Source: Cyanophora paradoxa CCMP329 (lineage: Eukaryota; Plantae; Glaucophyta). Taken from it: 64,000 nucleotides of DNA. Positions within the stretch are counted from its first letter, which is position 1. Every line of letters begins with the position of its first letter. A model generated the notes under the pieces. It saw nothing but the letters and a program-made list of their open reading frames with translations. It made no database searches and was not told where the DNA came from. The position numbers and the translations under genes are program-made. The stretch spans positions 372,001-436,000 of the forward strand of contig QPMI01000535.1 in NCBI GenBank assembly GCA_004431415.1, written 5' to 3'. Below are positions 1 to 64,000 of the stretch, one piece after another.

Positions 1-1036
1 ATTGCACGCTTCGAATAACCGAACTGGGTTCGAAAAAGCTCCTTGAATTTCGTGGCAGCCCACTCCGTCACGGTTGCATCAGTCGAATAAAATCGGCAGA
101 TCGCTTCCACTGTGCCTCGATTAAGAGATATCATGCCCTTTCCCAGTCCAAGCCGCTCTCGAATAGATGCGTAGGGTGCCTTTGCCAGCTTTTCGATTAC
201 TGTCTTCAGGCTCAGCCCGCGTGGATTTAATTTCACATACTCAAAGCATTCGAGCACGCAGTCATTCGCTGGGACATCGGGCAGTAAAGCTTGTCGACTG
301 TTCTGTGATAAAAAGGCAGTTTCGGTACGTTGCCTAGGGCGCCAGCCGCGTTATCTGCGATCAGCACTTCAATTGATGTCACTGTCCAAAAATCGTCTTC
401 CTGGTACGACATTTGAGCCGCCATCCACTGCGCAATGCGCTCATCCAGGCTCTCGGTCAAGGTCTGCAGTGCATTCTGTCTAATCTGAATCAGCTGCGTT
501 GTGTACATGTGATTGTTGTCAAAGCGGAACCGAATTATCACAAAGCGCCCTATCATCTCCGCAACGCCCAGCTGTCCGAGGATGTCAATCGTTAAATTCT
601 TGACCGACTCAGGATCAAAGTTGGGCTCAATCGCATATACATGCTTATCAAACAGCAAATTCGGATAGCGGTGATGCCTGTGAGAAAGCACACCATCTAG
701 ATCTCGTGGCACGGGAATTTCTTCAACGTCTTGAAATATATTCGGGACGTCTTCTAGTATCGCGTCCTCGGCCTGAACGGCGTTTGCGCGAGCTGCTGCA
801 ATTGCGCCGAAATGGCCTGCGAGCTGGCTTTCAAATAATCGGCGAGCTGGGCGAACTGTCCCTCGCAATCGCAGCAGTGTCGCAATATAGTTGCGAATCG
901 TGCGGCCCCAGGTCCCGCCGCTAGCGTCCGCTAGGCGCATCAGTTTGTTTCGAAATGTCCCGTGAACATATCCACGATCGTAAAGCTCTGTCGCTAAGTT
1001 TCTAAGTTCGGTCTTAAGTGCTGCAGTGGTGGCCAT
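1..1036 (-). CDS. 5' part of a probable Polinton/Maverick-type protein-primed DNA polymerase B (terminal protein + vOTU-like region); 1-nt frameshift near 279-281; runs off the window start
   Basis: Intronless ORF from ATG 1036 (MATTAALK...). Adding one C to the CCC run after LYC gives ...FWTVTSIEVLIADNAAGALGNVPKLPFYHRTVDKLYCPDVPANDCVLECFEY...GMISLNRGTVEAICRFY...ELFRTQFGYSKRA, open to base 1. The W-x-x-x-SI...LP...NDC pattern resembles Polinton pPolB N-termini (by eye). No polymerase motifs lie inside the window. Confidence 0.5.
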
Positions 1037-1147
1037 TGCAATCGCTTTCAAGAAGAGGGACTGAAATTATTTTCGGAATTCAGCGCAACAATCTCTGACT
1101 GTCAGATAGACTGAGAGGAACCTTTAAGCCATAGCTCAGACGTTCGC

Positions 1148-1582
1148 GACTTAGGACAAAAGTTCACGTCGGCGTTCGCGACTTTGGACAAAAGTTCACG
1201 TCCAAAATCCTCAAGCATGCAGGCGCACCCCCACGCATGTCTCCCGCAATCTAGCCGCTAATATAGCCTCAATTACACTATAAGAGACGACTAGGACAGT
1301 TGTTAGCCAATTCGGGCGGCGTTCTGAAGTTCGTGACTTTGGACAAAAGTTCACGTCCAAAATCCCCAAGCATGCAGGCGCATCCCCACGCATGCGTGGC
1401 ATGATCAAAGCGCTAGTATAGCCTCAATTACACCACAGGAGACTACTAGACTACTTGCTAGCCGATTCGGGCGCCGTTCTGAAGTTCGTGACTTTGGACA
1501 AAAGTTCACGTCCAAGGTCGCCTAGTGACTTTGGACAAAAGTTCACGTCCAAGGTCGCCTAGTGACTTTGGACAAAAGTTCA
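1148..1582. repeat. Six dispersed copies of a ~24-bp motif GACTTTGGACAAAAGTTCACGTCC, within 155-bp and 37-bp duplications
   Basis: Copies start at 1148, 1180, 1335, 1490, 1527 and 1564 (the last is truncated). Each has an internal ACTTT/AAAGT inversion. Confidence 0.9.
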
Positions 1583-1592
1583 AGAGCAATCT

Positions 1593-2164
1593 CTAGGCCT
1601 TATCGATCTGGCTATCCTTATCACTGTCAGGCTTGATGATCTTCGAGATCTCTCCGCGAATGCGGCGTGCAAGTTGAATGTCCTTCGGCATGATAGTGAC
1701 GCTGCAACGGAAAACGATCAGAGGATTGCAGGATATGACAAAAAGCAAGTTGGCTCACCGTTTAGCATGAATCGCGCACAGGTTAGCATCTTCGAACACT
1801 CCCACCAGATAAGCCTCGGCGGCAGTCTGGATCGCCAGCATGGCGTGCGACTGGAAGCGCAAGAGGGGATTAATGTCCTGAGTGATCTCGCGAACGAGTC
1901 GCTGGAATGGCAGCTTGCGAATCAGGAGATCCGTGGTCTTCTGGTACTTGCGGATCTCGCGCAACGCCACAGTGCCTGCAATCGTGATAATTAGATGAAA
2001 GCGACGGACGCACAGCTGCAGGGAATCCGTTGCTTACCTGGGCGATAGCGATACGGTTTCTTGACCGGACTAGCAAGAGGCAGCTTCACCTTGACTACGT
2101 TCGGCTGCTGACGTTCAGCGTTGCCCACAGTGCGCCTCGTCGGGTTGGCCTTCACGCGCGCCAT
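1593..2164 (-). CDS. Divergent histone H3 variant (3 exons)
   Basis: Exons 2164-2038, 1975-1759 and 1701-1593 with GT-AG introns of 62 and 57 bp give [150 protein letters not shown]. The H3 fold is unmistakable. Confidence 0.95.
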
Positions 2165-2777
2165 GTTTGCTGCAGCTGCTTTGTGCTTCTAGAAGGTTGC
2201 TGCTGCTCTATACGTGGGGTACTCGTACTAGTACTAGCAGGGGGTAAATTATGCAGGCTGCGCAGCGCGTGCACGTGATCGTACGATAGGCTACAGCTCC
2301 GCGCAGCGTTGTGCACACTGTGCCACGGTGCTCCTTTTTCGACGCATGCGCACGTGTTTTCTGGAGTTTTTTGGCGGTTCGGTTTCAAGTTGTTTCTTGC
2401 ACGTGTTTTTTATTAGGTCTGAAAAATCTGACTGCAAGCATTGGTCGGTTTTATTTGCATGCTGCATGTAATATATGTATATGTCGGGGACCCAGCTGAT
2501 CATGATCGCGAGCCGCGCGTGTTCGGCCGATTCGGTGGGGACTCGGTCGGTAAGTTGGGGAACTGCTACAAGTCTAGATCTAGACTCAGACTCTAGACTC
2601 ACTCAGTGTGACTCTAGCACTGCACTGCAGTACCAGGCTACTACCGTAGTACCAGGCTACTACCAGCTAAGTACTAGTCTAGCTAGCGACCTTCGTGCCG
2701 CGAGTTCTCTACTGAATCGATTTGCATGAATTCGAAATGAACAATGCGCAGAGCAAGTATTACCCGAATCACCGTAA

Positions 2778-3206
2778 GCTGGCATAAAAGTGAAGTATTA
2801 GATTTTAAACTTCTATGCTGGCATAAAAGTGAAGTATTAGATTTTAAACTTCTATGCTGGCATAAAAGTGAAGTATTAGATTTTAAACTTCTATGCTGGC
2901 ATAAAAGTGAAGTATTAGATTTTAAACTTCTATGCTGGCATAAAAGTGAAGTATTTGATTTTAAACTTCTATGCTGGCATAAAAGTGAAGTATTAGATTT
3001 TAAACTTCTATGCTGGCATAAAAGTGAAGTATTAGATTTTAAACTTCTATGCTGGCATAAAAGTGAAGTATTAGATTTTAAACTTCTATGCTGGCATAAA
3101 AGTGAAGTATTAGATTTTAAACTTCTATGCTGGCATAAAAGTGAAGTATTAGATTTTAAACTTCTATGCTGGCATAAAAGTGAAGTATTTGATTTTAAAC
3201 TTCTAT
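2778..3206. repeat. Tandem array, 11 x 39 bp (GCTGGCATAAAAGTGAAGTATTAGATTTTAAACTTCTAT)
   Basis: Exact 39-bp period. Copies 5 and 11 share an A>T variant. No spacers. Confidence 0.98.
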
Positions 3207-3721
3207 CCTACTAGGCTACTATGCTGGCCGTGAGTTCGGCCGATTCGATGGAGATTCGGTTGGTAAGTTGGGGAACTGCCGCAGCATTGAGTCCATTGAC
3301 TCAAGTGAATCGATTTACAGGCGGCCGCTGGCAGGCTGTGGCCGTTAACGTTGGGCAGCCGCTGAGCCTGCAGCTGGCAGGCGCCGGCGTGCCGCGGCAG
3401 ACTGTGCATATGCGCATGTTCACAGACTCGCTTCCGTAGTACAGAGCTGTCAACACAGCAGCTGCAGCAACCGCTCCATCCCGGAGTCCGTTTGCACATT
3501 CAACGGTAAGCTAACATGAAAGGTTGTGCATGCGGGGCCTGATCATGAGATGAGTCGCTATGCATGCAAGCAGAACTAATGCATATATACATGCTCACAG
3601 CTGCAGGTTGCTCACAGCAACCATATACGCGTGAACGCCACACAGGTGTGCATCTTGACACTATATATATATCATACGCAGTGTGCAGCACTCTCATCGA
3701 TCTTACGTCGGCATGTGCAGC

Positions 3722-5165
3722 ATGTCTATCAAAATCAGAGAACCGAATGAGAAGAAAACACGGCACTTTGTAACATTTGAGCTCGTTGATCGTAGAGAGT
3801 GTGACGACGACGATATGACGAAAGAGGAATGGGATGAGTGCCTGTGGAAGACTCTAGATGCTCTGTTTTACGGCCCCAGTCTTATTCGCACGAAGATCAA
3901 GTTTGCTCAATTTGCAGTATTCAAAACGACAACAAATGATGTGTTCCAAATTAAGGTATGCACCCATGCGAATTGAACAATGTAAATTGCGCCCATGCAC
4001 ACTGTTGCATATCACTCTCATTTACTTGACGTTTTCAGGGATTGATCACGACGAATACTAGTTATAATTGTACAGTTAAGCACATGAAAGACGCGTTGGA
4101 GATTCAGTTTGCAGATGATGGCGATTATTTCGGGCACACGCCCAATTACATTACTCCTCTTTTTGGGAAGACGGCTCAAAAAAAGGAACTGGAGACGCTA
4201 AACGTCAAGTCGAATAGATTGTCGAGCTGGTCAAATGGATCGGTGCGCAATGTACATGTATGGCGCGCACTGCATTCTGGCTCTAATGCTATTATAGCTG
4301 GACAACCAGGGAAATAGAAGATCCCCTGCCGAAGTGCAGCTTCGTGATAAAGTTCGACGTTTCCTCCGTGGTGATTGCATTCTCTTTTCTCACAATCATG
4401 TCTTGATTTGCATTTGCACAGAGCCAAGGAAATATGCGGATTTCATAGAACGGTTTCCACTCAAGTCTCGCGCTCTGGCCGGCCAAGCTGTGTTTACATG
4501 TGACAGGGACCGGAAAGCTCTATTTCTAGAGCTTTTTCCCAAGAGGAAAACCTACACAAAGATGTATTTTGTCACAGGTCTTGCTTTCACTCAAATTCTC
4601 CGACTGATAATATATATCTTCACACATTGTCAGGTGGCTCCCCAGAATCCCTGATTCAAAAGCTGATCGAGACCTACCCAGAGTCGGAAGTTTGGAAAAA
4701 ACCTGGCACGGTGTGCACTTATCGTGATAAAGTCTCTTTTATCTGATGGCAATGGTCACCTAGGAACGCGCTGGGTTCTGGGATGGCTACAATGGGGAAT
4801 CGTACATTTTTATCCCCAATTTTAGGGGTGAAATCTCCTTGAGCAGTATTATAAATGCTTGTTCTCCTCTTTCAAAGGCAAACTTGCCCATAATGTATGG
4901 TAACGAAATTTGGTTAGCTTCTACTCTTTTTATTTTTACAAGCGAAATTCACGTACGAGAGGTAATCGGTTATCGCTCCGGAAGTAATTACGTTACAAAA
5001 GCTGCATATCGTGATTTTAAAGATTTTGCGGCATGTTCCGGTGGTGGAATTATCCGTATTAAGAATATCGAAAAGCTTCTTAAGGCACGACAGGCCTATA
5101 GAAATGTAAAGAGAGATCTCGTAGTTGAATCTCCTGATGACATCTTGAAGATTTTTGATGACTAA
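3722..5165 (+). CDS. Spliced CRESS-DNA-virus (circovirus-like) Rep homolog with degenerate HUH and SF3 helicase motifs
   Basis: GT-AG introns at 3956-4038, 4243-4297, 4371-4421, 4578-4633 and 4711-4763 give one open frame. It includes ...SNGSLDNQGNRRS...RKTYTKMYFVTGGSPESLIQKLIETYPESEVWKKPGTERAGFWDGYNGESYIFIPNFRGEISLSSIINACSPLSKANLPIMYGNEIWLASTLFIFTSE..., collinear with circovirus Rep (QGxRSD; GPPGCGKS; WWDGYxGE; IDDFYG; KGG; ITSN). Confidence 0.8.
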
Positions 5166-5425
5166 GTTAGCTAGGTTCTTGTGAGCCAAAGGCTATGCAA
5201 GCTAGCTTGACGCTTTCCAAAATCAGCTAGGTCTCTTGTGAGTAAAATACTACGCAAGCTAGCTGGCGCTTTCTCCTGAGGCCGCAGCAGACCGCGCGCA
5301 AGCAACCGGGGCCCCAAGTACACCCACACACGCCCTCCTAAACTCAGTTCCGATATCTCCCCAAACAAACGCCTAATCAACACGCCTACTCTTTCTCACT
5401 AATTTCGCTCATCGATCACGCTTAT

Positions 5426-5493
5426 AGGGGTGGACCCCTGATGGTAAAACCAGACTTTGGGGGGCGGTCTGGTTTGGGGGGGGGTCCACCCCT
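5426..5493. other. 68-bp fold-back (hairpin or mini-MITE)
   Basis: AGGGGTGGACCCC pairs with GGGGTCCACCCCT; inner AAACCAGAC pairs with GTCTGGTTT. Confidence 0.8.
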
Positions 5494-5743
5494 TTACAAC
5501 AGACGGATCAGGCGCTAGCCGATCAGGTATTTGGATCGGTATATGTATATGATAGTATCGATCTGGAATTCGAAGACCGTCGACGTCCGACGGTCGACGG
5601 CATATAACATCAATTGCAACTTGCAAGTTAGGATGTCCATGCGCATGCCATGATCGTGATGCGCGTACGCGTGGATTTAAATGCGCATAGTATCGGCTGT
5701 TCGAAGCTGATCACGAGCAGCTATAGATTATTCAATGAATTAC

Positions 5744-6052
5744 CTCGGAAAAGACGATGATCCCGTTCCCGTCCGTATCAAACTCGTTGATCATGTTTCT
5801 GCACAGCCGCCGCGGCCGCGGCGCATTATTAATTGCACGTCACCACACAAGTAGGAAGCCTAAGGAATTTCGAATGCATTCGCGAACGCATACGTACTGG
5901 ATCTCGGCGTCCGTGGGAGTCTGGCCGTAAGATGCCATGACCGCGACGATTTCGGCTTTGGTCATGGAGCCGTCTCCGTTGGTGTCGAAGTTGCTGAACG
6001 CATCCGCGATCTCAGAGATCTGCTCTTCGGTGAACTGCCCCGTCGATGCCAT
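5744..6052 (-). pseudogene. Calmodulin-like EF-hand gene, N-lobe only (downstream exons not found)
   Basis: MASTGQFTEEQISEIADAFSNFDTNGDGSMTKAEIVAVMASYGQTPTDAEIQ, intron, NMINEFDTDGNGIIVFSE, then a GT donor with no recognisable next exon. Confidence 0.7.
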
Positions 6053-7976
6053 CTGGATCTGCGCACAAACTCGAAGCGGTGAGCGCGCGCGATCGCGAGC
6101 CAGCTGCAGCGCCCCGACGCGCATGCGCCTAGGCCTGCAGCTGTGCCCTGGCCTGGCCAGGCCGACCGCGTGCGTATACGTATATACGTATTCGTATACG
6201 GGCACGGCGCGGGCATGCGCACGGCCGATCAGCGCACCGGTTCGAAGCCTTAAGCTAAAACGCGAACGCGCTAGGGTGACCCGGTGTCCTTCGGAATACA
6301 AGTTCTGTCCGTCGGACAATGAGCGCTGAAGCTGGATGGTGTCGAGCTCGAGCACACTGTGACCGTGGCGTGTACTATAACTAGGAGCGCTATATAGCAA
6401 GCTGCACGCGCTAGCGATAGGCACCGCTAACGCTCCTAGCATGCACACGCACCTCCTACGAGGGATCCTGGGCCGGGAAGCGCGCGTGATCGACCGTGCA
6501 GCGTGCGCATGCGCGGGACGCGGCGCTGAGTCGGCGGCGCCGGCGCCGGCGCCGAATGGGCGCGCCGGCGCCGGCGCCGGCGCCGGCGGTACTTCCGGAA
6601 GTTTTTTCTGCCGGATCATCGGATCTGTCAAAAAAAGAGCCCCCCCCCCCTTCATCCACTTGCCAACTTGCAAAAAAAACGAATTCGAATATCGGCCGCG
6701 GGCCAACTCGGACGGTAAACTCGGCGGGCCAACTCGGACGCGGGAACGTTGACTTGTAACGAGCAGATCTAGGCCCGATTCTAGAGTCGCCGGCGCCTCA
6801 CGCCGAGCTCGAGGGACACGCGTACGCAGAAACCGAGACCGAGAATTCGAAGAGGGCAAGGCCAGGAGCTCGAGGAGAGACATCAATGTTTTTTTAAAAA
6901 TGCATTTGCGCCGAATCAATGCGCGTGCGTACGGACATTGTCGGACAATACTCGCTCTTCATAATCCTACTCTTGCTGCAGCAATTGCAAGTATGTTTGG
7001 GAATCATCACCATCATTGTTCATTTCCGACCACAAACGTCAATTTTCAAGCGAGGCGTTACATTCAACAGCAAGGCGATGCATTTGAATATTCGGACTTA
7101 TGTTCGAATGTTCCAGCCTTTTTACTGATCGGGATTCGGGAGCCACAGGCGCACGTCTGCTTCGGCATCGAGCGGGGGCGGGGGCGAGGGCGCGCCCTCG
7201 CCCGCCCCGAGCCGCACGCCGCCCTCCTGCTCCAGCAGCAGCGCGAGCTTCCCCGACATCACCGTCGCCCCGTCGAACTGGCGCCCGTTCGCGTTCCCGT
7301 GAGCGGCGGCCCGTGCTCAGGGGGCGAGGAAGGGGGGATCCAGATCTAGAGGGGCGGACCTTGCAGCCGTGGAACTCCTGCGCCCGCTTCTTCCCGATGC
7401 GCCTGGCGCAGAAGACGCGCTGCGAAGGGCCTTGCGCATCAGCGGACCGGCTCACATAAAGCTTCGAAGAGGCGGCGCGGATCGCACGGGGAGGGTCGAG
7501 ATGGATACGGTCCCGTCGGGGCGGGCTGCCGCCAGCAGGCCCCGACCGCCAAGCGCGTCCTGCGCGCGCACGCGCGAGCATCAGAATACGCGCGCGCGGT
7601 ACGAGAGAAATGCAAATTAAATCTATTTAGCCGGCGCACCTCTGAAAACGCGTAGCCTTTGAGTTGTTCGGACTTTGCTTCGGCCGCGGCCGCGGGTCCT
7701 TCCTAAGTACGGTACACGTGGTCATGATCAGCGGCTAGTTAACGTTTGGCGGGCTGCGAGCGAACAGCAACGAAATAAGAATTCCCCGCACCTCGGAGGG
7801 CGCGTGTCCGGACGCCGAGGCCGCTGGGGAGGCCGAAGCCCAGACCACCTCCTCCTCGCCGTCCGGAGCGACGGCGCACACTCTCGTGTCAACCTGAGAC
7901 GAGATTCACGCGCGGCGCGGGACGGCCCGCGCCGCGCCGAGAGATAGCCTAAGGTGGCTTAGGTGTGGCGGTAGAG

Positions 7977-10900
7977 TTAAGACTCTGCCCTGTCGCGCGA
8001 GCGCGAGCTGGCGAACTTCAGCTTGACTTGGCCCCCGGCCGCGGGGGCCTGCAGCCGGCCACGGCCCTCCGCACGGGCGCCCGCGAGCTCGACGCCGGCC
8101 TGCATGTCCCAGACGAGGAGCGAGCTATCCACGTCGGCGCTCCCCGTCACCACCCGCCTCCCGTCCTGCCGCCACCGCCATCGCCAGCCCCGCGCGAGGT
8201 TCCCAAGTCAGTTCCCGAATGCAGAGTGCACGTGGTTTCGTCGAGGTCGATCTCCCGCCCCCAGAGCTCCGGGGATCCTAGAAAGCACGTACACGCACTA
8301 TCGCTGCCTATCGCGCGCGCCACGCCGCTCACCGGCGAGATCGACAGCGATGTGGCGAGCATGCTGATGGTCCGGCCCGAGGCCGACAGCCGCGGCTTCC
8401 GCAGCTGCACGCCCGTCTCCAGGTCCCACACCCGCAGCGTCTTGTGGTCGCACCCCGTCACGATGTACTTGCCGTCCTGAGCCGCGCGTAAGTACGCGTA
8501 ACGCGTCCTTTATGATTCGTATCATCCGCAGATGTCTCTCGAACTCACCGGCGTGATAGCGATCGAAGATGCCATGCTCTTGTGGCCCTTCAGGCGCCGC
8601 AGCTCGGCCCCGCTCTCCAGGTCCCAAACGCGCAGGGTCCAGTCCCGGCTTCCCGACACGGCGCGCCTCCCGTCCTGCGGTCCGTCCGAAAATTAAACCG
8701 CGCGTCAGCGTTGGAGGCTTTCCTGCCGTGAGATCCCGGCCCGGCCCGCACCGGCGAGATCGCGACGGAGAGAACGGGGCCTTCGTGACCCGTGATCACC
8801 CGCAGCTCCGCCCCGCTCTCCAGGTCCCACAATCGCAGCGTCTTGTCGCCGCTGCCCGACAACGCGCGTTTCCCGTCCTGCGCGGCCCCGGGCCCCCGCG
8901 TCAAACGTGGTCGAATGCCGCACACGCTTCTTTTTGCCGAAATAATATCGAGTTACAGAGGCTCTCGGTCAAGCTGCATCACACGCACCTGCGTGACTGC
9001 AACGGAGACGACCGTGTCGTCGTGGCCCGTGAGCGTCCGCAGCTCTGCCCCGCTCTCCAGGTCCCAGACTCGCAGCGTGTTGTCCGCGCTCCCCGACACA
9101 GCGCGCAGCCCGTCCTGCGACCCGAAAATCCAAGTAAATTTGAAGAATGTGCAATCCTCCATCCGCTTCGGCTTTTTAATAATTATTCAAGCTTGAAGTC
9201 TTCGACCGTGCCAGGGCCCGCAAAGTCTCGAACGCACCGGCGAAACCGCCAACGAGCGGACGTACTCGGTGTGCCCAACAAGCTGCCGCAGCTCCTCCCC
9301 GCTCTCCAGGTCCCACAGACGCAGCGTCTTGTCCTCGCCCCCCGACAGTGCGCGCTTCCCGTCCTGCGAGCGATCCGAAGAGATTACAATCGCAGACAGG
9401 CCGGGGCTATTCATATGCATGGCACTCTAGCACTCCGTGCCTCTCGCGCACCGGCAGAACCGCGACGCAGTACGCATCCCCGTCGTGACCAGTGAGCCGG
9501 CGCAGCTCGGACCCGGTCTCAAGGTCCCACAGCCGGAGCATCCTGCCCTCCTTGCTCCCCGACACGGCGCGCTTCCCGTCCTGCAACGTGCACAAGGGCC
9601 GAAGGTCAGCGCGAGCTGTGTCGAAAACGCTGAGCTTAATTATGATCTTGAAAATGTTAAACGAAAGTATAGGCCCCAACTCCCTAAGTCGGCCTCTATC
9701 GGCCTTGAAACGCTGGCCGGCGACGTTTAGGAAGACGCCCGTCAGCGATGTTTAGACAATGGCAAGCCGTTCTTGCATTCGAACTATTCGCAGTCGGTCT
9801 ATCCGGGCCCTCTATCGACGTCTCGGTCTCTCTTCAACCGCGGGTCGCGTCCGCGCACCGGTGAAATTGCAACCGACCAGACGTCGCCTTCGTGACTCGT
9901 AACCTGCCGTAGCTCCGCCCCGCTCTCCAGGTTCCACAATCGCAGGACTTTGTCGTCGCTGCCCGACACGGCGAGCTTTCCGTTCTGCGGCGCGCCTGGT
10001 CAGCTTTCGCGCCTGCACCAGCGAAGAAGCGCGCCTGCTTCCAAAAGACATCGTTCTAGATCTAGGCCTCGCGATCGGCTGCTAGTCTCAAGCGTTCGCT
10101 CCCAATATTCGACTTCGAATCTCTCATTTCCCGTACCGGCAAGACCGCCACCGAGTTGACGGTGCTCTTGTGGCCGGCGAGGCACTGCAGCTCCGCCCCG
10201 CTCTCCAGGTCCCACAGCCTCAGCGTCTTGTCGCCGCTCCCCGACAACGCGAGCTTCCCGTCCTGCGGCCGCCATGTCAGCACCATAGAAATGAGAGTCC
10301 ATTCATTTTCGCACGCACGGGCAAGAATGCCAATGCGAAGACCCGATCCTCGTGGCCCGTGATCACCCGCAGCTCCGCCCCGCTCTCGAGATCCCAGACC
10401 CGCAGCGTCTTGTCCTTGCTTCCGGAAAGCACACGCGTTCCGTCCTGAGATCCGAGGCCCGCATCAGAAACCAGAGCATGCGCAGCCTCCAACGCGCACG
10501 CACCGGCGAGATCGCCACCGCGCGGACGGACCGCTTGTGGCCCACAAGCACCCGCAGCTCTGCCCCGCTGTCCAGGTCCCACACGCGAACCGTCTCGTCC
10601 TCGCTGCCCGACACGGCGCGCTTTCCGTCCTGCGAAGCGACCAGATTCACAACCGGAGGCTGGGCTTATTAGACTCTCTCCTGGCCGCATCCACGCACCG
10701 GCGTAATGGCGACGGACCAGACGTCTTTCTCGTGACCGGTGAGCCGACGCAGCTCCGAACCGGTCTCCAGGTCCCACACCCAGAGCGTGTGGAGGCTGCC
10801 GGACACGGCGCGCTTCCCGTCCTGCAGCCGAGAAACGCTCGCGATTGATGGGCAGCGAGGGCCCGCCGACGGGGAGCGAAACACAGAGGCCTCCAGCTCA

Positions 10901-13900
10901 TTTAACCGGCCTCTCTTAGTTCGTTTGGGCTGCTAATTACAATTCGATGTAACGCTTCTTTTCTGGCGCCGGCGATTTATGAATGGTCATCAGCTATATA
11001 GATGCGTTATCCTGGTCACAAATTTATAGACGCCCATGACGAGTTCGGCGCCTCCAGATCCGTGGCCGTAGAACGTGAACGCTTCCGAACAAGCGCAAGT
11101 CACGCGTGCGCACCGGTGAGATCGCGACTGCATGGACGTCGTCTATATGGCCCGCAAGCACCCGCAGCTCTGCCCCGCTGTCCAGGTCCCACACGCGAAC
11201 CGTCTTGTCCTCGCTGCCCGACACGGCGCGCGTTCCGTCCTGCAGCCAACTCATTAACAGAGTCACCCGAGCCAAATTAAACACTCGATTTATGGGAGGC
11301 CTAGGAGATATGAGATCTTTTCCCTTTTCCATTCAACGTTTCGCCCCCGAATGACTAAGCATGCGCACCGATGAGATCGCAACCGACCAGACGTCGCCAT
11401 CATGACCCTCCAGCCTGCGCATCTCCGCCCCGCTCTCCAGGTCCCACACCCGCAGCGTCTTGTCGTCGGCGCCCGACACGGCGCGCTTCCCGTCCTGCGT
11501 GGCGAGCAGCGCCAGTCAGGACGGATCGAAACACCCTTAAATTTTCGTGAATTGTGGCTTGCACCGCACCGGCGTCACAGCGACGGCGTTCACGGACTTG
11601 GTGTGTCCGTGGAACGCCGGGTGGAGCGTGACGCTGCAGCCAGTGAGGACAGAGCCGCGGAGGTCCGCCCCGCAGAGGTTCGCTTCGAGAAGGGTAGAGC
11701 CGGTGAGGTCCGCCCCGCGCAGGTCCGCCCCCGCCGCTTCCATCCGCTGCAGGTCGGCTCCCGGCACTCGAATGCCCCACAGCTGGCTGCCCGCGAAGCT
11801 GAAGCCAGCTGCGAAAAACCATGAACGTGATCAGCAGTAAAACTAAAAGCTAAATCAGAGCCGATCGCACCGCGATTGAGGATCGTGATGGCGTTCGCCG
11901 AAGCAGTGATGTCCCCCGGCGTCGCGTCCGCGCGACGGCTCTTCTTTATTAAGCGCAAAAGTTCCTGTTGCCATAAAAATGCATATGGGAGGGTAAGTGA
12001 TGATCATAAATGTTCCCCAAAGCATGATAATTTCTCGCTTGCGCACGTTGCGGTAGTTGACATCGGCGGTGCAATGGTCAGCGAGGAACTGAACGATCTT
12101 GGGCTCCTTTGTCAGCAATCTGATCGCGAGCCGCGCCAGCCGGTCAGAACACGCAGCGCGGGATTCGGAACAATAAAAAGCCCCGCGCAAGAACTCGCAC
12201 CGCAAGTGCAGAAGGCTCGGCTCCGCTCGCATGCTGGCTGCTCCGCTCGCGCCGATGCTTTGCACTAGATAGACGCTCTGCAACCTTGCGCGCGGCCGTG
12301 ACCTAGCCTCTCTCTCAATCGCCTGAGACAGACGATGGTCAAAAACTTGTAGGACAGGCGCAATTTACATGCAAAAAAGGATGAAGCACCGAGCGAAACG
12401 CGTCAGAACCATCCGCGTACGCGCCCTCCGCGACGAAATACTCGAGGAGAGTCTGTCGCTGGCTGTCAGACCGACAAGCTACAATTTTCAAGGCCTCGAA
12501 TCAATATTCGAAGGCGGACCTTGTGGAGGAAGCGAGCGGCGGTGCCGCCGTCGACGTCCCGCGCCTTCGACACGCGCATCGGGCAGTTCTCGCGGCAGAA
12601 GACGCGGACGGGGTCCGTCGCGTCGGAGAGGAGCTTGACGCAGCGCTCCAGGTCCGCGCTCGACGGGCTCCGCTGCGCGGTCGCGGTCGCGGGCGCGGCC
12701 GAGGACGGAGCGGCATCCGGGCCTGTCGCCGTCGCCGTCGCCTCGAGACCGATCGACATCGGGATGTACTTGGCGCTCTTGGGCTTCTTCTGCGGGCAGA
12801 GAACTTCCGAGACATTCGCCTGCGCGCGATCGCGAGTAATCATTAAATTGCAATTCAAACAGCGCCGGCTTCATTATCGTTATATCATTGCAGATCCGGT
12901 CGTACTTTGAACATGGAAGTGGCGAGGTCCTTGCAGAACTCGAGGCAGTAATCTTGGAAATCATCCACCTCCCAGTCTCTCAGAAGTCCTGATCGATCGT
13001 GCGAGCACTTTAGCTTTAAGACCAGAGACCGACCGCGGTATTAAGACGTCTCCACACCGTTTTCCTTGGCCGCCGCCGTCGTGGACTTGTTCCATTGCTG
13101 CCTAAACCAACGCTGCGCACGCGCATGGACATTAATCCACACGCAAATATAATGTTCCAAAGCGAGAACATATTCATCGTCGTGTATAGCAGACCTCGAC
13201 GAATTTCTGGTAGAGTTCGCGGATGGTCAAGAAGTACTTGGAGGCGACCTTGACGCTCCCGCCCCGCGTGCGGAAGAGCTCCTCCTGGCTGCATCGGGAT
13301 CGCAGTGCCGGTAAGCCTATGTGAACTGCGGCGAGCGAGCATAGGCACGCGCATGAACATGTATAGCACACCGGCTCTTCAAGATTCTTGGCAGTGATTC
13401 CACCACCATGCTGCGCGTCGAGGCGGTTGCAATTGTTTCTTAGCGAGAAGATTCCCCCACGCGAACTGAGAACCAGCGGGAAGATACCTGAGCGTGAAGG
13501 GGTTCTCGATGAGCGCCGCGGTGCCGGGGACCTGCGCAATGCGAGCCACGTACTCCTCCACGGTCCACGTGCAGTCCGGGTCTCGCTTCCCCTCCGGCGC
13601 GCCGGGCCCGCGGGCGCGAATGTACTGGCCGATGTAGTCCTCGACCTGCCGCCCGACCGCGAACGCTCAGCGTCGGCGGGCGCGATCCAGAATCGCTTAA
13701 GCCGACGGAGGCGGCCTCGGGTACCTGCCCCGCATCGAATGGGTGCGTGCAGACCTCCTCCAGCGGCTCGCCCGCCGCCGCAAATAGCGACTGCAGCAAG
13801 GATCGGGTATAACACGGCGCAAACGTTGGATATATACGAGCGCAGCGCACGGGATAGTCGGACTGGGCGGCGAGGTACGCCGAGCGGCAGGTGACGACGG

Positions 13901-16900
13901 CCGCAGAAGCCCACTTGCCGAGCTCGTTGCCGCCGCCGCCGGCCGTCCAGAGGGCGGGCGGGCGGCCGCCCCCGCACTCCAGCTCGTCGTACGCGTCCAG
14001 CAGCAGCACCAGCCCGCGGCTGCGCAAGCAAACTGTGAGGGGCGGCAGAGGCCAGGGCGGGCAGGCGGTCGGGGCCGGCGGTGCCTCTCGCGCAGGGCCG
14101 GCAAGTCGGCCTCGGGCAGGCCGAGAGCGCGGGCCGCCTCCGCCCGCAGCCCGCCCGCCGCCCGCTCCCTGGAGAGGTTCGAGAGGCGCAGCAGGCACGT
14201 GACGGGCAGGCCGCCCTCGCCGGCGGGCGGCCGGCCGCGCGCCTCGGCCCACTGCGCGCAGGCGGCGCGGTGGAGGTGCGCGAGGAAGGTCGACTTGCTG
14301 GAGCCGGGCTCCCCGCGATGAGCACCACGCGGCCGGCGCCGGCGGCGGCGCCGCTGGCGGGGACGGCGGGGGCGGTGCCCCGGGCGGGGAGGCGGCGGCG
14401 CAGGAAAGCGGCGACGTGGCCGAAGAGGTCGACGACGACGCGGCGCGCGACGTCCGCCGTCGCCTTGGGCGGGACGTACAGCGCCAGGGCCTGCGCGGCG
14501 TCCTCGTCCCCCAGCTCCCCCCGCGCGTACTGCGCAGTTGCAAGAGCCGGCGTCAGGATCGGCTCACGATCGTTGGAGGGGCGGGGAGCGCGCTTTTAGG
14601 ACGGCTTCGCAAAGGGACCGGTCCGGGGCGTCTCGCGCGAGGCGAGCGATCGTGTCGCGAACGAGCGCCGAGGATCCGCGAGGTGCCCCGGCCGCACCGA
14701 GCGCCTTCGGGAAGCGCGGAACGGGTACAGCGTTCTCCTGTCAGGCGGTCACGATCATAATCAGGGGCAGGGCGGGAGGAACGGAGGCGGGGCGTCGATA
14801 TCGCACCGCGGACGGCACGCCCAGGAACTTGCACGCAGCGGCGTCGGATGCCCTCTGCGCGGCGCCGCCGGTCGCCCACATGCGCTGCAGCGCCGCCACG
14901 GCCGCCGCCGCCGCCGCCGCGTTTCCGCAGCCGTTCAGCGCCGCCAGGTTGGCGAGGGCGCTCGCGACGACGCCGAGGACGTCCGCCTTCCCTGCCGCCG
15001 CGGCCGCCTCCGCGAGGCGCTCCATCCACTCGACGGCCCCCGCGCCAGCGCCCCGCGGCCTTCGCCGCCGTCGGCCTCGGCGACCTGCGCACAGAGCGCC
15101 GGCGCCGATCGGCGGACGCTCTCGAGCCGCGAGGCGCGCCGGGCCGCGCGCACCGAAAAGAGGGCGGCGCAGAGGGCGGCTGCGGCCTTCGGGTGGCCGG
15201 CGGCGTCGGCGAGGGCGCCCGCCTCGAGCTCCGCCTCGAGCTCCGCGAGGTGGCCGCCCTCCGCCAGCGCCGCCAGCAGCCGGGCCACCCGGTACCTGCC
15301 GCCCCGCGTCGGTGATCATGAGCCCCGCCGGCCGGGGCTTCAGCGGAGGCGGCGGCGCAAGCTAGAGGGCGCGGGACGGCACCAGCACTTCTTCTTCTGC
15401 GGGCCGCCGACGCCGAGGATGAGCCTGAAGTCGGCCCAGAATTCCCGCAGGTCGTCCACCAACTCGCCCCCGTCGAGCACCTCCTGCGCTTCGGTCGACC
15501 GAAGGCGAGGCGCGGGGAGGGCCGGGCGAGGACGGCGCGGCACCTTCGCTTTGACGGCGAGGTCGATGGCGGTCGTGACGCCGAAGCTCGAGACGCCCTC
15601 CAGGACCACCTTCCCCGCCCGGTACAGCTTGTGCACCACCCGCCCTGCCCGCGGCCGGCCGGCCCGTGAGTGCGCGCGGGACGCCGGACAAGACGCACAG
15701 ACTCACCGAAAGCCTTCGCGCGGCCGAGGGCGTCCTGCAGCGGGTCGTAGTCCGAGCGGGCGGCGGCGAGGGCCTGCCGCGCGAAGCTCGCCGCCGCCTC
15801 CGCCCGCCACCAGCCGCAGCGCTCGAATCCCTTCAGCAGCGCGTCGAGCTCCCGCACCGTCCCTTCGTAATCCACCGCAGGCGCTGCGAATCGCGCGACG
15901 TCGACGGGCCGCTGTGCGCGCGGGCAGGGCGGCGGGGCACCGTCGGAGTCGAAGCCGGCGCCGTCGCCGCGGGCCTCGACGGCAGCGAGGACGGCCGGCA
16001 CGAGCCGCAGGTAGGACAGCGCGTCCACATCCCCCGGCGAGGCCGCCGTGACGCCCTTCAGCTGCGACCGCGGGCCGCCGCGCGCGTCACGCGGCGGGGC
16101 GGGGCGGGCGGGGAGGGGCGGGGCGGGCGGGGCGGGGCGGGCGGGGCGGGGCGGGGCGGGGCGGGGCGGGGCGGGCGGATCCGGATCCGCACCTGCTCGA
16201 TGCAGAACTCGACGAGGCGGGCGCGGTCGGTGGAGGTGAGCGTGCCCCGCGGCAGCCGCCCGAGCACGTCCGCCAGCGCCCCGACGCGCGCCGGCGGCAC
16301 CCGCGCCAGCACCGTGCTCCTCCCGAGCGACAGCAGGACATCCAGGAGCTGCGAACAGGCCGCGCCGCGGCGTCAGTGGCGGGCCAGAGACTTCGCGCCG
16401 GCGAGCAGGGGCGGGGCGGGCGCAACGCTGCGGGAGAGCTCGGCGTCGCCCGAGAGGACGACCGCGCAGACGTCGGCGAGCGCCGCCGGCGAGTCCAGCG
16501 TCTGCTCCGCGAAGACCTCGACCGCTGCGCGCGTTCGCGTGATCACGAGGGCGCCCGCTTGAGCTTGAGGAGAGGCCCGGGCGGACAAGCGCGCGCAAGC
16601 GCATATGCATGCGCACCAGCGCGGCACGCTTCCTTCGTCGCCTCCAGCGCCTTCGTAACGTCCCCACCGTACTGCCTCCGCACCAAGGGAAGCTCCAGAG
16701 CGAGCCGCAGGGGCGCGTCGACGTCGGGCCCGCTGCCCGCCCGGCCGCGGGCGGCAGCCGCTGACGCCTCCCGGAGGAGCCCGCAGAGGCCCGCGAGCTG
16801 CGCGACCGACGAGGCGTCCTCCAGCGCATTCAGCTTCTTCAGCTCGTCCGCCCCGCACACCCACGCGAGCCCCGCACGCCCACGCGCGGCCGAATGGGCC

Positions 16901-17352
16901 CCGAACGGCGACTTCTTAGGAGCTGCGCGAGCCGCGGGTGCTTGCGCTGGAGCCGCTGCATGCGCAGCTGAGGCCAATATGCCGCTGGGCTTGGCGTTTG
17001 CAGCTACAGCCGATGATCCGTTGCTGGCCGCGATTGGCGCGACTGAAGCTGCGCATACAGCGCTGCAGCTGACGGCCGCGGCGGCTCCGCTCGGCGTCTG
17101 AGGCCCGAGCGGAGACCCCGCGCGCGCTTGCGCATCATCTGTTGGGCTCTTCTTAGCGCTGTCGGCTGCTGGGGCAGCGTTGGTCGTCTGCAGCTGAGCC
17201 TGTCGGACGCCCGCCGCTGGAGGACTCGCGGGCATCGCGGGGCCTGCGGGTATCTGCTCCTTCTGCTTCTCCTTCTTCTGCTTCTTCTCTTTCTTGCGAA
17301 CAGGCGCGGCAGCTCGCGCTTTGGCTGCCGAAGACGAGACACAGCAGCCCAT
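7977..17352 (-). CDS. NLR-like STAND protein: acylation-type N-terminus, helical domain, NACHT NTPase, pentapeptide repeats, ~14 WD40 repeats (multi-exon; 1-nt frameshift at Walker A)
   Basis: MGCCVSS start; LYVPP pre-NACHT motif; VVLIAG(E)PGSSKSTF, which needs +1 nt at 14311-14314; LVLLLDAYDEL Walker B; VVTCR; FLHK/TLLEYFVAE; ADLRGADLTG repeats at ~11650-11770; repeated DGKRAxSGSxDKTLRxWDLESGAEL...GH exons from 11494 to 7977. The 3' end is tentative. Confidence 0.85.
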
Positions 17353-17862
17353 CGCGTCCGAGCGCTCCAGCTTCGGCAGCTCCAGCTTCGGTTGCTGCTG
17401 ATTCCGATGCGCAGCTGCGCTCCAGCGGCGTCGTACGCGTGCCCGCTAGTGCTCGCATGGCTGCTGCTCCGAATCGAATCGGCGCTTGTTGCACTGTACC
17501 CGGGCTGCGCGGCATCGGAAATCAGAGAGCCGGCCGCCGCATGAGTTCTTCGAGAGATCGAGAACGCTGCGATCGAGATTCGAGACTCTAAAGCGCGCGC
17601 GCGGCCCGAATTAATATTCGAAACGCGTATGCTTGCAAGGGCAAGTTAAATTACTTCCGCCAAACTACTAGTACTAGTCCGAGCGCTTTTCTCAAGCAAA
17701 GTCAGCGGAATTGCAAACGAGAATCATTGAATCGCAATACTTACAGGCTTGCATGCTTAAGGCTTAGAGGCTTACATGCTTAAGTTAGGTTATGCGGCGA
17801 ATGCTGAAGACATTAATTAAAGCTACTTAAACTTGAATGCAGCCAGGGGGACGACGGGCCGG

Positions 17863-18205
17863 TCAGCGGGCGACGACGGCGGTGGACAAGCCCGTTGGGA
17901 CGCGCCCCGGAGGGAGGACGTAGGTGGCCAGCAGGTCCGGGGGTTCGGGGTACGAGGAAGAGGGGCCGGGGGCCGGGGCGGGGGCGGGGGCGGGCGCCAC
18001 CGCGGCCCCGGGGTCCGCCCTCCCCCCGCCGTCCTCGTGGATGGCGGCCAGCGCGGGGGCGAGGGGCGTGGGCCGGCCGGCGCAGGCAGAGGAGGCGTGG
18101 GAGAGCGTTCGCCCGAGGCCCCGGTGGGGCCGCGGCGGCCGCCCCGCGAAGAGCACCTCGCGGACCGCCGCCGCGGATTCGAACCTGCGGCCGCCGCGGG
18201 TTGGG

Positions 18206-18241
<36 letters not shown>

Positions 18242-21200
18242 TAAGGAGGGGGGTAGAGTCGAACCGCTGCGCGGGGTCCCTCCGCAGCATGCGGGAGAGG
18301 ACTGAGGCGAGGTGGGAGGAGATCGGGAGGCGCGCGGCTGCGCGGGCGCCCGTCAGGAGGGGCGCGGCGGGGTGGGGCGGCGCGGCGGGCGGGGCGGACG
18401 GGGCGTCCAGTCGCAGAAGTACTCGTACGTGGGTCGCGCCCGCGTCAGCAGCTCCACGCACGTCGCCGCCAGGCTGCCCCCAGGTCGGCGGCGCCCCGCG
18501 GGGACGGGAGAGAGGGGGGCTAGGGGCACCTGTAGAGGTCCGAGGAGGGCGTGGGGTACCCCCGCCGCTGCTCGGGGTCGCTGTAGGCGTAGGTGCCGAT
18601 CTGGGGGCGGCGGGTGAGGGGCGGGGGCGGGGGCGGGGCGGGGCGGGCCGCGCCATGGTGGCCTGCTCCCAGTCGGGCCGCGAGGTCGTCGAGAGGCCGA
18701 AGTCGACAAGGTAGTAGTCCCCTGCGGCCGCCGTCAGGAGCGGCGGCGGCGGCGGCGGACGGGCGGGGGGGCGGGGCACCGTCGTCGCCGGCGATGATGT
18801 TCGATGGCTTGACGTCCCTGCGGCGCCCTCAGCGCCGCCCCGCGCCCCGCCAGGGCGAGCGCGACGCGGGGGGCGGCACCTGTGCAGGATCCGCTGCGCG
18901 TGCACGTACGAGAGCGCGTCCGTCATGTCGTCCAGCAGCCGCAGAATCTTAGGGCAGGGCCGCGCGGCACCGTCAGCCACCGGACAAGGGTACAACGACA
19001 GACTGTGCGGAAAGGGGGGTACCTCGGACTCGTGGAAGGGTCCCGATCGGTCCTTCATGATCCGCTGCAGGTCGCGCCCGGGTACAAAGTTCATCACGTT
19101 GTACAGGTCCCCCTGGGAGGTCGAATCAAGAGGGGTACGGTGACGAGAGGGGGTACGGCCTTGCCTGCCACCGGAACGAGCCGAGGAGCTTCGGCACGCA
19201 GGGGTGGTCGAGGTTCTCCAGGACGCGGCCCTGGGACGGGGTACCGCGTCAGCCTCTCGGGGGTACCGGCACCGGGGAGGGGTACACCTCCTCGAGGAAG
19301 AGCTCCGCGGCCTTCTCGATGTGCTCCTCGTTGCCGTTCTTCTCGAAGAACGTGAACTGCGGGGGTACGGCGATGAGGGCGGGGTGCGACGAGCTCGGGA
19401 GGATAGAAGCACCTTTTTGACGACGCATTGCTTGCGGGACGGTGAGTGGAGATCGATGGAGACCTGAGCCCTCGAGTTGGCGGCGGCGCGACGGGACGGG
19501 CGGCGCGGGGGGCGGCGGGGCGCACGAAAGCGGTGCCGAACTCGCCGCCGCCGACCCGCGACACGGGCCAGAAGCGCCTGTTGATCGCCTGCAGTTCGCG
19601 GTGCGTGAGTAGGGGATGCAAGATAACGGCGGCAGCAGGGATGCTCGCCAGCGGGGCGCGGCAGAGGGGGCACGTCGCGTCGATCGCGTCGGCCTCGGTG
19701 GCGCAGCCGCCGCCGCGCTGGTTGCAGCGCATGCAGATCGACCTGCGCGGCCGCCTCCCCTCAGAGCTTCGCTTCGGGATCGCTTAGAGGCGGGACGCAC
19801 GTCTCGGCGAGGGGCCCCGCGCTGGGCGCCGACGCCAGGTTCGACGCCATGCGCGGCACCGACGCGTACAGCGAGCTGCGCGCCCCCCTCAGCTCAACTC
19901 CGATGCGCATGTAAGATCGAGGGGAGGGGTCGGGCGTACTTGGCGTGGGGGAGGCTGCCGGGCGTCGTCGTCGGGCTGCTCGCCTTGATGGCCGTCGACG
20001 AGGGCGGCTGCGCGGGGGCGGGCCGATCAGGGAGGGGCGGCAGGCCGCCGGCGCGCCTCCTCCGTGTCGGATTGCACCCTGAGGCCGCTGGGGGCGGAGG
20101 CGAGGCCGCTGGGGGCGGAGGCGAGGCCGCTGGAGAGGCCGACCTCCGAGTCTGTGGGCGCCAGCGCTGCGGGGCGGCCGTCCCGGCTTCAGGAGGCGGG
20201 GCGGGGCGGGGTGGGGCGGGGCGGGGCGCGTCGGCCCTCCCAGTCTAGCCGCAGGCCGGAGGAGGAGCGACGGCACGCACCGGAGGAGCTGACGCGGCGC
20301 CTCTCTGCGCCCCTGCGGTGCGCGCCGACGACCTTCCACGCCACAATGGCCGCCGCCAGCACTGCGCAGCCTGAGCGGGGGCGCGGGACAGGTGGCGGGG
20401 AAAGGGGTACAGCGCACCCGCGATCGCGACGCCGCCCGTGACGACGCACGCGACGATGACGACCATCTGCGGGAAGCGGGGTGCGCGTTGAGCTTCTCGG
20501 GGGATGGGAAGGTGTCCGGGTACGCGCGCACCGTCGAGTCCGAGGCGGGCGGCGCCGGGGCAGCGGGCGTGGTGTTGCTTGTCGGTGCGCCCCCCGCGGC
20601 CCCGGTGCTCGTGCCTCCCGCCGTCGAGGCGCCCCCCGTGGACCCGGCAGCCGTGGTACCCCCCGTGGTTCCGGTGCTCGCGGTGCCCCCTGCAGAGGTA
20701 CCGGAGTTCGACGTAGATGTACCCCCCTGCGGCCGCTCAGGGCGCCGCGGAGCTCCAAGGCGAACCGAGGGGGCGGCCGCACCGCAGCGGAGGCGGAGGA
20801 GGCGCCGGCGACGGTCTCAACGTTGGCGGGGTCGAGGAGCGTCAGTGAGCTCGCGGAGCTGAGGAGGACCGAGTTCGCGTTGGTCCCTGCACCCGCGTGA
20901 CGTCAGCCGCCGCGGCTCCGGCGCTCGAGGCGCGCGAGGCTTGGGGCGGGGTACCGCTCTGTCCGAACACGACGGCATCGGCGCTGATGGGGGGGGTCCC
21001 GCGCCGAAGGTACTGGACAAGGCTCTGGGTACAGGGCAGCCTGGTGCAGTCGTTCGCTGCGCCGGCGTCGGCGGGGGCGAGGCGGGGGGCGCCGGGGAGG
21101 GGGGGGGGGAGGGGGGGGGGGGGGCTCCACGCACGGGTGTTGACTATGTTCACGACGGGTCCGACGGTGAAGCTGACCCCCGGTTCGCTGGGTTGGAACC

Positions 21201-21782
21201 GGTACTGCCCCACCTGCGCCGGCGCGGGTCGAACGGAGAGGCGCTCGAGCGAAAACTGATAGCGCCCGGCGGCCTGCGGGGCGCCCGCTCTGCCGGCACG
21301 CACCGCCAGATCTTGGAGCTGGACGGTCAAGTGGCCCCGCTTGTGCTGGACCCCCGAGATCGTGCGGAAGCAGAAGCGGCTGAGCGTCGCGTCACCCCGG
21401 ACCTTCCCGTCGCTGCTCGCCCCGAGGTAGCACTGCGCGGGGCGGGGCGCCGGGCGACGGGCGCCGGGTCGGCAACGGCGGGGCTCGGGGCGTGCGAGGC
21501 GGCCCGCGGCGGGCAGACGGGGCGCACCGGGTAGATGGAGAATCTCTCCGGGAGGCCGCCCGACGCGTCCCACGTCAGGTTCAGGAGCACGACATCGTTG
21601 CCGGGAATCACTCGCGTGACTGTGACGTCCGTGCCCGCCGCCGCCTCCGGGAGCAGCGCGAGCAGCACCGCCGCCGCGACAAGAGCGACGGCCGCTAATC
21701 GCTGTCCGTGCGCCCAGCCGCCGGCCGCGCGACCGTGTGGGGCCGGGGCCGGGGCCGGCGGCCGCGGCGCAATAGCTGTCAT
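17863..21782 (-). CDS. Receptor-like Ser/Thr kinase: signal peptide, ectodomain, T/G-rich stalk, TM helix, Pro-rich linker, C4 zinc motif, Pkn2-like kinase
   Basis: Hydrophobic signal LAAVALVAAAVLLALLPEAAA; TM MVVIVACVVTGGVAIAG/AVLAAAIVAW; CMRC...CPLC; GGGEFG, CVVKK, H/RDVKPSNII, DFGL, GTYAYSDPEQ, SDLY, RFES. Splice phases across 19940-19740 are compatible with a single gene. Confidence 0.75.
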
Positions 21783-22235
21783 CCAACGGCCGGCGGAGAG
21801 ACGAGGAAGCTCAAGAAGAATTGCCTTTCATTAAATGTCTCTCTCTTGCTGGCCTCTCGAGCTACGGGGTGAGGCGGCCAGGCCACGAGCCGCTGAGTGT
21901 CGACGTCAAGGCAGGCTTCTAAAGCGAGGGAGGCGGGCGAGGGCCGGGCGAGGGCTGCTGCAGCACGCCTGACTCACAAGCTGGCAAGTGGCAAGCACGA
22001 CGCCCCTGCGACTTGGCTGCCAGTCGATGCCGACGAAAGGCCCGCGGACAGCTAGCGCGGCGTTCGACGAACTACAACTCTGAATCTACAGCTCAGAATC
22101 TACAACTGTGCTCGAACTGAGCACCACCCGGGGAAGGGCGAACACGGTTGCAGGCTGATCCAGTGCAGCTGTACCCGGGATCGTCGATTCCCGGACTCCG
22201 AATCCACCAGCGGGCTTCCGCCCCCCCGAAGCGAG

Positions 22236-23583
22236 ATGGCTTTCGTAGCGGCTGCACCGCTCAACGTCGCTGGCGCTCGCGTACGTGGCCCGAGCCTCAG
22301 CCTTCCCCCGCGCACCCTGCTGGCCCGGCGGACTGCACGATCGGGTGAGAGCTCTCTATCGTAGTAGTATCTACACGACTGGCGCCGCCGGCGTCCGCAC
22401 GTGACGCGCTGACGAATTCGGCGCGTGCTGCGATCGATATCTGCAGGCCCCGCCGACGCCGGCGCGGCCGAGCGTGTTCACTTCACCATTCAAGGGTCCG
22501 CCGCGGAGAGCGAGCGTCTGCGGCCGTCCGCAGGCGCCGCCTCTCGTGTCGCGCTGGGCTTGGCCGCGGGCTTTGTGGCCGCCGCTCTGGCGTCCGCGCC
22601 CGTCGCTGTGGAGGCAAAGGCCATCTACGGTGCGAGTGCCCTCGCGAGTCGCCCGGTCGCGGACGCCGCTTGCCGCGCAGGCCTGCCCGCCCTCCGCGCG
22701 GCCCTTCTAACCGGTACCTTCGCCCCGCGCCCCGCGCGCAGACCACGTGGACATCCTTGAGTTTGATTTCTCGAACAACAAGGAGAACCTCGTAGGGGGC
22801 GTCTTCGACAAGTGTGACGCCTCCGTGCGCCCCGCCCGCCGCTCGAAGCCCGGCGGCCGCCCGGCAGCGCCGGGCCTGACTCGCGCGCGTGGGCGCGCAG
22901 GGCGCGAACTTCAGCCACACGGACATGTCCAACGCGACTGTCTCCTACGCCTCCTTTATTGACGCGAACTTCGAGGGGACGAACCTCACGAACGTGCGCC
23001 GCGCCGCGCCGCCGCCGGCCGGCGGGGGCACCCCCCCCCTCCCGCGAATTTGATCCCCGGGGTACGGGTCGGACGCACAGATTCTGGGGGACCGGAGCAA
23101 GTGGGAGGGGGCCAACCTCAAGAACGCCGTCTTCGCCAACGCGCTCATGACCGGTGCGCGGCGCCCGCCCCGCGGGGCTCCGAGGCTTTCCGGCCCCGCC
23201 CCGCCCCGCCCCGCCCCGCCCGCCCCGCGGAGCCCTCGGTCCCGGCCCGACGGCCCCGCGCGCCCCCGCAGGCGTCGACTTTGCTGAGGTCGCTTCGATC
23301 GAGGGTGGGTGCCCCGCGCCCGCCGCTCGCCGCCGCTCGCCGCCTCAGGAGTCTCACGGGCGCCTCGCGGCCAGGCGCCGACTTCACGGGGGCCATGCTC
23401 GACCAGTACCAGTACCAGGCCCGGCCCCCGCCCCGCCCCCAGGCCCCGCCCCCGGAGGCCTAGGCCGCCCGAAGCCTCGAGACTGAGCTTCGTGGGCGGC
23501 AGGTCCTCTGCGACCTGCCCTCCGCCAAGGGCGTGAACCCGACGACGGGCGAGGAGACGCGCGCCAGCCTCGGCTGCGAGTGA
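22236..23583 (+). CDS. Plastid thylakoid-lumen pentapeptide-repeat protein (TL17/TL20.3-like)
   Basis: MAFVAAAPLNVAGAR transit start; hydrophobic lumen signal ending AVEA; repeats ANFSHTDMSNA, ANFEGTNLTN, ANLKNAVFANA, ADFTGAML; C-terminal LCDLPSAKGVNPTTGEETRASLGCE typical of this family. Confidence 0.9.
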
Positions 23584-24134
23584 TCGCGGCGCCGAGCCGG
23601 CCGAGCCGGCCAGCGCGCGGGCCCCGGTTTCCTGAGGTTCGGCGAGCATTTCCTCGTTTCGTTCGGCTTTCACGTGCACCACGCTTTTCTCATAATCAGC
23701 TTGCTTCTTTTCCCGTCCTGGTTTTGGTCGATCTAGATCTCAATCTGGTCTAGATCTTCATTCTTCTTCTTGGAAACACTATTCGATTATCCTGTTCAAT
23801 TCACGTAGTGACGGCTTTGGGCAGGATTCTGGAGTCTATAGCTATTTGAGGTTCAACTGTTCATCTTAGAGATTAGGTCGTAAATCGCAGCTGCAGCTTG
23901 CAATTGCAACTGCTTTGTGAGTCGAGCACGCCGCGGCGCCCACGATACTGGAAGTTTAATATTTGGGAAACGTTAATTTTAACTTGGCCAGTGTGCAAGC
24001 GCGCGCGCGCGAGCTCGAGCGGCGAGCGCGCGGCGAGTCCAATTCGAATTCTGGCTGCGGCCGCGGGTCCAAGTCAGGATTGGTCAGGATTGGGGTACGT
24101 GTTCGTGGCCCGGCCGCAGCTGCTGGGCCCCGCG

Positions 24135-27100
24135 ATGCCGCTGCTGGAGGTCTTCTCTGGCGTCGCGCAGGAGCTGCTGCATGCGTCTCCCGGCCCGGTG
24201 GTGCGCTTCCCAGCGCCGCCGCTGCCCTGGTCCGCGACTTGGCGCTGAGCGCCGAGCGCTGCCGCCGCCGCAGGTCGGCGCGCTGGCCACGGCGGCTGCC
24301 CTATTCGGCGCGGCCTACCTGTTCCGCGGCGGCCATTCGAAGCGCGAGCCGGCTGGCGAGCTGCCCGAACCGCCCGAGGTGCTCGAGCTCGCGCATGAAC
24401 ACGCGCCAATAGCGCCCGCCGAGGCACGGCACGGCGGGCCCCGAGCGCCGACAGATGCCGGTTTGACCATCTAGACCCGCAAAGCCGCATCTAATGACCT
24501 CTCCAATCTCACGACCACTCACCGACCTCCGAGTTCGAGTCGTCATCTTTTCCGCAGCTGACCGCGCGCGCGCGCGCGCGCAGGTGAACTACCTCGCGGT
24601 GCTGGCGACGGTGCTGCGGGACCCGCGCCACTTCGACCGCGCCCTCCGCGCCAAGTACGGCGACTGCTTCGCCTTCACCCTCCACCTCGGCCTCACCTCC
24701 AAGAAGGCGCGCGAGCGCTCTCCGGATCCGCGCGAGCCGCCCTGCAGCGCTAGCGCTCCGGGCCTGACCAGTACCCCGCCCGCCCCCGCTCGGCTCCCCG
24801 GCCCACGCAGTTCGTTGTGCTCTCGGGCCCCGAGGGCTCCAAGTTCTTCCACTACGCCCAGGTTCGTTCGGAAGGGGCTTAGGCTTCAGCACTTCAGCTC
24901 GAGGCTCTGTTCTCGGAGCTCAGAGCGGGCCCGCAGCCGCTATGCTTCCGCACGGGCTTCGGAGAGTCTGTCGGCGCTCTGATGCCCCCGCGGGTGCGCG
25001 TCCGGTTGCGCCCTCTTCCCCGCCCGACGACTCGCTCGCCCCCGCGGCCCAGTACCGATCCCGTACCCCGCAGCTCTTCGACAGGGATCGCGTCGCCTTC
25101 GTGAACCGAGCCCTCGCCTCCAACAAGGTCCGCGGACCCCGCAGTCGGAAATCCCGCCCCGCCGGGATCCGAACCCCGTGTTGCGCAGTACCCTGGCTTC
25201 GTGGAGATCATTCATGACGAGATGCGTGCCGTCCTCGCGAGTCCGTGTACCCCGTACCTCCGGGCGCCCGCCTCGCCTTCCATGGCCTGATCGTCTTCCC
25301 CCCCCCTCCCTCTTCCCCCAGAGATGCCGGACGAGGGTACGGGAGAGGACATTTTCACGTTCCTTGCAGAGCCCGTCTTCCGCATGCAGGCGCCCCGTAC
25401 CCCTCTTCTCCGCCCTTCCCAGGCCTGACGGGGTACCCCCATCGGAAAGGTCCGGATGCTGTACGGAGACATGCTCCGGTACCCCGGCATGTACGAGCGG
25501 TGCGCCGCGCCGCCCGTACCCCTCCCGGAGCTCGGAACCATACCCCCCTCGACATTGCCGGCGTACCCCCGGCCCCAGGTTCCGGGTGGCCTTCGGTGTG
25601 CTCGACCCTGGCCCCAAGTTCGGCAGCTTCCTCGGATCCCTCAGGTGAGATCGCCCGGTACCCCCCACGGGGCGCGGGTTCGACTCCGCGCAGGCACCTC
25701 GCCGGCTTCAACACGGAGCGGGACCAAAAGGCCCGTGACGTCATCGTCCAGATCGCGAAGACGGCGCGTACCCCCCGGCCTGCTCCTTCCTCTCCGATCT
25801 GAGTACCCCGCGCAGCTGATAGAGGAGCGGCTTAAAGAGCCGGCGGACAGCTGCGACGACGACCCCGTCCGCAAGTGCGTACCCCTGCCTTCTGCGAACG
25901 GCGCGCCGTACCCCTCCGCCGCCCCGCCGAGCACGTCGTACCCCCTTCAGGGGCGATCTGGTTGGCCTCGCCGCGAAGGACCCGGAAGTACGTCCAACTC
26001 CCCGTCGTGTTAATTTTGTACCCCTACCCTCTACCTTATCTAATCATGTACCCCTCTCCATAGGTCCGCAACCCTGACGGCTCTCTGAACGAGGACGAGG
26101 TACGCGGGGCCCCCGCCCGGCCCCCGCTTGCGGGGGTACCCCCCTGAGCTGTTGCGGCAGCTGTTTGCGTTCTTCTGGGGCAACCTCTTCGCCGCCGTGG
26201 TGCGTGCCCCCTTTCGTCCCTCCTCCTGCCCTGACAGGGGTACAGGGAAACTCGTTCTTCGCGATCGGATGGTGGGCCGCCGCCTTCCCGTCCGCTGCCG
26301 ATCACGGTTTCGAACCCGAGCGGCGCAGGATCGCCTACCGTCTCACGCACGACAAGGCCGCCCGGGAGCGGGTGCTTATTTGTTACCGATGGCCCCCCGC
26401 GTCCGCGCGCCGGCACATCCACGCCGGCGCCCGCGCAGTTGCTGGGGGAGTGGCGGGGGGCGGTGCGGGCGGCGGGGGGCGTCACCCTCGAGGCCGTCAA
26501 CAGGGTCGAGTTCGGGAACATGCGCGTACCCCTTCCTCCCCCTTCCCCTCCCCCGACCTGGACCAGAGGCCGGGGCGCTGACCCAGCCCCGGCGGCAGGC
26601 TGGTGAACGAGGTGATAAGGACGAGCACGCCGGGCTTCTCCTTCCGCCGCGCCACCGCCGACTGCACCTACCAGGTACCCCCCGCCCCTTCGCGGCGCCC
26701 TCCCGTCCAACGCGGTACCCCCGCCTGCGCAGGACAAGTACCGCATCCCGCAGGGCCGCCTCCTCGCCTTCCTGTGGAACTCGTGCGCCCGGGGTACAGG
26801 CGCGGCTAAGGGGGGTACGGCTAGGGCCGTGCAGCGCGCCCCGCTCTCCCCTCCCGGGTTCCTCCCGTCGAGTGGACGCCCCTTCCGGGCGCCCCGCCCG
26901 CCTCGGATGCCCATCGATATCTGCTCTTCTATCCGCTCTCCCGGGCCGCCCGAGGCCTTCGCCGCCACCCGCTCGGGCGCTGACCGTGGCCACGCGCGCC
27001 CCACGCCGCGCGGCTCGCCCGCGGCAGGATCAACCAGAACGAGGAGATCTTCAGCCGGCCCTCTGCCTTCGAGCCCGCCCGCTGGGCCACCGAGGGCGCG

Positions 27101-28070
27101 CTGTACCCCCCCCACGGCCCCGTACCCCGCGGCCCCGGCGCCTGTAACGCCGTACCCCGCAGCCAAGGAGCCCGGGAGCAGCATCGTCTTCGGCGCGGGG
27201 CGGCACCCCTGCCCGGGTCCGCGCCCCCCCGCCCCCCTGAGCTCCCGCCGGGCTCGGTCTCTTGCCTTGAGCGTCGGCCCCGCGCTGCAGGCGCCAAGCT
27301 GACGTACATCGAGTTCAAGGTGCGCGGGGCGGCGGCCCTCCCCGTGGATCCACGCCGATCGCAACGCCCCGCGGCGGCGCAAGGGCCCACGTCGCTCCAT
27401 TATGCCCTCCGTCGCCGCGCCGGGGCCTTCCCCTCAAGCCCGCATCAGAGCCTCGCCGGCCTTATCAACCTTCGCTACCTATCTAGCCCAGCCAAGCGTA
27501 GCCCTAGCCTAGCCTAGCCTCGCCTAGCCTCGCCGCATGTGGCCGAGTTCGCGTCGGCGGCCCTCTGCCGACCGCCGCCCACGGCCCTCGGGGGCACTGC
27601 GGCACTGCGGCACTGCGGCACTGCGGCACTGCGGGACACTAGCCTAGCCTGGCCTCGCCTCGCCTGACCCCGCCTCGGCCGACCGCGGCCCTCTTTTGCG
27701 CTGCGGCAGATGATGGCGTGCCTGCTGCTGGAGGAATTCGAGGTGGCGGTCACGGGGGACCCCGTCTGCAACTTCCGCCAGGCCCGCCCCCCCCCCCCCC
27801 CCCCCCCCCCCCCCCGCCCGCCGCCCCACGGGCCCGCCCCTCTAGAAGAGCGCCCAAGCTCCCGCGAAGAGCGAGGGCCGCCCCTGCGTCGTGAGGCTGC
27901 GCGCCCCCGATGGGGGCCAGGCCCCTTCGCGCGTTGACTCCGGCCCCGCCCCGCCCCGCGCCGCGCCGCCCCGCGCGCAGCTGGCGAGCGTCTTCCGCCC
28001 CGTCAAGCCCGTCCCCTTCCGCTTCCGGCGGCGCGCCCCCGAGGAGAGGGCCGCCCCGGCGCCGCCGTGA
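24135..28070 (+). CDS. Cytochrome P450 (about 20 short exons)
   Basis: N-terminal anchor VGALATAAALFGAAYLF; KYGDCFAF; EVIR (ExxR); FEPARW (PERF-like); heme motif FGAGRHPCP/G; stop at 28068-28070. Confidence 0.9.
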
Positions 28071-28187
28071 TCCCCATGGAGTCTCGGAGGAGACGCGGGG
28101 GCCCCAGAGATGTCGACCTTTGCCCCAACAACTGGTACCAGTCTTCCCCCTCGACGAGTCAGCCGTGATCAACCAGCCAGATTACTG

Positions 28188-30282
28188 CTAGTCTTTCAAA
28201 CGAGCGCTCTTCGTTGGCGCACTCCAGACAACGGGGCGTGGGGCGAGTCGAGGGCCGGGGACCGGCTCCAGCACCAGCGCTAGGGGAGGGGAGGGAGGCC
28301 AGCTGCGGCCCCCGCGGCGCGTCCAGCGGGGCCGTGCCAGGGGTCTGACGAGCGCGCAGGGGGGAGGGCGTTGGCGAAGGGAAAGCGCAGGAGGAGGCAG
28401 GAAAGGAGGAGGGGGTTGGGGGAGGGAGGAAGGAGGGGGGGGGGGGGGGGGGGGGGGCGCAGGGGGCGGGGTAGTAAGCGGAGGCGCTAGAAGACCCGGG
28501 TACAAGGCTCCCGCGCGGGGGGGAAGGGGGGGGGGGGGGGCTTGAGGCTGGGCCAAGGGGCCGGGGGGAACAGATTGGGAGGCTACGCCGGCTGCGGGGG
28601 CCGGGCCAGCGCCTGCAGCTGTCCCTCCCCTCGTCAGAAAAAAAGAGGGGGCGAGAGAATTGGGAGAAGGGGGGGGGGGGACGGGAGGGGGGGGGAAGAT
28701 GTAAGACTCACCGCGTCCTCGGCGCGAGCGAGGCGGGCCTGAAGGACCTGAGAGGGGGGGGGGGGGGGGGACGGGGTGAGCTGGGGCGGGCGTGGAGGAG
28801 AAGGGGTACGGCGCGCCTGAACGAGGGGTACCAGCCCGTGCTCGAGGAGCTGGGCGATCCGCGCTTCGTACCTCCCCGCCGCGTGCAGCGCCCGCAGCGG
28901 GTGCGCCCCCTCCCTGCCGCCGCCCCCGCTCGGCGGGGGGTACCGCGGATCCGTGGAGGGGTACGACGCACGAAGCCTCCCGGTAGAGCGAACGTTCCTC
29001 CTCGAGGAGAACCCCTTGGAGCCTCAGCGCCTGCGCTGCGCTGCGCCGCGCGGAATTCGGCGTAAGACGTGCGCCGGCCGCGCGGGGGGTACGCGCACCT
29101 CAACGGAAGCCGGACGCCGTCCTCGAGGACCTCGTACCCCCCGCCCTCGCTGGCGGGGAGGAGCTCCACGGGTACGTCGCGGCGTGACAGGGGCCTGGAG
29201 GGCGTAAGCGGGGGTATAGATCCGGCGGGCCGGGGGCGGCGGCGTGCCCGGACTGATGCCCGCGGTAGGGGAGCGGTAGGGAGGGGGTTGGCGGGGCGGA
29301 GGGCTCTGCCGGGTACAAGGTCATCGCGGAAGGAGGGAGACGGGGGTACAGCGCGGACGGGGGTCGATATCCATAGCGGAGGGGCGGGCCTGCGTGCGCG
29401 GGGCCGATCGGCGTTCGAGTGGGGCGCGGGGGGGCGGGGGTACGCAGGCGGCGGCAGGCACCGACGGTGGCGAAGGAGCAGGATCCCGCCCCCCATCGTC
29501 GTCCTTTGTACCCGTCTAAGCTCGAAGCTTGAGTGAGAGGGGGTACGTGATCGGACCTCGAGGTCGATGAGGGGGGGATCGCTGTCGTGGGGAGGCGCCG
29601 GGGCGCGGGCCGGGGGGGAAGGGGCGGGCGGCGACGGGGCCGGGGACGCGGCCGGGGCAGGCGGCGTCGTCTCGGTCTGGAAGGCGGTGATTTGTACCCG
29701 TCCTGACTGCGCGGGGCACCAGTTACGGCGACGGCGGCGCGAAGCCGAGCGCGGGGCCGCGCCTCGCTCTCTGCGTTGCGGTCGAAGACGGAGAGAATGA
29801 TGCCGACGAAGCTCTCGCCGAGCCGCTGGAAGTTGAACTGCGTCCTCAGGTCGACGTGGCTCGCCTGCACCGTGATGTGCGGGTGGCTGTGGTACCTGCG
29901 CCGCCGCGCGTCGCCTCACGACGTGGCCGCGCAAGCAGCGCGGACGGCGCACCATCCCACTACGCGGCCCTTCATTTGCGCCGCTTCCTCCGACGCCCGA
30001 GCGAGCTGCTCGGGGCTCACCTGCCGCACGCAACGACGCCGCTAAACGAGGCGAGCCGCGCGAGGCTGGCACGGGCCACACCTCGACTCTGTCCTTGCGC
30101 CGATCGGTGCGCTGCTGCACTAGGACTCCGCGGATGCGCACCGAAGGCGAGTTGCCAGGCTCCTCCTCGACGTCCCCGACGCAGAGTCCAACCACCTCCG
30201 TGTCCTCGGTCGATAGTGCATGCAGGAGCATGCCGGAGAAGGCGTCAAAACTTATGAGAACGCGCGCGAGCCGCCCCGCCAT
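28188..30282 (-). CDS. BRCC36: BRCC36-like K63-specific JAMM/MPN+ deubiquitinase
   Basis: HALSTEDTEVVGLCVG, RTDRRKDRVE/VSPEQL, VVGW/YHSHPHITVQASHVDLRTQ, FVGIILSVF, GRVQITAFQ. The 3' end is approximate. Confidence 0.9.
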
Positions 30283-31724
30283 TGCCGTGATCCCGGCCGG
30301 CGCCGCGACGAGTCTGCCACCTTGTGCAGACGTCGACGATCAGACCGCTCGGCACTGCGTTCGCCCGCCACTTGCCAGCGGCGGAGGGCTACGGTAATTG
30401 TACCCCTCTTTCTTCCCCCCCCCCATTGTGGCATCGACGTTGCGGCACTGATCATGAGTCGACGTCATAATCATGATACTAGTATATATATATACGGGTA
30501 TACGTACGTACGGCCGCCGTCGACGTCGCCGTCGCTGTCGCAGATCTATATATATATATAGCTGGAGATCTAGAGTCGGGGGCCGCGCGCACGGCCGCGG
30601 ATCCGCGACGCCGGCGCGGCGGCCGGGCGTGCGCGCCGCGGCGCATGCGCAGGGCGACCGGGCGGGCGCCGGCCGCGGAATGCCAAAAACATTGCTTATA
30701 ATTAAATTTGCCGCAGTACTAGTTGTTTTTAACTTCGTATACGTAATGCTACAATACGCGCATACTAGAGGCGCGCCGGCGCCGCCGCGGCGGCGCGCGG
30801 CGGCGCGGCTCGGCCGCGGTGGGTCGACGTCGGGCCGGGCCGCGGCCGGGCGGAGGTGCACGTGCGGTGCCGGCGGGCGCCGGCGGCGGCGCGGCTCGGC
30901 GGGCGAAGCGGGGCATATGCATGGCGCGCGGCAGCGCGTCTCGGCGAACGGGCCGCCGGGCGGATCCGGAGGCACGGCTCGGGGGCGGCGCGGCGGCGCA
31001 GCGGCGCGGCTCGGCGGGCGCCGGGCGGGCCGCCAGTTTCCGGGCCGGTTGACATCAACGTACAGATCTAGACCCACAACTGGCGCGGCATCATATGCAT
31101 CATCCGGGCCCCCGGGGGCGGGGTGCGGCGCTCGGCGGCGCGGTTCGGCGGACGGGGCGGGGCGTGGCGCGCGGCAGCGCGGATCGGCGGACGCGGGGCG
31201 GGCCGCGGGGTGCGGGGCGCGGCGGCGCGGCTCTGCGGGCCCGGCCGGGCGGGGCCTGGCGGAGGCGCGTCGGGTGGCGGCACTACGTCGCATGCGCATC
31301 GTCAGGCTTCAAGGCTTCGAATTCTGGTGTGGTATATATGGGCCGTATATAATTCATGAGTCTGGTGGCGCAAGCCTATTTATAAATATAGCTACAGACG
31401 CGGGACGAACATGTACACATGGCTTGAAATTATCATTCTCTCTTTATATTAGAGTCTTGTTATTTAGAACCCACCTCGCACATCCGGATCGATATCCTGA
31501 GACGATCGAGCAGGCCCTGAGGGTGCGGGGGCGAGTCGAAGACCTAGTGATTATATTTATAATTAGGCCCGGAGGGCTGTTTTGAAGAAACCGCTACCGC
31601 TTTTGCCTGCATGCGCAATTTCTAATGTATCCGTATCACTGAGTCACTTTCGATCTACTCGTACCGTACGCGTAGCTATAGCTATAATATAGTACGATTT
31701 CGAACGTGTAGTCGTCGTGTACGT

Positions 31725-32135
31725 CACAGCTCGCGAAAAAAAGTCGGTCCCCACAATTCGACTTGGCTGGGACTCGACTTGGGACTCGAATAATTCTGGC
31801 CTACAAAAGTTAAAACACCCGGGGTAGACGTACGCGACTCGGCGAAGCGCGCGACCAGCACGCACCGCAGCTTCCGCACGCAGCAGAGAGCGCCGCAGCT
31901 AGCCTCCAGGTTGCATATGGAGCAGGAACGGACGCCTTCGGGCGCCGCCGCGACGAAAACTAGCCCTGCGATCGCCTTCAAGGAAAGCGTGCGCGAAAAC
32001 GCCTGCGATCGCATATATATGCCATATATATGAAAAGGTTTAATTGACTGGCGTAGGGATTTTCCAAGTCGACTTGCCCCCCCCCCCTGTCATACAAACC
32101 GAGTTGTGGGGACCGACTTTTTTTCGCGAGCTGTG
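31725..32135. mobile_element. 411-bp MITE, CMC (CACTA/Chapaev)-like
   Basis: 32-bp perfect TIR CACAGCTCGCGAAAAAAAGTCGGTCCCCACAA; 3-bp TSD CGT at 31722-31724 and 32136-32138. Confidence 0.85.
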
Positions 32136-32196
32136 CGTACGGTGCCGCGGGCCGCGGCACCGCCGGCACGGGACTTGTGACTCATGAGTCATGAGT

Positions 32197-32980
32197 CAGC
32201 CTCGGGTCACCTGGTCGGTGGGTGACCAAGAGGCTTCTCTTTTCACGGTCATGTTGTCTGTCGCCGGTTAACAATGCTTCATTATCAATCGCAATCGCAA
32301 CGGTTTGCTTATTTAACAATCGGTCTTCCAAGTCATTGGCAATGGTTTACAATCAATTGTAAATAAATTAAATAACATAATAATTAAAGTATTAAACTCT
32401 ATATATATATAGCGTACATATATAATTAATGAAAATTCGCTGAATAACCTTATATAAATTAATTATATATACGTTAGATATATACAATATAACCAGATAA
32501 TAAATAAATTAAACAAGTTATAATAACCATGTATACTGTACCCTCCTCCAGCGAAAGACCGACCAGCGAACGACGTGGACCGGTACCCGTTTCGAGCTCC
32601 CTCCTCCCTGAACGACCAGTGATAGCTATAGAATTATATATAAGTCTGCGCCAGGGTACGTAGGCCTGCCTGCGGCTAGCCTGCTAGCTTTGTAGCGGCT
32701 ACTACCGGCTAGCTATATAGCCTTCAAGCTTAAGGCTTCTAGCTCTATGGCCTTCAAGATCAATCAATTTATGTACCCGGTAACTTCCAAAGGTTCGAAA
32801 AAATTCGGTGAGCCGAACCTGTTGGCCAGCAATTGCTATCATAGTATAGAATTATAAGGCTGCGCCAGGGTAGGCCTGCCTGCCGCAGTGCGGCTGGCCT
32901 GCCAGCTTTCTAGCGGCTAGCGATATAGCCTGCTAGCTCTATAGCCTTCAAGCCGGCGCCACCCCAGTGACCCGAGGCTG
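32197..32980. mobile_element. Putative AT-rich non-autonomous TIR element
   Basis: 14-bp inverted ends CAGCCTCGGGTCAC / GTGACCCGAGGCTG; no TSD seen. Confidence 0.5.
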
Positions 32981-33424
32981 CACTGCCCCAAGGGCAGGAA
33001 TGTTTATACTAGTCATGATCACGGCCGGGCGTGCATGCGCACGTCCTGCTAGCTATCATACGTATACCGTACTATGATAGTATAGCGAATTTGAGACCGT
33101 CCGGCGTCCGAGCCGTCTGACGGTCATAGACCGTCGATAGACCGTCACGGCGTTACGTATATATACGTATATACATGTGCGAAATGACATGAAACTTGAT
33201 GCGAAGTTGAAAGCTAGCATTATACTAGTAGCCGACAACGGCTACACATAGTACGAATCGGCTAGTTGCCGGCTTGTAATGAAGAGCAGACCGGTCCAGG
33301 CTTTTCCAGTCATGATCATGAGACTCAAGAGTCAAGACTCAAGAGTCATGCATGATGCATCACACAAGATCATGATCGCTAATTATATGATTCAAAGGTT
33401 AAAACCCGCTGAAATATATATATA

Positions 33425-36400
33425 CAAGATCCGTGCTCCTGCGGAGCACTAAGTACGGCGAAGCCTCGCGGACGCCCTCGCGGCTGTCATAGTAGGCCTA
33501 TGTATAGGGCACTCAGCGACTGGCCAGCGGCCTGGCCGATCGCGAACAGCTTTCTGCAGCTGGCTGGAAGCTGGCTGGCTGACGGCCAGTCCAGCTAGCG
33601 CTGGCCGGCTAGAGGAATATTAATTTACTGAGGAAATAAAGGCTAGGGTGGAGCAGATTGAGAAGAGATTAATTATAATATTGTTGGGAAGGAGGCCCGG
33701 GAGGGGCGAGGTTGTCGCGGCCAGGCGCATGCACAGAGCTTGCGAATCGCTTAAACAGAATCTCGCGATCGAATGCATATAGCATTGATGTGCGGGGCTG
33801 CGGAGGCGAGGGCGCGCGGAAAGACGTGCAGGTCCATGCAGGATCGAATTTTCGGGGTCGGCTGGATTCTCGCGCCCTGTCGCGTCCTCGGAGCTCGCGA
33901 AAAGCTTAACAAAGATCTCAAATTACTATTGTAGCGATGCGCACGCGCGAGGATGCGAGGGCGCGCGGAAAGCTGTGCAGGTCCGTCCAGGATCGAATTT
34001 TCGGCGTCGGCTCGCGGCCCGGCACATCTGCAATGCGTGCGGAAGGCTTTGTCTACATCTGAAATGCTTATCATATTGTTCCGCGCATGCGCCGCGGCGT
34101 TGGCGCACGGAAAGATGTCCGGGTCTGTTCAGAATCGATTTTTTACCGTCGGCTGGGTTGTCGTGCTCTTCCGCGTCTTCAAAGCTTGTGGAAGGCTTCA
34201 AAAAAATGTGAAATGAATATTGTAGCGATGCGCATGCGCGAGGATGCGAGCGCGCAAGAAAAGGTCTTCAGGTCTGTAGAGGATCGAATTTTCGGGGTCG
34301 GCTGGGTCCTCGCGGCCCGGCGCATACGCAAAGCGTGCGGAAGGCTTCTTCTACATCTCAAATGCTTATGCTATTCTTCCGCGCATGTGCCGCGGCGCGG
34401 GCGCGCGGAAAGATGTCCGGGCTGTGCAGGATCGAATTTTTGCCACCGGGAGCCTTCCTGCGCTGTTCCGGCTCCGAAAAGCGGATCGCTGGAGTGCGCA
34501 GGTCCTGCTATGTCTATGCGCGCCCGTACGCATCGATTGCGCACGTCGCGGGACCGGCCGGAACCGGCCGGATCAAATTTTCGGCCGACTCTTCGCACTG
34601 GAGCGTCGAGGGTGCCCGAAATCGAGCCTGCCGCGATGCGCTCGCGCTCGCGCGTCATTCTGTATCGTTCTGGGGCGTCCCTGGCGCGATTTCGTCGCGG
34701 GACCGGGCGGGACCGGGTCCCACCTTCTGACTCGGACTGCATGTGTCGGAGGTTAAGTACCGGAATTGATCCAGAGGGAAATTCGATTTTCGCGCGACGC
34801 CCACGGGAGAGCGGTCGTCTTAGGGGAGCCAGGACGCTAAAAATGGATGTAGAGGGGTCTGTGGGGGTTCGGGCAGCTGTGTAATGTCCATCAATCGCGT
34901 CTGTGTCGAGGCAGAATTAATAATTCTGCCTCGAGGGAGTGTGACACGGAAATTATTTAGCAGGGGGGATCTTGAGTGGAAAAAAAGGTTAAAAAAGGAA
35001 TTTCGGTCGGCGGTTTTTGGGTTTGAGACAAGATCCGTGCTCCTGCGGAGCACTAAGTACGGCGAAGCCTCGCGGACGCCCTCGCGGCTGTCATAGTAGG
35101 CCTATGTATAGGGCACTCAGCGACTGGCCAGCGGCCTGGCCGATCGCGAACAGCTTTCTGCAGCTGGCTGGAAGCTGGCTGGCTGACGGCCAGTCCAGCT
35201 AGCGCTGGCCGGCTAGAGGAATATTAATTTACTGAGGAAATAAAGGCTAGGGTGGAGCAGATTGAGAAGAGATTAATTATAATATTGTTGGGAAGGAGGC
35301 CCGGGAGGGGCGAGGTTGTCGCGGCCAGGCGCATGCACAGAGCTTGCGAATCGCTTAAACAGAATCTCGCGATCGAATGCATATAGCATTGATGTGCGGG
35401 GCTGCGGAGGCGAGGGCGCGCGGAAAGACGTGCAGGTCCATGCAGGATCGAATTTTCGGGGTCGGCTGGATTCTCGCGCCCTGTCGCGTCCTCGGAGCTC
35501 GCGAAAAGCTTAACAAAGATCTCAAATTACTATTGTAGCGATGCGCACGCGCGAGGATGCGAGGGCGCGCGGAAAGCTGTGCAGGTCCGTCCAGGATCGA
35601 ATTTTCGGCGTCGGCTCGCGGCCCGGCACATCTGCAATGCGTGCGGAAGGCTTTGTCTACATCTGAAATGCTTATCATATTGTTCCGCGCATGCGCCGCG
35701 GCGTTGGCGCACGGAAAGATGTCCGGGTCTGTTCAGAATCGATTTTTTACCGTCGGCTGGGTTGTCGTGCTCTTCCGCGTCTTCAAAGCTTGTGGAAGGC
35801 TTCAAAAAAATGTGAAATGAATATTGTAGCGATGCGCATGCGCGAGGATGCGAGCGCGCAAGAAAAGGTCTTCAGGTCTGTAGAGGATCGAATTTTCGGG
35901 GTCGGCTGGGTCCTCGCGGCCCGGCGCATACGCAAAGCGTGCGGAAGGCTTCTTCTACATCTCAAATGCTTATGCTATTCTTCCGCGCATGTGCCGCGGC
36001 GCGGGCGCGCGGAAAGATGTCCGGGGCTGTGCAGGATCGAATTTTTGCCACCGGGAGCCTTCCTGCGCTGTTCCGGCTCCGAAAAGCGGATCGCTGGAGT
36101 GCGCAGGTCCTGCTATGTCTATGCGCGCCCGTACGCATCGATTGCGCACGTCGCGGGACCGGCCGGAACCGGCCGGATCAAATTTTCGGCCGACTCTTCG
36201 CACTGGAGCGTCGAGGGTGCCCGAAATCGAGCCTGCCGCGATGCGCTCGCGCTCGCGCGTCATTCTGTATCGTTCTGGGGCGTCCCTGGCGCGATTTCGT
36301 CGCGGGACCGGGCGGGACCGGGTCCCACCTTCTGACTCGGACTGCATGTGTCGGAGGTTAAGTACCGGAATTGATCCAGAGGGAAATTCGATTTTCGCGC

Positions 36401-38623
36401 GACGCCCACGGGAGAGCGGTCGTCTTAGGGGAGCCAGGACGCTAAAAATGGATGTAGAGGGGTCTGTGGGGGTTCGGGCAGCTGTGTAATGTCCATCAAT
36501 CGCGTCTGTGTCGAGGCAGAATTAATAATTCTGCCTCGAGGGAGTGTGACACGGAAATTATTTAGCAGGGGGGATCTTGAGTGGAAAAAAAGGTTAAAAA
36601 AGGAATTTCGGTCGGCGGTTTTTGGGTTTGAGACAAGATCCGTGCTCCTGCGGAGCACTAAGTACGGCGAAGCCTCGCGGACGCCCTCGCCGCTGTTACA
36701 GTAGGCCTATATATATAGGGCACTCAGCGACTGGCCAGCGGCCTGGCCGATCGCGAACAGCTTTCTGCAGCTGGCTGGAAGCTGGCTGGCTGACGGCCAG
36801 TCCAGCTAGCGCTGGCCGGCTAGAGGAATATTAATTTACTGAGGAACTAAAGGGTGGAGCAGATTGAGAAGAGATTAATTATAATATTGTTGGGAAGGAG
36901 GCCCGGGAGGGGCGAGGTTCTCGCGGCCAGGCGCATGCACAGAGCTTGCGAATCGCTTAAACAGAATCTCGCGATCGAATGTATATAGCATCGATGTGCG
37001 GGGCTGCGGAGGCGAGGGCGCGCGGAAAGACGTGCAGGTCCATGCAGGATCGAATTTTCGGGGTCGGCTGGATTCTCGCGCCCTGTCGCGTCCTCGGAGC
37101 TCGCGAAAAGCTTAACAAAGATCTCAAATTACTATTGTAGCGATGCGCACGCGCGAGGATGCGAGGGCGCGCGGAAAGCTGTGCAGGTCCGTATACGTAC
37201 AGGATCGAATTTTCGGGGTCGGCTGGGTCCTCGCGGCTCGGCGCATACGCAAAGCGTGCGGAAGTCTTTGCCTACATCTCAAATGCTTATGCTATTGTTC
37301 CGCGCATGCGCCGCGGCGTGGGCGCGCGGAAAGATGTCCGGGTCCGTGCAGGATCGAATTTTTGCCGTCGGCTGGGTTCTCGTGCTCTTTCGCGTCTTCG
37401 AAGCTTGTGGAAGGCTTTGATAAAATCTCAAATGAATATTGTAGCGATGCGCATGCGCGAGAATGCGAGGGCGTGCGGAAAGATGTTCAGGTCCGTACAG
37501 GATCGAATTTTCGGGGTCGGCTGGGTCCTCGCGGCCTGGTGCATTTAGAGACCGTGCGGAAGTCTTCTTCTACATCTAAAATGCATATGCTATCGTTCCG
37601 CGCATGCGCCGCGGCGTGGGCGCGCGGAAAGATCTCCGGGCCTGTCTAGGATCGAATTCTTGCCGTCGGGTATGTCCAGGATCGAATTTTTGCGTCGGCT
37701 GGGTTCTCGTGCCCTGTCGCGCCTGCAGAGCTTGCGAAAAGCTTTAAAAAGGAGTCAACTGAAAATTGTAGCGATGCGCTCGCGTGAGGATGCGAGGGCG
37801 CGCGGAAAGTTGTGCAGGTCCGTCCAGGATCGAATTTCCGGGGTCGGCTGGGTCCTCGCGGCCCGGCGCATTTAGAGACCGTGCGGAAGGCTTCTTCTAC
37901 ATCTCAAATGCTTATGCTATCGTTCCGCGCATGCGCCGCGGCGCGGGCGCGCGGAAAGATCTCCGGGCCTGTCTAGGATCGAATTTTTGCCGTCGGGTAC
38001 CTTCCTGCGCTCTTCCGGCTCCGAAAAGCGGATTTCGGGGGTGCGCAGGCGCTGCTATGTCTATGCGCGCCCGTACGCATCGATTGCGCGCGTCGCGGGA
38101 CCGGCCGGAACCGGCCGGATCAAATTTTCGGCCGACTCTTCGCACTGGAGCGTCGACGGCGCGCGAAATCGGGTTTGCGGCGATGCGCTCGCCCTCGCGC
38201 GTCATTCTGTATCGTTCTGGGGCGTTCCTGGCGCGATTTTGTCGCGGGACCGGGCGGGACCGGGTCCCACCTTCTGACTCGGACTGGATTTGTCGGAGGT
38301 TAAGAACCGGAATTGATCCAGAGGAATATTCGATATTCGCGCGACGCCCACGGGAGAGCGGTCGTCTTAGGGGAGCCAGGACGCTAAAATTGGCTCTAGA
38401 GAGGTCTGTGGGGGTTCGGGTGGCTGTGTGACTAGCAGCAATCGCGTCTGTGTCGAGGCAAAATTAATAATTCTGCCTCGAGGGAGTGCGACACGGAAAT
38501 TATTTAGCAGGGGGGATCTCGAGTGGAAAAAAAGGTTAAAAAAGGAATTTAGATCGTCGGTTTTTGGGTTTGAGAAAGAGGCTTCGCCTGAAAGAGGCTT
38601 CGCCTGAAAGAGGCTTCGCCTGA
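33425..38623 (-). mobile_element. Trimer of a non-autonomous Helitron/Helentron-like element
   Basis: Bodies 33425-35028, 35029-36633 (near identical) and 36634-38575 (diverged, longer), plus three stacked 16-bp 5' ends at 38576-38623. Element strand: 5'-TCAGGCGAAGCCTC ... GAGGCTTCGCC-GTACTTA-GTGCTCCgcaGGAGCAC hairpin-GGATCTTG-3'. Flanks A|T, no TSD. Confidence 0.85.
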
Positions 38624-38774
38624 TAAGCCTTGAAGATTCCATTTTTTAGATTTAGCATTCTCAGCAGATTAAATTAAGCTTAGGTTACAGACTTAATTCC
38701 AGTTACGTATACGAAGTAATATTAATATAAGCTAAGCCGCCTAGGTGACCGACGCGTACCGCGGCGTATACGTA

Positions 38775-39013
38775 CTGTAAACGTAGAAATTTTCGTCGAG
38801 ACTTAATTTCGACAAAACCCGAAAATCGTGACGAAAATATGGTTCGACAGCATCAAATTTTCGTCAGCCCCGCGACTCCGCCATAGACGGGTCAGCCGCT
38901 AGTATCCTTCTCCATACAAAATTTTCGTTCAAGAGTATCAAATATTCGTCAACGTGCAGGTCTGACGAATATAGACGAAATAAAGACGCTGTCGAAGATT
39001 CCTACGTTTGCAG
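38775..39013. mobile_element. TA-flanked MITE (Tc1/mariner-like)
   Basis: TA|CTGTAAACGTAGAAATTTTCG ... CGAAGATTCCTACGTTTGCAG|TA (3 mismatches), with internal AAATTTTCGTC/GACGAAAAT motifs. Confidence 0.7.
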
Positions 39014-39275
39014 TACGGCGGTCCGACGCCGGCTTACCACCGTGGCACTTAAAAAAGGTCCGAGTCCCGTCCGACGGTCCACTTTTAAATTAAAGTTTTG
39101 CGGAGTCCGTGAATCGTGTATATAGTGGCCCATATATCGATCAACTTAAAACTTAAAAACGTGCACGTGACACATATATATAGCTCTTAATTAGCTACTA
39201 ATAGGCTAGTAATAGCTATAGCTGCCGCCGGGCGCCGCGGCGCTGCCGCGCCGCGCCGACGCGCCGTGCCACGGC

Positions 39276-42200
39276 CAGGGATGTGAAAATTATTGAGGGT
39301 CCCCCGAGGGTCCAAAAATTATGGCGATAATTTTTGCCTTGTATGTATAATTTATGGAAAATTATGGGAAAAATTATGCCATACAAAGCGGAAAAGTTTC
39401 GTCGCTCAGCCTTGTTTCGTTGCTCAGAAGCATTATATGCATGTTAGAGTGCTTTATTGACTCTCAGAGATATGTCCTGGGCCGCTAATGACGCTCTGGA
39501 GCAAGGATGGCTGGGTGACAGCGGGGGGGGTAGGGGCTCTTAGAGGGGGGAAGAGGCGCCGACGCACCTCACATTCAGCACCCGCAAAGCAGCCTTATTT
39601 GCTTTCAATACATTGTACATCTATCTTATAACGTTTAGAGGCGCCAGGGGGGTGTCCTCTAAAAATCAGGCGAAGCCTCTTTCAGGCGAAGCCTCTTTCT
39701 CAAACCCAAAAACCGCCGATATAAATTCCTTTTTTAACCTTTTTTTCCACTCGAGATCCCCCCTGATAAATAATTTCCGTGTCGCACTCCCTCGAGGCAG
39801 AATTATTAATTCTGCCTCGACACGGTCACGATTGCCGCTAATGACTCAGCTACCCTAACCCCCACACACCTCTCTAGATCCATTTTTAGCGTCCTGGCTC
39901 CCCTAAGACGACCGCTCCCCCGTGGGCGTCGCGCGAATATCAAATTTCCCTCTGGATCAAATCCGGTCCTTAACCTCCGACAAATGCAGTCCAGGTCAGA
40001 AGGTGGGACCGGGTCAGGCGAAGCCTCTTTCTCAAACCCAAAAACCGCCGATATAAATTCCTTTTTTAACCTTTTTTTCCACTCGAGATCCCCCCTGATA
40101 AATAATTTCCGTGTCGCACTCCCTCGAGGCAGAATTATTAATTCTGCCTCGACACGGTCACGATTGCCGCTAATGACTCAGCTACCCTAACCCCCACACA
40201 CCTCTCTAGATCCATTTTTAGCGTCCTGGCTCCCCTAAGACGACCGCTCCCCCGTGGGCGTCGCGCGAATATCAAATTTCCCTCTGGATCAAATCCGGTC
40301 CTTAACCTCCGACAAATGCAGTCCAGGTCAGAAGGTGGGACCCGGTCCCGCCCGGTCCCGCGACGAAATCGCGCCAGGGACGCCCCAGAACGATAAAGAG
40401 TGACGGGCGAGGGCGAGCGCATCGACGCAAGCTCGATTTCGGGCGCCGTCAACGCTCCAGTCCGAACAGTAGGCCGAAAATTTGATCCGGCCGGTTCCGG
40501 CCGGTTCCGCGAGGCGCGCATTCGATGCGTACTGGCGCGCATAGACATAGCAGGGCCTGCGCACCCCCGAAATCTGCTTTTCGGAGCCGGAATAGCGCAA
40601 GAAGGTACCGGACATCAAAAATTCGATCCTGCACAAACCTGGACAGCTTTCCGCGCGCCAACGCCGCGGCGCATGCGCGGAACGATAGCATAAGCATTTG
40701 AGATGTAGACAAAGCATTCCGCACGGTCTCTAAATGCGCCGGGCCGCGAGGACCCAGCCGACGCCGAAAATTCGATCCTGGACGGACCTGCACAGCTTTC
40801 CGCGCGCCCTCGCATCCTCACGCGTGCGCATCCCTACAACAGTAGTTTGAGATCTTTGTCAAGCTTTTCGCGAACTCTAGAGATGCGACAGGGCGCGAGA
40901 ATCCAGCCGACCCGAAAATTCGATCCTGGCCAGGCCTGCAAAGCTTTCCGTGTGCCCTTGCCTCCGCACCCCTGCACATCGATGCTATATGCATTCTAGA
41001 TTCTGTTTAAGCGATTCCCAAGCTCTGTGCATGCGCCTGGCCGCGAGAACCTCGCCCCTCCCAGGCCCGGCGGCCTCCCTCCCAACAATATTATATAGTT
41101 AATCTCCTCTCAATCTGCTCCACCAGTTAAAAGCAAGCGTTACCGGTTCAACTCCGGTCTCCCCTAGTTAATTATATATTCCCTCTCCTCATTACATTGC
41201 TCTCTGGCCAGCCAGCTCTCCCTCGAGCTGGCTAAAGCGGGCCAGCCCATGGCCGGTGCCAAGCCGGCGAAACCCGGCCATGCAGCTGGGCGGGGCCGGG
41301 TCCAGCTGGCCTCCTACTGTGACAGCCGCGAGGGCGTCCGCGAGGCTTCGCCGTACTTAGTGCTCCGCAGGAGCACGGATCTTGTCTCAAACCCAAAAAC
41401 CGCCGACCGAAATTCCTTTTTTAACCTTTTTTTCCACTCAAGATCCCCCCTGCTAAATAATTTCCGTGTCACACTCCCTCGAGGCAGAATTATTAATTCT
41501 GCCTCGACACAGACGCGATTGATGGACATTACACAGCTGCCCGAACCCCCACAGACCCCTCTACATCCATTTTTAGCGTCCTGGCTCCCCTAAGACGACC
41601 GCTCTCCGTGGGCGTCGCGCGAAAATCGAATTTCCCTCTGGATCAATTCCGGTACTTAACCTCCGACACATGCAGTCCGAGTCAGAAGGTGGGACCCGGT
41701 CCCGCCCGGTCCCGCGACGAAATCGCGCCAGGGACGCCCCAGAACGATACAGAATGACGCGCGAGCGCGAGCGCATCGCGGCAGGCTCGATTTCGGGCAC
41801 CCTCGACGCTCCAGTGCGAAGAGTCGGCCGAAAATTTGATCCGGCCGGTTCCGGCCGGTCCCGCGACGTGCGCAATCGATGCGTACGGGCGCGCATAGAC
41901 ATAGCAGGACCTGCGCACTCCAGCGATCCGCTTTTCGGAGCCGGAACAGCGCAGGAAGGCTCCCGGTGGCAAAAATTCGATCCTGCACAGCCCGGACATC
42001 TTTCCGCGCGCCCGCGCCGCGGCACATGCGCGGAAGAATAGCATAAGCATTTGAGATGTAGAAGAAGCCTTCCGCACGCTTTGCGTATGCGCCGGGCCGC
42101 GAGGACCCAGCCGACCCCGAAAATTCGATCCTCTACAGACCTGAAGACCTTTTCTTGCGCGCTCGCATCCTCGCGCATGCGCATCGCTACAATATTCATT

Positions 42201-43092
42201 TCACATTTTTTTGAAGCCTTCCACAAGCTTTGAAGACGCGGAAGAGCACGACAACCCAGCCGACGGTAAAAAATCGATTCTGAACAGACCCGGACATCTT
42301 TCCGTGCGCCAACGCCGCGGCGCATGCGCGGAACAATATGATAAGCATTTCAGATGTAGACAAAGCCTTCCGCACGCATTGCAGATGTGCCGGGCCGCGA
42401 GCCGACGCCGAAAATTCGATCCTGGACGGACCTGCACAGCTTTCCGCGCGCCCTCGCATCCTCGCGCGTGCGCATCGCTACAATAGTAATTTGAGATCTT
42501 TGTTAAGCTTTTCGCGAGCTCCGAGGACGCGACAGGGCGCGAGAATCCAGCCGACCCCGAAAATTCGATCCTGCATGGACCTGCACGTCTTTCCGCGCGC
42601 CCTCGCCTCCGCAGCCCCGCACATCAATGCTATATGCATTCGATCGCGAGATTCTGTTTAAGCGATTCGCAAGCTCTGTGCATGCGCCTGGCCGCGACAA
42701 CCTCGCCCCTCCCGGGCCTCCTTCCCAACAATATTATAATTAATCTCTTCTCAATCTGCTCCACCCTAGCCTTTATTTCCTCAGTAAATTAATATTCCTC
42801 TAGCCGGCCAGCGCTAGCTGGACTGGCCGTCAGCCAGCCAGCTTCCAGCCAGCTGCAGAAAGCTGTTCGCGATCGGCCAGGCCGCTGGCCAGTCGCTGAG
42901 TGCCCTATACATAGGCCTACTATGACAGCCGCGAGGGCGTCCGCGAGGCTTCGCCGTACTTAGTGCTCCGCAGGAGCACGGATCTTGTTTTCTATAAATT
43001 ATGGATGGCCGAAACCGGGGGCAAAAATTATCCCATAATTATTCGAAAAATTATGGAATACTTTTTCCATAATTTATGGGCGGCGAACCCTG
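39276..43092. mobile_element. hAT-like non-autonomous element interrupted by a Helitron-like array (second copy 48464-49117)
   Basis: CAGGGATGTGAAA...AACCCTG ends; many subterminal AAATTAT(G) motifs; no 8-bp TSD. Confidence 0.5.
39666..42987 (+). mobile_element. Helitron-like array: stacked 5' ends, partial B, full B (40014-41384), A body (41385-42987)
   Basis: Same termini as the trimer. The empty site in the duplicated unit (CCTCTAAAAA|TTTTCTAT, 49012/49013) shows precise insertion with no TSD. Confidence 0.9.
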
Positions 43093-44689
43093 CTAGCTGG
43101 CCGTATTGTGGATCTTCGCTTGAAAAATAATTTTTTGGGCGGAGAGGGGATACCGGTTTCCAAGGGAGGGGTACAGCACTCTGAAACGAAGCGAAACTGG
43201 ACTGCCTGCAGAATCCAGCTACCTGCAAGAGGAAACGAAACTTTCACGACACAGCGGTGTGACTGCGGCAGCTTCCACAAGTTTCGTGACTTCGAAACTT
43301 CGAAATTCAAGGCAACCGAGGCTACCTGTGTTTCGGTGCCAGTGTCACAGTACTAGTGTACTGGCCATGGCCAGTGGCCACCGTACCGTGGCACAGGCCA
43401 GTGACCGTGCCACGGTGGCACGTGCACTGTGCACAGTGTACGTACATGTGGCAGTACTAGTACTACTGTCTGTACCGGCCCGGCGGCCACGGGGCGCGAT
43501 TGGCGAATTTCGAATCGGCGGCGATTGCGGATTCGCGGCGCCTGCAGCTGCAGCTGCGCTATAGCGCTAGCGCTGCCTGCGCTGCTGCGCATGCATGCAG
43601 CGCATCATCAATGATTCATCATTAGCAGCGCAGTCGCGAGTCGAGACTCGAGAGTCGAGAGTCCGCCGGTCTGCATAGTGGCCAGCGAATCGGCGCCGCC
43701 TGCAATATGATTGATTACTATCATGGATGGCTGCAGCTGCAGCTTTCCCATCGCTTGAATTATTTTTGAATCGTTTCAAAAGCGCGGCGCTGCCGGCCGC
43801 TAGTAGGCCCGCTAGTGGGCCGCTACTGCTGGCCAGTAGTACTGGGTAGTACTGGCCCGCTAGCGCTGCATGTGCCGGCGCTGGCCCGCGGACGGCGCAG
43901 CAATCATTGAATTATTTGAATCATTGAATCATATCTCATCAATGGCTAGCTAGCTGCAGGCCTGCCGCAGGCTGCCGCCAGGCTCAGCGGCTGCGCCGCG
44001 CCAGCGCCTGCATGCGCCGGGCCGGGCGGCCCGGCCGCCCGGGCCGGGCCGGGCGGCCGGCCCGCGGGTGCCATCGAATCATTGACCATGACTGATTGCA
44101 GCTCGATGCAGGGGTACCCCGGCGGCGGCTGCGGGCGCGAGCGCGGGATCGAAAGCGAACGAAACTTCGGCGCGCGCCCCTCTTTCCAGCCGCCGTTTCA
44201 GCGTCGATGCGCACCGCAAGCTGAATCCGCAGCCGCAACTGCCCTGGCTGGCCCGGTTCTCCCGCTCTGCGAATCGCGCCCCAAGGCCGGCTCGCCCGCC
44301 CTCGCCGCCCGGCGCGCCTGCGCGAAGCACAGCCCGACCTCGGCCTGCATGCGCCGTTTTCCAACGATCGGCTCTCGTCAAGCGCGCTCCGGCGTCTCGT
44401 CGCCGCGCCCGCCAACGCGCTCGCCCCACGACGACCCAGACCTTTACGTCCAGCCGCATCATCCGACCTTTCTGGCTCGCCGCCGCGCTTCTCGGTGCGT
44501 ATCCTTGCCTTCGGAAGGCCTCTGCGCCCGCCACGAGGCCTCCGGCGCGTGTTCGCAGTTGACGTCTCCAAGTTGCAGGTCACCGCCTCAGCTGCCCCGC
44601 GCGCCATGCGCTTTCCGCCTCCGCGAACGTGCAGCACGCGCAGGGCTCGGCATTCTGGCGATTCGCCGCCCGCGCCGCCGCGCTCCTGG

Positions 44690-45255
44690 CGGACCGCCCC
44701 AGCGGCCCCCCACGAATCGCGCCCCCGCTCCCGCCGCAGCTGCTCCGCTGCCCCTCGCCGACGGCGCAATTCGCCGCCGCTGGACCCACGCTCGCTCTCT
44801 CCAGGCCCGCCGCCCGCTCCGCAGCCTTTCTGGCGGGCCGCCCCAGCGGCCCCCCACGAACCGCGCCCCCGCTCCCGCCGCAGCTGCTCCGCTGCCCCTC
44901 GCCGACGGCGCAATTCGCCGCCGCTGGACCCACGCTCGCTCGCTCCAGGTCCGCCGCCCGCGCCGCAGCCTTTCTGGCGGGCCGCCCCAGCGGCCCCCCA
45001 CGAACCGCGCCCCCGCTCCCGCCGCAGCTGCTCCGCTGCCCCTCGCCGACGGCGCAATTCGCCGCCGCTGGACCCACGCTCGCTCGCTCCAGGTCCGCCG
45101 CCCGCGTCGCAGCCTTTCTGGCGGGCCGCCCCAGCGGCCCCCACGAATCGCGCCCCCGCTCCCGCCGCAGCTGCTCCGCTGCCCCTCGCCGACGGCGCAG
45201 TTCGTCGCCGCTGGACACACGCTCACTCGCTCGAGGTCCGCCGCCCGCGCCACGC
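44690..45255. repeat. 144-bp GC-rich tandem repeat, ~4 copies (also ~53710-54276)
   Basis: AGCGGCCCCC anchor at 44701, 44845, 44989 and 45133. Confidence 0.9.
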
Positions 45256-47920
45256 GCATCTCAAGATGCCGTACCCTGGGGGGGACGCCCTGCGAGCGGT
45301 AGCGTGGCCGTTTCTGAGCCCGCGCTCTCGCCGCAGGCCCTCGGCGTTCGCTGCGCGTCCGGCCGGCTTCGGCGATGGGCGAGGTACGCGGAATATCGGA
45401 GGGGAGGGCGGCGGGGGGGCGGCGGGGGTAGAGGATGGGAAGGGGGTACCCCAGCGCCCCCCGCCGCGGCTCACGCTCTTCCGCAGGCCGCTCGAGCTCC
45501 ACCGGCGCGGCGTCCGCGCCCCTCTCCCTTCGCCATCAGGTGCGCTGGCGCTCGGGCCGAGGCCGGTGTTGTCGTCGGCTCCTCAGCGCCGCCCGGCCGC
45601 CCTGCGCATCCCAGAATGCCGTACCCTAGGGGCGCGCCCTGCGAGCGGTAGCGTGGCCCTTTCTGACTGCCCCGCGCTCTCGCCGCAGGCCCTCGGCGTT
45701 CGCTGCGCGTCCGGCCGGCTTCGGTGAAGTGGGAGGTACGCGGTATTTCGGGGAGAGGATGGGCGGGGGGAGGGGGAAGAGGGCCTGGGTACGCCAGCGC
45801 CCCCCGCGCGGCTCACGCTCTTCCGCAGGCCGCTCGAGCTCCACCGGCGCGGCGTCCGCGCCCCTCTCCCTTCGCCATCAGGTGCGCTGGCGCTCGGGCC
45901 GAGGCCGGTGTTGTCGTCGGCTCCTCAGCGCCGCCCGGCCACCGTGCGCATCCCAGAATGCCGTACCCTAGGGGCGCGCCCTGCGAGCGGTAGCGTGGCC
46001 CTTTCTGACTGCCCCGCGCTCTCGCCGCAGGCCCTCGGCGTTCGCTGCGCGTCCGGCCGGCTTCGGTGAAGTGGGAGGTACGCGGTATTTCGGGGAGAGG
46101 ATGGGCGGGGGAGAGGGGGAGGGGGCCTGGGTACGCCAGCGCCTCTCGCCGCAGCTCACGCTCCTCCGCAGGCCGCTCGAGCTCCACCGGCGCGGCGTCC
46201 GGCGCGTGCGCCTATCTCCCATGGCCATCGGGTGCGTTGGCGCAGGCGCTTCAGCGGCCGCCCGTCCGCCCGTCCGCCACGCGCATCTCAAGATGCCGTA
46301 TCCTGGGGGGGCGCGCCCTGCGAGCGGTAGCGTGGCCGTCTCTGAGCCCGCGCTCTCGCCGCAGGCCCTCGGCGTTCGCTGCGCGTCCGGCCGGCTTCGG
46401 CGATGGGCGAGGTACGCGGAATATCGGAGGGGAGGGCGGCGGGGGGCGGCGGGGGTAGAGGATGGGAAGGGGGTACCCCAGCGCCCCCCGCCGCGGCTCA
46501 CGCTCTTCCGCAGGCCGCTCGAGCTCCACCGGCGCGGCGTCCGCGCCCCTCTCCCTTCGCCATCAGGTGCGCTGGCGCTCGCGCCGAGGCCGGTGTTATC
46601 GTCGGCTCCTCAGCGCCGCCCGGCCGCCGTGCGCATCCCAGAATGCCGTACCCTAGGGGCGCGCCCTGCGAGCGGTAGCGTGGCCCTGTCTGACTGCCCC
46701 GCGCTCTCGCCGCAGGCCCTCGGCGTTCGCTGCGCGTCCGGCCGGCTTCGGTGAAGTGGGAGGTACGCGGTATTTCGGGGAGAGGATGGGCGGGGGGGAG
46801 GGGGAGGGGGCCTGGGTACGCCAGCGCCTCTCGCCGCAGCTCACGCTCCTCCGCAGGCCGCTCGAGCTCCACCGGCGCGGCGTCCGGCGCGTGCGCCTAT
46901 CTCCCATGGCCATCGGGTGCGTTGGCGCAGGCGCTTCAGCGGCCGCCCGTCCGCCCGTCCGCCAGGCGCATCTCAAGATGCCGTACCCTGGGGGGGCCGC
47001 CCTGCGAGCGGTAGCGTGGCCGTCTCTGAGCCCGCGCTCTCGCCGCAGGCCCTCGGCGTTCGCTGCGCGTCCGGCCGGCTTCGGCGATGGGTGAGGTACG
47101 CGGAATATCGGAGGGGAGGGCGGCGGGGGGGCGGCGGGGGTAGAGGATGGGAAGGGGGTACCCCAGCGCCCCCCGCCGCGGCTCACGCTCTTCCGCAGGC
47201 CGCTCGAGCTCCACCGGCGCGGCGTCCGCGCCCCTCTCCCTTCGCCATCAGGTGCGCTGGCGCTCGGGCCGAGGCCGGTGTTGTCGTCGGCTCCTCAGCG
47301 CCGCCCGGCCGCCGTGCGCATCCCAGAATGCCGTACCCTAGGGGCGCGCCCTGCGAGCGGTAGCGTGGCCCTTTTTGACTGCCCCGCGCTCTCGCCGCAG
47401 GCCCTCGGCGTTCGCTGCGCGTCCGGCCGGCTTCGGTGAAGTGGGAGGTACGCGGTATTTCGGGAACAGGATGGGCGGGGGGGGGGGAAGAGGGCCTGGG
47501 TACGCCAGCGCCTCTCGCCGCAGCTCACGCTCCTCCGCAGGCCGCTCGAGCTCCACCGGCGCGGCGTCCGGCGCGTGCGCCTATCTCCCATGGCCATCGG
47601 GTGCGTTGGCGCAGGCGCTTCAGCGGCCGCCCGTCCGCCCGTCCGCCACGCGCATCTCAAGATGCCGTACCCTGGGGGGGCGCGCCCTGCGAGCGGTAGC
47701 GTGGCCGTCTCTGAGCCCGCGCTCTCGCCGCAGGCCCTCGGCGTTCGCTGCGCGTCCGGCCGCGGGCCGGCTTCGGCGATGGGCGAGGTACGCGGAATAT
47801 CGGAGGGGAGGGCGGCGGGGGGCGGCGGGGGTAGAGGATGGGAAGGGGGTACCCCAGCGCCCCCGCCGCGGCTCACGCTCTTCCGCAGGCCGCTCGAGCT
47901 TCACCGGCGCGGCGTCCGGC
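45255..47920. repeat. ~343-bp satellite, 8 copies, alternating variants forming a ~685-bp higher-order unit (also ~54276-56945)
   Basis: CCTGCGAGCGGTAGCGTGGCC recurs near 45289, 45638, 45980, 46317, 46665, 47001, 47350 and 47686. Confidence 0.9.
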
Positions 47921-48544
47921 GCACGCCTCCCTCTAGGTGACAAGCGTGCCAAGTCCAGCGCAGGCCCAGCAAGGTTCGCAAGTTTTCATGTCGTCCAAAT
48001 CAGAGTGACGCCCCCTAGAGCGAGACGGCGGCGCTGCAGCCCCGATGACGGCCCTCATGATCAGGTGCCGCCGCTGGTGCCTTGTGCCGCTGTGCTCTAT
48101 ATAGCTACCCGCCCTTCATATTATTAATCTCATGCCATATGCATATGCATTTGGAACTGTGTCGATCGAGCACAGAAGTCCTCATGATCAGCTGGGGTGC
48201 GTTGGCGGCGGTCACAGATCTAGAGGCCAAGCTAACTTTCACATGTTCCACCGCACGCGAGGTGCGCGAGTCTATCTCTTGCCCGTCGCCTTTTAGAGCT
48301 AGACAGTGGGGCACCAGCCCTGGCGGGGGCTCTCAGGTGCCGTTGACGGGGGCGCTCATCCATATATATAGCTCTTAATTAGCTACTAATAGGCTAGTAA
48401 TAGCTATAGCTGCCGCCGGGCGCCGCGGCGCTGCCGCGCCGCGCCGACGCGCCGTGCCACGGCCAGGGATGTGAAAATTATTGAGGGTCCCCCGAGGGTC
48501 CAAAAATTATGGCGATAATTTTTGCCTTGTATGTATAATTTATG

Positions 48545-48692
48545 TCGTGCTACGACCTCCCGGATTCCCGGGTTCGGTTCCTGCTGTTTCCGCTACGTTG
48601 TACTTCGAATCCCTGTGATTCCCGATACCGTGACTTGTATCCTCGTTGTGTACTACGAGTGGGCACGCCCACCGTAGATCTTTAAAAAAAAA
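48545..48692 (+). mobile_element. 148-bp retroposed insertion (SINE or 5'-truncated LINE tail)
   Basis: A9 tail; 11-bp TSD TATAATTTATG at 48534-48544 and 48693-48703; absent from the paralogous site near 39350; 3' hairpin GTGGGCacGCCCAC. Confidence 0.85.
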
Positions 48693-49155
48693 TATAATTT
48701 ATGGAAAATTATGGGAAAAATTATGCCATACAAAGCGGAAAAGTTTCGTCGCTCAGCCTTGTTTCGTTGCTCAGAAGCATTATATGCATGTTAGAGTGCT
48801 TTATTGACTCTCAGAGATATGTCCTGGGCCGCTAATGACGCTCTGGAGCAAGGATGGCTGGGTGACAGCGGGGGGGGTAGGGGCTCTTAGAGGGGGGAAG
48901 AGGCGCCGACGCACCTCACATTCAGCACCCGCAAAGCAGCCTTATTTGCTTTCAATACATTGTACATCTATCTTATAACGTTTAGAGGCGCCAGGGGGGT
49001 GTCCTCTAAAAATTTTCTATAAATTATGGATGGCCGAAACCGGGGGCAAAAATTATCCCATAATTATTCGAAAAATTATGGAATACTTTTTCCATAATTT
49101 ATGGGCGGCGAACCCTGCTAGCTGGCCGTATTGTGGATCTTCGCTTGAAAAATAA

Positions 49156-52148
49156 CAAGATCCGTGCTCCTGCGGAGCACTAAGTACGGCGAAGCCTCGC
49201 GGACGCCCTCGCGGCTGTCACAGTAGGAGGCCAGCTGGACCCGGCCCCGCCCAGCTGCATGGCCGGGTTTCGCCGGCTTGGCACCGGCCATGGGCTGGCC
49301 CGCTTTAGCCAGCTCGAGGGAGAGCTGGCTGGCCAGAGAGCAATGTAATGAGGAGAGGGAATATATAATTAACTAGGGGAGACCGGAGTTGAACCGGTAA
49401 CGCTTGCTTTTAACTGGTGGAGCAGATTGAGAGGAGATTAACTATATAATATTGTTGGGAGGGAGGCCGCCGGGCCTGGGAGGGGCGAGGTTCTCGCGGC
49501 CAGGCGCATGCACAGAGCTTGGGAATCGCTTAAACAGAATCTAGAATGCATATAGCATCGATGTGCAGGGGTGCGGAGGCAAGGGCACACGGAAAGCTTT
49601 GCAGGCCTGGCCAGGATCGAATTTTCGGGGTCGGCTGGATTCTCGCGCCCTGTCGCATCTCTAGAGTTCGCGAAAAGCTTGACAAAGATCTCAAACTACT
49701 GTTGTAGGGATGCGCACGCGTGAGGATGCGAGGGCGCGCGGAAAGCTGTGCAGGTCCGTCCAGGATCGAATTTTCGGCGTCGGCTGGGTCCTCGCGGCCC
49801 GGCGCATTTAGAGACCGTGCGGAATGCTTTGTCTACATCTCAAATGCTTATGCTATCGTTCCGCGCATGCGCCGCGGCGTTGGCGCGCGGAAAGCTGTCC
49901 AGGTTTGTGCAGGATCGAATTTTTGATGTCCGGTACCTTCTTGCGCTATTCCGGCTCCGAAAAGCAGATTTCGGGGGTGCGCAGGCCCTGCTATGTCTAT
50001 GCGCGCCAGTACGCATCGAATGCGCGCCTCGCGGAACCGGCCGGAACCGGCCGGATCAAATTTTCGGCCTACTGTTCGGACTGGAGCGTTGACGGCGCCC
50101 GAAATCGAGCTTGCGTCGATGCGCTCGCCCTCGCCCGTCACTCTTTATCGTTCTGGGGCGTCCCTGGCGCGATTTCGTCGCGGGACCGGGCGGGACCGGG
50201 TCCCACCTTCTGACCTGGACTGCATTTGTCGGAGGTTAAGGACCGGATTTGATCCAGAGGGAAATTTGATATTCGCGCGACGCCCACGGGGGAGCGGTCG
50301 TCTTAGGGGAGCCAGGACGCTAAAAATGGATCTAGAGAGGTGTGTGGGGGTTAGGGTAGCTGAGTCATTAGCGGCAATCGTGACCGTGTCGAGGCAGAAT
50401 TAATAATTCTGCCTCGAGGGAGTGCGACACGGAAATTATTTATCAGGGGGGATCTCGAGTGGAAAAAAAGGTTAAAAAAGGAATTTATATCGGCGGGTTT
50501 TGGGTTTGAGACAAGATCCGTGCTCCTGCGGAGCACTAAGTACGGCGAAGCCTCGCGGACGCCCTCGCGGCTGTCATAGTAGGCCTATGTATAGGGCACT
50601 CAGCGACTGGCCAGCGGCCTGGCCGATCGCGAACAGCTTTCTGCAGCTGGCTGGAAGCTGGCTGGCTGACGGCCAGTCCAGCTAGCGCTGGCCGGCTAGA
50701 GGAATATTAATTTACTGAGGAAATAAAGGCTAGGGTGGAGCAGATTGAGAAGAGATTAATTATAATATTGTTGGGAAGGAGGCCCGGGAGGGGCGAGGTT
50801 GTCGCGGCCAGGCGCATGCACAGAGCTTGCGAATCGCTTAAACAGAATCTCGCGATCGAATGCATATAGCATTGATGTGCGGGGCTGCGGAGGCGAGGGC
50901 GCGCGGAAAGACGTGCAGGTCCATGCAGGATCGAATTTTCGGGGTCGGCTGGATTCTCGCGCCCTGTCGCGTCCTCGGAGCTCGCGAAAAGCTTAACAAA
51001 GATCTCAAATTACTATTGTAGCGATGCGCACGCGCGAGGATGCGAGGGCGCGCGGAAAGCTGTGCAGGTCCGTCCAGGATCGAATTTTCGGCGTCGGCTC
51101 GCGGCCCGGCACATCTGCAATGCGTGCGGAAGGCTTTGTCTACATCTGAAATGCTTATCATATTGTTCCGCGCATGCGCCGCGGCGTTGGCGCACGGAAA
51201 GATGTCCGGGTCTGTTCAGAATCGATTTTTTACCGTCGGCTGGGTTGTCGTGCTCTTCCGCGTCTTCAAAGCTTGTGGAAGGCTTCAAAAAAATGTGAAA
51301 TGAATATTGTAGCGATGCGCATGCGCGAGGATGCGAGCGCGCAAGAAAAGGTCTTCAGGTCTGTAGAGGATCGAATTTTCGGGGTCGGCTGGGTCCTCGC
51401 GGCCCGGCGCATACGCAAAGCGTGCGGAAGGCTTCTTCTACATCTCAAATGCTTATGCTATTCTTCCGCGCATGTGCCGCGGCGCGGGCGCGCGGAAAGA
51501 TGTCCGGGGCTGTGCAGGATCGAATTTTTGCCACCGGGAGCCTTCCTGCGCTGTTCCGGCTCCGAAAAGCGGATCGCTGGAGTGCGCAGGTCCTGCTATG
51601 TCTATGCGCGCCCGTACGCATCGATTGCGCACGTCGCGGGACCGGCCGGAACCGGCCGGATCAAATTTTCGGCCGACTCTTCGCACTGGAGCGTCGAGGG
51701 TGCCCGAAATCGAGCCTGCCGCGATGCGCTCGCGCTCGCGCGTCATTCTGTATCGTTCTGGGGCGTCCCTGGCGCGATTTCGTCGCGGGACCGGGCGGGA
51801 CCGGGTCCCACCTTCTGACTCGGACTGCATGTGTCGGAGGTTAAGTACCGGAATTGATCCAGAGGGAAATTCGATTTTCGCGCGACGCCCACGGGAGAGC
51901 GGTCGTCTTAGGGGAGCCAGGACGCTAAAAATGGATGTAGAGGGGTCTGTGGGGGTTCGGGCAGCTGTGTAATGTCCATCAATCGCGTCTGTGTCGAGGC
52001 AGAATTAATAATTCTGCCTCGAGGGAGTGTGACACGGAAATTATTTAGCAGGGGGGATCTTGAGTGGAAAAAAAGGTTAAAAAAGGAATTTCGGTCGGCG
52101 GTTTTTGGGTTTGAGAAAGAGGCTTCGCCTGAAAGAGGCTTCGCCTGA
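49156..52148 (-). mobile_element. Helitron-like dimer: two stacked 5' ends, A (52148-50512), B body (50511-49156)
   Basis: Empty site GAAAAATAA|TTTTTTGGG at 43130/43131 in the other duplicate; no TSD. Confidence 0.9.
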
Positions 52149-55100
52149 TTTTTTGGGCGGAGAGGGGATACCGGTTTCCAAGGGAGGGGTACAGCACTCT
52201 GAAACGAAGCGAAACTGGACTGCCTGCAGAATCCAGCTACCTGCAAGAGGAAACGAAACTTTCACGACACAGCGGTGTGACTGCGGCAGCTTCCACAAGT
52301 TTCGTGACTTCGAAACTTCGAAATTCAAGGCAACCGAGGCTACCTGTGTTTCGGTGCCAGTGTCACAGTACTAGTGTACTGGCCATGGCCAGTGGCCACC
52401 GTACCGTGGCACAGGCCAGTGACCGTGCCACGGTGGCACGTGCACTGTGCACAGTGTACGTACATGTGGCAGTACTAGTACTACTGTCTGTACCGGCCCG
52501 GCGGCCACGGGGCGCGATTGGCGAATTTCGAATCGGCGGCGATTGCGGATTCGCGGCGCCTGCAGCTGCAGCTGCGCTATAGCGCTAGCGCTGCCTGCGC
52601 TGCTGCGCATGCATGCAGCGCATCATCAATGATTCATCATTAGCAGCGCAGTCGCGAGTCGAGACTCGAGAGTCGAGAGTCCGCCGGTCTGCATAGTGGC
52701 CAGCGAATCGGCGCCGCCTGCAATATGATTGATTACTATCATGGATGGCTGCAGCTGCAGCTTTCCCATCGCTTGAATTATTTTTGAATCGTTTCAAAAG
52801 CGCGGCGCTGCCGGCCGCTAGTAGGCCCGCTAGTGGGCCGCTACTGCTGGCCCAGTAGTACTGGGTAGTACTGGCCCGCTAGCGCTGCATGTGCCGGCGC
52901 TGGCCCGCGGACGGCGCAGCAATCATTGAATTATTTGAATCATTGAATCATATCTCATCAATGGCTAGCTAGCTGCAGGCCTGCCGCAGGCTGCCGCCAG
53001 GCTCAGCGGCTGCGCCGCGCCAGCGCCTGCATGCGCCGGGCCGGGCGGCCCGGCCCGCCCGGGCCGGGCCGGGCGGCCGGCCCGCGGGTGCCATCGAATC
53101 ATTGACCATGACTGATTGCAGCTCGATGCAGGGGTACCCCGGCGGCGGCTGCGGGCGCGAGCGCGGGATCGAAAGCGAACGAAACTTCGGCGCGCGCCCC
53201 TCTTTCCAGCCGCCGTTTCAGCGTCGATGCGCACCGCAAGCTGAATCCGCAGCCGCAACTGCCCTGGCTGGCCCGGTTCTCCCGCTCTGCGAATCGCGCC
53301 CCAAGGCCGGCTCGCCCGCCCTCGCCGCCCGGCGCGCCTGCGCGAAGCACAGCCCGACCTCGGCCTGCATGCGCCGTTTTCCAACGATCGGCTCTCGTCA
53401 AGCGCGCTCCGGCGTCTCGTCGCCGCGCCCGCCAACGCGCTCGCCCCACGACGACCCAGACCTTTACGTCCAGCCGCATCATCCGACCTTTCTGGCTCGC
53501 CGCCGCGCTTCTCGGTGCGTATCCTTGCCTTCGGAAGGCCTCTGCGCCCGCCACGAGGCCTCCGGCGCGTGTTCGCAGTTGACGTCTCCAAGTTGCAGGT
53601 CACCGCCTCAGCTGCCCCGCGCGCCATGCGCTTTCCGCCTCCGCGAACGTGCAGCACGCGCAGGGCTCGGCATTCTGGCGATTCGCCGCCCGCGCCGCCG
53701 CGCTCCTGGCGGACCGCCCCAGCGGCCCCCCACGAATCGCGCCCCCGCTCCCGCCGCAGCTGCTCCGCTGCCCCTCGCCGACGGCGCAATTCGCCGCCGC
53801 TGGACCCACGCTCGCTCTCTCCAGGCCCGCCGCCCGCTCCGCAGCCTTTCTGGCGGGCCGCCCCAGCGGCCCCCCACGAACCGCGCCCCCGCTCCCGCCG
53901 CAGCTGCTCCGCTGCCCCTCGCCGACGGCGCAATTCGCCGCCGCTGGACCCACGCTCGCTCGCTCCAGGTCCGCCGCCCGCGCCGCAGCCTTTCTGGCGG
54001 GCCGCCCCAGCGGCCCCCCACGAACCGCGCCCCCGCTCCCGCCGCAGCTGCTCCGCTGCCCCTCGCCGACGGCGCAATTCGCCGCCGCTGGACCCACGCT
54101 CGCTCGCTCCAGGTCCGCCGCCCGCGTCGCAGCCTTTCTGGCGGGCCGCCCCAGCGGCCCCCCACGAATCGCGCCCCCGCTCCCGCCGCAGCTGCTCCGC
54201 TGCCCCTCGCCGACGGCGCAGTTCGTCGCCGCTGGACACACGCTCACTCGCTCGAGGTCCGCCGCCCGCGCCACGCGCATCTCAAGATGCCGTACCCTGG
54301 GGGGGCGCGCCCTGCGAGCGGTAGCGTGGCCGTTTCTGAGCCCGCGCTCTCGCCGCAGGCCCTCGGCGTTCGCTGCGCGTCCGGCCGGCTTCGGCGATGG
54401 GCGAGGTACGCGGAATATCGGAGGGGAGGGCGGCGGGGGGGCGGCGGGGGTAGAGGATGGGAAGGGGGTACCCCAGCGCCCCCCGCCGCGGCTCACGCTC
54501 TTCCGCAGGCCGCTCGAGCTCCACCGGCGCGGCGTCCGCGCCCCTCTCCCTTCGCCATCAGGTGCGCTGCCGCTCGGGCCGAGGCCGGTGTTGTCGTCGG
54601 CTCCTCAGCGCCGCCCGGCCGCCCTGCGCATCCCAGAATGCCGTACCCTAGGGGCGCGCCCTGCGAGCGGTAGCGTGGCCCTTTCTGACTGCCCCGCGCT
54701 CTCGCCGCAGGCCCTCGGCGTTCGCTGCGCGTCCGGCCGGCTTCGGTGAAGTGGGAGGTACGCGGTATTTCGGGGAGAGGATGGGCGGGGGGGAGGGGGA
54801 AGAGGGCCTGGGTACGCCAGCGCCCCCCGCCGCGGCTCACGCTCTTCCGCAGGCCGCTCGAGCTCCACCGGCGCGGCGTCCGCGCCCCTCTCCCTTCGCC
54901 ATCAGGTGCGCTGGCGCTCGGGCCGAGGCCGGTGTTGTCGTCGGCTCCTCAGCGCCGCCCGGCCACCGTGCGCATCCCAGAATGCCGTACCCTAGGGGCG
55001 CGCCCTGCGAGCGGTAGCGTGGCCCTTTCTGACTGCCCCGCGCTCTCGCCGCAGGCCCTCGGCGTTCGCTGCGCGTCCGGCCGGCTTCGGTGAAGTGGGA

Positions 55101-57469
55101 GGTACGCGGTATTTCGGGGAGAGGATGGGCGGGGGAGAGGGGGAGGGGGCCTGGGTACGCCAGCGCCTCTCGCCGCAGCTCACGCTCCTCCGCAGGCCGC
55201 TCGAGCTCCACCGGCGCGGCGTCCGGCGCGTGCGCCTATCTCCCATGGCCATCGGGTGCGTTGGCGCAGGCGCTTCAGCGGCCGCCCGTCCGCCCGTCCG
55301 CCACGCGCATCTCAAGATGCCGTATCCTGGGGGGGCGCGCCCTGCGAGCGGTAGCGTGGCCGTCTCTGAGCCCGCGCTCTCGCCGCAGGCCCTCGGCGTT
55401 CGCTGCGCGTCCGGCCGGCTTCGGCGATGGGCGAGGTACGCGGAATATCGGAGGGGAGGGCGGCGGGGGGGCGGCGGGGGTAGAGGATGGGAAGGGGGTA
55501 CCCCAGCGCCCCCCGCCGCGGCTCACGCTCTTCCGCAGGCCGCTCGAGCTCCACCGGCGCGGCGTCCGCGCCCCTCTCCCTTCGCCATCAGGTGCGCTGG
55601 CGCTCGCGCCGAGGCCGGTGTTATCGTCGGCTCCTCAGCGCCGCCCGGCCGCCGTGCGCATCCCAGAATGCCGTACCCTAGGGGCGCGCCCTGCGAGCGG
55701 TAGCGTGGCCCTGTCTGACTGCCCCGCGCTCTCGCCGCAGGCCCTCGGCGTTCGCTGCGCGTCCGGCCGGCTTCGGTGAAGTGGGAGGTACGCGGTATTT
55801 CGGGGAGAGGATGGGCGGGGGGGAGGGGGAGGGGGCCTGGGTACGCCAGCGCCTCTCGCCGCAGCTCACGCTCCTCCGCAGGCCGCTCGAGCTCCACCGG
55901 CGCGGCGTCCGGCGCGTGCGCCTATCTCCCATGGCCATCGGGTGCGTTGGCGCAGGCGCTTCAGCGGCCGCCCGTCCGCCCGTCCGCCAGGCGCATCTCA
56001 AGATGCCGTACCCTGGGGGGCCGCCCTGCGAGCGGTAGCGTGGCCGTCTCTGAGCCCGCGCTCTCGCCGCAGGCCCTCGGCGTTCGCTGCGCGTCCGGCC
56101 GGCTTCGGCGATGGGTGAGGTACGCGGAATATCGGAGGGGAGGGCGGCGGGGGGGCGGCGGGGGTAGAGGATGGGAAGGGGGTACCCCAGCGCCCCCCGC
56201 CGCGGCTCACGCTCTTCCGCAGGCCGCTCGAGCTCCACCGGCGCGGCGTCCGCGCCCCTCTCCCTTCGCCATCAGGTGCGCTGGCGCTCGGGCCGAGGCC
56301 GGTGTTGTCGTCGGCTCCTCAGCGCCGCCCGGCCGCCGTGCGCATCCCAGAATGCCGTACCCTAGGGGCGCGCCCTGCGAGCGGTAGCGTGGCCCTTTTT
56401 GACTGCCCCGCGCTCTCGCCGCAGGCCCTCGGCGTTCGCTGCGCGTCCGGCCGGCTTCGGTGAAGTGGGAGGTACGCGGTATTTCGGGAACAGGATGGGC
56501 GGGGGGGGGAAGAGGGCCTGGGTACGCCAGCGCCTCTCGCCGCAGCTCACGCTCCTCCGCAGGCCGCTCGAGCTCCACCGGCGCGGCGTCCGGCGCGTGC
56601 GCCTATCTCCCATGGCCATCGGGTGCGTTGGCGCAGGCGCTTCAGCGGCCGCCCGTCCGCCCGTCCGCCACGCGCATCTCAAGATGCCGTACCCTGGGGG
56701 GGCGCGCCCTGCGAGCGGTAGCGTGGCCGTCTCTGAGCCCGCGCTCTCGCCGCAGGCCCTCGGCGTTCGCTGCGCGTCCGGCCGCGGGCCGGCTTCGGCG
56801 ATGGGCGAGGTACGCGGAATATCGGAGGGGAGGGCGGCGGGGGGGCGGCGGGGGTAGAGGATGGGAAGGGGGTACCCCAGCGCCCCCCGCCGCGGCTCAC
56901 GCTCTTCCGCAGGCCGCTCGAGCTTCACCGGCGCGGCGTCCGGCGCACGCCTCCCTCTAGGTGACAAGCGTGCCAAGTCCAGCGCAGGCCCAGCAAGGTT
57001 CGCAAGTTTTCATGTCGTCCAAATCAGAGTGACGCCCCCTAGAGCGAGACGGCGGCGCTGCAGCCCCGATGACGGCCCTCATGATCAGGTGCCGCCGCTG
57101 GTGCCTTGTGCCGCTGTGCTCTATATAGCTACCCGCCCTTCATATTATTAATCTCATGCCATATGCATATGCATTTGGAACTGTGTCGATCGAGCACAGA
57201 AGTCCTCATGATCAGCTGGGGTGCGTTGGCGGCGGTCACAGATCTAGAGGCCAAGCTAACTTTCACATGTTCCACCGCACGCGAGGTGCGCGAGTCTATC
57301 TCTTGCCCGTCGCCTTTTAGAGCTAGACAGTGGGGCACCAGCCCTGGCGGGGGCTCTCAGGTGCCGTTGACGGTGCAAGGCCACGCTGTCTACATAGATC
57401 TATAGATTCATTGGGTGCGCGTGTCCTTATTGTTTTTGCTGAGGCTTACTTCACTTATCAGGTCCTGGT

Positions 57470-57932
57470 ATGCGCCGGCCGGCCCCCCGCGCCCGCCCCG
57501 CGCCCGCCCTGCCCGCCCGCCCGCCCCGCCCCACCCCGCGCCGCGCCGCCCCGCCCCGCCCGCCCCGCGCCGCCCGCTCCGCCCGCCCGCCCCGCCCCGC
57601 CCGCCCGCCCCGCCCGCCCCGCCCCGCCCCGCCCCGGCGCCGCCCCGCCCCGCCCCGCCCCGCCCCGCCGCGCCGCCCGCCCCGCCCCGCCCCGCCCCGG
57701 CGCCGCGCCGCCCGCCCCGCCCCGCCCCGCCGCCCCGCCCCGCCCCGCCCGCCCGCCCCGCCCCGCCCCGCCCCGCCCGCCCCGTCGCCGCCCCGCCCCG
57801 CCCCGCCCCGCCCCGCCCGCCCCGCCCGCCCCGCCCCGCCCGCCCCGCCCCGCCCCGCCCCGCCCCGCCTTGCCCCGCCCCGCCCCGCCCCGCCCCGCGG
57901 CCGCCCCGCCCTCTCCCGGGCCCTGCCCCGCC
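57470..57932. repeat. Degenerate (CCCCG)n tract, ~460 bp
   Basis: Almost pure C/G pentamer repeats, bounded by GTATGCG at 57468 and CCCAG at ~57935. Confidence 0.9.
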
Positions 57933-58748
57933 CAGATGCCAAGCTAATATTAGCTGCCGCCACTAGCTAACGCTATCAGCTAGCTAGCTGATATTGTAAA
58001 TAATTATAATTACGCATACCTGCAGCCGAGCGCGAGCGGCAAGCGCGGCAGCCAGGCGGGCCGCGGGCCGGGGCGGCGGGGCGGGGCGGGCAGGGGACCC
58101 TCGAGCTCGGCCTGGCACCCCAGCGGCGCCGGCCGCCGAGCGCCGCGCCTGATACATATCGATCATGACGCGGGGCCTTCCGCGCGTCGAGGCGGCATGG
58201 CATGCGGCTGAGCGTGCACAGATCTGGCCATGGGCGGCGCCGCGGCGTGGCAGCGTTGCCGCACATTGACAGTCGGCGCCTGCCCAGATCTAGAGGACCC
58301 TCGGCCTGCCGCCCCCCACATGGCCAGCCGGCTGCCGAGCGCCGCGCCTGCCGCGGGGCCTCCCTTGCTGGTTCTAAAACATCATGCATGGCCGCGGGTC
58401 GCTCGTGAGGGAGGAGTCGAGAGTGGAGGTTGGGAGGAAGAAGTGGGAGGGTAGGTTCAGGTTCGAACGCTGGATTGGATCGCGCCACCCAAGTCCACAG
58501 GTCCGGCGGGGAGTCGGGAGCCGGTCATCGCTGGCCGAACGTGGGGAGCCGGAGCTCCTGGACCTCGGCCTTACGGGCCCAGCTGGGCCCTGCCGACGCT
58601 GCGTCCGGATCCGGGTCTCCACCAGCTTGACCTCCTTCCGCTCCCGCCGCCGCCGTGGGGTCCTGAGCGGTCGCGTCTGTACCCCTTGCGGGAACCCTCT
58701 TCCTAGCCCCCCCCCCCCCCCCCACCCCCCACCCCCACCCCCCCTCCC

Positions 58749-60109
58749 AAGGCAAGGATACGCACCGAGAAGCGCGGCGGCGAGCCAGAAAGGTCGGATG
58801 ATGCGGCTGGACGTAAAGGTCTGGGTCGTCGTGGGGCGAGCGCGTTGGCGGGCGCGGCGACGAGACGCCGGAGCGCGCTTTGACGAGAGCCGATCGTTGG
58901 AAAACGGCGCATGCAGGCCGAGGTCGGGCTGTGCTTCGCGCAGGCGCGCCGGGCGGCGAGGGCGGGCGAGCCGGCCTTGGGGCGCGATTCGCAGAGCGGG
59001 AGAACCGGGCCAGCCAGGGCAGTTGCGGCTGCGGATTCAGCTTGCGGTGCGCATCGACGCTGAAACGGCGGCTGGAAAGAGGGGCGCGCGCCGAAGTTTC
59101 GTTCGCTTTCGATCCCGCGCTCGCGCCCGCAGCCGCCGCCGGGTACCCCTGCATCGAGCTGCAATCAGTCATGGTCAATGATTCGATGGCACCCGCGGGC
59201 CGGCCGCCCGGCCCGGCCCGGGCGGGCCGGGCCGCCCGGCCCGGCGCATGCAGGCGCTGGCGCGGCGCAGCCGCTGAGCCTGGCGGCAGCCTGCGGCAGG
59301 CCTGCCAGGCTGCAGCTAGCTAGCCATTGATGAGATATGATTCAATGATCCAAATAATTCAATGATTGCTGCGCCGTCCGCGGGCCAGCGCCGGCACATG
59401 CAGCGCTAGCGGGCCAGTACTACCCAGTACTACTAGGCTAGTACTACTGGGCCAGTAGTAGCGGGCCTACTAGCGGCCGGCAGCGCCGCGCTTATGAAAC
59501 GATTCAAAAATAATTCAAGCGATGCATATGCATATGGGAAAGCTGCAGCTGCAGCCATCCATGATAGTAATCAATCATATTGCAGGCGGCGCCGATTCGG
59601 TGGCCACCATGCAGACCGGCGGACTCTCGACTCTCGAGTCTCGACTCGCGACTGCGCTGCTAATGATGAATCATTGATGATGCGCTGCATGCATGCGCAG
59701 CAGCGCAGGCAGCGCTAGCGCTATAGCGCAGCTGCAGCTGCAGCCTGCAGGCGCCGCGAATCCGCAATCGCCGCCGATTCGAAATTCGCCAATCGCGCCC
59801 AGTGGCCGCCGGGCCGGTATACGTACAGACCGTATACGTAGTACTAGTACTGCCACACTGTGCACGTGCCACCGTGGCACGGTCACTGGCCTGTGAGGCT
59901 GTGCCACGGCCCACGGTACGGTGGCCACTGGCCAGTACACTAGTACTGTGACACGTGCACTGGCACCGAAACACAGGTAGCCTTGGTTGCCTATATTTGC
60001 AAGTTTCGAAGTACCTAAACTTCGTATGGCTGCCTTGTTTCGTTCAGAGCGCTGTACCCTAGAGTTAGAAACCGGTATCCCCTCTCCGCCCAAAAAATTA
60101 TTTTTCAAG
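58749..60109 (-). repeat. Diverged inverted copy of 43118-44511
   Basis: Reverse-complement match with indels; the shared ORF translations appear on opposite strands in the ORF track. Confidence 0.85.
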
Positions 60110-60164
60110 CGCGTCGGATGCACCCCTAGCTGGCCACGGCCCACGGTGTCAAAATTTCAATCTG

Positions 60165-61397
60165 TCAGGCGAAGCCTCTTTCTCAAACCCAAAAACCACC
60201 GCAGGCGAAGCCTCTTTCTCAAACCCAAAAACCGCCGATATAAATTCCTTTTTTAACCTTTTTTTCCACTCAAGATCCCCCCTGCTAAATAATTTCCGCG
60301 TCGCACTCCCTCGAGGACGAATTATTAATTCTGCCTCGACACGGACGCGATTGCCGCTAATGACTCAGCTACCCTAACCCCCACAGACCTCTCTAGATCC
60401 ATTTTTAGCGTCGTGGCTCCCCTAAGACGACCGCTCGCCCGTGGGCGTCGCGCGAAAATCGAATTTCCCTCTGGATCAATTCCGGTACTTAACCTCCGAC
60501 AAATGCAGTCCGAGTCAGAAGGTGGGACCCGGTCCCGCCCGGTCCCGCGACGAAATCGCGCCAGGGACGCCCCAGAACGATACAGAATGCCGCGCGAGGG
60601 CGAGCGCATCGCCGCAAGCTCGATTTCAAGCGCCGTCGACGCTCCAGTGCGAAGAGTCGGCCGAAAATTTGATCCAGCGCTAGCCGGTCCCGCCCGGTCC
60701 CGCGACGCGCGCAATCGATGCGTACTGGCGCGCATGGACATAGCAGGGCCTGCGCACCCCCGAAATCCGCTTTTCGGAGCCGGAACAGCGCAGGAAGGTA
60801 CCCGACGGCCAAAATTCGATCCTGCACGCGCCCTGACATCTTTCCGCGCGCCCACGCCGCGGCGCATGCGCGGAACGATAGCATAAGCATTTAAGATGTA
60901 GGCAAAGTCTTCCGCACGCTTTGCGTATGCGACGGGCCGCGAGGACCCAGCCGACCCCGAAAATTCGATCCTGCATGGACCTGCACATCTTTCCGCGCGC
61001 CCTCGCCTCGAGCTCCGCAGCCCCGCACATCGATGCTATAGCTATATGCATTCAAGATTCTGTTTAAGCGATTCGCAAGCTCTGTGCATGCGCCTGGCCG
61101 CGAGAACCTTGCCCCTCCCGGGCCTCCCTCTCAACAATATTATATATAATTCATCTCCTCTAATCTCAACCTGCTCCGGCCTCCCTTTATTTCCTCAGTA
61201 CATTAATATTCCTCTAGTTATATTCCTCTAGCCGGCCAGCGGTAGCTGGACTGGCCGTCAGCCGGCCAGCTTCCAACCAGAAAGCTGTTCGCGATCGGCC
61301 AGGCCGCTGGCCAGTGCCCTATAGGCCTACTGTGACAGCCGCGAGGGCGTCCGCGAGGCTTCGCCGTACTTAGTGCTCCGCAGGAGCACGGATCTTG
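60165..61397 (+). mobile_element. Monomer of the Helitron-like family (shorter subfamily, duplicated 5' ~37 bp)
   Basis: TCAGGCGAAGCCTC start; hairpin plus GGATCTTG|T end. Confidence 0.88.
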
Positions 61398-62196
61398 TTA
61401 ATTATATAATTTGGGACTCCGAGTAATTTTAAGGAAGTACGTTTTTTTAAGCGTTACACGGTATATATATATATGATCTAGAACCTATACCGGTTCTTCC
61501 GGTCCTATCGCTAGATGTCTTTTTGATTTAGACGATTCGAATCGATCGATATCGATTGGGCGGCATTTGGGCCTTCATGTTGTCACGAACACACGCGATG
61601 AACACACGTCAAGAATGAAGAGCTCCGAACGCCATGCCGGCCCCGGCGGCCCATGCGGCTCTTGCCTCAGTTGCCTCATGCAGCTTGCCTGCACTGCGGC
61701 AGGCTGCAACTGGTGATGGCGATTGGACACCGTCGACTCGGCTTCGAGTCGCCGAGTCCGACGGTCGCCAGTGACTCGCCACGGCCTGTCATGGCCGATC
61801 GTCGACGATCATCATCGTCGACTCGATTCATCGATCATCAAAGCACAAATTTTTGTGACCAGTACCCCAAATTGCAAATGGCGGCTTTGCCCGGGGCGAG
61901 GGCCGCGAGGCCCCCGGCAAGTTGGCGGCAACTTGGCGGCAAGCCGGCTTCAGTTGCTGGCTTAATGACGTTTTTCTATATATATATATCACATATTATA
62001 TGTAAGACTGGGCCCAAGCTTTAAGTTTCTACCCCCTTCTTGAGCCGGCTCGAGCCGCGGCTAGCGGGCTTAGTCCGCCGGGCTACTAGTAGAGCCTGTT
62101 GCTAGTAGCGGCTCGAGGCCCTGAGCAGCCTCAGAGCAGGCTAGCGCTGCCGGCGCCGGCTGCCGTGCCACGGTGGGGCCGGGCCGGCGCCGTGGC

Positions 62197-62698
62197 CAGA
62201 GTTCCAAAATTTTTTGTGGGCCCAGGAGACCCCCAAAAAATTTTAAAACTTTTTAAACATTTTTGAAAAATTTCTCAAAAATTTTTGCCATACAAACGAG
62301 AAGGCACGTTCCAGAGGCGCGCAAACGCGCTCTAAACGTGCTCTTAAGGTCCTCTTAACATTCTTGTAGCATGGGAAGTGGTCAGAAGTTTTATTTCGAG
62401 CCCATTTGGGCGAAGGCACACTCATGAATTTCCTAGGGCTCGCCAGGGGTACAGTGAGGTCTGACCCTTATCGACGTGCAGAGTGCCCCTATCGCATTGC
62501 TTATCGCTTAAACTTCATTATACATGCAAGAGATACGTATAGGAAGCTTATTACGACGTGTTCTGCACGAGAAAAGGGCCCCCCGAATATTTTCTCGAGC
62601 AAAATTTTTTGAGCGTCCAGCCGAGACCAAAAAATTTTGCAAAAATTTTACAAAAAATTTTGTTTTATTTTTCGAAAAATGTTTCGGCCGGAACCCTG
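62197..62698. mobile_element. 502-bp hAT MITE
   Basis: TIR CAGAGTTCC / GGAACCCTG; perfect 8-bp TSD GCCGTGGC at 62189-62196 and 62699-62706; subterminal AAAATTTT motifs. Confidence 0.88.
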
Positions 62699-63212
62699 GC
62701 CGTGGCCATGTGCCATGTGGCACCTCAGCCGCACCTGTCACCTGTACATGTGCTGCTGAGGCTGTGCATGTGACAGCCTCTGACAGGCACTGACAGGCTG
62801 TGCACGTGCCCACGCCGGCCCCACCGGCCCCCACGGTGGCAGGCTCTGCCAGCTGCAGGCTGCAGCTGGCCGGCCCAGCTGCCTCAGTTCCGGCGCCGGC
62901 GCAGTGCCATGTTGCACGCGTACAGCGGCGGCTGCGGCGCACTAGTACGTACTGAGTATACGTACGCGTACGGGGCCGGCGGCGGGTTAAGGTTTTAGCC
63001 TACCCTGCCAGAAAGCTCTCATTAGCGCCGGGAGCTCCAGATCTCCCGCGACATCGCATCCCGAGTCCCGACTCGGACGTGGACAGCTGACGCGGCGACA
63101 GCAGCAGCTGCACAGCAGCGAAAGCTCGCTGCGAGGCCGCGAGGAAGGTTAACGAAAGCGAAGGCCAGCACGCTCGGCTGGTTCGTGACCCGTGTCAGCC
63201 GGTCGTCGTGCG

Positions 63213-64000
63213 ATGAATGCGAGCGCCCCGACAGCCGACCGCGCTCAGTGCCGGTGCGTTCAGTGCGTCAGGCGCGGGTGGATCATTGCGTATGCCGCCT
63301 AATCGAGCGCGCTCAGGTATTTCGTGCTGGGAAGGTGTACATGGGGTGAGCCGCGGCCGGTCGCCGGATCCGATAGCAACGACACGCAACCGCACGCGCT
63401 CATTGTGCGATTGCAGGGACCACATGCAAGTTCTCGCACGACGGCAGCGCGGAAGTCGGCGCCGCGATGGTTGGCGCTTTCGGCAGACCACTTGGGCCGG
63501 GGCGGCCTATGTGCCGCTTGTTCCAGCGAGGGGCTTGCCATTACGCTCAGGTTCGCTTTCGACGTGCATCTGCTTCACGAATGGCACGTGGGAACCGCGC
63601 GTCTCACGCGTGCGTTCGTGCGCAGTGCAAGTTCAGCCACGGCGAGGACGAGGGAGCAGCTGGCGGCGGCATGCAGGCATATGCATTCCCCTATCCCGGC
63701 ATCGTGCAGCAGGGATACATTTACCCCCAGCTGGACGGGACAGCGGGCGTCGTCGTGACGAACGATCCCGCCGAGTACCACAGCCAGGGCTCGTGGCAGC
63801 AGGCGCAGCCGCAACAGCAGCAACAGCAGCAGCAGCAGCAGCAGCAGCAAGTGCAGCTGCAGGGGCATGCGATGGCGCCCGGGAGCTCGCCGGACCCGAG
63901 GCTCGTCTCTCAGATCCACATGCAGCACCCGCAGGCACTGCACACGCAAGGCCAGCCCCCGCAACTGCAGGGGCACGCCCAGCCGCAGCCGGGCCCTTCG
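63213..64000 (+). CDS. CCCH zinc-finger, Gln-rich protein (5' part)
   Basis: Spliced MNASAPTADRAQCR/YFVLGRCTWG/TTCKFSH (C-x7-C-x5-C-x3-H); a later CKFSH and a polyQ exon run off the window. Confidence 0.75.

What the first reader, a model, noticed from the sequence alone, without database searches (positions are those of the whole stretch)
1..5400. Virus-like island combining a pPolB-like gene, a private histone H3, an origin-like tandem array and a dead CRESS Rep
Seen: a compact block of visibly lower GC than the host genes. The pPolB-like ORF and H3 variant point left, the Rep homolog points right, and an 11x39-bp array sits between them. Known: Polintons/PLVs use pPolB with a TP-vOTU N-terminus, Reps come from ssDNA CRESS viruses, and virus-encoded histones are known mainly from nucleocytoviruses and bracoviruses. 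I do not know of this combination in one element. Inference: an endogenous dsDNA element carrying its own chromatin or segregation module, in which an inactivated Rep binds the array and the H3 variant gives chromatin lacking the K9/K27 silencing sites.
Basis: partly seen in the sequence, partly recalled or inferred. Interest (0 to 1): 0.9.

Follow-up and report, generated by a model that had tools for sequence, protein, structure and literature searches.

The report
Polinton-like element carrying its own histone
This is one end of a repeated, likely virus-like mobile element in a microbial eukaryote; it carries a spliced histone H3 gene that has lost the two main gene-silencing motifs and a spliced, enzymatically dead gene taken from small ssDNA viruses, and the histone would plausibly help the element escape silencing.

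Summary
The four parts are real. The window cuts through a repeated element whose right end is sharp at 5501, with a TGTTG retroviral-integrase-type tip and a subterminal hairpin. In short-read contigs of three DNA runs the tip is about 16-30x as deep as unique DNA and ORF1-like DNA 7-12x. ORF1 has no sequence homologue. Its predicted middle domain (pLDDT 55) matches mavirus pPolB and Y-family little-finger domains, the published signature of a Polinton terminal protein. No polymerase domain lies in the window, so 'pPolB' is unproven. The H3 gene (two introns) keeps the fold, K4 and K36 but lacks K9 and the ARKS27 motif; it is H3.3-like, not CenH3, and occurs in about two near-identical copies. 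The Rep gene (five introns, open frame) is a CRESS Rep homologue with its nuclease and ATPase motifs dead, and is single-copy. So Rep and array look like variable cargo, not a core segregation module. Transposon-borne H3 genes and dead captured Reps are each published; I found neither reported in a Polinton-like element. Anti-silencing is inferred, untested.

The parts
3..1036 (-). ORF1, 5' part of a long intronless gene that runs off the window: about 85 aa helical N-terminus, terminal-protein-like domain, linker, start of a vOTU-like domain. One frameshift near 270, likely an assembly error.
   Evidence: Frames; one-base gap in otherwise identical short-read contigs in 3 of 3 DNA runs; ORF1-like depth 7-12x unique DNA, identical contig 1.6-2.6x.
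356..685 (-). Predicted terminal-protein (PRD1-like TP, D1) domain, residues 118-227, beta-beta-alpha-beta-beta-alpha-beta; S210/Y211 lie in the loop before the last strand, where the priming residue is expected.
   Evidence: AlphaFold single-sequence models, pLDDT 42 and 55; Foldseek: mavirus pPolB rank 3 and rank 1; Y-family polymerases fill the top PDB rows, best E 7e-3; published signature. No Gly/Pro beside S210/Y211.
3..269 (-). Start of a possible vOTU protease domain; candidate catalytic Cys at 258-260; the His would lie beyond the window start.
   Evidence: Position after the TP-like domain and unforced resemblance in an alignment with 6 Polinton pPolBs, not statistically significant. 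Inferred.
1141..1582 (.). Repeat cluster between H3 and the ORF1 start: two 155-bp and about three 37-bp units, four perfect TGGAC-N10-GTCCA inverted sites; candidate protein-binding or promoter sites.
   Evidence: repeated elsewhere in the genome.
1593..2164 (-). Histone H3 variant, 150 aa, exons 2164-2038, 1975-1759, 1701-1593. Keeps K4, K36, K37, K56; K9R, S10R, K14N, K18Q, K23N, ARKS27 lost, K79N; Y41, H87, L90 as in plant H3.3; 16-aa C-terminal extension.
   Evidence: tail 16 of 43, fold 76 of 92 identical to the commonest fetched H3; Pfam; near-identical contig 1.5-2.6x unique DNA.
2516..3279 (+). 51-bp direct repeat (2516-2566 and 3229-3279, 88% alike) on both sides of the array.
2755..2763 (+). 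AAGTATTAC, the circovirus-type origin nonamer (identity recalled), on the Rep strand, without a stem-loop; its first 8 bases recur in 9 of 11 array units.
   Evidence: 1 match, 0.12 expected, 11 of 100 shuffles reach 1; no hairpin, z +1.09.
2778..3206 (+). 11 x 39-bp AT-rich tandem array.
   Evidence: loose ends at 2765 and 3174 point to a second array locus with a related left flank.
3722..5165 (+). Full-length CRESS Rep homologue, 381-382 aa, exons 3722-3955, 4039-4242, 4298-4370, 4422-4577, 4634-4710, 4764-5165. Motif II His, motif III Tyr, Walker A Lys, Walker B acids and motif C Asn all replaced.
   Evidence: Homology is significant for the helicase half; the nuclease half rests on colinear alignment (hhalign probability 53%). 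Single copy: 1.1-1.6x host flank.
5149..5422 (.). Subterminal region shared with a few copies (about 4-8x).
5423..5501 (.). Element end: hairpin with arms 5423-5438 and 5481-5496 and an inner stem, then the tip ...TTTACAACA at 5501 (5'-TGTTG on the minus strand).
   Evidence: Depth falls from 1675 to 33 across 5499-5505 and 4 of 8 listed contigs stop at 5501; hairpin z -4.7 and -5.1, 0 of 200 shuffles; TGTNR pattern of Gypsy/Ginger ends.

Best explanation
Positions 1-5501 are the right end of a repeated, integrated element, likely of the Polinton/PLV kind, that carries two spliced passenger genes near its tip: a histone H3 variant lacking K9 and the ARKS27 motif, and a CRESS Rep with dead catalytic motifs. 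Shown: the sharp repeated end, the gene models, the lost residues, the relative depths. Inferred step 1: the TGTTG tip is processed by a retroviral-type integrase encoded in the unseen part. Inferred step 2: ORF1 is a terminal-protein/vOTU fusion that primes linear DNA replication, most likely as the front of a pPolB, otherwise of a Tlr1-like helicase. Inferred step 3: H3 and Rep acquired or kept host-style introns during nuclear residence and are made from the integrated copy. Inferred step 4: the H3, with the H87/L90 motif used by HIRA for replication-independent loading, would form nucleosomes that can carry K4 and K36 marks but not K9 or canonical K27 methylation, so it would weaken silencing of the element. 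Inferred step 5: the Rep is an optional, non-enzymatic passenger of this copy (DNA binder or decoy against ssDNA viruses), probably gained together with the neighbouring array from an ssDNA replicon.
For: End: depth 1675 to 33 at 5501-5505, contigs stop at 5501; tip 16-30x and ORF1-like DNA 7-12x unique DNA in 3 of 3 DNA runs, a ratio near 2:1 as expected for a repeat at both ends; TGTNR tip. ORF1: topology as described for TP/D1, mavirus pPolB rank 1 in BFVD (E 1.2e-2), Y-family little-finger domains on top in PDB, the same best hits that 10.1101/2024.03.18.585575 reports for TPs. H3: open frame, fold 83% but tail 37% identical; near-identical H3 and ORF1 contigs both about 2x; HIRA and H87/L90, and K27 loss in H3.15 blocking PRC2 marks (PMC9797984). 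Rep; dead captured Reps under selection in avipoxviruses (PMC10193959). Element introns (51-83 nt) match the short host introns of the WD40 gene (50-82 nt).
Against: No sequence homologue of ORF1 in any search (the one hit is a repeat artefact). A profile of 6 Polinton pPolB N-termini does not score ORF1 (-2.1 bits; shuffles reach 6.9). Both models are low-confidence, only 1 of the Foldseek rows in three searches is below E 1e-3, and that row is a herpesvirus protein. Polymerase, integrase, capsid, ATPase, second end and target duplication are all unseen. The tool warns that summed contig depth is no copy number, and 5435 lies in a hairpin arm that can be counted twice. H3 is in a minority of ORF1-bearing copies at 80% identity, so it is not essential to the family. 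A lysine sits one place from K27, and tail drift under relaxed selection would also remove K9/K27. Endogenous protist viruses are described as intronless (PMC10120064). Whether this host silences with K9 or K27 methylation is not known.
Confidence: 0.58

Rival explanations
1. A capsid-less TIR DNA transposon (Ginger-like or transpoviron-like) that transduplicated several unrelated genes; ORF1 is a stand-alone TP-fold or OTU protein and no self-synthesis takes place.
For: TGTNR tips, introns and OTU domains are Ginger features; H3-like cargo in hAT transposons; stand-alone TP-like folds of herpes- and poxviruses rank as high as mavirus; no Polinton profile match.
Against: In Ginger the OTU follows the integrase; here a TP-like fold precedes the Cys helix in an intronless ORF, the order described for pPolB and Tlr1-like proteins.
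Confidence: 0.18
2. One reading: an episome-capable element with its own maintenance module, in which the dead Rep binds the 39-bp array as an origin or partition site and the H3 marks it like a centromere.
For: Array and Rep are neighbours and may be missing together in a sister copy (joint 2659-5176); a CRESS-type nonamer starts the array and most units hold 8 of its 9 bases; T107A is one CenH3-like change.
Against: Rep is single-copy in a family of roughly ten; a second array locus has no Rep detectable at 80% identity; no origin stem-loop; loop 1 length, Q68 and F84 are as in ordinary H3 (CenH3 marks recalled).
Confidence: 0.12
3. H3 and Rep are decaying or neutral passengers with no role; the lost motifs reflect drift after capture.
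For: Every catalytic Rep motif is gone; the H3L genes of Pyrenophora were also suggested to have drifted; low copy numbers.
Against: Both genes keep open frames and canonical splice sites over 7 introns in all despite deep divergence; H3 changes cluster in the tail and loop 1 and spare the fold.
Confidence: 0.12

Closest known systems
Polintons / Polinton-like viruses and mavirus-like virophages (TP-vOTU-pPolB; Krupovic et al. 2024, 10.1101/2024.03.18.585575, passages and part 2 of 5 read)
   Same: Low-GC multi-copy insertion with a sharp repeated end; intronless ORF with a predicted LF/PAD-like TP fold followed by a Cys helix; best viral fold hit is mavirus pPolB.
   Different: No sequence match to 6 Polinton pPolB N-termini; carries intron-bearing H3 and Rep genes; polymerase, integrase, capsid and second end not seen.
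H3L-carrying hAT transposon of Pyrenophora tritici-repentis (Manning et al. 2013, PMC3538342, passages read)
   Same: A mobile element carries a divergent H3 that is neither canonical H3 nor CenH3; function untested.
   Different: Cut-and-paste hAT of 5.6 kb with 26 near-identical H3L copies; here a TP-type element, about two near-identical H3 copies, tail shortened and without K9/ARKS27.
apvRep genes of avipoxviruses and HHV-6 U94 (Kinsella et al. 2023, PMC10193959, passages read)
   Same: A dsDNA replicon holds an ssDNA-virus Rep with inactivated nuclease motifs.
   Different: Here nuclease and all helicase motifs are dead, the gene is full-length, has five spliceosomal introns, and sits in one copy of a nuclear integrated element.
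Histones of giant viruses, bracovirus and nudivirus (Talbert et al. 2022, PMC9145170, passages read) and H3 genes on IMG/VR contigs
   Same: Virus-associated H3; K9 or K27 loss also occurs there (4 of 41 readable tails lose both).
   Different: Most keep K9 (32 of 41); 0 of 50 such loci had pPolB, rve or Rep neighbours by tblastn with 8 queries; the review does not contain the word polinton.
Bidnaviridae
   Same: pPolB with TP combined with an ssDNA-virus SF3 helicase gene (recalled, not from a call).
   Different: Their helicase is parvovirus-type and their genomes are ssDNA insect viruses (recalled); here the Rep is CRESS-type, dead and spliced.
Replitrons (Craig 2023, PMC10288648, passages read)
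   Same: CRESS-related Rep in algal and protist nuclear genomes.
   Different: Replitrons have an active HUH, no helicase and short direct terminal repeats; this Rep has a helicase domain and no active site.

Membership tests
Polinton / PLV (Preplasmiviricota) | N-terminal PRD1-like terminal-protein domain (LF/PAD fold, Ser/Tyr in the alpha2-beta4 loop) | tested here: inconclusive
   Topology, S210/Y211 and Foldseek ranks fit, but pLDDT 42-55, E about 1e-2, no Gly/Pro beside the residue, no profile match.
Polinton / PLV (Preplasmiviricota) | vOTU with catalytic Cys and His | tested here: inconclusive
   Cys in the expected place; profile comparison not significant; His would be outside the window.
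Polinton / PLV (Preplasmiviricota) | Family B exonuclease and palm domains | not testable with these tools
   ORF1 leaves the window at residue 344; no genome is held.
Polinton / PLV (Preplasmiviricota) | rve integrase or tyrosine recombinase, DJR capsid, packaging ATPase | not testable with these tools
   Not among the ORFs of 1-5501; rest of the element unseen.
Polinton / PLV (Preplasmiviricota) | Terminal inverted repeats and 5-6 bp target duplication | tested here: inconclusive
   One sharp repeated end at 5501, about twice as deep as ORF1; second end and duplication not seen.
Polinton / PLV (Preplasmiviricota) | Multi-copy insertion with GC below host genes | tested here: met
Ginger / Gypsy-integrase elements | 5'-TGTNR terminus | tested here: met
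   Tip reads TGTTG; pattern from PMC2836005.
Ginger / Gypsy-integrase elements | DDE integrase-like transposase | not testable with these tools
   Not in the visible part.
Active CRESS-DNA virus replicon | Rep with HUH motifs II and III and Walker A, B, C | tested here: not met
   All replaced.
Active CRESS-DNA virus replicon | Nonanucleotide at the apex of a stem-loop | tested here: not met
   Nonamer present at 2755, no stem.
CRESS Rep homology | SF3 helicase domain of Cressdnaviricota type | tested here: met
   25.5 bits against at most 9.5 in 2000 shuffles; Atlas 0.92 to a Cressdnaviricota cluster; PCV2 Rep top in PDB, E 0.1.
Replitron | Active Y1 HUH, no helicase | tested here: not met
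CenH3 | Longer loop 1 and replacement of Q68, F84, T107 (marks recalled) | tested here: not met
   Loop 1 has canonical length, Q68 and F84 kept, only T107A.
Plant-type H3.3 | T31, Y41, H87, L90 | tested here: inconclusive
   3 of 4 present (Y41, H87, L90); position 31 lies in the diverged tail.

The most novel reading that the evidence does not exclude
A deeply divergent lineage of Polinton-like endogenous viruses has evolved spliced counter-defence genes: a histone H3 that keeps the activating lysines but cannot be marked for heterochromatin or Polycomb silencing, loaded on the provirus to keep it reactivatable, and a dead CRESS Rep that binds the element's own 39-bp array or blocks ssDNA viruses. 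It would be a histone used by a small integrating DNA virus as an anti-silencing factor.
Probability: 0.25. Interest if true: 0.88.

Novelty: new variant of a known kind. Interest (0 to 1): 0.66.

Why it matters
How integrated DNA viruses in protist genomes avoid permanent silencing is open. An element-encoded H3 without K9 and the K27 motif gives a direct, testable mechanism, and it extends transposon-borne histones from cut-and-paste elements to a likely self-synthesising virus-like element. Spliced passenger genes also matter for surveys: endogenous viruses are annotated with intron-blind gene callers, which would miss both genes. ORF1 has no relative among 1.84 billion representatives, so the family itself is far from sampled Polintons.

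Tried and rejected
Whole genome not held, so upstream genes, the second end and target duplications could not be read. Homologue searches for ORF1 found nothing: longer proteins, viral contigs, PHROGs and Pfam; the single hit among cluster representatives is a summed-repeat artefact; Atlas hits are under 0.9 and only leads (Mollusca, Parabasalia, Arthropoda clusters). Rep exon 6 found no longer protein. Polinton pPolB profiles from IMG/VR did not score ORF1. Motif scans for ORF1-like vOTU starts gave 40 loci, all chance: 0 of 40 by tblastn. The terminal hairpin pattern is absent from viral contigs. Rfam: 0 matches in 1-6000. No RNA holder listed; the one guessed RNA run laid (X21, contigs) covered neither gene with matching pieces, only a related H3 piece and a related end; this is no evidence on expression. 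Target-duplication search from loose ends gave only 3 consensus rows and no pair. VIA-align searches were never run because the machine was busy. Literature: (six phrases such as 'polinton histone', 'transposon-encoded histone') found 0 papers; searches listed none that reports H3 or a CRESS Rep in a Polinton/PLV by title or abstract start; 'histone' occurs 0 times in three PLV surveys and once, for an RNA stem-loop, in a fourth. Supplements were not read and could list such genes. Searches with a guessed host genus gave nothing on this element. Rejected: LTR end (no TG start of a long direct repeat, depth rises only in the last 100 bp), CenH3, Replitron, active CRESS origin.
Full report
Setting. 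The window is from a GC-rich, intron-rich microbial eukaryote, probably an alga (inferred from host genes with 50-82-nt introns, GC 0.63-0.72, and the plant-type H3.3 residues). No whole genome is held. Twenty DNA runs of one coded organism, from 18 studies, hold 82-86% of the sampled words of 1-5600, so the block is part of that genome.

Element boundary. Laying short-read contigs on 1-7000 shows unique DNA at depth 15-25 (X1), 24-39 (X5) and 73-121 (X6). Near the right end depth rises and then falls from 1675 to 33 between 5499 and 5505; 4 of the 8 listed contigs stop exactly at 5501. The tip reads 5'-TGTTG inward, the TGTNR pattern of Gypsy and Ginger integrase substrates (PMC2836005, passages). 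A hairpin lies just inside it (z -4.7 and -5.1). Relative to unique contigs the tip is 16-30x, the subterminal 250 bp 4-8x and ORF1-like DNA 7-12x in 3 of 3 runs. The tool warns that summed depth is not a copy number, and the hairpin can be counted twice, so these are rough; the four listed contigs that end at 5501 alone sum to about 20-24x. A 2:1 ratio of end to ORF1 fits a repeat at both ends of about ten elements, but solo ends would look the same.

ORF1. It starts at 1036 on the minus strand and leaves the window after about 344 codons. The window has a frameshift near 270; contigs with no other difference have a one-base gap there in all three DNA runs, so I read it as an assembly error and used X at the break. 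No sequence homologue was found, and a profile of six Polinton pPolB N-termini fetched from IMG/VR did not score it. Two single-sequence models (pLDDT 42 and 55) give a four- to five-stranded sheet with two helices at residues 118-227. Foldseek puts mavirus pPolB at rank 3 and rank 1 among viral models, with adintovirus proteins and a phage terminal protein lower, and Y-family polymerases, including an isolated little-finger domain, in the top 23 listed PDB rows. Krupovic et al. report exactly these best hits for PRD1-like terminal proteins and place the priming Ser/Tyr before the last strand (10.1101/2024.03.18.585575); S210/Y211 are there, without the Gly/Pro they describe. E-values are near 1e-2 and herpes- and poxvirus proteins rank alongside, so this is moderate support. 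The same paper shows TP-vOTU also heads Tlr1-like helicases; 'pPolB' therefore stays unproven.

H3. Three exons give a 150-aa protein. Against the commonest H3 among fetched proteins the fold is 76 of 92 identical and the tail 16 of 43. K4, K36, K37 and K56 stay; K9R, S10R, K14N, K18Q, K23N and K79N change; the ARKS27 motif is gone, though a lysine sits one place away. Y41, H87 and L90 are plant H3.3 residues, and H87/L90 bind HIRA; K27 loss in Arabidopsis H3.15 blocks Polycomb marking (PMC9797984, passages). Loop 1 length, Q68 and F84 argue against CenH3 (marks recalled). The near-identical H3 contig and the identical ORF1 contig are both about 2x, so a sister copy likely shares both; a further 2x relative joins 1686-1878 and could be another element copy or a host gene. 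Among 50 H3-bearing IMG/VR loci, 41 tails were readable: 32 keep K9, 26 keep a K27-like motif, 4 lose both; 0 of 50 had pPolB, rve or Rep neighbours.

Rep. Six exons give an open 381-382-aa frame; 8 donor/acceptor combinations near the chosen sites were open and differ by a few residues. A profile of 31 full Reps (from 50 loci) scores it 25.5 bits, the best of 2000 shuffles 9.5, and exon 6 is the only significant hit among 1233 six-frame segments of the window. PDB, IMG/VR and Atlas agree for exon 6. The alignment runs across exon joints and shows motif II His, motif III Tyr, Walker A Lys, Walker B acids and motif C Asn all replaced; the nuclease half is aligned with low confidence. The gene is single-copy at 80% identity.

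Array. 11 x 39 bp, GC 0.28, flanked by a 51-bp direct repeat. One AAGTATTAC precedes it; 11 of 100 shuffles give one, and there is no stem-loop. Loose ends suggest a second array locus, and one single-copy contig per run joins 2659 to 5176 with 25 letters on the short side, which hints at a sister lacking array and Rep. Both hints are thin.

Reading. The depth pattern (end > ORF1 > H3 > Rep) makes them variable passengers near the tip, not a fixed maintenance module. My odds: Polinton/PLV-type element about 0.75; ORF1 continues as pPolB about 0.55; H3 acts against silencing about 0.35; Rep binds the array about 0.15. Expression is unknown.

Known relatives. H3-like cargo is published for fungal hAT transposons (PMC3538342, passages; found through earlier scan notes). 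Dead captured Reps are published for avipoxviruses (PMC10193959, passages). PLVs with HUH genes exist among Mriyavirus relatives (10.64898/2026.06.19.733378, passages). In nine paper searches (listings only) and passages of 13 papers, no supplements, I saw no H3 or CRESS Rep reported in a Polinton or PLV. I file it as a new variant of a known kind.

Noticed in passing
window 31725-32135: 411-bp stretch bounded by 41-bp inverted repeats (93%) that begin CACAG and end CTGTG, like a Transib-type MITE (family resemblance recalled).
   Followed up: partly
window 33400-43000, 48700-52150, 60200-61400: Nested family of 1.6-kb repeats built from about 149-bp units, in both orientations, some copies 99.9% identical; no convincing ORF.
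   Followed up: no
window 43130-48349 and 52148-57373: 5.2-kb duplication at 99.7% identity holding 144-bp and 342-bp tandem arrays.
   Followed up: no
window 6052 to about 5730, minus strand: Small two-EF-hand, half-calmodulin host gene pointing at the element end, about 230 bp away; a guessed RNA run covers 5617-5850.
   Followed up: partly
window 8300-11800, minus strand: WD40 gene with one repeat per exon, all exons very alike.
   Followed up: no
run X5, loose end behind window 5502: One contig (about 2x) continues past the tip with a second copy of the last 13 bases of the end, which may be a target-site preference or a doubled end.
   Followed up: no
window 1185-1551 and 5427-5492: The internal TGGAC-N10-GTCCA sites share their TGGAC/GTCCA core with the arms of the terminal hairpin; one element-encoded protein could bind both.
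   Followed up: no
L108, L119, L121, L124, L129 (IMG/VR H3 genes): K9R or K9H changes recur in H3 genes on viral contigs.
   Followed up: no
L051: IMG/VR contig with a 1377-codon pPolB frame beside an rve integrase, a Polinton-type virus used here as a reference.
   Followed up: partly

Follow-up and report, generated by a model that had tools for sequence, protein, structure and literature searches.

The locus analysed here lies within a 64,000-nucleotide stretch of Cyanophora paradoxa DNA (the window) and raises the question of whether a 39-bp tandem array ahead of a Rep-type gene is a set of CRESS-type replication origins or a sequence of another kind. An earlier note on this DNA had read the units as near-miss origins that might act as a binding platform or decoy for Rep. 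Its description of the letters was accurate: the extent of the array and its 11 units were recovered in a tandem-repeat scan (Table 1), the exact nonamer was found 14 bp ahead of the array, AAGTATTAG was present in nine of the 11 units with copies 5 and 11 differing, both inverted arm pairs were found in the units, and the Rep homolog placed some 500 bp downstream proved to be real but remote, its predicted ATG (3722) lying 515 bp past the array.

Table 1 Positions and main characteristics of the features discussed in the text.
Feature	Position	Strand	Characteristics
Terminal-protein-like ORF	233..1039	-	Predicted little-finger/PAD fold, residues 127-232; remainder off window
Further tandem repeats	1141..1582	+	Periods 32, 155 and 37 bp
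Histone H3 variant	1593..2164	-	2 predicted introns (62 and 57 nt), 150 aa; divergent to Rep-like gene
18-nt motif	2167..2184	-	Just upstream of H3 start; inverted repeat at 3453-3470, upstream of Rep-like gene
51-nt direct repeat, left copy	2516..2566	+	Flanks array; 88% identity
Exact CRESS-type nonamer, AAGTATTAC	2755..2763	+	No enclosing stem; 14 bases 5' of array; changed in paralogous contig
39-bp minisatellite (array)	2778..3206	+	Period 39, 11.0 copies, 99% matches, 28% GC (tandem-repeat scan)
51-nt direct repeat, right copy	3229..3279	+	Flanks array; 88% identity
CRESS-type Rep homolog	3722..5165	+	6 predicted exons, 381 aa, no stops; catalytic motifs lost
Multicopy right-hand segment end	5169..5502	.	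Strong hairpin, arms 5423-5438 / 5481-5496

All 11 copies of the array matched the unit consensus with at most one mismatch, which occurred in none of 100 shuffles, and every unit had the core GCTGGCA-N7-GAAGTATT together with weak dyad arms. Copies 5 and 11, which stand six units apart, carried an identical variant whose single difference, A>T at unit position 23, breaks the core (TTTG) in two of the 11 units; its recurrence suggests a recent block duplication. Because the units are 99% alike, one variant recurs six units apart and GCTGGC microhomology is found at both array ends, growth of the array was probably recent and proceeded via slippage and unequal exchange. The 11 copies count as one event, not 11. 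The array centre (2899-3105) was uncovered by the contigs of the DNA runs, as expected for collapsed repeats, and the copy number of 11 is the window's figure only. Reading frames in the array were repeat translations without start context, a search of Rfam over 1000-5700 gave no matches, and prefixes of the array unit gave none among viral and metagenome contigs. By itself, the array is an ordinary-looking minisatellite.

Judged by nonamer, stem and loop, the array does not qualify as a CRESS origin. The exact NANTATTAC nonamer was found in none of the 11 units (nine end in G, and two also lack the +1 A), its final C was absent from all units seen, and one exact copy lies outside the array, where it had no enclosing pairs. 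The unit stems as drawn had energies of +0.5 and +0.1 kcal/mol, reaching about -0.6 kcal/mol at best, as weak as the earlier note had judged them. The short 5-bp A-T stem (+0.5 kcal/mol) leaves a 13-nt loop and the longer stem a 17-nt loop, and the free fold of the unit pairs GAAGT with ACTTC, thereby burying the motif in a stem. As controls, 63 viral loci were fetched by a Rep motif, of which 56 had Rep-length ORFs and 51 were distinct; both HxQG and Walker A were encoded by 39, among which 26 contained a nonamer with full flanks. The median forced-loop energy of the 26 was -7.4 kcal/mol versus -0.6 kcal/mol for the array units, with at least eight enclosing pairs and an energy of -6.4 kcal/mol or lower at 17 of them; eight were weaker than -4.5 kcal/mol, some of these probably being chance nonamers.

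Published CRESS origins, as described in the available part of 10.1101/2020.09.01.278671, have stems of 9-11 bp and loops of 10-13 nt, and Rep touches positions +1 and +2. Since, in the same available part, several geminivirus Reps tolerate single substitutions, the missing final C alone does not exclude Rep binding. The locus resembles the origins of circoviruses, nanoviruses and geminiviruses in that a nonamer-like core precedes a Rep-type gene, an exact nonamer occurs once and inverted arms enclose the core in each array unit, but differs from them in its eleven tandem copies, in the final C missing throughout, in stem energy and loop length as given above, and in having no active cognate Rep. 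As to a circular form, the evidence consists of contigs only, which show presence and not absence, and the three joints listed were all forward skips. That the units are working rolling-circle origins of an endogenous CRESS replicon, a reading that draws on the position of an exact nonamer upstream of a Rep homolog, is hardly credible and largely refuted, given that this nonamer is stemless, that five introns are predicted in the Rep gene, whose product is missing the His, Tyr and Walker residues, and that the surrounding element looks protein-primed (see below).

A decoy function, in which the array would titrate an active Rep provided in trans, either by a CRESS virus during infection or by an active paralog not seen here, also strikes us as very improbable. 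The array would offer ten potential sites in one place, and the Reps of some families accept single substitutions (10.1101/2020.09.01.278671, available part); against this, Reps cleave the single-stranded loops of hairpins, which the unit stems would not extrude, and six-frame translation of the window revealed no active Rep (E 0.78 for the best match apart from the homolog).

How much of the nonamer likeness is due to chance was estimated from shuffled sequences. ANTATTAC occurred twice in the window versus a shuffle mean of 1.82, and two or more occurrences were reached in 56 of 100 shuffles. Exact nonamers are expected locally at about 0.11 per 1092 bp of non-repeat intergenic DNA, or about 0.01 per 100 bp. 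A nonamer with at most one mismatch was present in 26-34% of shuffled units, and the window contains 122 one-mismatch sites on both strands. Such a near-nonamer with an enclosing stem as stable as that observed was found in 6.7% of 6000 shuffles; with arm and loop thresholds that were picked after the sequence was seen, it lay within arms of five or more pairs and a loop no longer than 13 nt in 3.8% of shuffles, and within arms of eight or more pairs and a loop no longer than 20 nt in 0.55% of 20000. Chance cannot explain the array itself but suffices for the motif alone; the motif together with its arms is moderately unusual. The caveat that the match might be fortuitous in AT-rich DNA stands for the motif (26-34%); the motif-in-arms geometry pointed out at the same time is uncommon in shuffles (0.55%). 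The likeness of the array to the nonamer is probably largely incidental.

These frequencies also bear on an alternative in which the array is a functionless product of local 39-bp slippage and resembles the nonamer by chance in a unit of 72% AT. Such a neutral minisatellite is possible, although we lean against it. It agrees with the 99% identity of the units, with the ease with which near-nonamers arose in shuffled units (26-34%) and recur across the window (122 sites), and with a segment prone to tandem duplication (repeats of 32, 37, 155 and about 57 bp, and the 51-nt flanking repeat); the 37- and 155-bp units, the two tested, had no nonamer-like site (two or more mismatches). Against it stand the rarity of motif plus arms and a nine-letter island that one diverged paralogous unit retains in register.

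This unit was found among contigs of the two DNA runs. The contig loose ends listed included at least two at the array, each present in both runs. In one contig with a paralogous upstream flank, AAGTCTTAC stands in place of the exact nonamer. In another paralogous contig, from runs X2 and X12, GCTGGCA is followed by a diverged unit with 0/7, then 9/9 (GAAGTATTA) and then 3/14 matches (by eye); GAAGTATTA is exactly in register, the left arm is gone and A is the last base. For a run of nine among 12 matches in 30, p is about 3e-4, in a unit that is one 30-letter loose end and, X2 and X12 being of the same organism, represents one evolutionary event. This unit gives the strongest indication of a possible selected core, GCTGGCA-N7-GAAGTATTA; as its arms were lost, what was retained is linear and not a hairpin. 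The expectation that paralogous elements keep the motif was borne out in that GAAGTATTA stayed in register in one diverged unit, but not for the arms, which were lost, or for the exact nonamer, which was altered. One paralogous array is followed by a different flank, and only a single contig covered the Rep gene at 80% likeness. A contig joint from 2659 to 5176, weak with 25 letters on one side, would drop the array and the Rep gene together.

The divergent starts of the H3 variant and Rep-like genes are separated by a gap of 1.56 kb that holds the array. The H3 variant has a strongly changed N-tail with VKKP kept, a loop 1 of normal length and a 15-residue C-terminal extension, and related contigs suggest that its gene is present in a few copies. 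The 18-nt motif found ahead of both genes is possibly a shared 5' or promoter element. In the RNA-labelled runs X20 and X21, positions 1-6200 were mostly uncovered (4 and 6 of 30 bins with cover), which has no bearing on expression; the cover in X20 consisted of one 233-base piece at a depth of 2 and of conserved H3 pieces.

We tentatively favour the reading that the array is a multimerised double-stranded site for a transcription regulator in this shared divergent promoter, likely within a Polinton-type arm. A linear bipartite site in the promoter of the cargo cassette would have been recently multiplied by slippage and unequal exchange, and the multiplied site would bind its regulator as duplex DNA, the binder presumably being a regulator other than a nicking Rep. 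This reading is consistent with the island kept in the diverged unit, with the unstable stems and with the location of the array between divergent starts that have a motif in common, whereas the core broken in two of 11 units and the rarity of motif plus arms (0.55%) argue against it. Being independent of Rep, it treats as coincidence an exact nonamer that lies 14 bp off, beside the window's only Rep homolog.

The identity of that homolog was examined by several approaches. The gene is predicted to comprise exons at 3722-3955, 4039-4242, 4298-4370, 4422-4577, 4634-4710 and 4764-5165, with five GT-AG introns of 83, 55, 51, 56 and 53 nt. The top two matches in a PDB search (177,635 sequences) were circovirus-type Reps with E values of 0.10 and 0.18, and in the Atlas the last exon lay close to a helicase cluster of the Cressdnaviricota (0.92, third rank), 24% of whose members carry PF00910. 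Once the selection motif was excised, the protein scored z 3.1 to its left and 2.6 to its right (1/200 shuffles each). Similarity was found to the oligomerisation and SF3 helicase regions of CRESS Reps, the part from the oligomerisation region to Walker A giving z 2.7 (0/200 shuffles), whereas the nuclease part, aligned by motif spacing, was no closer to the control Reps than shuffled sequence (z 0.2, 89/200 as good). HMM E-values of 5e-6 and 2e-9 were rejected as circular, the controls having been chosen by WDGYNGE; the score fell to -1.4 once this motif was masked, and the masked HMM search gave no signal. HMMER with the last exon over 1.84 billion proteins yielded no matches, Pfam and PHROGs contained no relevant family, and four protein searches or scans turned up no relative. 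In viral and metagenome contigs, the last exon had only short motif-level matches (4/46 and 1/366), and its single-sequence model reached a pLDDT of 32. The likeness to a CRESS-type Rep is remote but consistent.

At the motif positions, catalytic residues were replaced throughout. Motif II, where HUH/HUQ is expected, reads FQIKG without the HxQ histidine; motif III reads LETL without the catalytic Tyr; Walker A reads GGSPES in place of GK[ST]; Walker B reads IFIPNF without the acidic pair; motif C reads FTSE without Asn; and the arginine finger position reads AYRDF. Walker A and the RR finger were defined after the available part of PMC12981564, whereas the control Reps served as reference for Walker B and motif C. 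Having lost the histidine of HxQ, the catalytic Tyr and the residues of Walker A and B, the protein cannot plausibly nick and is predicted to be neither nickase nor ATPase. Compared with circovirus-like (Arfiviricetes-type) Reps such as PCV2 Rep (PDB 8XMS, 7LAR), it has the same domain order, motif spacing and oligomerisation region and a region with WDGY, Walker B and motif C in succession, but differs in the replaced HxQ histidine, YxxK, GK[ST], acidic pair, motif C Asn and RR finger, and in its five predicted spliceosomal introns. This loss of nicking and ATPase residues, together with the unstable stems, the free fold that pairs the motif, the stemless exact nonamer altered in a paralog, the arms lost in the diverged unit and the final C present in no unit, speaks against the description of the units as near-miss origins.

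Because the frame stays open over 381 codons despite the loss of every catalytic residue, a retained non-enzymatic role of the protein is suggested. In viruses, Reps attach to iterons and thereby repress transcription of their own genes; our literature search for Rep autorepression found no paper. The platform proposed in the earlier note can be revised along these lines, with the dead Rep domesticated as a DNA-binding regulator on an origin-derived array upstream of its own gene, which we consider unlikely overall. The intact spliced ORF would then reflect selection for the non-enzymatic role, the Rep-like oligomerisation-to-Walker A part (z 2.7) would be retained, and the kept core corresponds to nonamer positions -7 to +1, with an exact nonamer only 14 bp away where about 0.01 per 100 bp are expected; the weak joint from 2659 to 5176 would also lose array and Rep gene jointly. 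Several observations speak against such a binder: no likeness of the DNA-binding nuclease part to the control Reps could be detected (z 0.2, 89/200), the exact nonamer is altered in a paralog, a paralogous array has another downstream flank, and a single contig spans the Rep gene at 80% likeness. Iterons, moreover, are not known to coincide with the nonamer.

The cassette of H3 variant, array and Rep-like gene sits in a GC-poor multicopy segment. Outside the array, the GC content of 233-5502 was 43-55%, versus 65-70% beyond. Many related contigs with substitutions, from two DNA runs of two studies, covered 1-1656 and 5176-5589, where summed depth, which is not a copy number, was several-fold above that of the Rep gene; the Rep gene was covered by one contig without differences. 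The G/C hairpin at the right end (5414-5509) was stable (z -4.7, 0/200 shuffles). A related copy of the 5414-5509 hairpin with different flanks occurred in the RNA-labelled run X21. A Helitron was dropped as a candidate: Helitron 3' ends are a hairpin followed by CTRR, and homology here stops near 5502, before the nearest CTAG.

In the model of the left ORF (pLDDT 41), residues 127-232 matched the little fingers of Y-family polymerases with Z 6.2-7.9, including 5kt4_A (Z 7.9, rmsd 3.3, 98 aligned), 7nv1_A (Z 7.3, rmsd 3.6, 99 aligned) and 4ir1_F (Z 7.1, rmsd 3.0, 94 aligned); an adintovirus protein (E 1.4e-3, rank 2) and the mavirus polymerase (E 1.5e-3, rank 4) were also matched with this low-confidence model. 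Protein searches with the ORF gave no matches, and its Atlas score was under 0.9. Below 266 the reading goes on in another frame, where an N-D-C motif, read by eye, is vOTU-like. Near 270 (-), where the frame breaks, contigs of both DNA runs have one extra base, one of them being otherwise identical; the break is likely an assembly error. An LF/PAD fold has been reported for Polinton-type terminal proteins (10.1101/2024.03.18.585575, sections 6 and 7, available part), and the matches are suggestive of such a PRD1-like terminal protein domain. GC below that of the host and several copies per genome, which serve as a criterion for Polintons, were both found. The segment is likely an arm of a Polinton-type element; this assignment relies on a model of low confidence (pLDDT 41) whose matches stay below Z 8, and only one end of the element, near 5502, lies inside the window.

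Polintons and Polinton-like viruses (TP-vOTU-pPolB or Tlr1-like) resemble the segment in low GC, several related genome copies and a structured end, and also in the terminal-protein-like LF/PAD fold (10.1101/2024.03.18.585575, available part) if the prediction for the left ORF holds, but here the cargo consists of an H3 variant gene and a dead CRESS Rep gene, both predicted to be spliced. Replitrons, according to the available part of PMC10288648, are also eukaryotic mobile elements; they occur in algae, encode a CRESS-related Rep and have a hairpin at the right end. HUQ and the catalytic Tyr are retained in their Reps, which lack a helicase, whereas the Rep-like protein has neither of these two motifs and carries an SF3-type part at its C terminus; a Replitron, defined in that part by a Y1 Rep with HUQ and no helicase, was ruled out. 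Searches of the openly accessible literature listed no Polinton with a CRESS Rep and H3 and no domesticated spliced protist Rep. The H3/Rep cassette is absent from the available parts of PMC12220804, PMC12721341, PMC12344493 and PMC12981564, and a term search of 10.64898/2026.10.13.758929 gave no matches.

The notable part of the locus is the cassette, in which an intact, dead, intron-bearing CRESS Rep lies head-to-head with an H3 variant in a likely Polinton-type element, and which implies an earlier CRESS-type infection of the algal lineage. In the fullest scenario, an algal Polinton-type element would have captured a CRESS Rep that gained introns, lost all catalysis and now acts as a sequence-specific, oligomeric regulator of its own gene and the H3 variant via the origin-derived array; as a whole, this chain of events seems to us distinctly doubtful. 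If true, a double-stranded DNA element would have exapted an enzyme of a single-stranded DNA virus, and the array would provide a defined candidate site for its binding.

Elsewhere in the window, the host DNA is GC-rich and its introns are short. A large block at 33400-61400 consists of interleaved direct and inverted repeats with satellites of about 149, 144 and 342 bp, and four ORFs tested within it had no Pfam match; a 5.2-kb duplication (43130-48349 / 52148-57373) is 99.7% identical. Directly past the element end, 5600-6100 (-) encodes an EF-hand (calmodulin-like) protein. By eye, an intron-rich gene at 8000-16800 (-) has many WD40-like repeats and a pentapeptide-repeat-like stretch, 18400-21750 (-) holds an intron-rich putative protein kinase gene with an N-terminal extracellular part, and 24130-27750 (+) an intron-rich putative cytochrome P450-like gene. 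The gene at 22236-23585 (+), with pentapeptide-repeat-like exons, starts with MAFVAAAP, which we take to be the beginning of a glaucophyte-type plastid transit peptide, and its product is putatively plastid-targeted (by eye).

Follow-up and report, generated by a model that had tools for sequence, protein, structure and literature searches.

Few genes are captured by cells and other viruses as frequently as the Rep genes of small circular DNA viruses, and the helicase chemistry usually survives in the Rep captures known so far. In 2010, Katzourakis and Gifford reportedly described endogenous sequences in eukaryote genomes that resemble the Reps of circular ssDNA viruses. According to the sections of Liu et al. 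2011 (PMC3198968) drawn on here, some endogenous Reps keep long open frames, are expressed, and are read as co-opted. The avipoxvirus apvRep genes and the U94 gene of HHV-6 are presented, in the passages of PMC10193959 that deal with them, as captured Reps with inactivated motifs that are under purifying selection. The Rep-like gene reported here lies at positions 3722-5165 of the forward strand of the window, the whole 64,000-nucleotide stretch of a GC-rich eukaryote genome that was analysed, and on the strength of its sequence remains a candidate exapted gene.

Gene model and introns

Removal of five GT-AG introns, of 83, 55, 51, 56, and 53 bp in that order, from 3722-5165 leaves a spliced frame of 1146 nt, i.e. 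381 codons and a stop. The preliminary description had proposed that five introns of 51-83 bp join an uninterrupted protein unseen in the ORF track, and this is borne out: no single uninterrupted frame in the ORF list covers the spliced coding sequence, and the 381 codons are open. Its claim of an intact frame is borne out as well, the spliced coding sequence having 0 stops, with ~23.7 expected in 381 random codons of the same composition, while the remaining five frames contain 7-32 stops each. Initiation at an alternative in-frame ATG (3713) would lengthen the protein by three residues, a minor change. A putative TATA box, TATATATATA (3662-3671, forward strand), precedes the 3722 ATG by 51 nt; the window contains 14 exact matches to it, overlapping ones included, of which only this one falls within 1-30000.

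All exons and introns are on the forward strand. Exon 1 (3722-3955, codons 1-78) contains HFVTFEL (residues 15-21), which had been designated motif I, and is followed by intron 1 (3956-4038, 83 bp, GTATGC...TTTCAG, phase 0), with TTGAC 9 nt from its 3' end. Exon 2 (4039-4242, codons 79-146) has NYITPLFGK (residues 114-122) at the expected place of Rep motif III, and intron 2 (4243-4297, 55 bp, GTGCGC...TTATAG, phase 0) has CTAAT 11 nt from its 3' end. Exon 3 (4298-4370, codons 147-171, the last one split) contributes QGNRRS (residues 150-155). Intron 3 (4371-4421, 51 bp, GTGATT...GCACAG, phase 1) is in frame and stop-free, so its retention would add 17 residues. Exon 4 (4422-4577, codons 171-223, the last one split) is basic and ends in a hydrophobic strand (MYFVT) leading up to the Walker A slot; the basic middle region as a whole (residues 147-222) has 19 Lys and Arg versus 9 Asp and Glu. 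Intron 4 (4578-4633, 56 bp, GTCTTG...TGTCAG, phase 1) carries CTGAT 26 nt from its 3' end, and exon 5 (4634-4710, codons 223-248) has GGSPESL (223-229) in the Walker A slot, devoid of the Lys-Ser/Thr pair. Intron 5 (4711-4763, 53 bp, GTGTGC...CACCTAG, phase 0), with CTGAT 17 nt from its 3' end, leads into exon 6 (4764-5165, codons 249-381 and the stop), which comprises FWDGYNGE (253-260), IPNF (265-268), TSE (307-309), and RIKNIEKL (346-353). The segment resembling the Rep SF3 helicase covers residues ~209-355 (4535-5084), with introns 4 and 5 falling inside it.

Intron choice alone gives much freedom to lengthen a frame. In the shuffle test, up to five GT-AG introns of 45-95 bp were allowed, with the same freedom in the shuffled controls. 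The best spliced frame in 3600-5300 reaches 412 aa, versus a mean of 229 aa (sd 41.5, maximum 342) in 150 dinucleotide shuffles; when YAG acceptors are required, it reaches 410 aa versus a mean of 189 aa (sd 43.6, maximum 322). A YTRAY branch-point-like motif is found once in each of the five introns, 9-26 nt before the 3' end; of the exonic AG sites, 12 of 73 have one. A histone H3-like gene next to the Rep-like gene has two introns, with CTAAT and CTGAT in this zone too. As judged from these signals, the five introns of the Rep-like gene match those two in style and look like genuine spliceosomal introns. Alignment with Reps passes both the exon 4/5 junction and the exon 5/6 junction without a gap; relative to Rep, introns 4 and 5 are therefore inserted sequence and not frameshifted coding sequence. 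An introner-type origin was considered and rejected, pairwise local scores between the introns being 6-14, i.e. with no shared sequence.

The C-terminal half resembles the CRESS Rep helicase

Pfam, the structure tools, and the large searches were run with the unjoined window sequence, that is, with exon pieces. The phmmer analysis of exon 6 against 177,635 PDB sequences reports circovirus Reps as its top two hits (8xms, E 0.099; 7lar, E 0.18), and the rank-3 Atlas cluster is assigned to Cressdnaviricota (score 0.92), with PF00910 in 24% of its members. A profile of 45 environmental CRESS Reps, gathered with patterns partly derived from the query and accepted as single frames of at least 220 aa, returns 33.7 bits, the maximum in 2000 shuffles being 6.6. 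A second profile, built from 16 Reps devoid of FWDGY, gives 23.4 bits over residues 209-314, a score reached by 0 of 1000 shuffles, and hhalign reports 96.2% probability for residues 231-315. Exon 6 is the best of the window's 1,411 stop-to-stop frames for both Rep profiles (E 1.1e-7 and 7.7e-5; next-best frames, E 0.43 and 0.12); profile E-values by themselves are not decisive at the scale of a whole scan.

The FWDGYNGE 8-mer is identical in several environmental Reps. When it is masked, the HMMER scores collapse to 3.0 and -0.1 bits, which 2 and 27 of 1000 shuffles reach, and most of the HMMER signal therefore resides in this one motif. Among the segments that exclude it, residues 259-309 have a z of 8.0 (0/500 shuffles), residues 310-381 a z of 2.1 (19/500), and residues 206-250 a z of 1.8 (27/500). 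BLAST alignments with single Reps are collinear from residue 142-145 to 308-314 and ungapped at both junctions mentioned above, and the A2 alignment with Reps reaches R346-L353. The collinear matches comprise the Walker A slot, Walker B, motif C, WY, the Arg pair, and RIK.I..L. The Rep-like segment forms a terminal branch of 8.81 changes per column, with a median of 0.075 and a next-longest branch of 2.59.

Pfam analysis of five exon pieces identifies neither Viral_Rep (PF02407) nor RNA_helicase (PF00910) at E ≤ 10, and returns only chance rows (Slo-like_RCK, E 0.083; PYRIN, E 0.17). The single-sequence AlphaFold2 model of exon 6 is unusable (pLDDT 32.4). An alignment-guided model has a mean pLDDT of 66 (73-88 over residues 1-60) and matches 8xms, 7lar, and 9pqj. 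Its superposition on 8xms (2.5 Å over 81 columns) agrees with the proposed Rep fold and is not independent of it: since the guiding alignment consists of Reps, the model is a compatibility check only. By the PDB, Atlas, profile, and hhalign results, the earlier assignment of the protein as a circovirus-like Rep stands for its C-terminal half as helicase-like, and not for its N-terminal half, which shows no detectable similarity to the Rep nuclease. The structural signatures said to be kept fare unequally as well: FWDGYNGE is the identical 8-mer, while QGNRRS gives only a weak collinear match to the G..QG.R.DL block of Reps.

Catalytic motifs

All the motif strings quoted in the preliminary description are present in the spliced protein, and its readings of the helicase motifs agree with the alignments. 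GGSPESL is located opposite Walker A in both the profile and the BLAST alignments, and the pattern [AG]x4GK[ST] does not occur in the 381 residues. IPNF aligns with the [IVMF][DE][DE][FY] of 33 CRESS Reps; IFIPNF thus stands at a site where each of the 33 Reps in the alignment carries an acidic pair (DE, DD, or EE), and the Walker B pattern hhh[DE][DE] is found nowhere in the protein. TSE aligns with the TS[NV] or TTN of the 33 Reps, retaining the Thr and the Ser, with the sensor Asn replaced by Glu. R331 and R346 are opposite the paired Arg of Reps, but are 14 residues apart. Regarding the nuclease, the protein has no HxH or HxQ of an HUH/HUQ motif II and only four His in total. The first half is devoid of YxxK, as had been noted, the sole YxxK being at residue 324 in the helicase-like half. 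The canonical catalytic motifs are absent.

The N-terminal half

Residues 1-229 score no better than shuffles against the Rep profiles. PDB searches with exon 1, exon 2, and exons 3-4 return unrelated rows only (E ≥ 0.88), and Pfam reports no match for exons 1-4. The Atlas neighbours of exon 1 are Rpp14/Pop5 clusters at a score of 0.85, a weak likeness. Scans of viral contigs with the N-terminal exons returned two hits selected by 8-mer, L071 and L072, which were rejected as chance matches located in unrelated proteins of 140 and 652 aa. The string QIKG, which had been read as the HLQG of HUH motif II, does exist at residues 76-79, spanning the exon 1/2 junction; its mapping to motif II is unsupported, being a collinear guess in a half with no detectable similarity to the Rep nuclease. 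As far as the sequence goes, the 208 N-terminal residues may be a Rep nuclease that has diverged past recognition, or unrelated exons.

Copy number, relatives, and RNA

Of the 24 listed sequencing runs, 18 contain at least 94% of the sampled words, and four of these are possibly the source. Each of four DNA runs yields one contig over 3160/3162-5205, with 0 differences and a depth equal to that of the unique flanks. The window contains no paralog of the gene, and the four DNA runs show no polymorphism in it. The Rep-like gene is single-copy, fixed, and intact. Four runs guessed to be RNA give no contig on 3601-5141.

Exhaustive phmmer analysis finds 0 relatives at E ≤ 0.001 among 1,835,955,588 representative proteins; there are thus no orthologs in this set and nothing to suggest an annotated gene model. 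With exon 6 as the query, a word-indexed protein search returned 0 scoring candidates out of 259 ("longer") and out of 19 ("near"), and tblastn against phage records gave six chance matches (E ≥ 0.1). A metagenome scan retrieved only the CRESS contig already represented by L004.

Genomic neighbourhood

The gene is located in a low-GC island (positions 1-6000, 46-55% GC versus 60-77% in most of the window) that extends past the left end of the window. The island also contains the histone H3-like gene, which has a divergent tail, and a 277-codon frame in DNA present at several times the unique depth; for this frame, 0 of 1264 candidates scored and no relatives were found. The GC3 values of the three island genes are 0.44 (Rep-like), 0.55, and 0.70 (H3-like). 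A GC3 of 0.44 is not the composition of a well-settled gene of the region.

Analysis of 44 low-GC and 11 GC-rich frames from the window identifies no virus hallmark or transposase family, and no capsid gene or other virus-like frame was found in it. Terminal repeats do not bracket the Rep-like gene. The nonanucleotide search reports ANTATTAC twice in the window, versus 1.56 expected, and its copy at 2756-2763 is in no stem (z 0.34). A CRESS stem-loop origin near the gene was rejected on this near-chance count and the unstructured copy. A hairpin at 5423-5496 was likewise rejected as an origin, being devoid of the nonanucleotide and located in multi-copy DNA. Rfam and tRNA scans of the window returned no hits.

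Origin and possible role of the gene

The C-terminal half is helicase-like yet devoid of any catalytic motif, which makes an old captured virus gene with a non-enzymatic role likely. We favour, with slightly better than even confidence, a long-resident captured CRESS Rep gene whose product no longer hydrolyses ATP or nicks DNA and, if it acts at all, does so as a non-enzymatic binding or oligomerising protein. The donor would have been a CRESS-DNA virus or a plasmid-like replicon related to such viruses. The introns would have been gained after capture, the viral Reps compared here having been picked as single frames of at least 220 aa, and selection would have maintained the open frame. The helicase-like core and the basic region (residues 147-222) could then mediate self-association or nucleic-acid binding with no catalysis. 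Preference for exaptation over decay comes from one inference, namely that the branch amounts to 8.8 changes per column and the frame is nevertheless open.

A more specific proposal, which we regard as rather improbable in its entirety, is that of an ancient domesticated Rep pseudo-helicase that gained five introns, discarded both the nuclease and the ATPase, and is under selection as an antiviral or scaffold protein. Its oligomerisation-competent core might, as a dominant-negative antiviral, poison the hexamers that the Reps of related incoming viruses form. Alternatively, it might serve as a DNA- or chromatin-binding scaffold beside the variant histone H3 gene.

Among the rival explanations, a silent relic fares best, although we still consider it unlikely. 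The gene would be an unexpressed, functionless fragment of an endogenous CRESS Rep, with a frame left open by recency, by luck, or by the freedom of positing introns. Such a relic fits the lack of a contig from the four runs guessed to be RNA, the lack of relatives or of a gene model among 1.84 billion proteins, and the loss of every catalytic motif. It also fits a GC3 of 0.44 unlike that of the neighbouring gene, and spliced frames that average 229 aa and reach 342 aa in shuffled sequence. In addition, the parts of PMC3198968 considered portray the majority of endogenous Rep-like sequences as interrupted relics. However, 8.8 changes per column and replaced motifs coexist with 0 stops where 23.7 are expected, and a recent capture is incompatible with such heavy divergence. 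Introns 4 and 5 are, moreover, clean insertions relative to Rep, and branch-like motifs occur in all five introns.

Somewhat less probable still is a gene that belongs to, and serves, a larger integrated element instead of being domesticated by the host. The element, either a transposon or a large DNA virus with introns, would occupy the island at 1-6000 (46-55% GC). The island differs in GC from most of the window and runs off its left end, and it hosts both the H3-like gene with a divergent tail and the relative-less 277-codon frame in DNA at several times the unique depth. Large viruses are reported to capture Reps and inactivate their motifs in the relevant passages of PMC10193959, and intron-rich, histone-encoding mirusviruses are reported in those of PMC12768974. 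Against this, the 44 low-GC and 11 GC-rich frames show no virus hallmark or transposase family, the Rep-like gene is single-copy and has no terminal repeats around it, and GC3 is uneven among the genes of the island (0.44, 0.55, and 0.70). Least probable is an orphan gene in which the WDGY-type motif and its flanks are Rep-like by chance: the exon pieces without a Pfam match, the library-wide phmmer analysis without a match, the HMMER collapse upon masking of the 8-mer, the N-terminal 60% of the protein devoid of Rep signal, and the failed single-sequence fold (pLDDT 32) would suit it, but the segment after the 8-mer alone has a z of 8.0 (0/500), the top two of 177,635 PDB sequences are both circovirus Reps, the Atlas indicates Cressdnaviricota helicases, and the matches from the Walker A slot through Walker B, motif C, WY, and the Arg pair to RIK.I..L are collinear.

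Comparison with known systems

Our library-wide sequence searches missed this gene, from which it follows that BLAST and Pfam screens undercount old captures. If the favoured reading of a captured, non-enzymatic Rep is correct, a catalytically empty, five-intron chromosomal Rep with a kept frame would indicate that the bare fold was worth keeping, and the gene would offer a tangible protist or algal candidate for a factor, derived from Rep, that acts in interference or DNA binding.

The closest counterpart is the CRESS Rep SF3 helicase, exemplified by the PCV2 Rep (7lar, 8xms) and the environmental Reps L001-L064, with which the gene shares the order and spacing of its elements: a hydrophobic strand followed by Gly, [FW]WDGY.G, a strand ending in F.G, TS, WY, paired Arg, and RI..I. 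It differs from these Reps by the replacement of GK[ST] by PES, of [DE][DE] by PN, of the motif C Asn by Glu, and of DRYP by SPLS, and by 14 residues inserted between the two Arg. Unlike viral Reps, it is chromosomal, contains five introns, and is devoid of a recognisable nuclease domain, a capsid gene, and a stem-loop origin.

Replitron transposases (Craig 2023) resemble the gene, according to the portions of PMC10288648 consulted, in being eukaryotic, intron-bearing, distant kin of CRESS Reps that Pfam misses. In the same portions (PMC10288648), however, they are multi-copy mobile elements of 662 aa with an active-looking Y1 HUH domain and no helicase. A replitron or Helitron identity was rejected, the gene having the helicase-like part only, no HUH, and a single copy.

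The endogenous Rep-like sequences of PMC3198968 are, in the sections considered, chromosomal Rep-related copies, as is the gene described here. The word "intron" does not occur in the main text of PMC3198968 as available for comparison, whereas this gene has five introns and has lost all catalytic motifs. Compared with the endogenous Reps covered in those sections (PMC3198968), it is also too diverged for BLAST-type screens. As depicted in the corresponding passages of PMC10193959, apvRep and U94 are Reps outside a rolling-circle context, with inactivated nuclease motifs, that are retained and thought to be non-enzymatic or exapted, and in these respects they resemble this gene. The same passages (PMC10193959) place them in virus genomes as intronless genes that mostly retain Walker A and Walker B, and report dN/dS values of 0.17-0.33 together with RNA evidence, whereas the present gene is known from DNA alone. 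In contrast to apvRep and U94, it has lost the helicase motifs as well.

Gene model and introns

The first 6 kb of the window form a low-GC island (46-56%, in a window mostly at 60-77%) that contains the Rep-like gene, a frame at 3722-5165 on the forward strand named after Rep, the replication protein of CRESS-DNA viruses (HUH nuclease and SF3 helicase). Its six frame pieces (3722-3955, 4039-4242, 4298-4370, 4422-4577, 4634-4710, and 4764-5165) are joined by removal of five GT-AG introns of 83, 55, 51, 56, and 53 bp, leaving a spliced CDS of 1146 nt (381 codons plus stop; GC 43%, GC3 0.44) that is open throughout, as the preliminary description had proposed. A TATATATATA run lies 51 nt 5' of the ATG at 3722, and starting at an alternative ATG in the same frame, at 3713, would lengthen the protein by three residues. 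Intron 3 is stop-free and in frame, the frame thus staying open if it is retained. The introns share no common sequence; exactly one YTRAY is found 9-26 nt from the 3' end in 5/5 of them, as compared with 12/73 exonic AG control zones. Judged from these sequence features, they are likely genuine.

Allowing up to five GT-AG introns of 45-95 bp, a test in which the freedom to posit introns is large, the longest ATG-to-stop frame in region 3600-5300 reaches 412 aa (410 aa if YAG acceptors are required), versus a mean of 229 (sd 41.5, max 342) in 150 dinucleotide shuffles, or 189 (sd 43.6, max 322) with YAG acceptors. The opposite strand yields 248 aa, or 144 aa with YAG acceptors. Each of the five remaining frames of the spliced CDS contains 7-32 stops, and 23.7 would be expected in 381 codons at its composition.

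Copy number and genomic neighborhood

Each of four DNA runs (4/4) returns a single contig spanning 3160/3162-5205, with zero differences and at a depth (4.1, 43, 65, and 121) equal to that of the unique flanks; segments 1-1640, 2575-3276, and 5149-5616 are at several-fold the unique depth. At least 94% of the sampled words are present in 18 of the 24 runs listed, and the window contains no paralog. In four runs presumed to be RNA, no contig falls on 3601-5141.

Upstream, a histone H3-like gene (about 1593-2164, reverse strand; Pfam Histone, E 1.1e-27) exhibits a histone fold near canonical H3, a divergent N-terminal tail, a C-terminal extension, and a GC3 of about 0.70. Its two short introns (about 57-60 nt, donors GTAAGC and GTGAGC) carry CTAAT and CTGAT as far from the 3' end as the YTRAY of the Rep-like introns. 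An intronless 277-codon frame (236-1066, reverse strand, GC 51%), for which neither Pfam families nor relatives were found, sits in DNA whose depth is several-fold that of unique sequence and which has variant copies. The frame may belong to a repeat or transposon of unclassified type; another open frame (3-350, reverse strand) runs on to the left end of the window. Some 500 bp ahead of the Rep-like gene, an AT-rich 39-bp unit is repeated 11 times at 99% identity (2778-3206), and read depth and loose ends indicate similar arrays elsewhere in the genome. The octamer AGTATTAC directly before this array (2756-2763) occurs at chance frequency and belongs to no stem.

Downstream, direct repeats are located at 5169-5217 and 5225-5273. 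A strong nested hairpin at 5423-5496 (GGGGTGGACCCC...GGGGTCCACCCC, inner stem AAACCAGAC/GTCTGGTTT; dG -32.7 kcal/mol, z -5.0) lies 260 bp past the Rep-like stop codon, within the segment 5149-5616, whose depth is 5-13 times that of unique sequence; the hairpin may represent a small mobile element. Putative EF-hand or calmodulin-like exons from the frame list (about 5730-6060, reverse strand; …FSNFDTNGDGSMTKAEI… and MINEFDTDGNGIIVF…) converge on the Rep-like gene from its 3' side. Repeats fill much of the window, with several blocks of 149-bp tandem units on both strands (33800-38000, 40700-42600, and 50900-51500), a 342-344 bp unit arrayed twice in near-duplicate form (45239-47918 and 54260-56942, 7.8 copies each), with four tandem 144-bp units in front of each array, and about 450 bp of (CCCCG)n (57485-57933). 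Pfam analysis of 55 frames across the window reports no family. A short frame at 61045-61194 (reverse strand) with a generic P-loop-like LLRGRPGRGKV is the second-best match to the Rep profiles, at insignificant values (E 0.12-0.43), and is probably unrelated to Rep.

Similarity to the Rep SF3 helicase

Pfam analysis of the exon pieces reports neither a Rep nor a helicase family. Two word-indexed protein searches and an exhaustive phmmer search of 1,835,955,588 representative proteins return no match, and the Rep-like gene is therefore without a close relative in public proteins. Targeted sequence tests point to a relationship between the C-terminal part of its product and the SF3 helicase of CRESS-DNA virus Rep, and the circovirus-Rep likeness noted in the preliminary description holds for this part. 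Phmmer with exon 6 against 177,635 PDB sequences places circovirus Rep chains first and second (8xms, E 0.099; 7lar, E 0.18), aligning FWDGYNGESYIFIPNF with WWDGYHGEEVVVIDDF, and a Cressdnaviricota cluster ranks third in the ESM Atlas (score 0.92; PF00910 in 24% of members). The 8-mer FWDGYNGE (residues 253-260) retrieves four viral contigs of 2.4-2.9 kb with ordinary Reps, whose alignment leads to 63 loci; 45 distinct Reps were drawn from all the loci retrieved. Their profile gives the spliced protein 33.7 bits (maximum of 2000 shuffles, 6.6), a profile from 16 Reps without FWDGY scores 23.4 bits over residues 209-314 (reached by 0/1000 shuffles), and hhalign reports a 96.2% probability for residues 231-315. 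Among 1,411 stop-to-stop window frames of at least 25 aa, exon 6 ranks first with either profile (E 1.1e-7 and 7.7e-5; runners-up 0.43 and 0.12). Masking the 8-mer cuts against the similarity, HMMER scores falling to 3.0 and -0.1 bits, which 2/1000 and 27/1000 shuffles reach. A position-specific matrix test on segments without the 8-mer gives z 8.0 for residues 259-309 (0/500), 2.1 for 310-381 (19/500), and 1.8 for 206-250 (27/500).

Three BLAST alignments with single Reps run collinearly from residues 142-145 to residues 308-314, and seven start at residue 222, just before GGSPESL, opposite the Walker A of the Reps. These alignments are ungapped at the exon 4/5 and 5/6 junctions, so that, measured against Rep, introns 4 and 5 are inserted sequence, as expected of real introns. 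In a helicase-segment tree, the protein groups with 16 FWDGY-type Reps (support 97/99), subject to a long-branch caveat, on a terminal branch of 8.81 changes per column (median 0.075; next-longest 2.59).

An AlphaFold2 model of exon 6, guided by its alignment with 33 Rep C-terminal halves, has a pLDDT of 73-88 across its first 60 residues; its structural matches include the ATPase domain of PCV2 Rep (8xms; probability 1.00, 2.5 A, 81 columns), 7lar, and the Rep of a vientovirus. This model checks compatibility with the Rep ATPase fold and does not constitute independent proof; modeling from the single sequence failed (pLDDT 32).

Catalytic motifs and N-terminal half

In a 34-row alignment with Reps, the protein retains D255, Y257, and T307, each invariant across all rows, as well as F268, G270, S308, Y318, R331, and R346. 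The reported loss of Walker A, Walker B, and motif C is borne out: IPNF occupies the Walker B slot, where every aligned Rep has two acidic residues, TSE stands for TSN in motif C, and [AG]x4GK[ST] occurs nowhere in the 381 residues. SPLS replaces the Rep DRYP, and the stretch between the two Arg is longer by 14 residues. Lacking also any HxH or HxQ (it has four His in total), and with its sole YxxK at residue 324, the predicted protein cannot have the activity of a canonical Rep nuclease or of a canonical P-loop ATPase, whatever the alignment.

Against Rep profiles, residues 1-229 do not outscore shuffles (HMMER and end-free profile alignment), PDB searches with the N-terminal exons return unrelated rows only, and the ESM Atlas neighbors of exon 1 are Rpp14/Pop5 clusters (0.85, weak). 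The HUH motif mapping proposed earlier is thus unsupported; greedy hhalign extension reproduces it, placing HFVTFEL, FQIKG, and NYITP on Rep motifs I, II, and III, with confidence near zero except at WSNGSLDNQGNR. That this half is a dead HUH domain is possible but unsupported.

Interpretation and comparison with known systems

Extreme divergence, loss of all catalytic motifs, an open 381-codon frame, and five well-formed introns together favor a captured, maintained Rep gene. On balance, we lean toward a long-resident one, kept for a non-catalytic role: the helicase-like core would self-associate, or the basic region (residues 147-222, 19 K+R vs 9 D+E) would bind nucleic acid, or the protein would interfere with viral Reps. 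A silent relic, with which the dead motifs would agree, appears unlikely, the combination being hard to reconcile with neutral decay or recent insertion. More doubtful still is that the gene belongs to some larger element that has integrated here and makes up the low-GC island. Chance resemblance, to which the masking result lends some weight and against which the matrix test on residues 259-309 speaks, is improbable.

As a probable captured Rep gene, it has known counterparts. Endogenous Rep-like sequences are common across eukaryotes, some being open and expressed (PMC3198968), and avipoxviruses and HHV-6 carry captured Reps whose motifs are inactivated and which are under purifying selection (PMC10193959). 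Replitrons represent the reverse case, in which the HUH domain is active and a helicase is lacking (PMC10288648). In the portions of the literature searched, no description of a multi-intron, fully motif-dead Rep was found. The Rep-like gene would join the known captured and endogenous Reps, and is unusual among them in having five introns and in that its helicase chemistry, too, is lost.

What the first reader, a model, noticed from the sequence alone, without database searches (positions are those of the whole stretch)
7977..11800. NLR-like receptor with one WD40 repeat per interchangeable phase-0 exon
Seen: about 13 consecutive exons of mostly 123-129 bp, nearly all CAG|GACGG...CCG|GTG, each one WD40 unit. 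The scaffold is constant while residues after SG and after GH vary strongly (DGDVWS, IDDVHA, EKDVWS, KRSVRA, EDRVFA, KSTVNS, TEYVRS), and the introns look unrelated to each other. Known: fungal HET-E/NWD proteins diversify by WD40 shuffling, and brown-algal ROCO/NB-ARC genes use one-repeat exons. Inference: frame-safe exon skipping or shuffling could generate a variable pathogen-sensing propeller in this alga.
Basis: partly seen in the sequence, partly recalled or inferred. Interest (0 to 1): 0.7.

Follow-up and report, generated by a model that had tools for sequence, protein, structure and literature searches.

The report
Algal sensor gene, one-exon WD40 repeats
A spliced gene of the single-celled alga Cyanophora, likely an immune-type sensor, builds its 14 WD40 repeats from one exon each, and the repeats vary most at the positions that fungal non-self sensors diversify, likely by DNA-level patch exchange rather than by exon skipping.

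Summary
Observation confirmed. Fourteen phase-0 exons (11494-8017, minus strand), each one WD40 period, close a NACHT-pentapeptide-WD40 gene; their introns are unrelated. The gene matches a public Cyanophora paradoxa model and has at least 19 paralogs. Its nearest outside relatives are the Mortierellomycota/Mycoavidus NLR-like proteins. The variable codons include all four positively selected positions of Podospora HET-E repeats (pN 0.57 at six sites against 0.16 elsewhere). Identical tracts of 30-51 nt inside exons, with unrelated flanking introns, point to exon-limited gene conversion. Spliced contigs join neighbouring exons in order, and no displayed joint skips at exon borders. One exon-5/11 hybrid switches inside a 32-nt shared tract and is probably an assembly artefact. 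Repeat number is 14 in four of six close family members, which fits two seven-bladed propellers. Exon 7 looks decayed, and the spliced 3' tail is out of frame. A metagenome contig of another eukaryote has the same intron position and varies at the same codons. Verdict: a new WD40 variant of the brown-algal one-repeat-per-exon layout; skipping is not shown. The scan had noted a TPR analogue elsewhere, no WD40 case.

The parts
16615..17352 (-). First coding exon: MGCC start (predicted lipid anchor), low-complexity linker, start of the N-terminal helical domain
   Evidence: 98% to public model P0122 residues 1-251; spliced-run contigs cover parts of it and reach 17468
14594..16525 (-). Exons of the N-terminal helical region, shared with 12 paralogs; the window lacks one base at 15036 that contigs of two runs carry
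   Evidence: no Pfam hit for residues 1-245; Atlas hits under 0.8 for a paralog's region
14291..14314 (-). Walker A, GEPGSSKST (family-wide G-to-S); frame restored by one base at 14310 seen in contigs of X1 and X3
11871..14529 (-). NACHT-type NTPase exons with Walker B LLLDAYDE, ending in SANAITIL
   Evidence: Pfam NACHT in paralogs E 5.6e-5 to 0.13, below cut-off
11570..11808 (-). Pentapeptide-repeat exon, ending with the first GH and strand a
   Evidence: PF00805 E 1.3e-11; joint 11808/11871 in 4 of 4 runs
11369..11494 (-). WD exon 1 (126 nt)
11114..11239 (-). WD exon 2 (126 nt); 51-nt identical tract with exon 4
10699..10821 (-). WD exon 3 (123 nt)
10504..10629 (-). WD exon 4 (126 nt)
10319..10444 (-). 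WD exon 5 (126 nt); 32-nt tract 10356-10387 identical to exon 11
10137..10262 (-). WD exon 6 (126 nt)
9859..9984 (-). WD exon 7 (126 nt), degenerate: D1N, WD to WN, GH to SH, lowest GC3; candidate inactivated exon
9452..9580 (-). WD exon 8 (129 nt)
9238..9363 (-). WD exon 9 (126 nt)
8989..9114 (-). WD exon 10 (126 nt)
   Evidence: covered without mismatch by a contig of X5
8752..8877 (-). WD exon 11 (126 nt)
8549..8674 (-). WD exon 12 (126 nt)
8333..8476 (-). WD exon 13 (144 nt, divergent)
8017..8165 (-). WD exon 14 (149 nt, divergent, holds the last WD); donor at 8016 is phase 2
7122..7893 (-). Five tail exons (7893-7792, 7702-7640, 7559-7488, 7419-7360, 7277 onward); the frame that paralogs conserve is missed by the junction seen in RNA

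Best explanation
This is a spliced NACHT-pentapeptide-WD40 gene of Cyanophora paradoxa, likely an NLR-like sensor, whose 14 one-exon WD40 repeats are predicted to fold into two seven-bladed propellers and likely diversify by short gene-conversion tracts inside exons plus selection on the top-face residues, not by exon skipping. Shown: layout, splicing, paralog family, position of the variable codons, sub-exon identical tracts, unrelated introns. Inferred: one exon-plus-intron unit was tandemly duplicated long ago; the introns then diverged, so homology-dependent exchange is now confined to exon DNA, among repeats and among paralogs. The 7+7 fold holds the count near 14. Inferred from STAND biology: a non-self or damage ligand binds the propeller clamp, the NACHT domain oligomerises, and the N-terminal domain signals (helical here, TIR-like in some paralogs), probably at a membrane through the MGCC end.
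For: All 14 exon peptides occur exactly in P0122; two paralogs carry Cyanophora paradoxa accessions. Twenty of 110 hits are gene models with the same naming style; the 18 of them placed in a NACHT tree form one side of a branch with 99% support (quick tree). Highest entropy in five other family members falls at exon positions 34, 36, 10, 33 and 12, with rho 0.73 to the window gene. Paoletti 2007 places HET-E's selected pairs in the d-a loop and the b-c turn, 18 codons apart, which matches 34/36 and 10/12. pN is 0.57 at six such sites against scaffold pN 0.16 and pS 0.415, and exceeds scaffold pS in 52 of 66 pairs. Exons 2/4 and 6/9 give Fisher p 0.018 and 0.004. Scaffold pS is below the 0.57 expected at saturation. 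Exons 2/4 have pS 0.13 and a 51-nt identical tract, yet their flanks match at 11 and 13 of 30 nt; the 32-nt tract of exons 5/11 has p 0.001. For 22 of 65 repeats the nearest neighbour lies only in another gene. The paralog model shows 14 four-strand blades with a break after blade 7; top fold hit 2ymu_A, E 1.3e-62. Displayed joints 2-3, 3-4, 4-5, 8-9, 11-12, 12-13 and 13-14 link neighbours.
Against: No ligand, death or defence phenotype is known. Selection tests are pairwise counts on related repeats: 4 of the 6 pairs tested were not significant, and pooled dN/dS at the six sites is about 1. Only 6 of 66 pairs have significant tracts (about 3 expected), and the 5' and 3' halves are not less congruent than random splits. 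Repeat identity (65% aa) is below the 80-100% of HET-E. Walker A has Ser for the conserved Gly. This copy shows decay: exon 7, and an out-of-frame tail junction in 3 of 4 runs. Joints 5-6, 6-7 and 7-8 were not displayed, so skipping of exon 7 is open. Paralog introns are inferred from gene-model slips only.
Confidence: 0.62

Rival explanations
1. [quoted passage not shown]
For: All WD introns are phase 0 with near-identical splice sites. A contig joining the 5' part of exon 5 to the 3' part of exon 11 stands in X2 and X4, and by length and depth arithmetic in X5 and X1; it would drop six repeats. Exon 7 has 16 of 19 scaffold changes toward A/T against 83 of 169 in the others (p 0.003, about 0.035 after 12 tests) and three core-residue losses, as an unused exon would. 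P0053 has 17 units.
Against: The hybrid switches inside a 32-nt shared tract, not at a splice site. That length is just over the 31-letter word of such assemblies (recalled), and X5 also holds exon 10 at similar depth. No exon-border skip appears among the displayed joints (15 of 17; 15 of 64). There are no spare or reversed exons. An exon straddles two blades, and the count is 14 in P0122, P0047, P0121 and P0127.
Confidence: 0.17
2. The gene is a decaying paralog, and the variable sites are simply unconstrained surface loops, drifting without positive selection.
For: The RNA-supported tail junction loses the conserved C-terminal motif (stop at 7261), and intron read-through stops at 7979. Exon 7 is eroded. 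Pooled dN/dS at the variable sites is about 1.
Against: Scaffold pN is 0.16 against pS 0.415, so purifying selection acts. Eight of the 12 exons have no core-residue change. Paralog-specific repeat sequences appear in the same runs, and paralogs vary at the same sites. In L005 two exons differ only at 5 codons, all non-synonymous and all among the six sites (p about 7e-6).
Confidence: 0.13
3. A non-immune scaffold or signalling protein whose repeats differ because each blade has a fixed partner.
For: No functional data exist; the Walker A is atypical; the repeat number is stable.
Against: Position-matched repeats of the window gene are no closer to a paralog's than unmatched ones (0 of 5 comparisons significant). 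The family is expanded, swaps N-terminal domains (TIR-like in P0053, P0127, P0129), and its relatives are described as NOD-like receptors.
Confidence: 0.08

Closest known systems
Mortierellomycota / Mycoavidus NACHT-pentapeptide-WD40 NOD-like receptors (bioRxiv 10.1101/2021.12.02.471044 writes 'NACHT-PPR-WD40'; passages seen)
   Same: Domain order, the ANAITIL-pentapeptide junction, and best outside hits at 23-28% identity over the NTPase region.
   Different: Walker A is GxxGxSK in 19 of 19 Cyanophora paralogs and GK in 18 of 18 relatives checked. It sits in a glaucophyte. The intron layout of the relatives was not examined.
Podospora HNWD/NWD genes het-d, het-e (PMC1805685, PMC12222747; passages seen)
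   Same: NACHT plus WD40, a predicted double seven-bladed clamp, the same variable positions, and repeat exchange within and between genes.
   Different: No HET domain; a pentapeptide linker; repeats 63-87% identical rather than 80-100%; every repeat is separated by an intron; no allorecognition shown.
Brown-algal ROCO-LRR and NB-ARC-TPR genes (PMC3341825 passages and section 17; PMC11378527 abstract and section 15)
   Same: One repeat per equal-length, frame-preserving exon in a candidate immune receptor of an alga.
   Different: WD40 closed propeller instead of open LRR/TPR solenoids; in Ectocarpus the layout was restricted to LRR and TPR. No spare or inverted exons in the introns, and no splice variants shown here. 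Brown-algal ROCO introns are phase 2 (PMC11378527).
Highly repetitive WD40 protein, PDB 2ymu
   Same: Top fold match for the paralog's model, 39% identity.
   Different: Structural match only; says nothing on gene layout or function.

Membership tests
NLR-like STAND proteins (NACHT class) | Three parts: N-terminal effector, NTPase, C-terminal repeat sensor | tested here: met
NLR-like STAND proteins (NACHT class) | NACHT domain by profile | tested here: inconclusive
   Single exons give no hit. Five paralogs hit PF05729 at E 5.6e-5 to 0.13, below cut-off. Homologous fungal and bacterial hits carry PF05729.
NLR-like STAND proteins (NACHT class) | Canonical Walker A GxxxxGK[ST] and Walker B | tested here: inconclusive
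   Walker B intact; Walker A is GEPGSSKST, with Ser family-wide; nucleotide binding untested.
NLR-like STAND proteins (NACHT class) | Ligand-triggered oligomerisation and signalling | not testable with these tools
   needs biochemistry
Mortierellomycota-type NACHT-pentapeptide-WD40 | Pentapeptide repeats between NACHT and WD40, and homology across the NTPase region | tested here: met
Podospora HNWD | N-terminal HET domain | tested here: not met
   No Pfam hit for residues 1-245; the region to 560 matches only Cyanophora paralogs among the proteins searched; residues 246-560 were not scanned against Pfam on their own.
Podospora HNWD | High internal conservation (80-100% between repeats) | tested here: not met
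   Mean 72% nt and 65% aa here; 76-80% aa in three paralogs.
Podospora HNWD | Hypervariable codons in the d-a loop and b-c turn | tested here: met
Podospora HNWD | Repeat-number polymorphism among strains | not testable with these tools
   no second genome held
Brown-algal exon-shuffling receptors | One repeat per equal-length frame-preserving exon | tested here: met
Brown-algal exon-shuffling receptors | Spare, inactivated or reversed exons inside introns | tested here: not met
   nhmmer finds only the 14 exons and the pentapeptide-exon tail; exon 7 may be inactivated.
Brown-algal exon-shuffling receptors | Alternatively spliced repeat combinations | tested here: inconclusive
   Contigs only, joint tables cut, one doubtful hybrid.

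The most novel reading that the evidence does not exclude
Unicellular eukaryotes, including a glaucophyte and at least one other lineage, run a WD40 version of an exon-cassette immune repertoire. NLR-like genes keep one propeller repeat per exon, swap specificity patches between exons and paralogs, retire single exons (exon 7), and make shorter propellers by skipping or by recombination between repeats, such as the exon 5/11 hybrid.
Probability: 0.17. Interest if true: 0.78.

Novelty: new variant of a known kind. Interest (0 to 1): 0.52.

Why it matters
NLR-like repertoires with HET-E-style hypervariable WD40 surfaces are known from fungi, and one-repeat-per-exon receptors from brown algae (LRR, TPR). 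An expanded family that combines both in a cultured single-celled glaucophyte would extend diversifying non-self sensors to that branch of the plant supergroup. The introns also record how repeats exchange DNA: unrelated introns here point to exon-limited conversion, while 92%-identical introns in L005 point to whole-unit duplication. Intron-free fungal arrays cannot show this (their lack of introns is recalled). Long-read cDNA in a culturable alga can settle the skipping question directly.

Tried and rejected
No whole genome is held, so paralog DNA and other strains could not be read. No run is on record as RNA; six runs guessed as RNA do remove the GT-AG introns exactly. Exon 7 has no cover in any of X1-X6 while DNA run X8 spans it; a hole in contigs proves nothing and is not used as evidence. 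Eleven same-species runs hold next to none of the words: no evidence either way. The first metagenome pattern found 0 loci. The second found 5, of which 4 (L001-L004) are chance hits. The homolog search with the L005 exon did not name its organism (best 74%). The pentapeptide-exon search was swamped by generic pentapeptide proteins. An Atlas search of a paralog's N-terminal region gave scores under 0.8. The 5'/3' half incongruence test was negative. Positional tests involving P0127 are unreliable because the script mis-numbered its units. Rfam gave 0 matches. A small EF-hand-like stretch near 5900-6050 was translated in a frame that shows nothing and was dropped. Rejected: the gene ending at 7977; the intronic inserts after repeat 2 in the public model (the 2-3 joint is direct); the two 1-base gaps at 14310 and 15036 as real frameshifts (contigs carry the base).
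Full report
Observation. Fourteen consecutive exons lie on the minus strand from 11494 to 8017: ten of 126 nt, one each of 123 and 129, then 144 and 149 nt. All 14 introns before them are GT-AG and phase 0, all acceptors end in CAG, and 13 of 14 donors start GTG. An exon-shaped pattern matches 7 times against 0 in 100 shuffles. The two 126-nt exons scanned hit Pfam WD40 at E about 3e-8; exon 13 hits at 0.0017 and exon 14 not at all. The 12 canonical exons are 63-87% identical (mean 72%). The introns (56-292 nt) are unrelated: 5 of 91 pairs reach p<0.05. An nhmmer scan finds no further or reversed copies in the window.

The gene. Upstream lie a pentapeptide exon (PF00805, E 1.3e-11), an NTPase region with Walker B LLLDAYDE, a helical region and an MGCC start at 17352. 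All 14 exon peptides occur exactly in stored protein P0122. Two close paralogs carry Cyanophora paradoxa accessions; P0122 has the same naming style but was not looked up. A search with a paralog's NTPase region returned 110 proteins, 20 of them such gene models. The best outside hits, at 23-28% identity, are Mortierellomycota and Glomeribacter proteins of the same architecture. A preprint describes these as NOD-like receptors shared with the endosymbiont Mycoavidus (10.1101/2021.12.02.471044, passages). In a quick tree of 54 rows (P0130 and P0131 and other hits were left out because the script could not delimit them; the careful search did not finish), the 18 Cyanophora rows form one side of a branch with 99% support; I draw no donor from it. 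Walker A reads GxxGxSK[ST] in 19 of 19 paralogs and GK in 18 of 18 outside relatives checked. Three paralogs share a TIR-like region, and two more carry a precomputed PF13676. Nine of 20 models start MG with an early Cys, which suggests lipid anchoring (my knowledge, untested).

Expression. No run is on record as RNA, but contigs of six runs guessed as RNA remove the introns exactly. They add one base at 14310 (X1, X3) and one at 15036 (X1, X5), so those shifts are likely assembly errors; the first restores Walker A. Displayed joints are 2-3 (3 of 4 runs), 3-4, 4-5, 12-13 and 13-14 (4 of 4), 11-12 (2 of 4) and 8-9 (1 of 4, and X1). Tables were cut (15 of 17 and 15 of 64 joints shown). No displayed joint of this gene skips at exon borders. 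X2 and X4 hold a contig that runs from the 5' part of exon 5 into the 3' part of exon 11, and X5 and X1 probably do too. The switch lies in a 32-nt tract identical in both exons, enough to merge paths in a 31-letter-word assembly (recalled). X5 also holds exon 10 at depth 5.7 against 4 for the hybrid. I read it as a probable artefact but cannot exclude it. One X3 contig joins exon 8 and part of exon 9 to an unmapped piece and a second exon-9-like start; it may come from a paralog or be a chimera. After exon 14, X3, X4 and X6 splice 8016 to 7893, which puts the tail out of the frame that paralogs conserve (stop at 7261). X2 and X5 read into the intron (stop at 7979). The public model uses an acceptor at 7882 that keeps the frame and was not among the displayed joints. 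All 14 WD motifs lie before this point.

Fold. A model of the matching part of paralog P0047 (52-row alignment, mean pLDDT 81, 550 of 863 residues at 90 or more) shows 55 strands plus one residual strand between residues 72 and 655, that is 14 four-strand blades with a low-confidence break after the seventh. The best fold match is 2ymu_A. The intron position falls between strands a and b, so each exon gives b, c and d of one blade and a of the next. Unit counts in gene models are 14 for P0122, P0047, P0121 and P0127, 14-15 for P0128 and 17 for P0053. Model slips at the DG boundary in P0121, P0053, P0128, P0130 and P0131 suggest the same intron in paralogs, which is indirect evidence. HET-E alleles are likewise modelled as two seven-bladed propellers (PMC12222747, passages).

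Variation. Among 65 ungapped 42-residue units of six family members (of 83 units cut; those with indels or model errors were dropped), entropy in the five other genes peaks at exon positions 34, 36, 10, 33 and 12 and tracks the window gene (rho 0.73). Paoletti 2007 found positive selection at two pairs flanking conserved sites, in the d-a loop and the b-c turn, on the top face (PMC1805685, passages). Their 18-codon spacing matches 34/36 and 10/12. In the 12 window exons pN is 0.57 at the six HET-E-equivalent sites, against scaffold pN 0.16 and pS 0.415. Positions 27 and 29 are also variable. Two of six pairs tested show significant excess (2/4, p 0.018; 6/9, p 0.004), and four do not. Pooled dN/dS at the six sites is about 1, so positive selection is suggested, not proven. 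Scaffold pS is below saturation (0.57, minimum 0.51 in 200 draws). Exons 2 and 4 share 51 identical nt and pS 0.13, but their flanks match only 11 and 13 of 30 nt, so they did not duplicate recently with their introns. Six of 66 pairs have significant identical runs (about 3 expected), the strongest being 5/11 at p 0.001; a half-exon incongruence test was negative. Position-matched repeats are no closer than unmatched ones in 5 of 5 comparisons of the window gene with paralogs. Exon 7 is an outlier: GC3 0.74, 16 of 19 scaffold changes toward A/T (p 0.003, about 0.035 corrected), and loss of three core residues. It also spans the predicted linker between the propellers, which could relax it, though repeat 7 of P0047 and P0121 is canonical.

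Another organism. Of 5 metagenome loci from a layout pattern, one, L005, holds three WD40 exons cut at the same P|DG point in phase 0, with introns of 642 and 620 nt that are 92.5% identical over ungapped columns. Its two complete exons differ at five codons only (10, 12, 33, 34, 36), all non-synonymous. Its lineage and the rest of its gene are unknown. The layout and the hypervariable sites are thus not confined to Cyanophora, and there the unit duplicates whole.

Mechanism. Most likely one exon-intron unit was amplified to 14. The introns drifted apart, exchange shrank to patches inside exons, and selection kept the scaffold while favouring new top-face residues. The product is likely an NLR-like sensor; ligand and output are inferred. 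Skipping is frame-safe but unshown, and sits poorly with a closed 7+7 fold.

Literature. Ten searches of the open-access library found no description of this family in Cyanophora or of one-WD40-per-exon NLRs; subscription papers are not covered. Zambounis 2012 found the layout restricted to LRR and TPR genes in Ectocarpus (PMC3341825, passages and section 17). Teng 2024 reports splice variants for ROCO genes (PMC11378527, abstract and section 15). PMC13449251 (passages and section 12) surveys internally conserved NLRs and names no glaucophyte in what I read. PMC8891106 (passages) used Cyanophora only as a search set. I opened no supplements; those of PMC13449251 and of the preprint could list this family. 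The scan's earlier notes held one TPR analogue and nothing on this genome or sequence.

Verdict. Real, expressed, and a new WD40 variant of a known layout. Interest 0.52.

Noticed in passing
window 7933-7995: A roughly 60-bp element inside the intron after exon 14 has DNA depth near 9000 against about 35 for unique sequence, with many loose ends; single copy in the window. Likely a high-copy dispersed repeat, lying next to the out-of-frame donor.
   Followed up: partly
window 14291-14314 and paralogs: Family-wide Walker A GxxGxSK[ST] in 19 of 19 Cyanophora paralogs, against GK in all 18 outside relatives checked.
   Followed up: partly
L005:1-1616: Unidentified eukaryote with WD40 exons cut at the same point, near-identical GT-rich introns, and exons differing only at the hypervariable codons.
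   Followed up: partly
window 33700-57000: Large repeat block: 149-bp units in 1605-bp higher-order copies, 144-bp and 342/344-bp arrays, and a multi-kb segment near 44200-47900 repeated near 53200-56900; no Rfam match.
   Followed up: no
window 2778-3206: AT-rich tandem array of 11 nearly identical 39-bp units.
   Followed up: no
window 17860-21800, minus strand: Upstream neighbour reads like a membrane protein with a signal-like start, a Cys-rich RING-like segment and protein-kinase motifs; not scanned against families.
   Followed up: no
window 22500-23500, minus strand: A second pentapeptide-repeat-like gene with a transit-peptide-like start, read by eye.
   Followed up: no
P0123, P0137: Two paralogs keep the NACHT-pentapeptide core but have divergent, non-repetitive C-terminal regions; P0124-P0126 and P0129 models end at or before the pentapeptide.
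   Followed up: no

What the first reader, a model, noticed from the sequence alone, without database searches (positions are those of the whole stretch)
33425..52148. Rolling-circle element that appears to insert into its own 5' end (Russian-doll arrays)
Seen: the number of stacked 16-bp 5' termini (TCAGGCGAAGCCTCTT) equals the number of complete bodies: 3 for the trimer and 2 for each dimer. Every internal body lacks exactly those 16 bp (junction CTTG|TCTCAAA at 35028, 36633, 41384 and 50511), and subfamily order differs between arrays (B-A versus A-B). Simple head-to-tail concatemers would keep the 16 bp at each junction, whereas repeated insertion at position +16 of a resident copy explains all four. 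The site lies just after the 11-bp motif complementary to the 3' subterminal GAGGCTTCGCC. Inference: site-specific self-targeting, either by transposase bound to the terminus or by DNA base-pair guiding as in IS200/IS605 HUH elements.
Basis: partly seen in the sequence, partly recalled or inferred. Interest (0 to 1): 0.8.

Follow-up and report, generated by a model that had tools for sequence, protein, structure and literature searches.

The report
Self-nesting Helitron transposon arrays
A short non-coding rolling-circle (Helitron2-type) transposon has repeatedly inserted new copies exactly 16 bases inside the head of resident copies, building tandem arrays whose stacked heads count the insertions; such self-insertion is already described in fungal Helitrons, and the new points here are the fixed site and the intact nests.

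Summary
The window has 10 copies of TCAGGCGAAGCCTCTT, 8 element 3' ends and 10 body starts. They form a trimer (3 stacked 16-mers), two dimers (2 each) and one monomer. All four internal junctions read CTTG|TCTCAAA.

Array 2 has a third 16-mer at 40014, inside a 332-bp 5' duplication. The monomer at 60165 has a 36-bp 5' duplication.

Two copies of a ~9-kb tandem duplication each give the exact empty site for the other's array. These show that the 16-mers arrive with the element, with no target-site duplication.

Nested insertion at +16 of a resident copy is the only simple model that gives N heads followed by N bodies. Four different junction pairs (B3>A, A>A, C>A, A>C) all use that one site. 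It is 50% AT, against 67-88% AT for primary sites.

How the site is chosen (bound transposase or base-pair guiding) could not be tested.

The termini are Helitron2-type and match the Fusarium FoHeli1/2 design: TCAG plus a GAA-loop hairpin. Self-insertion giving multiple 5' termini is published for those elements. The scan also noted the same nesting elsewhere in this genome (s1-509612, s1-513137). I rate it a new member of a known kind, of moderate interest.

The parts
33425..38623 (-). Array 1 (trimer): 3 stacked 16-mers followed by bodies B3, A and A
38576..38623 (-). Three stacked 16-nt 5' termini, TCAGGCGAAGCCTCTT x3
   Evidence: TRF period 16, 3.1 copies, 100% match
36634..38575 (-). Body B3 (1942 bp, extra 149-bp internal repeat units). 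It is the 5'-most body, so the youngest under the nesting model
   Evidence: about 94% identical to A
35029..36633 (-). Body A (1605 bp), starting at +17 directly after the CTTG of B3
33425..35028 (-). Body A (1604 bp), 3'-most. 3' ATIR at 33457-33467, hairpin at 33433-33449, terminal GGATCTTG at 33425-33432
39666..42987 (+). Array 2 (dimer): 2 stacked 16-mers, a 316-bp 5' fragment of C (39698-40013), a third 16-mer (40014-40029), body C (40030-41384) and body A (41385-42987)
   Evidence: 332-bp tandem duplication 39682-40347
49156..52148 (-). Array 3 (dimer): 2 stacked 16-mers (52117-52148), body A (50512-52116) and body C (49156-50511)
60165..61397 (+). Monomer with a 36-bp duplication of its 5' end (60165-60200). 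The full copy at 60201 begins GCAGG instead of TCAGG
49012..49013 (+). Exact empty site for array 2 in the sister copy of the 9-kb duplication (CTCTAAAAA|TTTTCTAT)
   Evidence: flanks 833/833 identical once the arrays are removed
43130..43131 (+). Exact empty site for array 3 in the sister copy (GAAAAATAA|TTTTTTGGG)
   Evidence: The same join (49154 to 52148, skipping 2993) is seen in contigs of runs X1, X12 and X16

Best explanation
These are non-autonomous Helitron2-type rolling-circle transposons, 1.2-2.0 kb long, with no ORF and an interior of 149-bp repeats.

Termini:
- The head is TCA, then an 11-nt inverted repeat that contains a GC-GAA-GC mini-hairpin, then TT.
- The tail is the complementary 11-mer, 7 nt, a 7-bp stem with a GCA loop, and GGATCTTG.

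What is shown:
- Primary insertion occurs at an N|T position in AT-rich DNA, with no target-site duplication.
- New full-length copies have also been inserted, in the same orientation, between positions 16 and 17 of resident copies.
- Each such event leaves the resident's first 16 nt upstream and the rest of the resident downstream. N events therefore give N+1 stacked heads followed by N+1 bodies, youngest first.

What is inferred:
- The RepHel transposase, encoded elsewhere in the genome, must bind the 5' hairpin/inverted repeat of a resident copy to start transposition.
- It also nicks the top strand 2 nt downstream of that motif. This mirrors the legitimate nick 3 nt upstream.
- That nick then serves as the integration target, so the head of every resident copy becomes a hot spot.

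The longer 5' duplications (36 and 332 bp) fit the published route: nesting further inside a copy, followed by excision from the outer head to the inner tail. Local tandem duplication is also possible.
For: - Counts and layout.
- The 16-mers belong to the insert. Two copies of the 9-kb duplication are 833/833 identical around the arrays, and each gives the exact empty site of the other, with no target-site duplication.
- Four distinct junction pairs (B3>A, A>A, C>A, A>C) use the same position. An A element has 330 N|T positions.
- Primary sites are 67-88% AT and the nest site is 50% AT. The 24 AT-rich N|T positions inside A were never used.
- All four A copies have 0 mismatches and the two C copies differ by 1. 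The host duplication is 99.7% identical, so the events are recent and separate.
- The nest-type junction (loose end CAAGATCC next to the A body start) appears in contigs of three other runs.
- The 3' hairpin folds robustly.
- FoHeli1/2 heads (TCAGCC-GAA-GGCTG and TCAGTCC-GAA-GGACTT) share the TCAG plus GAA-loop design. Those elements show multiple 5' termini ascribed to self-insertion.
- Helitron2 terminal architecture.
Against: - Only one window could be read, with four nest junctions and four primary sites. No genome-wide census was possible.
- Arrays could have arrived as pre-formed units, which would weaken the argument from in-window frequency. It would not remove the four distinct junction types.
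- No pre-nest allele (a single 16-mer plus body C at the array 3 flank) was seen in four runs. Those runs were k=31 contigs, which cannot count stacked 16-mers.
- The monomer's 36-bp duplication has an imprecise junction (C|G, or a lost T), which a clean transposase reaction does not predict.
- The 5' mini-hairpin does not fold better than shuffled sequence under nearest-neighbour DNA parameters.
- The targeting step is pure inference. No RepHel is in the window.
Confidence: 0.8

Rival explanations
1. The arrays were built elsewhere and moved into this region as composite units. Excision would start at the outermost head and read through the inner 3' ends (3'-end bypass). The in-window events would then not be in-situ nestings.
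For: 3'-end bypass and chimeric excision are accepted for Helitrons. The head of array 2, with its 332-bp duplicated unit, must have been pre-formed or duplicated locally. Two arrays entered two 100%-identical host copies within a short time.
Against: Each composite still needs an original nesting at +16, so this changes where the events happened and not what they were. The three arrays all differ in composition. Arrays outnumber monomers 3 to 1 in the window, although bypass of a perfect 3' end should be the rarer outcome.
Confidence: 0.25
2. The arrays are rolling-circle concatemers of a body-only unit (TCTCAAA...CTTG). The 16-mers are a separate mini-unit or microsatellite that expanded on its own.
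For: Both the body and the 16-mer start with TC. Rolling-circle concatemers are the usual explanation for Helitron tandem arrays.
Against: This model does not predict equal numbers, yet 3=3, 2=2 and 2=2 are seen, and 10 heads match 10 body starts. There is no solo body without a head and no solo 16-mer in the window. Heterodimers occur in both orders (C-A and A-C), which a single circle cannot produce. A circle that included the 16 nt would leave it at every junction.
Confidence: 0.04
3. The layout is an assembly artefact, or comes from transposase-independent tandem duplication or unequal crossing-over.
For: The element is high-copy (1178-2704 contigs laid per run) and its copies are identical, which invites mis-assembly. 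The 9-kb duplication could be two haplotypes placed in tandem.
Against: The junctions fall exactly at the element's 3' end and at +17 in all four cases. Nest-type junction letters occur in independent short-read contigs of three runs. The empty sites are exact to the base.
Confidence: 0.04
4. Targeting works by base pairing rather than by protein position. The incoming copy's 3' subterminal GAGGCTTCGCC would pair with the resident's single-stranded GGCGAAGCCTC, placing the cut 2 nt downstream, in the manner of IS200/IS605 guide sequences.
For: There is an 11-nt perfect complement, and the nest site lies just 3' of it. Bao and Jurka proposed that pairing of the two inverted repeats plays a role in ending replication.
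Against: The paired motif lies 32 nt from the incoming 3' end, so the geometry is not obviously right. Primary sites share no motif complementary to any terminal sequence. Nothing here tests it.
Confidence: 0.2

Closest known systems
FoHeli1/FoHeli2 (Helitron2-type) of Fusarium oxysporum, and the Metarhizium acridum tandem trimer (Chellapan et al. 2016, PMC5148889; TR4 study PMC13342296)
   Same: The head design is TCAG plus a hairpin with a GAA loop. An 11-12-nt asymmetric inverted repeat is followed by a 3' hairpin. The first T is ambiguous at the insertion site. Copies carry 2-5 repeated 5' termini, explained by self-insertion. [quoted passage not shown]
   Different: The Fusarium repeats are 31, 65, 73 or 85 nt long and mostly sit on single bodies, after chimeric excision. 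Here one fixed 16-nt site was used four times and the nests are intact, with as many bodies as heads. The elements here are non-coding, end in CTTG rather than ATATTTT, and live in a very GC-rich host genome.
Helitron2 group as defined by Bao and Jurka 2013 (for example Helitron-1N1_CRe of Chlamydomonas)
   Same: A 5' inverted repeat lies next to the end and is complementary to a subterminal 3' repeat upstream of a hairpin. The 5' hairpin lies inside that repeat. The element starts with T. Most non-autonomous copies have no target-site duplication.
   Different: The Chlamydomonas families insert between TTTT and T/C. Here the primary sites read A|T, A|T, A|T and G|T, or T|T, T|T, T|A and T|T in the other register.
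Rolling-circle concatemer arrays of Helitrons (bat, silkworm, plant centromeres; cited)
   Same: Head-to-tail arrays of whole elements in one orientation.
   Different: Concatemers should keep the complete head at every junction and contain one kind of unit. Here the junctions lack 16 nt, the heads are stacked upstream, and the arrays mix subfamilies in both orders.
Nested maize Helitrons with multiple termini (PMC3288121)
   Same: Nesting followed by excision from one copy's head to another's tail explains multiple termini.
   Different: The maize cases are canonical Helitron1 elements, mostly with multiple 3' termini, and no fixed nesting position.
IS608 (IS200/IS605) guide-directed targeting and IS91 end-directed insertion (from general knowledge, not tested here)
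   Same: HUH enzymes act on single-stranded DNA, with subterminal hairpins and insertion next to a short defined sequence.
   Different: No conserved target tetranucleotide is seen at the primary sites. The enzyme class here is RepHel, not Y1 TnpA. This is a resemblance only.

Membership tests
Helitron2 (Bao and Jurka 2013) | A short 5' inverted repeat next to the 5' end, complementary to a subterminal 3' repeat that lies upstream of the 3' hairpin | tested here: met
   GGCGAAGCCTC at +4 to +14 pairs with GAGGCTTCGCC at 33-43 nt from the 3' end, in all 8 copies. The distances (3 nt and 32 nt) fall just outside the quoted 0-2 and 20-30 nt.
Helitron2 (Bao and Jurka 2013) | A 3' subterminal hairpin | tested here: met
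   GTGCTCC-GCA-GGAGCAC lies 8 nt from the end and appears in every predicted fold.
Helitron2 (Bao and Jurka 2013) | A 5' terminal hairpin involving the 5' inverted repeat | tested here: inconclusive
   GGC-GAA-GCC can form a 3-bp stem with a GAA loop and matches the FoHeli1/2 head design. The predicted energy is no better than shuffles.
Helitron2 (Bao and Jurka 2013) | Insertion after T (T|T or T|C), usually with no target-site duplication | tested here: inconclusive
   Absence of a target-site duplication is shown by two exact empty sites. One T is ambiguous. Read as T|N, the sites are T|T, T|T, T|A and T|T, with T|C for the nest. Read as N|T, they are A|T x3, G|T and T|T.
Helitron2 (Bao and Jurka 2013) | A RepHel transposase of the Helitron2 clade | not testable with these tools
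   The elements are non-coding and no RepHel is found in the window. Scan notes place RepHel genes elsewhere in this genome.
Canonical Helitron (Helitron1) | 5' TC, 3' CTRR, no terminal inverted repeats, insertion at A|T | tested here: not met
   The 5' TC is present and A|T fits 3 of 4 sites. The 3' end is CTTG, not CTRR, and an 11-nt asymmetric inverted repeat is present.
Helitron self-insertion with multiple 5' termini (Chellapan 2016 model) | Direct repeats of the element's first nucleotides upstream of a complete copy | tested here: met
   Stacks of 3, 2 and 2 16-mers, plus 36-bp and 332-bp 5' repeats.
Helitron self-insertion with multiple 5' termini (Chellapan 2016 model) | The remainder of the interrupted resident copy follows the 3' end of the inserted copy (intact nest) | tested here: met
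   Four CTTG|TCTCAAA junctions each continue into a complete body.
IS200/IS605-type guide-directed targeting | A fixed short target sequence recognised by pairing with a guide next to the terminal hairpin | tested here: not met
   The bases left of the four primary sites (GCTTA, AAAAA, AAAAA, ATCTG) and of the nest site (CTCTT) share no tetranucleotide. The enzyme and the pairing itself are not testable here.

The most novel reading that the evidence does not exclude
In this Helitron2 lineage the head of a resident copy is the preferred integration site, defined to the base and directed by the transposase bound to the terminus. Nested self-insertion, and not rolling-circle concatemer formation, would then be the main way tandem Helitron arrays (and possibly Helitron-derived satellites) grow. 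The stack of 16-mers would be a readable counter of insertion events.
Probability: 0.4. Interest if true: 0.6.

Novelty: new member of a known kind. Interest (0 to 1): 0.4.

Why it matters
Tandem Helitron arrays are usually put down to rolling-circle concatemers. Here the stacked heads discriminate between the two routes and point to nested self-insertion. A fixed nesting position just after the 5' hairpin would be natural evidence on two things:
- how a Helitron2 transposase chooses a target, which has not been studied biochemically;
- how such elements seed satellite-like arrays.

The family is high-copy and recently active, so a genome-wide census and a transposition assay are practical.

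Tried and rejected
**Searches for more copies outside the window, all blank**
- Two metagenome scans, for the head/body boundary and the 3' end.
- One viral-contig scan.
- An exact-protein look-up of the 214-aa spurious ORF inside body A.
- Scan findings searched by sequence.

**Sequencing runs**
- The runs found were all Logan k=31 contigs of a coded organism.
- Laying four of them on array 3 showed a high-copy family, the nest-type junction and the exact empty-site join.
- It showed no pre-nest allele. These contigs cannot count stacked 16-mers or show circle junctions reliably.

**Organism and transposase**
- The attempt to place the organism with the protein atlas gave nothing.
- A Pfam scan of the ten long ORFs of the first 33 kb gave no RepHel, only a weak EF-hand match.

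**Models rejected**
- The 16-mer as a host target sequence: the empty sites lack it.
- Concatemers of a circle: these would keep the 16 nt at each junction.
- Insertion at the resident's 5' or 3' boundary: same objection.
- A simple sequence preference of the TTTT|T/C kind: the primary sites do not show it.
Full report
**What is there**

The 16-mer TCAGGCGAAGCCTCTT occurs 10 times in the window, against 0.03 expected. The 25-nt 3' end GTGCTCCGCAGGAGCACGGATCTTG occurs 8 times. The sequence that follows the 16-mer, TCTCAAACCC..., occurs 10 times. A sensitive BLAST of four full copies against the window found no other member.

Reading the sequence gives this layout:
- **Array 1** (minus strand, 38623 to 33425): three stacked 16-mers, then bodies of 1942 (B3), 1605 (A) and 1604 (A) bp.
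- **Array 2** (plus strand, 39666-42987): two stacked 16-mers, a 316-bp 5' fragment of subfamily C, a third 16-mer at 40014, then body C (1355 bp) and body A (1603 bp).
- **Array 3** (minus strand, 52148 to 49156): two stacked 16-mers, then body A (1605 bp) and body C (1356 bp).
- **A monomer** (plus strand, 60165-61397): its first 36 nt are repeated once.

It overlooked the third 16-mer of array 2, which belongs to a 332-bp tandem duplication, and the duplicated head of the monomer. The rule that covers everything is that heads equal body starts (10 = 10) and directly stacked heads equal complete bodies.

**Exact ends**

Arrays 2 and 3 lie in the two copies of a ~9-kb tandem duplication (39346-48349 against 48693-57373). 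These copies differ by 2 mismatches in 5229 aligned bases.
- With the arrays removed, 833 of 833 flanking bases are identical.
- Each copy is the exact empty site for the other's array: CTCTAAAAA|TTTTCTAT and GAAAAATAA|TTTTTTGGG.
- The inserted DNA therefore runs from TCAGG... to ...CTTG, includes the stacked 16-mers, and makes no target-site duplication.
- One T is ambiguous, so each site can be read as N|T or as T|N. The Fusarium authors note the same ambiguity.
- The empty-site join (49154 to 52148, skipping 2993) also appears in contigs of three public runs.

**What kind of element**

The element has no credible ORF, and its interior consists of 149-bp repeats.
- The head is TCA, then GGCGAAGCCTC, then TT.
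- The tail is GAGGCTTCGCC, then 7 nt, then a 7-bp stem with a GCA loop (stable in all folds), then GGATCTTG.
- This is the Helitron2 architecture of Bao and Jurka.
- It fails the canonical Helitron definition on the 3' CTRR and on the absence of inverted repeats.
- The head closely parallels FoHeli1 (TCAGCC-GAA-GGCTG) and FoHeli2 (TCAGTCC-GAA-GGACTT) of Fusarium. All share TCAG followed by a small hairpin with a GAA loop.
- No RepHel is in the window. Scan notes place RepHel genes elsewhere in the genome.

**How the arrays arose**

I went through the simple alternatives one by one.
- A rolling-circle concatemer, or insertion at either boundary of a resident copy, keeps the 16 nt at each junction.
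- A body-only unit plus an independently expanding 16-mer does not predict equal numbers. It also predicts solo bodies or solo 16-mers, and none exist here.
- The 16-mer as a host target is excluded by the empty sites.
- Insertion of a complete copy between positions 16 and 17 of a resident copy, in the same orientation, gives exactly the observed form.

Four different junction pairs (B3 into A, A into A, C into A, A into C) require four separate events, and all use one position out of 330 N|T positions in an A element. The site does not resemble the primary sites. It is 50% AT, against 67-88% AT for the primary sites, and 24 AT-rich N|T positions inside A were never used.

The four A copies have no mismatch and differ only in the length of two C runs. 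The two C copies differ by one base. The activity is therefore very recent.

Contigs from three other runs carry the letters of the nest-type junction next to an A-type body start. Between 1178 and 2704 contigs per run were laid on the 3.4-kb stretch, so the family is abundant. That figure is not a copy number.

**Mechanism of targeting (inferred)**

The nest cut lies 2 nt 3' of the 11-nt repeat and hairpin. The legitimate 5' cut lies 3 nt 5' of it. The simplest reading is that the transposase bound to a resident head also nicks on the far side, and that nick serves as the target.

No IS608-like fixed target motif is seen at the primary sites.

The 36-bp and 332-bp head duplications fit the published route of nesting followed by excision from the outer head to the inner tail. 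The 332-bp junction has a TC microhomology and the 36-bp junction is imprecise, so local duplication cannot be excluded.

**Comparison with what is known**

- Multiple 5' termini from self-insertion are described for FoHeli elements, with repeats of 31-85 nt. Up to five termini are reported in TR4 strains.
- A tandem trimer in Metarhizium acridum was explained either by insertion into the 5' end twice or by rolling-circle replication.
- Nested maize Helitrons with multiple termini are also published.
- Other papers ascribe Helitron arrays to rolling-circle concatemers.
- The scan itself noted the same +16 nesting on other pieces of this genome. The follow-up on s1-509612 called it already described in fungi, and s1-513137 is a second note.

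What this window adds is a fixed site used in four independent events, intact nests with equal numbers of heads and bodies, and exact empty sites.

**Limits**

- Only this window could be read.
- Searches of metagenome and viral collections, and an exact-protein look-up, found no further copies.
- The public runs were k=31 contigs, which cannot count the stacks or show a pre-nest allele.
- The organism is coded, and I did not identify it. I therefore could not check whether this family is already in a repeat library.

Noticed in passing
window 39346-48349 and 48693-57373: A ~9-kb tandem segmental duplication, 99.7% identical (2 mismatches in 5229 aligned bases; the remaining differences are gaps, which I take to lie largely in its repeat arrays). 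Each copy has acquired a different Helitron array at a different site and in the opposite orientation. It could also be two haplotypes placed in tandem by the assembler.
   Followed up: partly
window 44520-47920 and 53540-56940: GC-rich (about 75%) satellite blocks with 144-bp and about 342/685-bp periods inside each copy of the duplication.
   Followed up: no
window 57466-57924: A long run of a roughly 9-bp periodic, very GC-rich repeat (33 overlapping copies). It may be a coding triplet-of-three repeat or a minisatellite.
   Followed up: no
window 60075-60115: A third, inverted partial copy of the host repeat that carries the array 3 target. Its site CCCAAAAAATTATTTTTC is empty, and the monomer is inserted about 70 bp further on. 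Family members cluster in and around this host repeat.
   Followed up: partly
window 35017-35053 and 36622-36658 (minus strand): A 77-codon ORF starting at the GTG of the 3' hairpin runs across the nest junction into the next body (34820-35053 and 36425-36658). It is almost certainly spurious, but it could mislead gene callers.
   Followed up: no
window 52040-52050 (minus strand) and the equivalent place in other A copies: Subfamily A carries CAAGATCC about 80 nt from its head, the exact complement of the terminal GGATCTTG. Subfamilies C and B3 have CGAGATCC there. For an 8-mer in 1.6 kb this may be chance.
   Followed up: no
window 5840-6919 (minus strand): This was the only long ORF of the first 33 kb with a Pfam match, a weak EF-hand hit below the curated cut-off. 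The other long ORFs in the 70-77% GC stretches had no family match.
   Followed up: no
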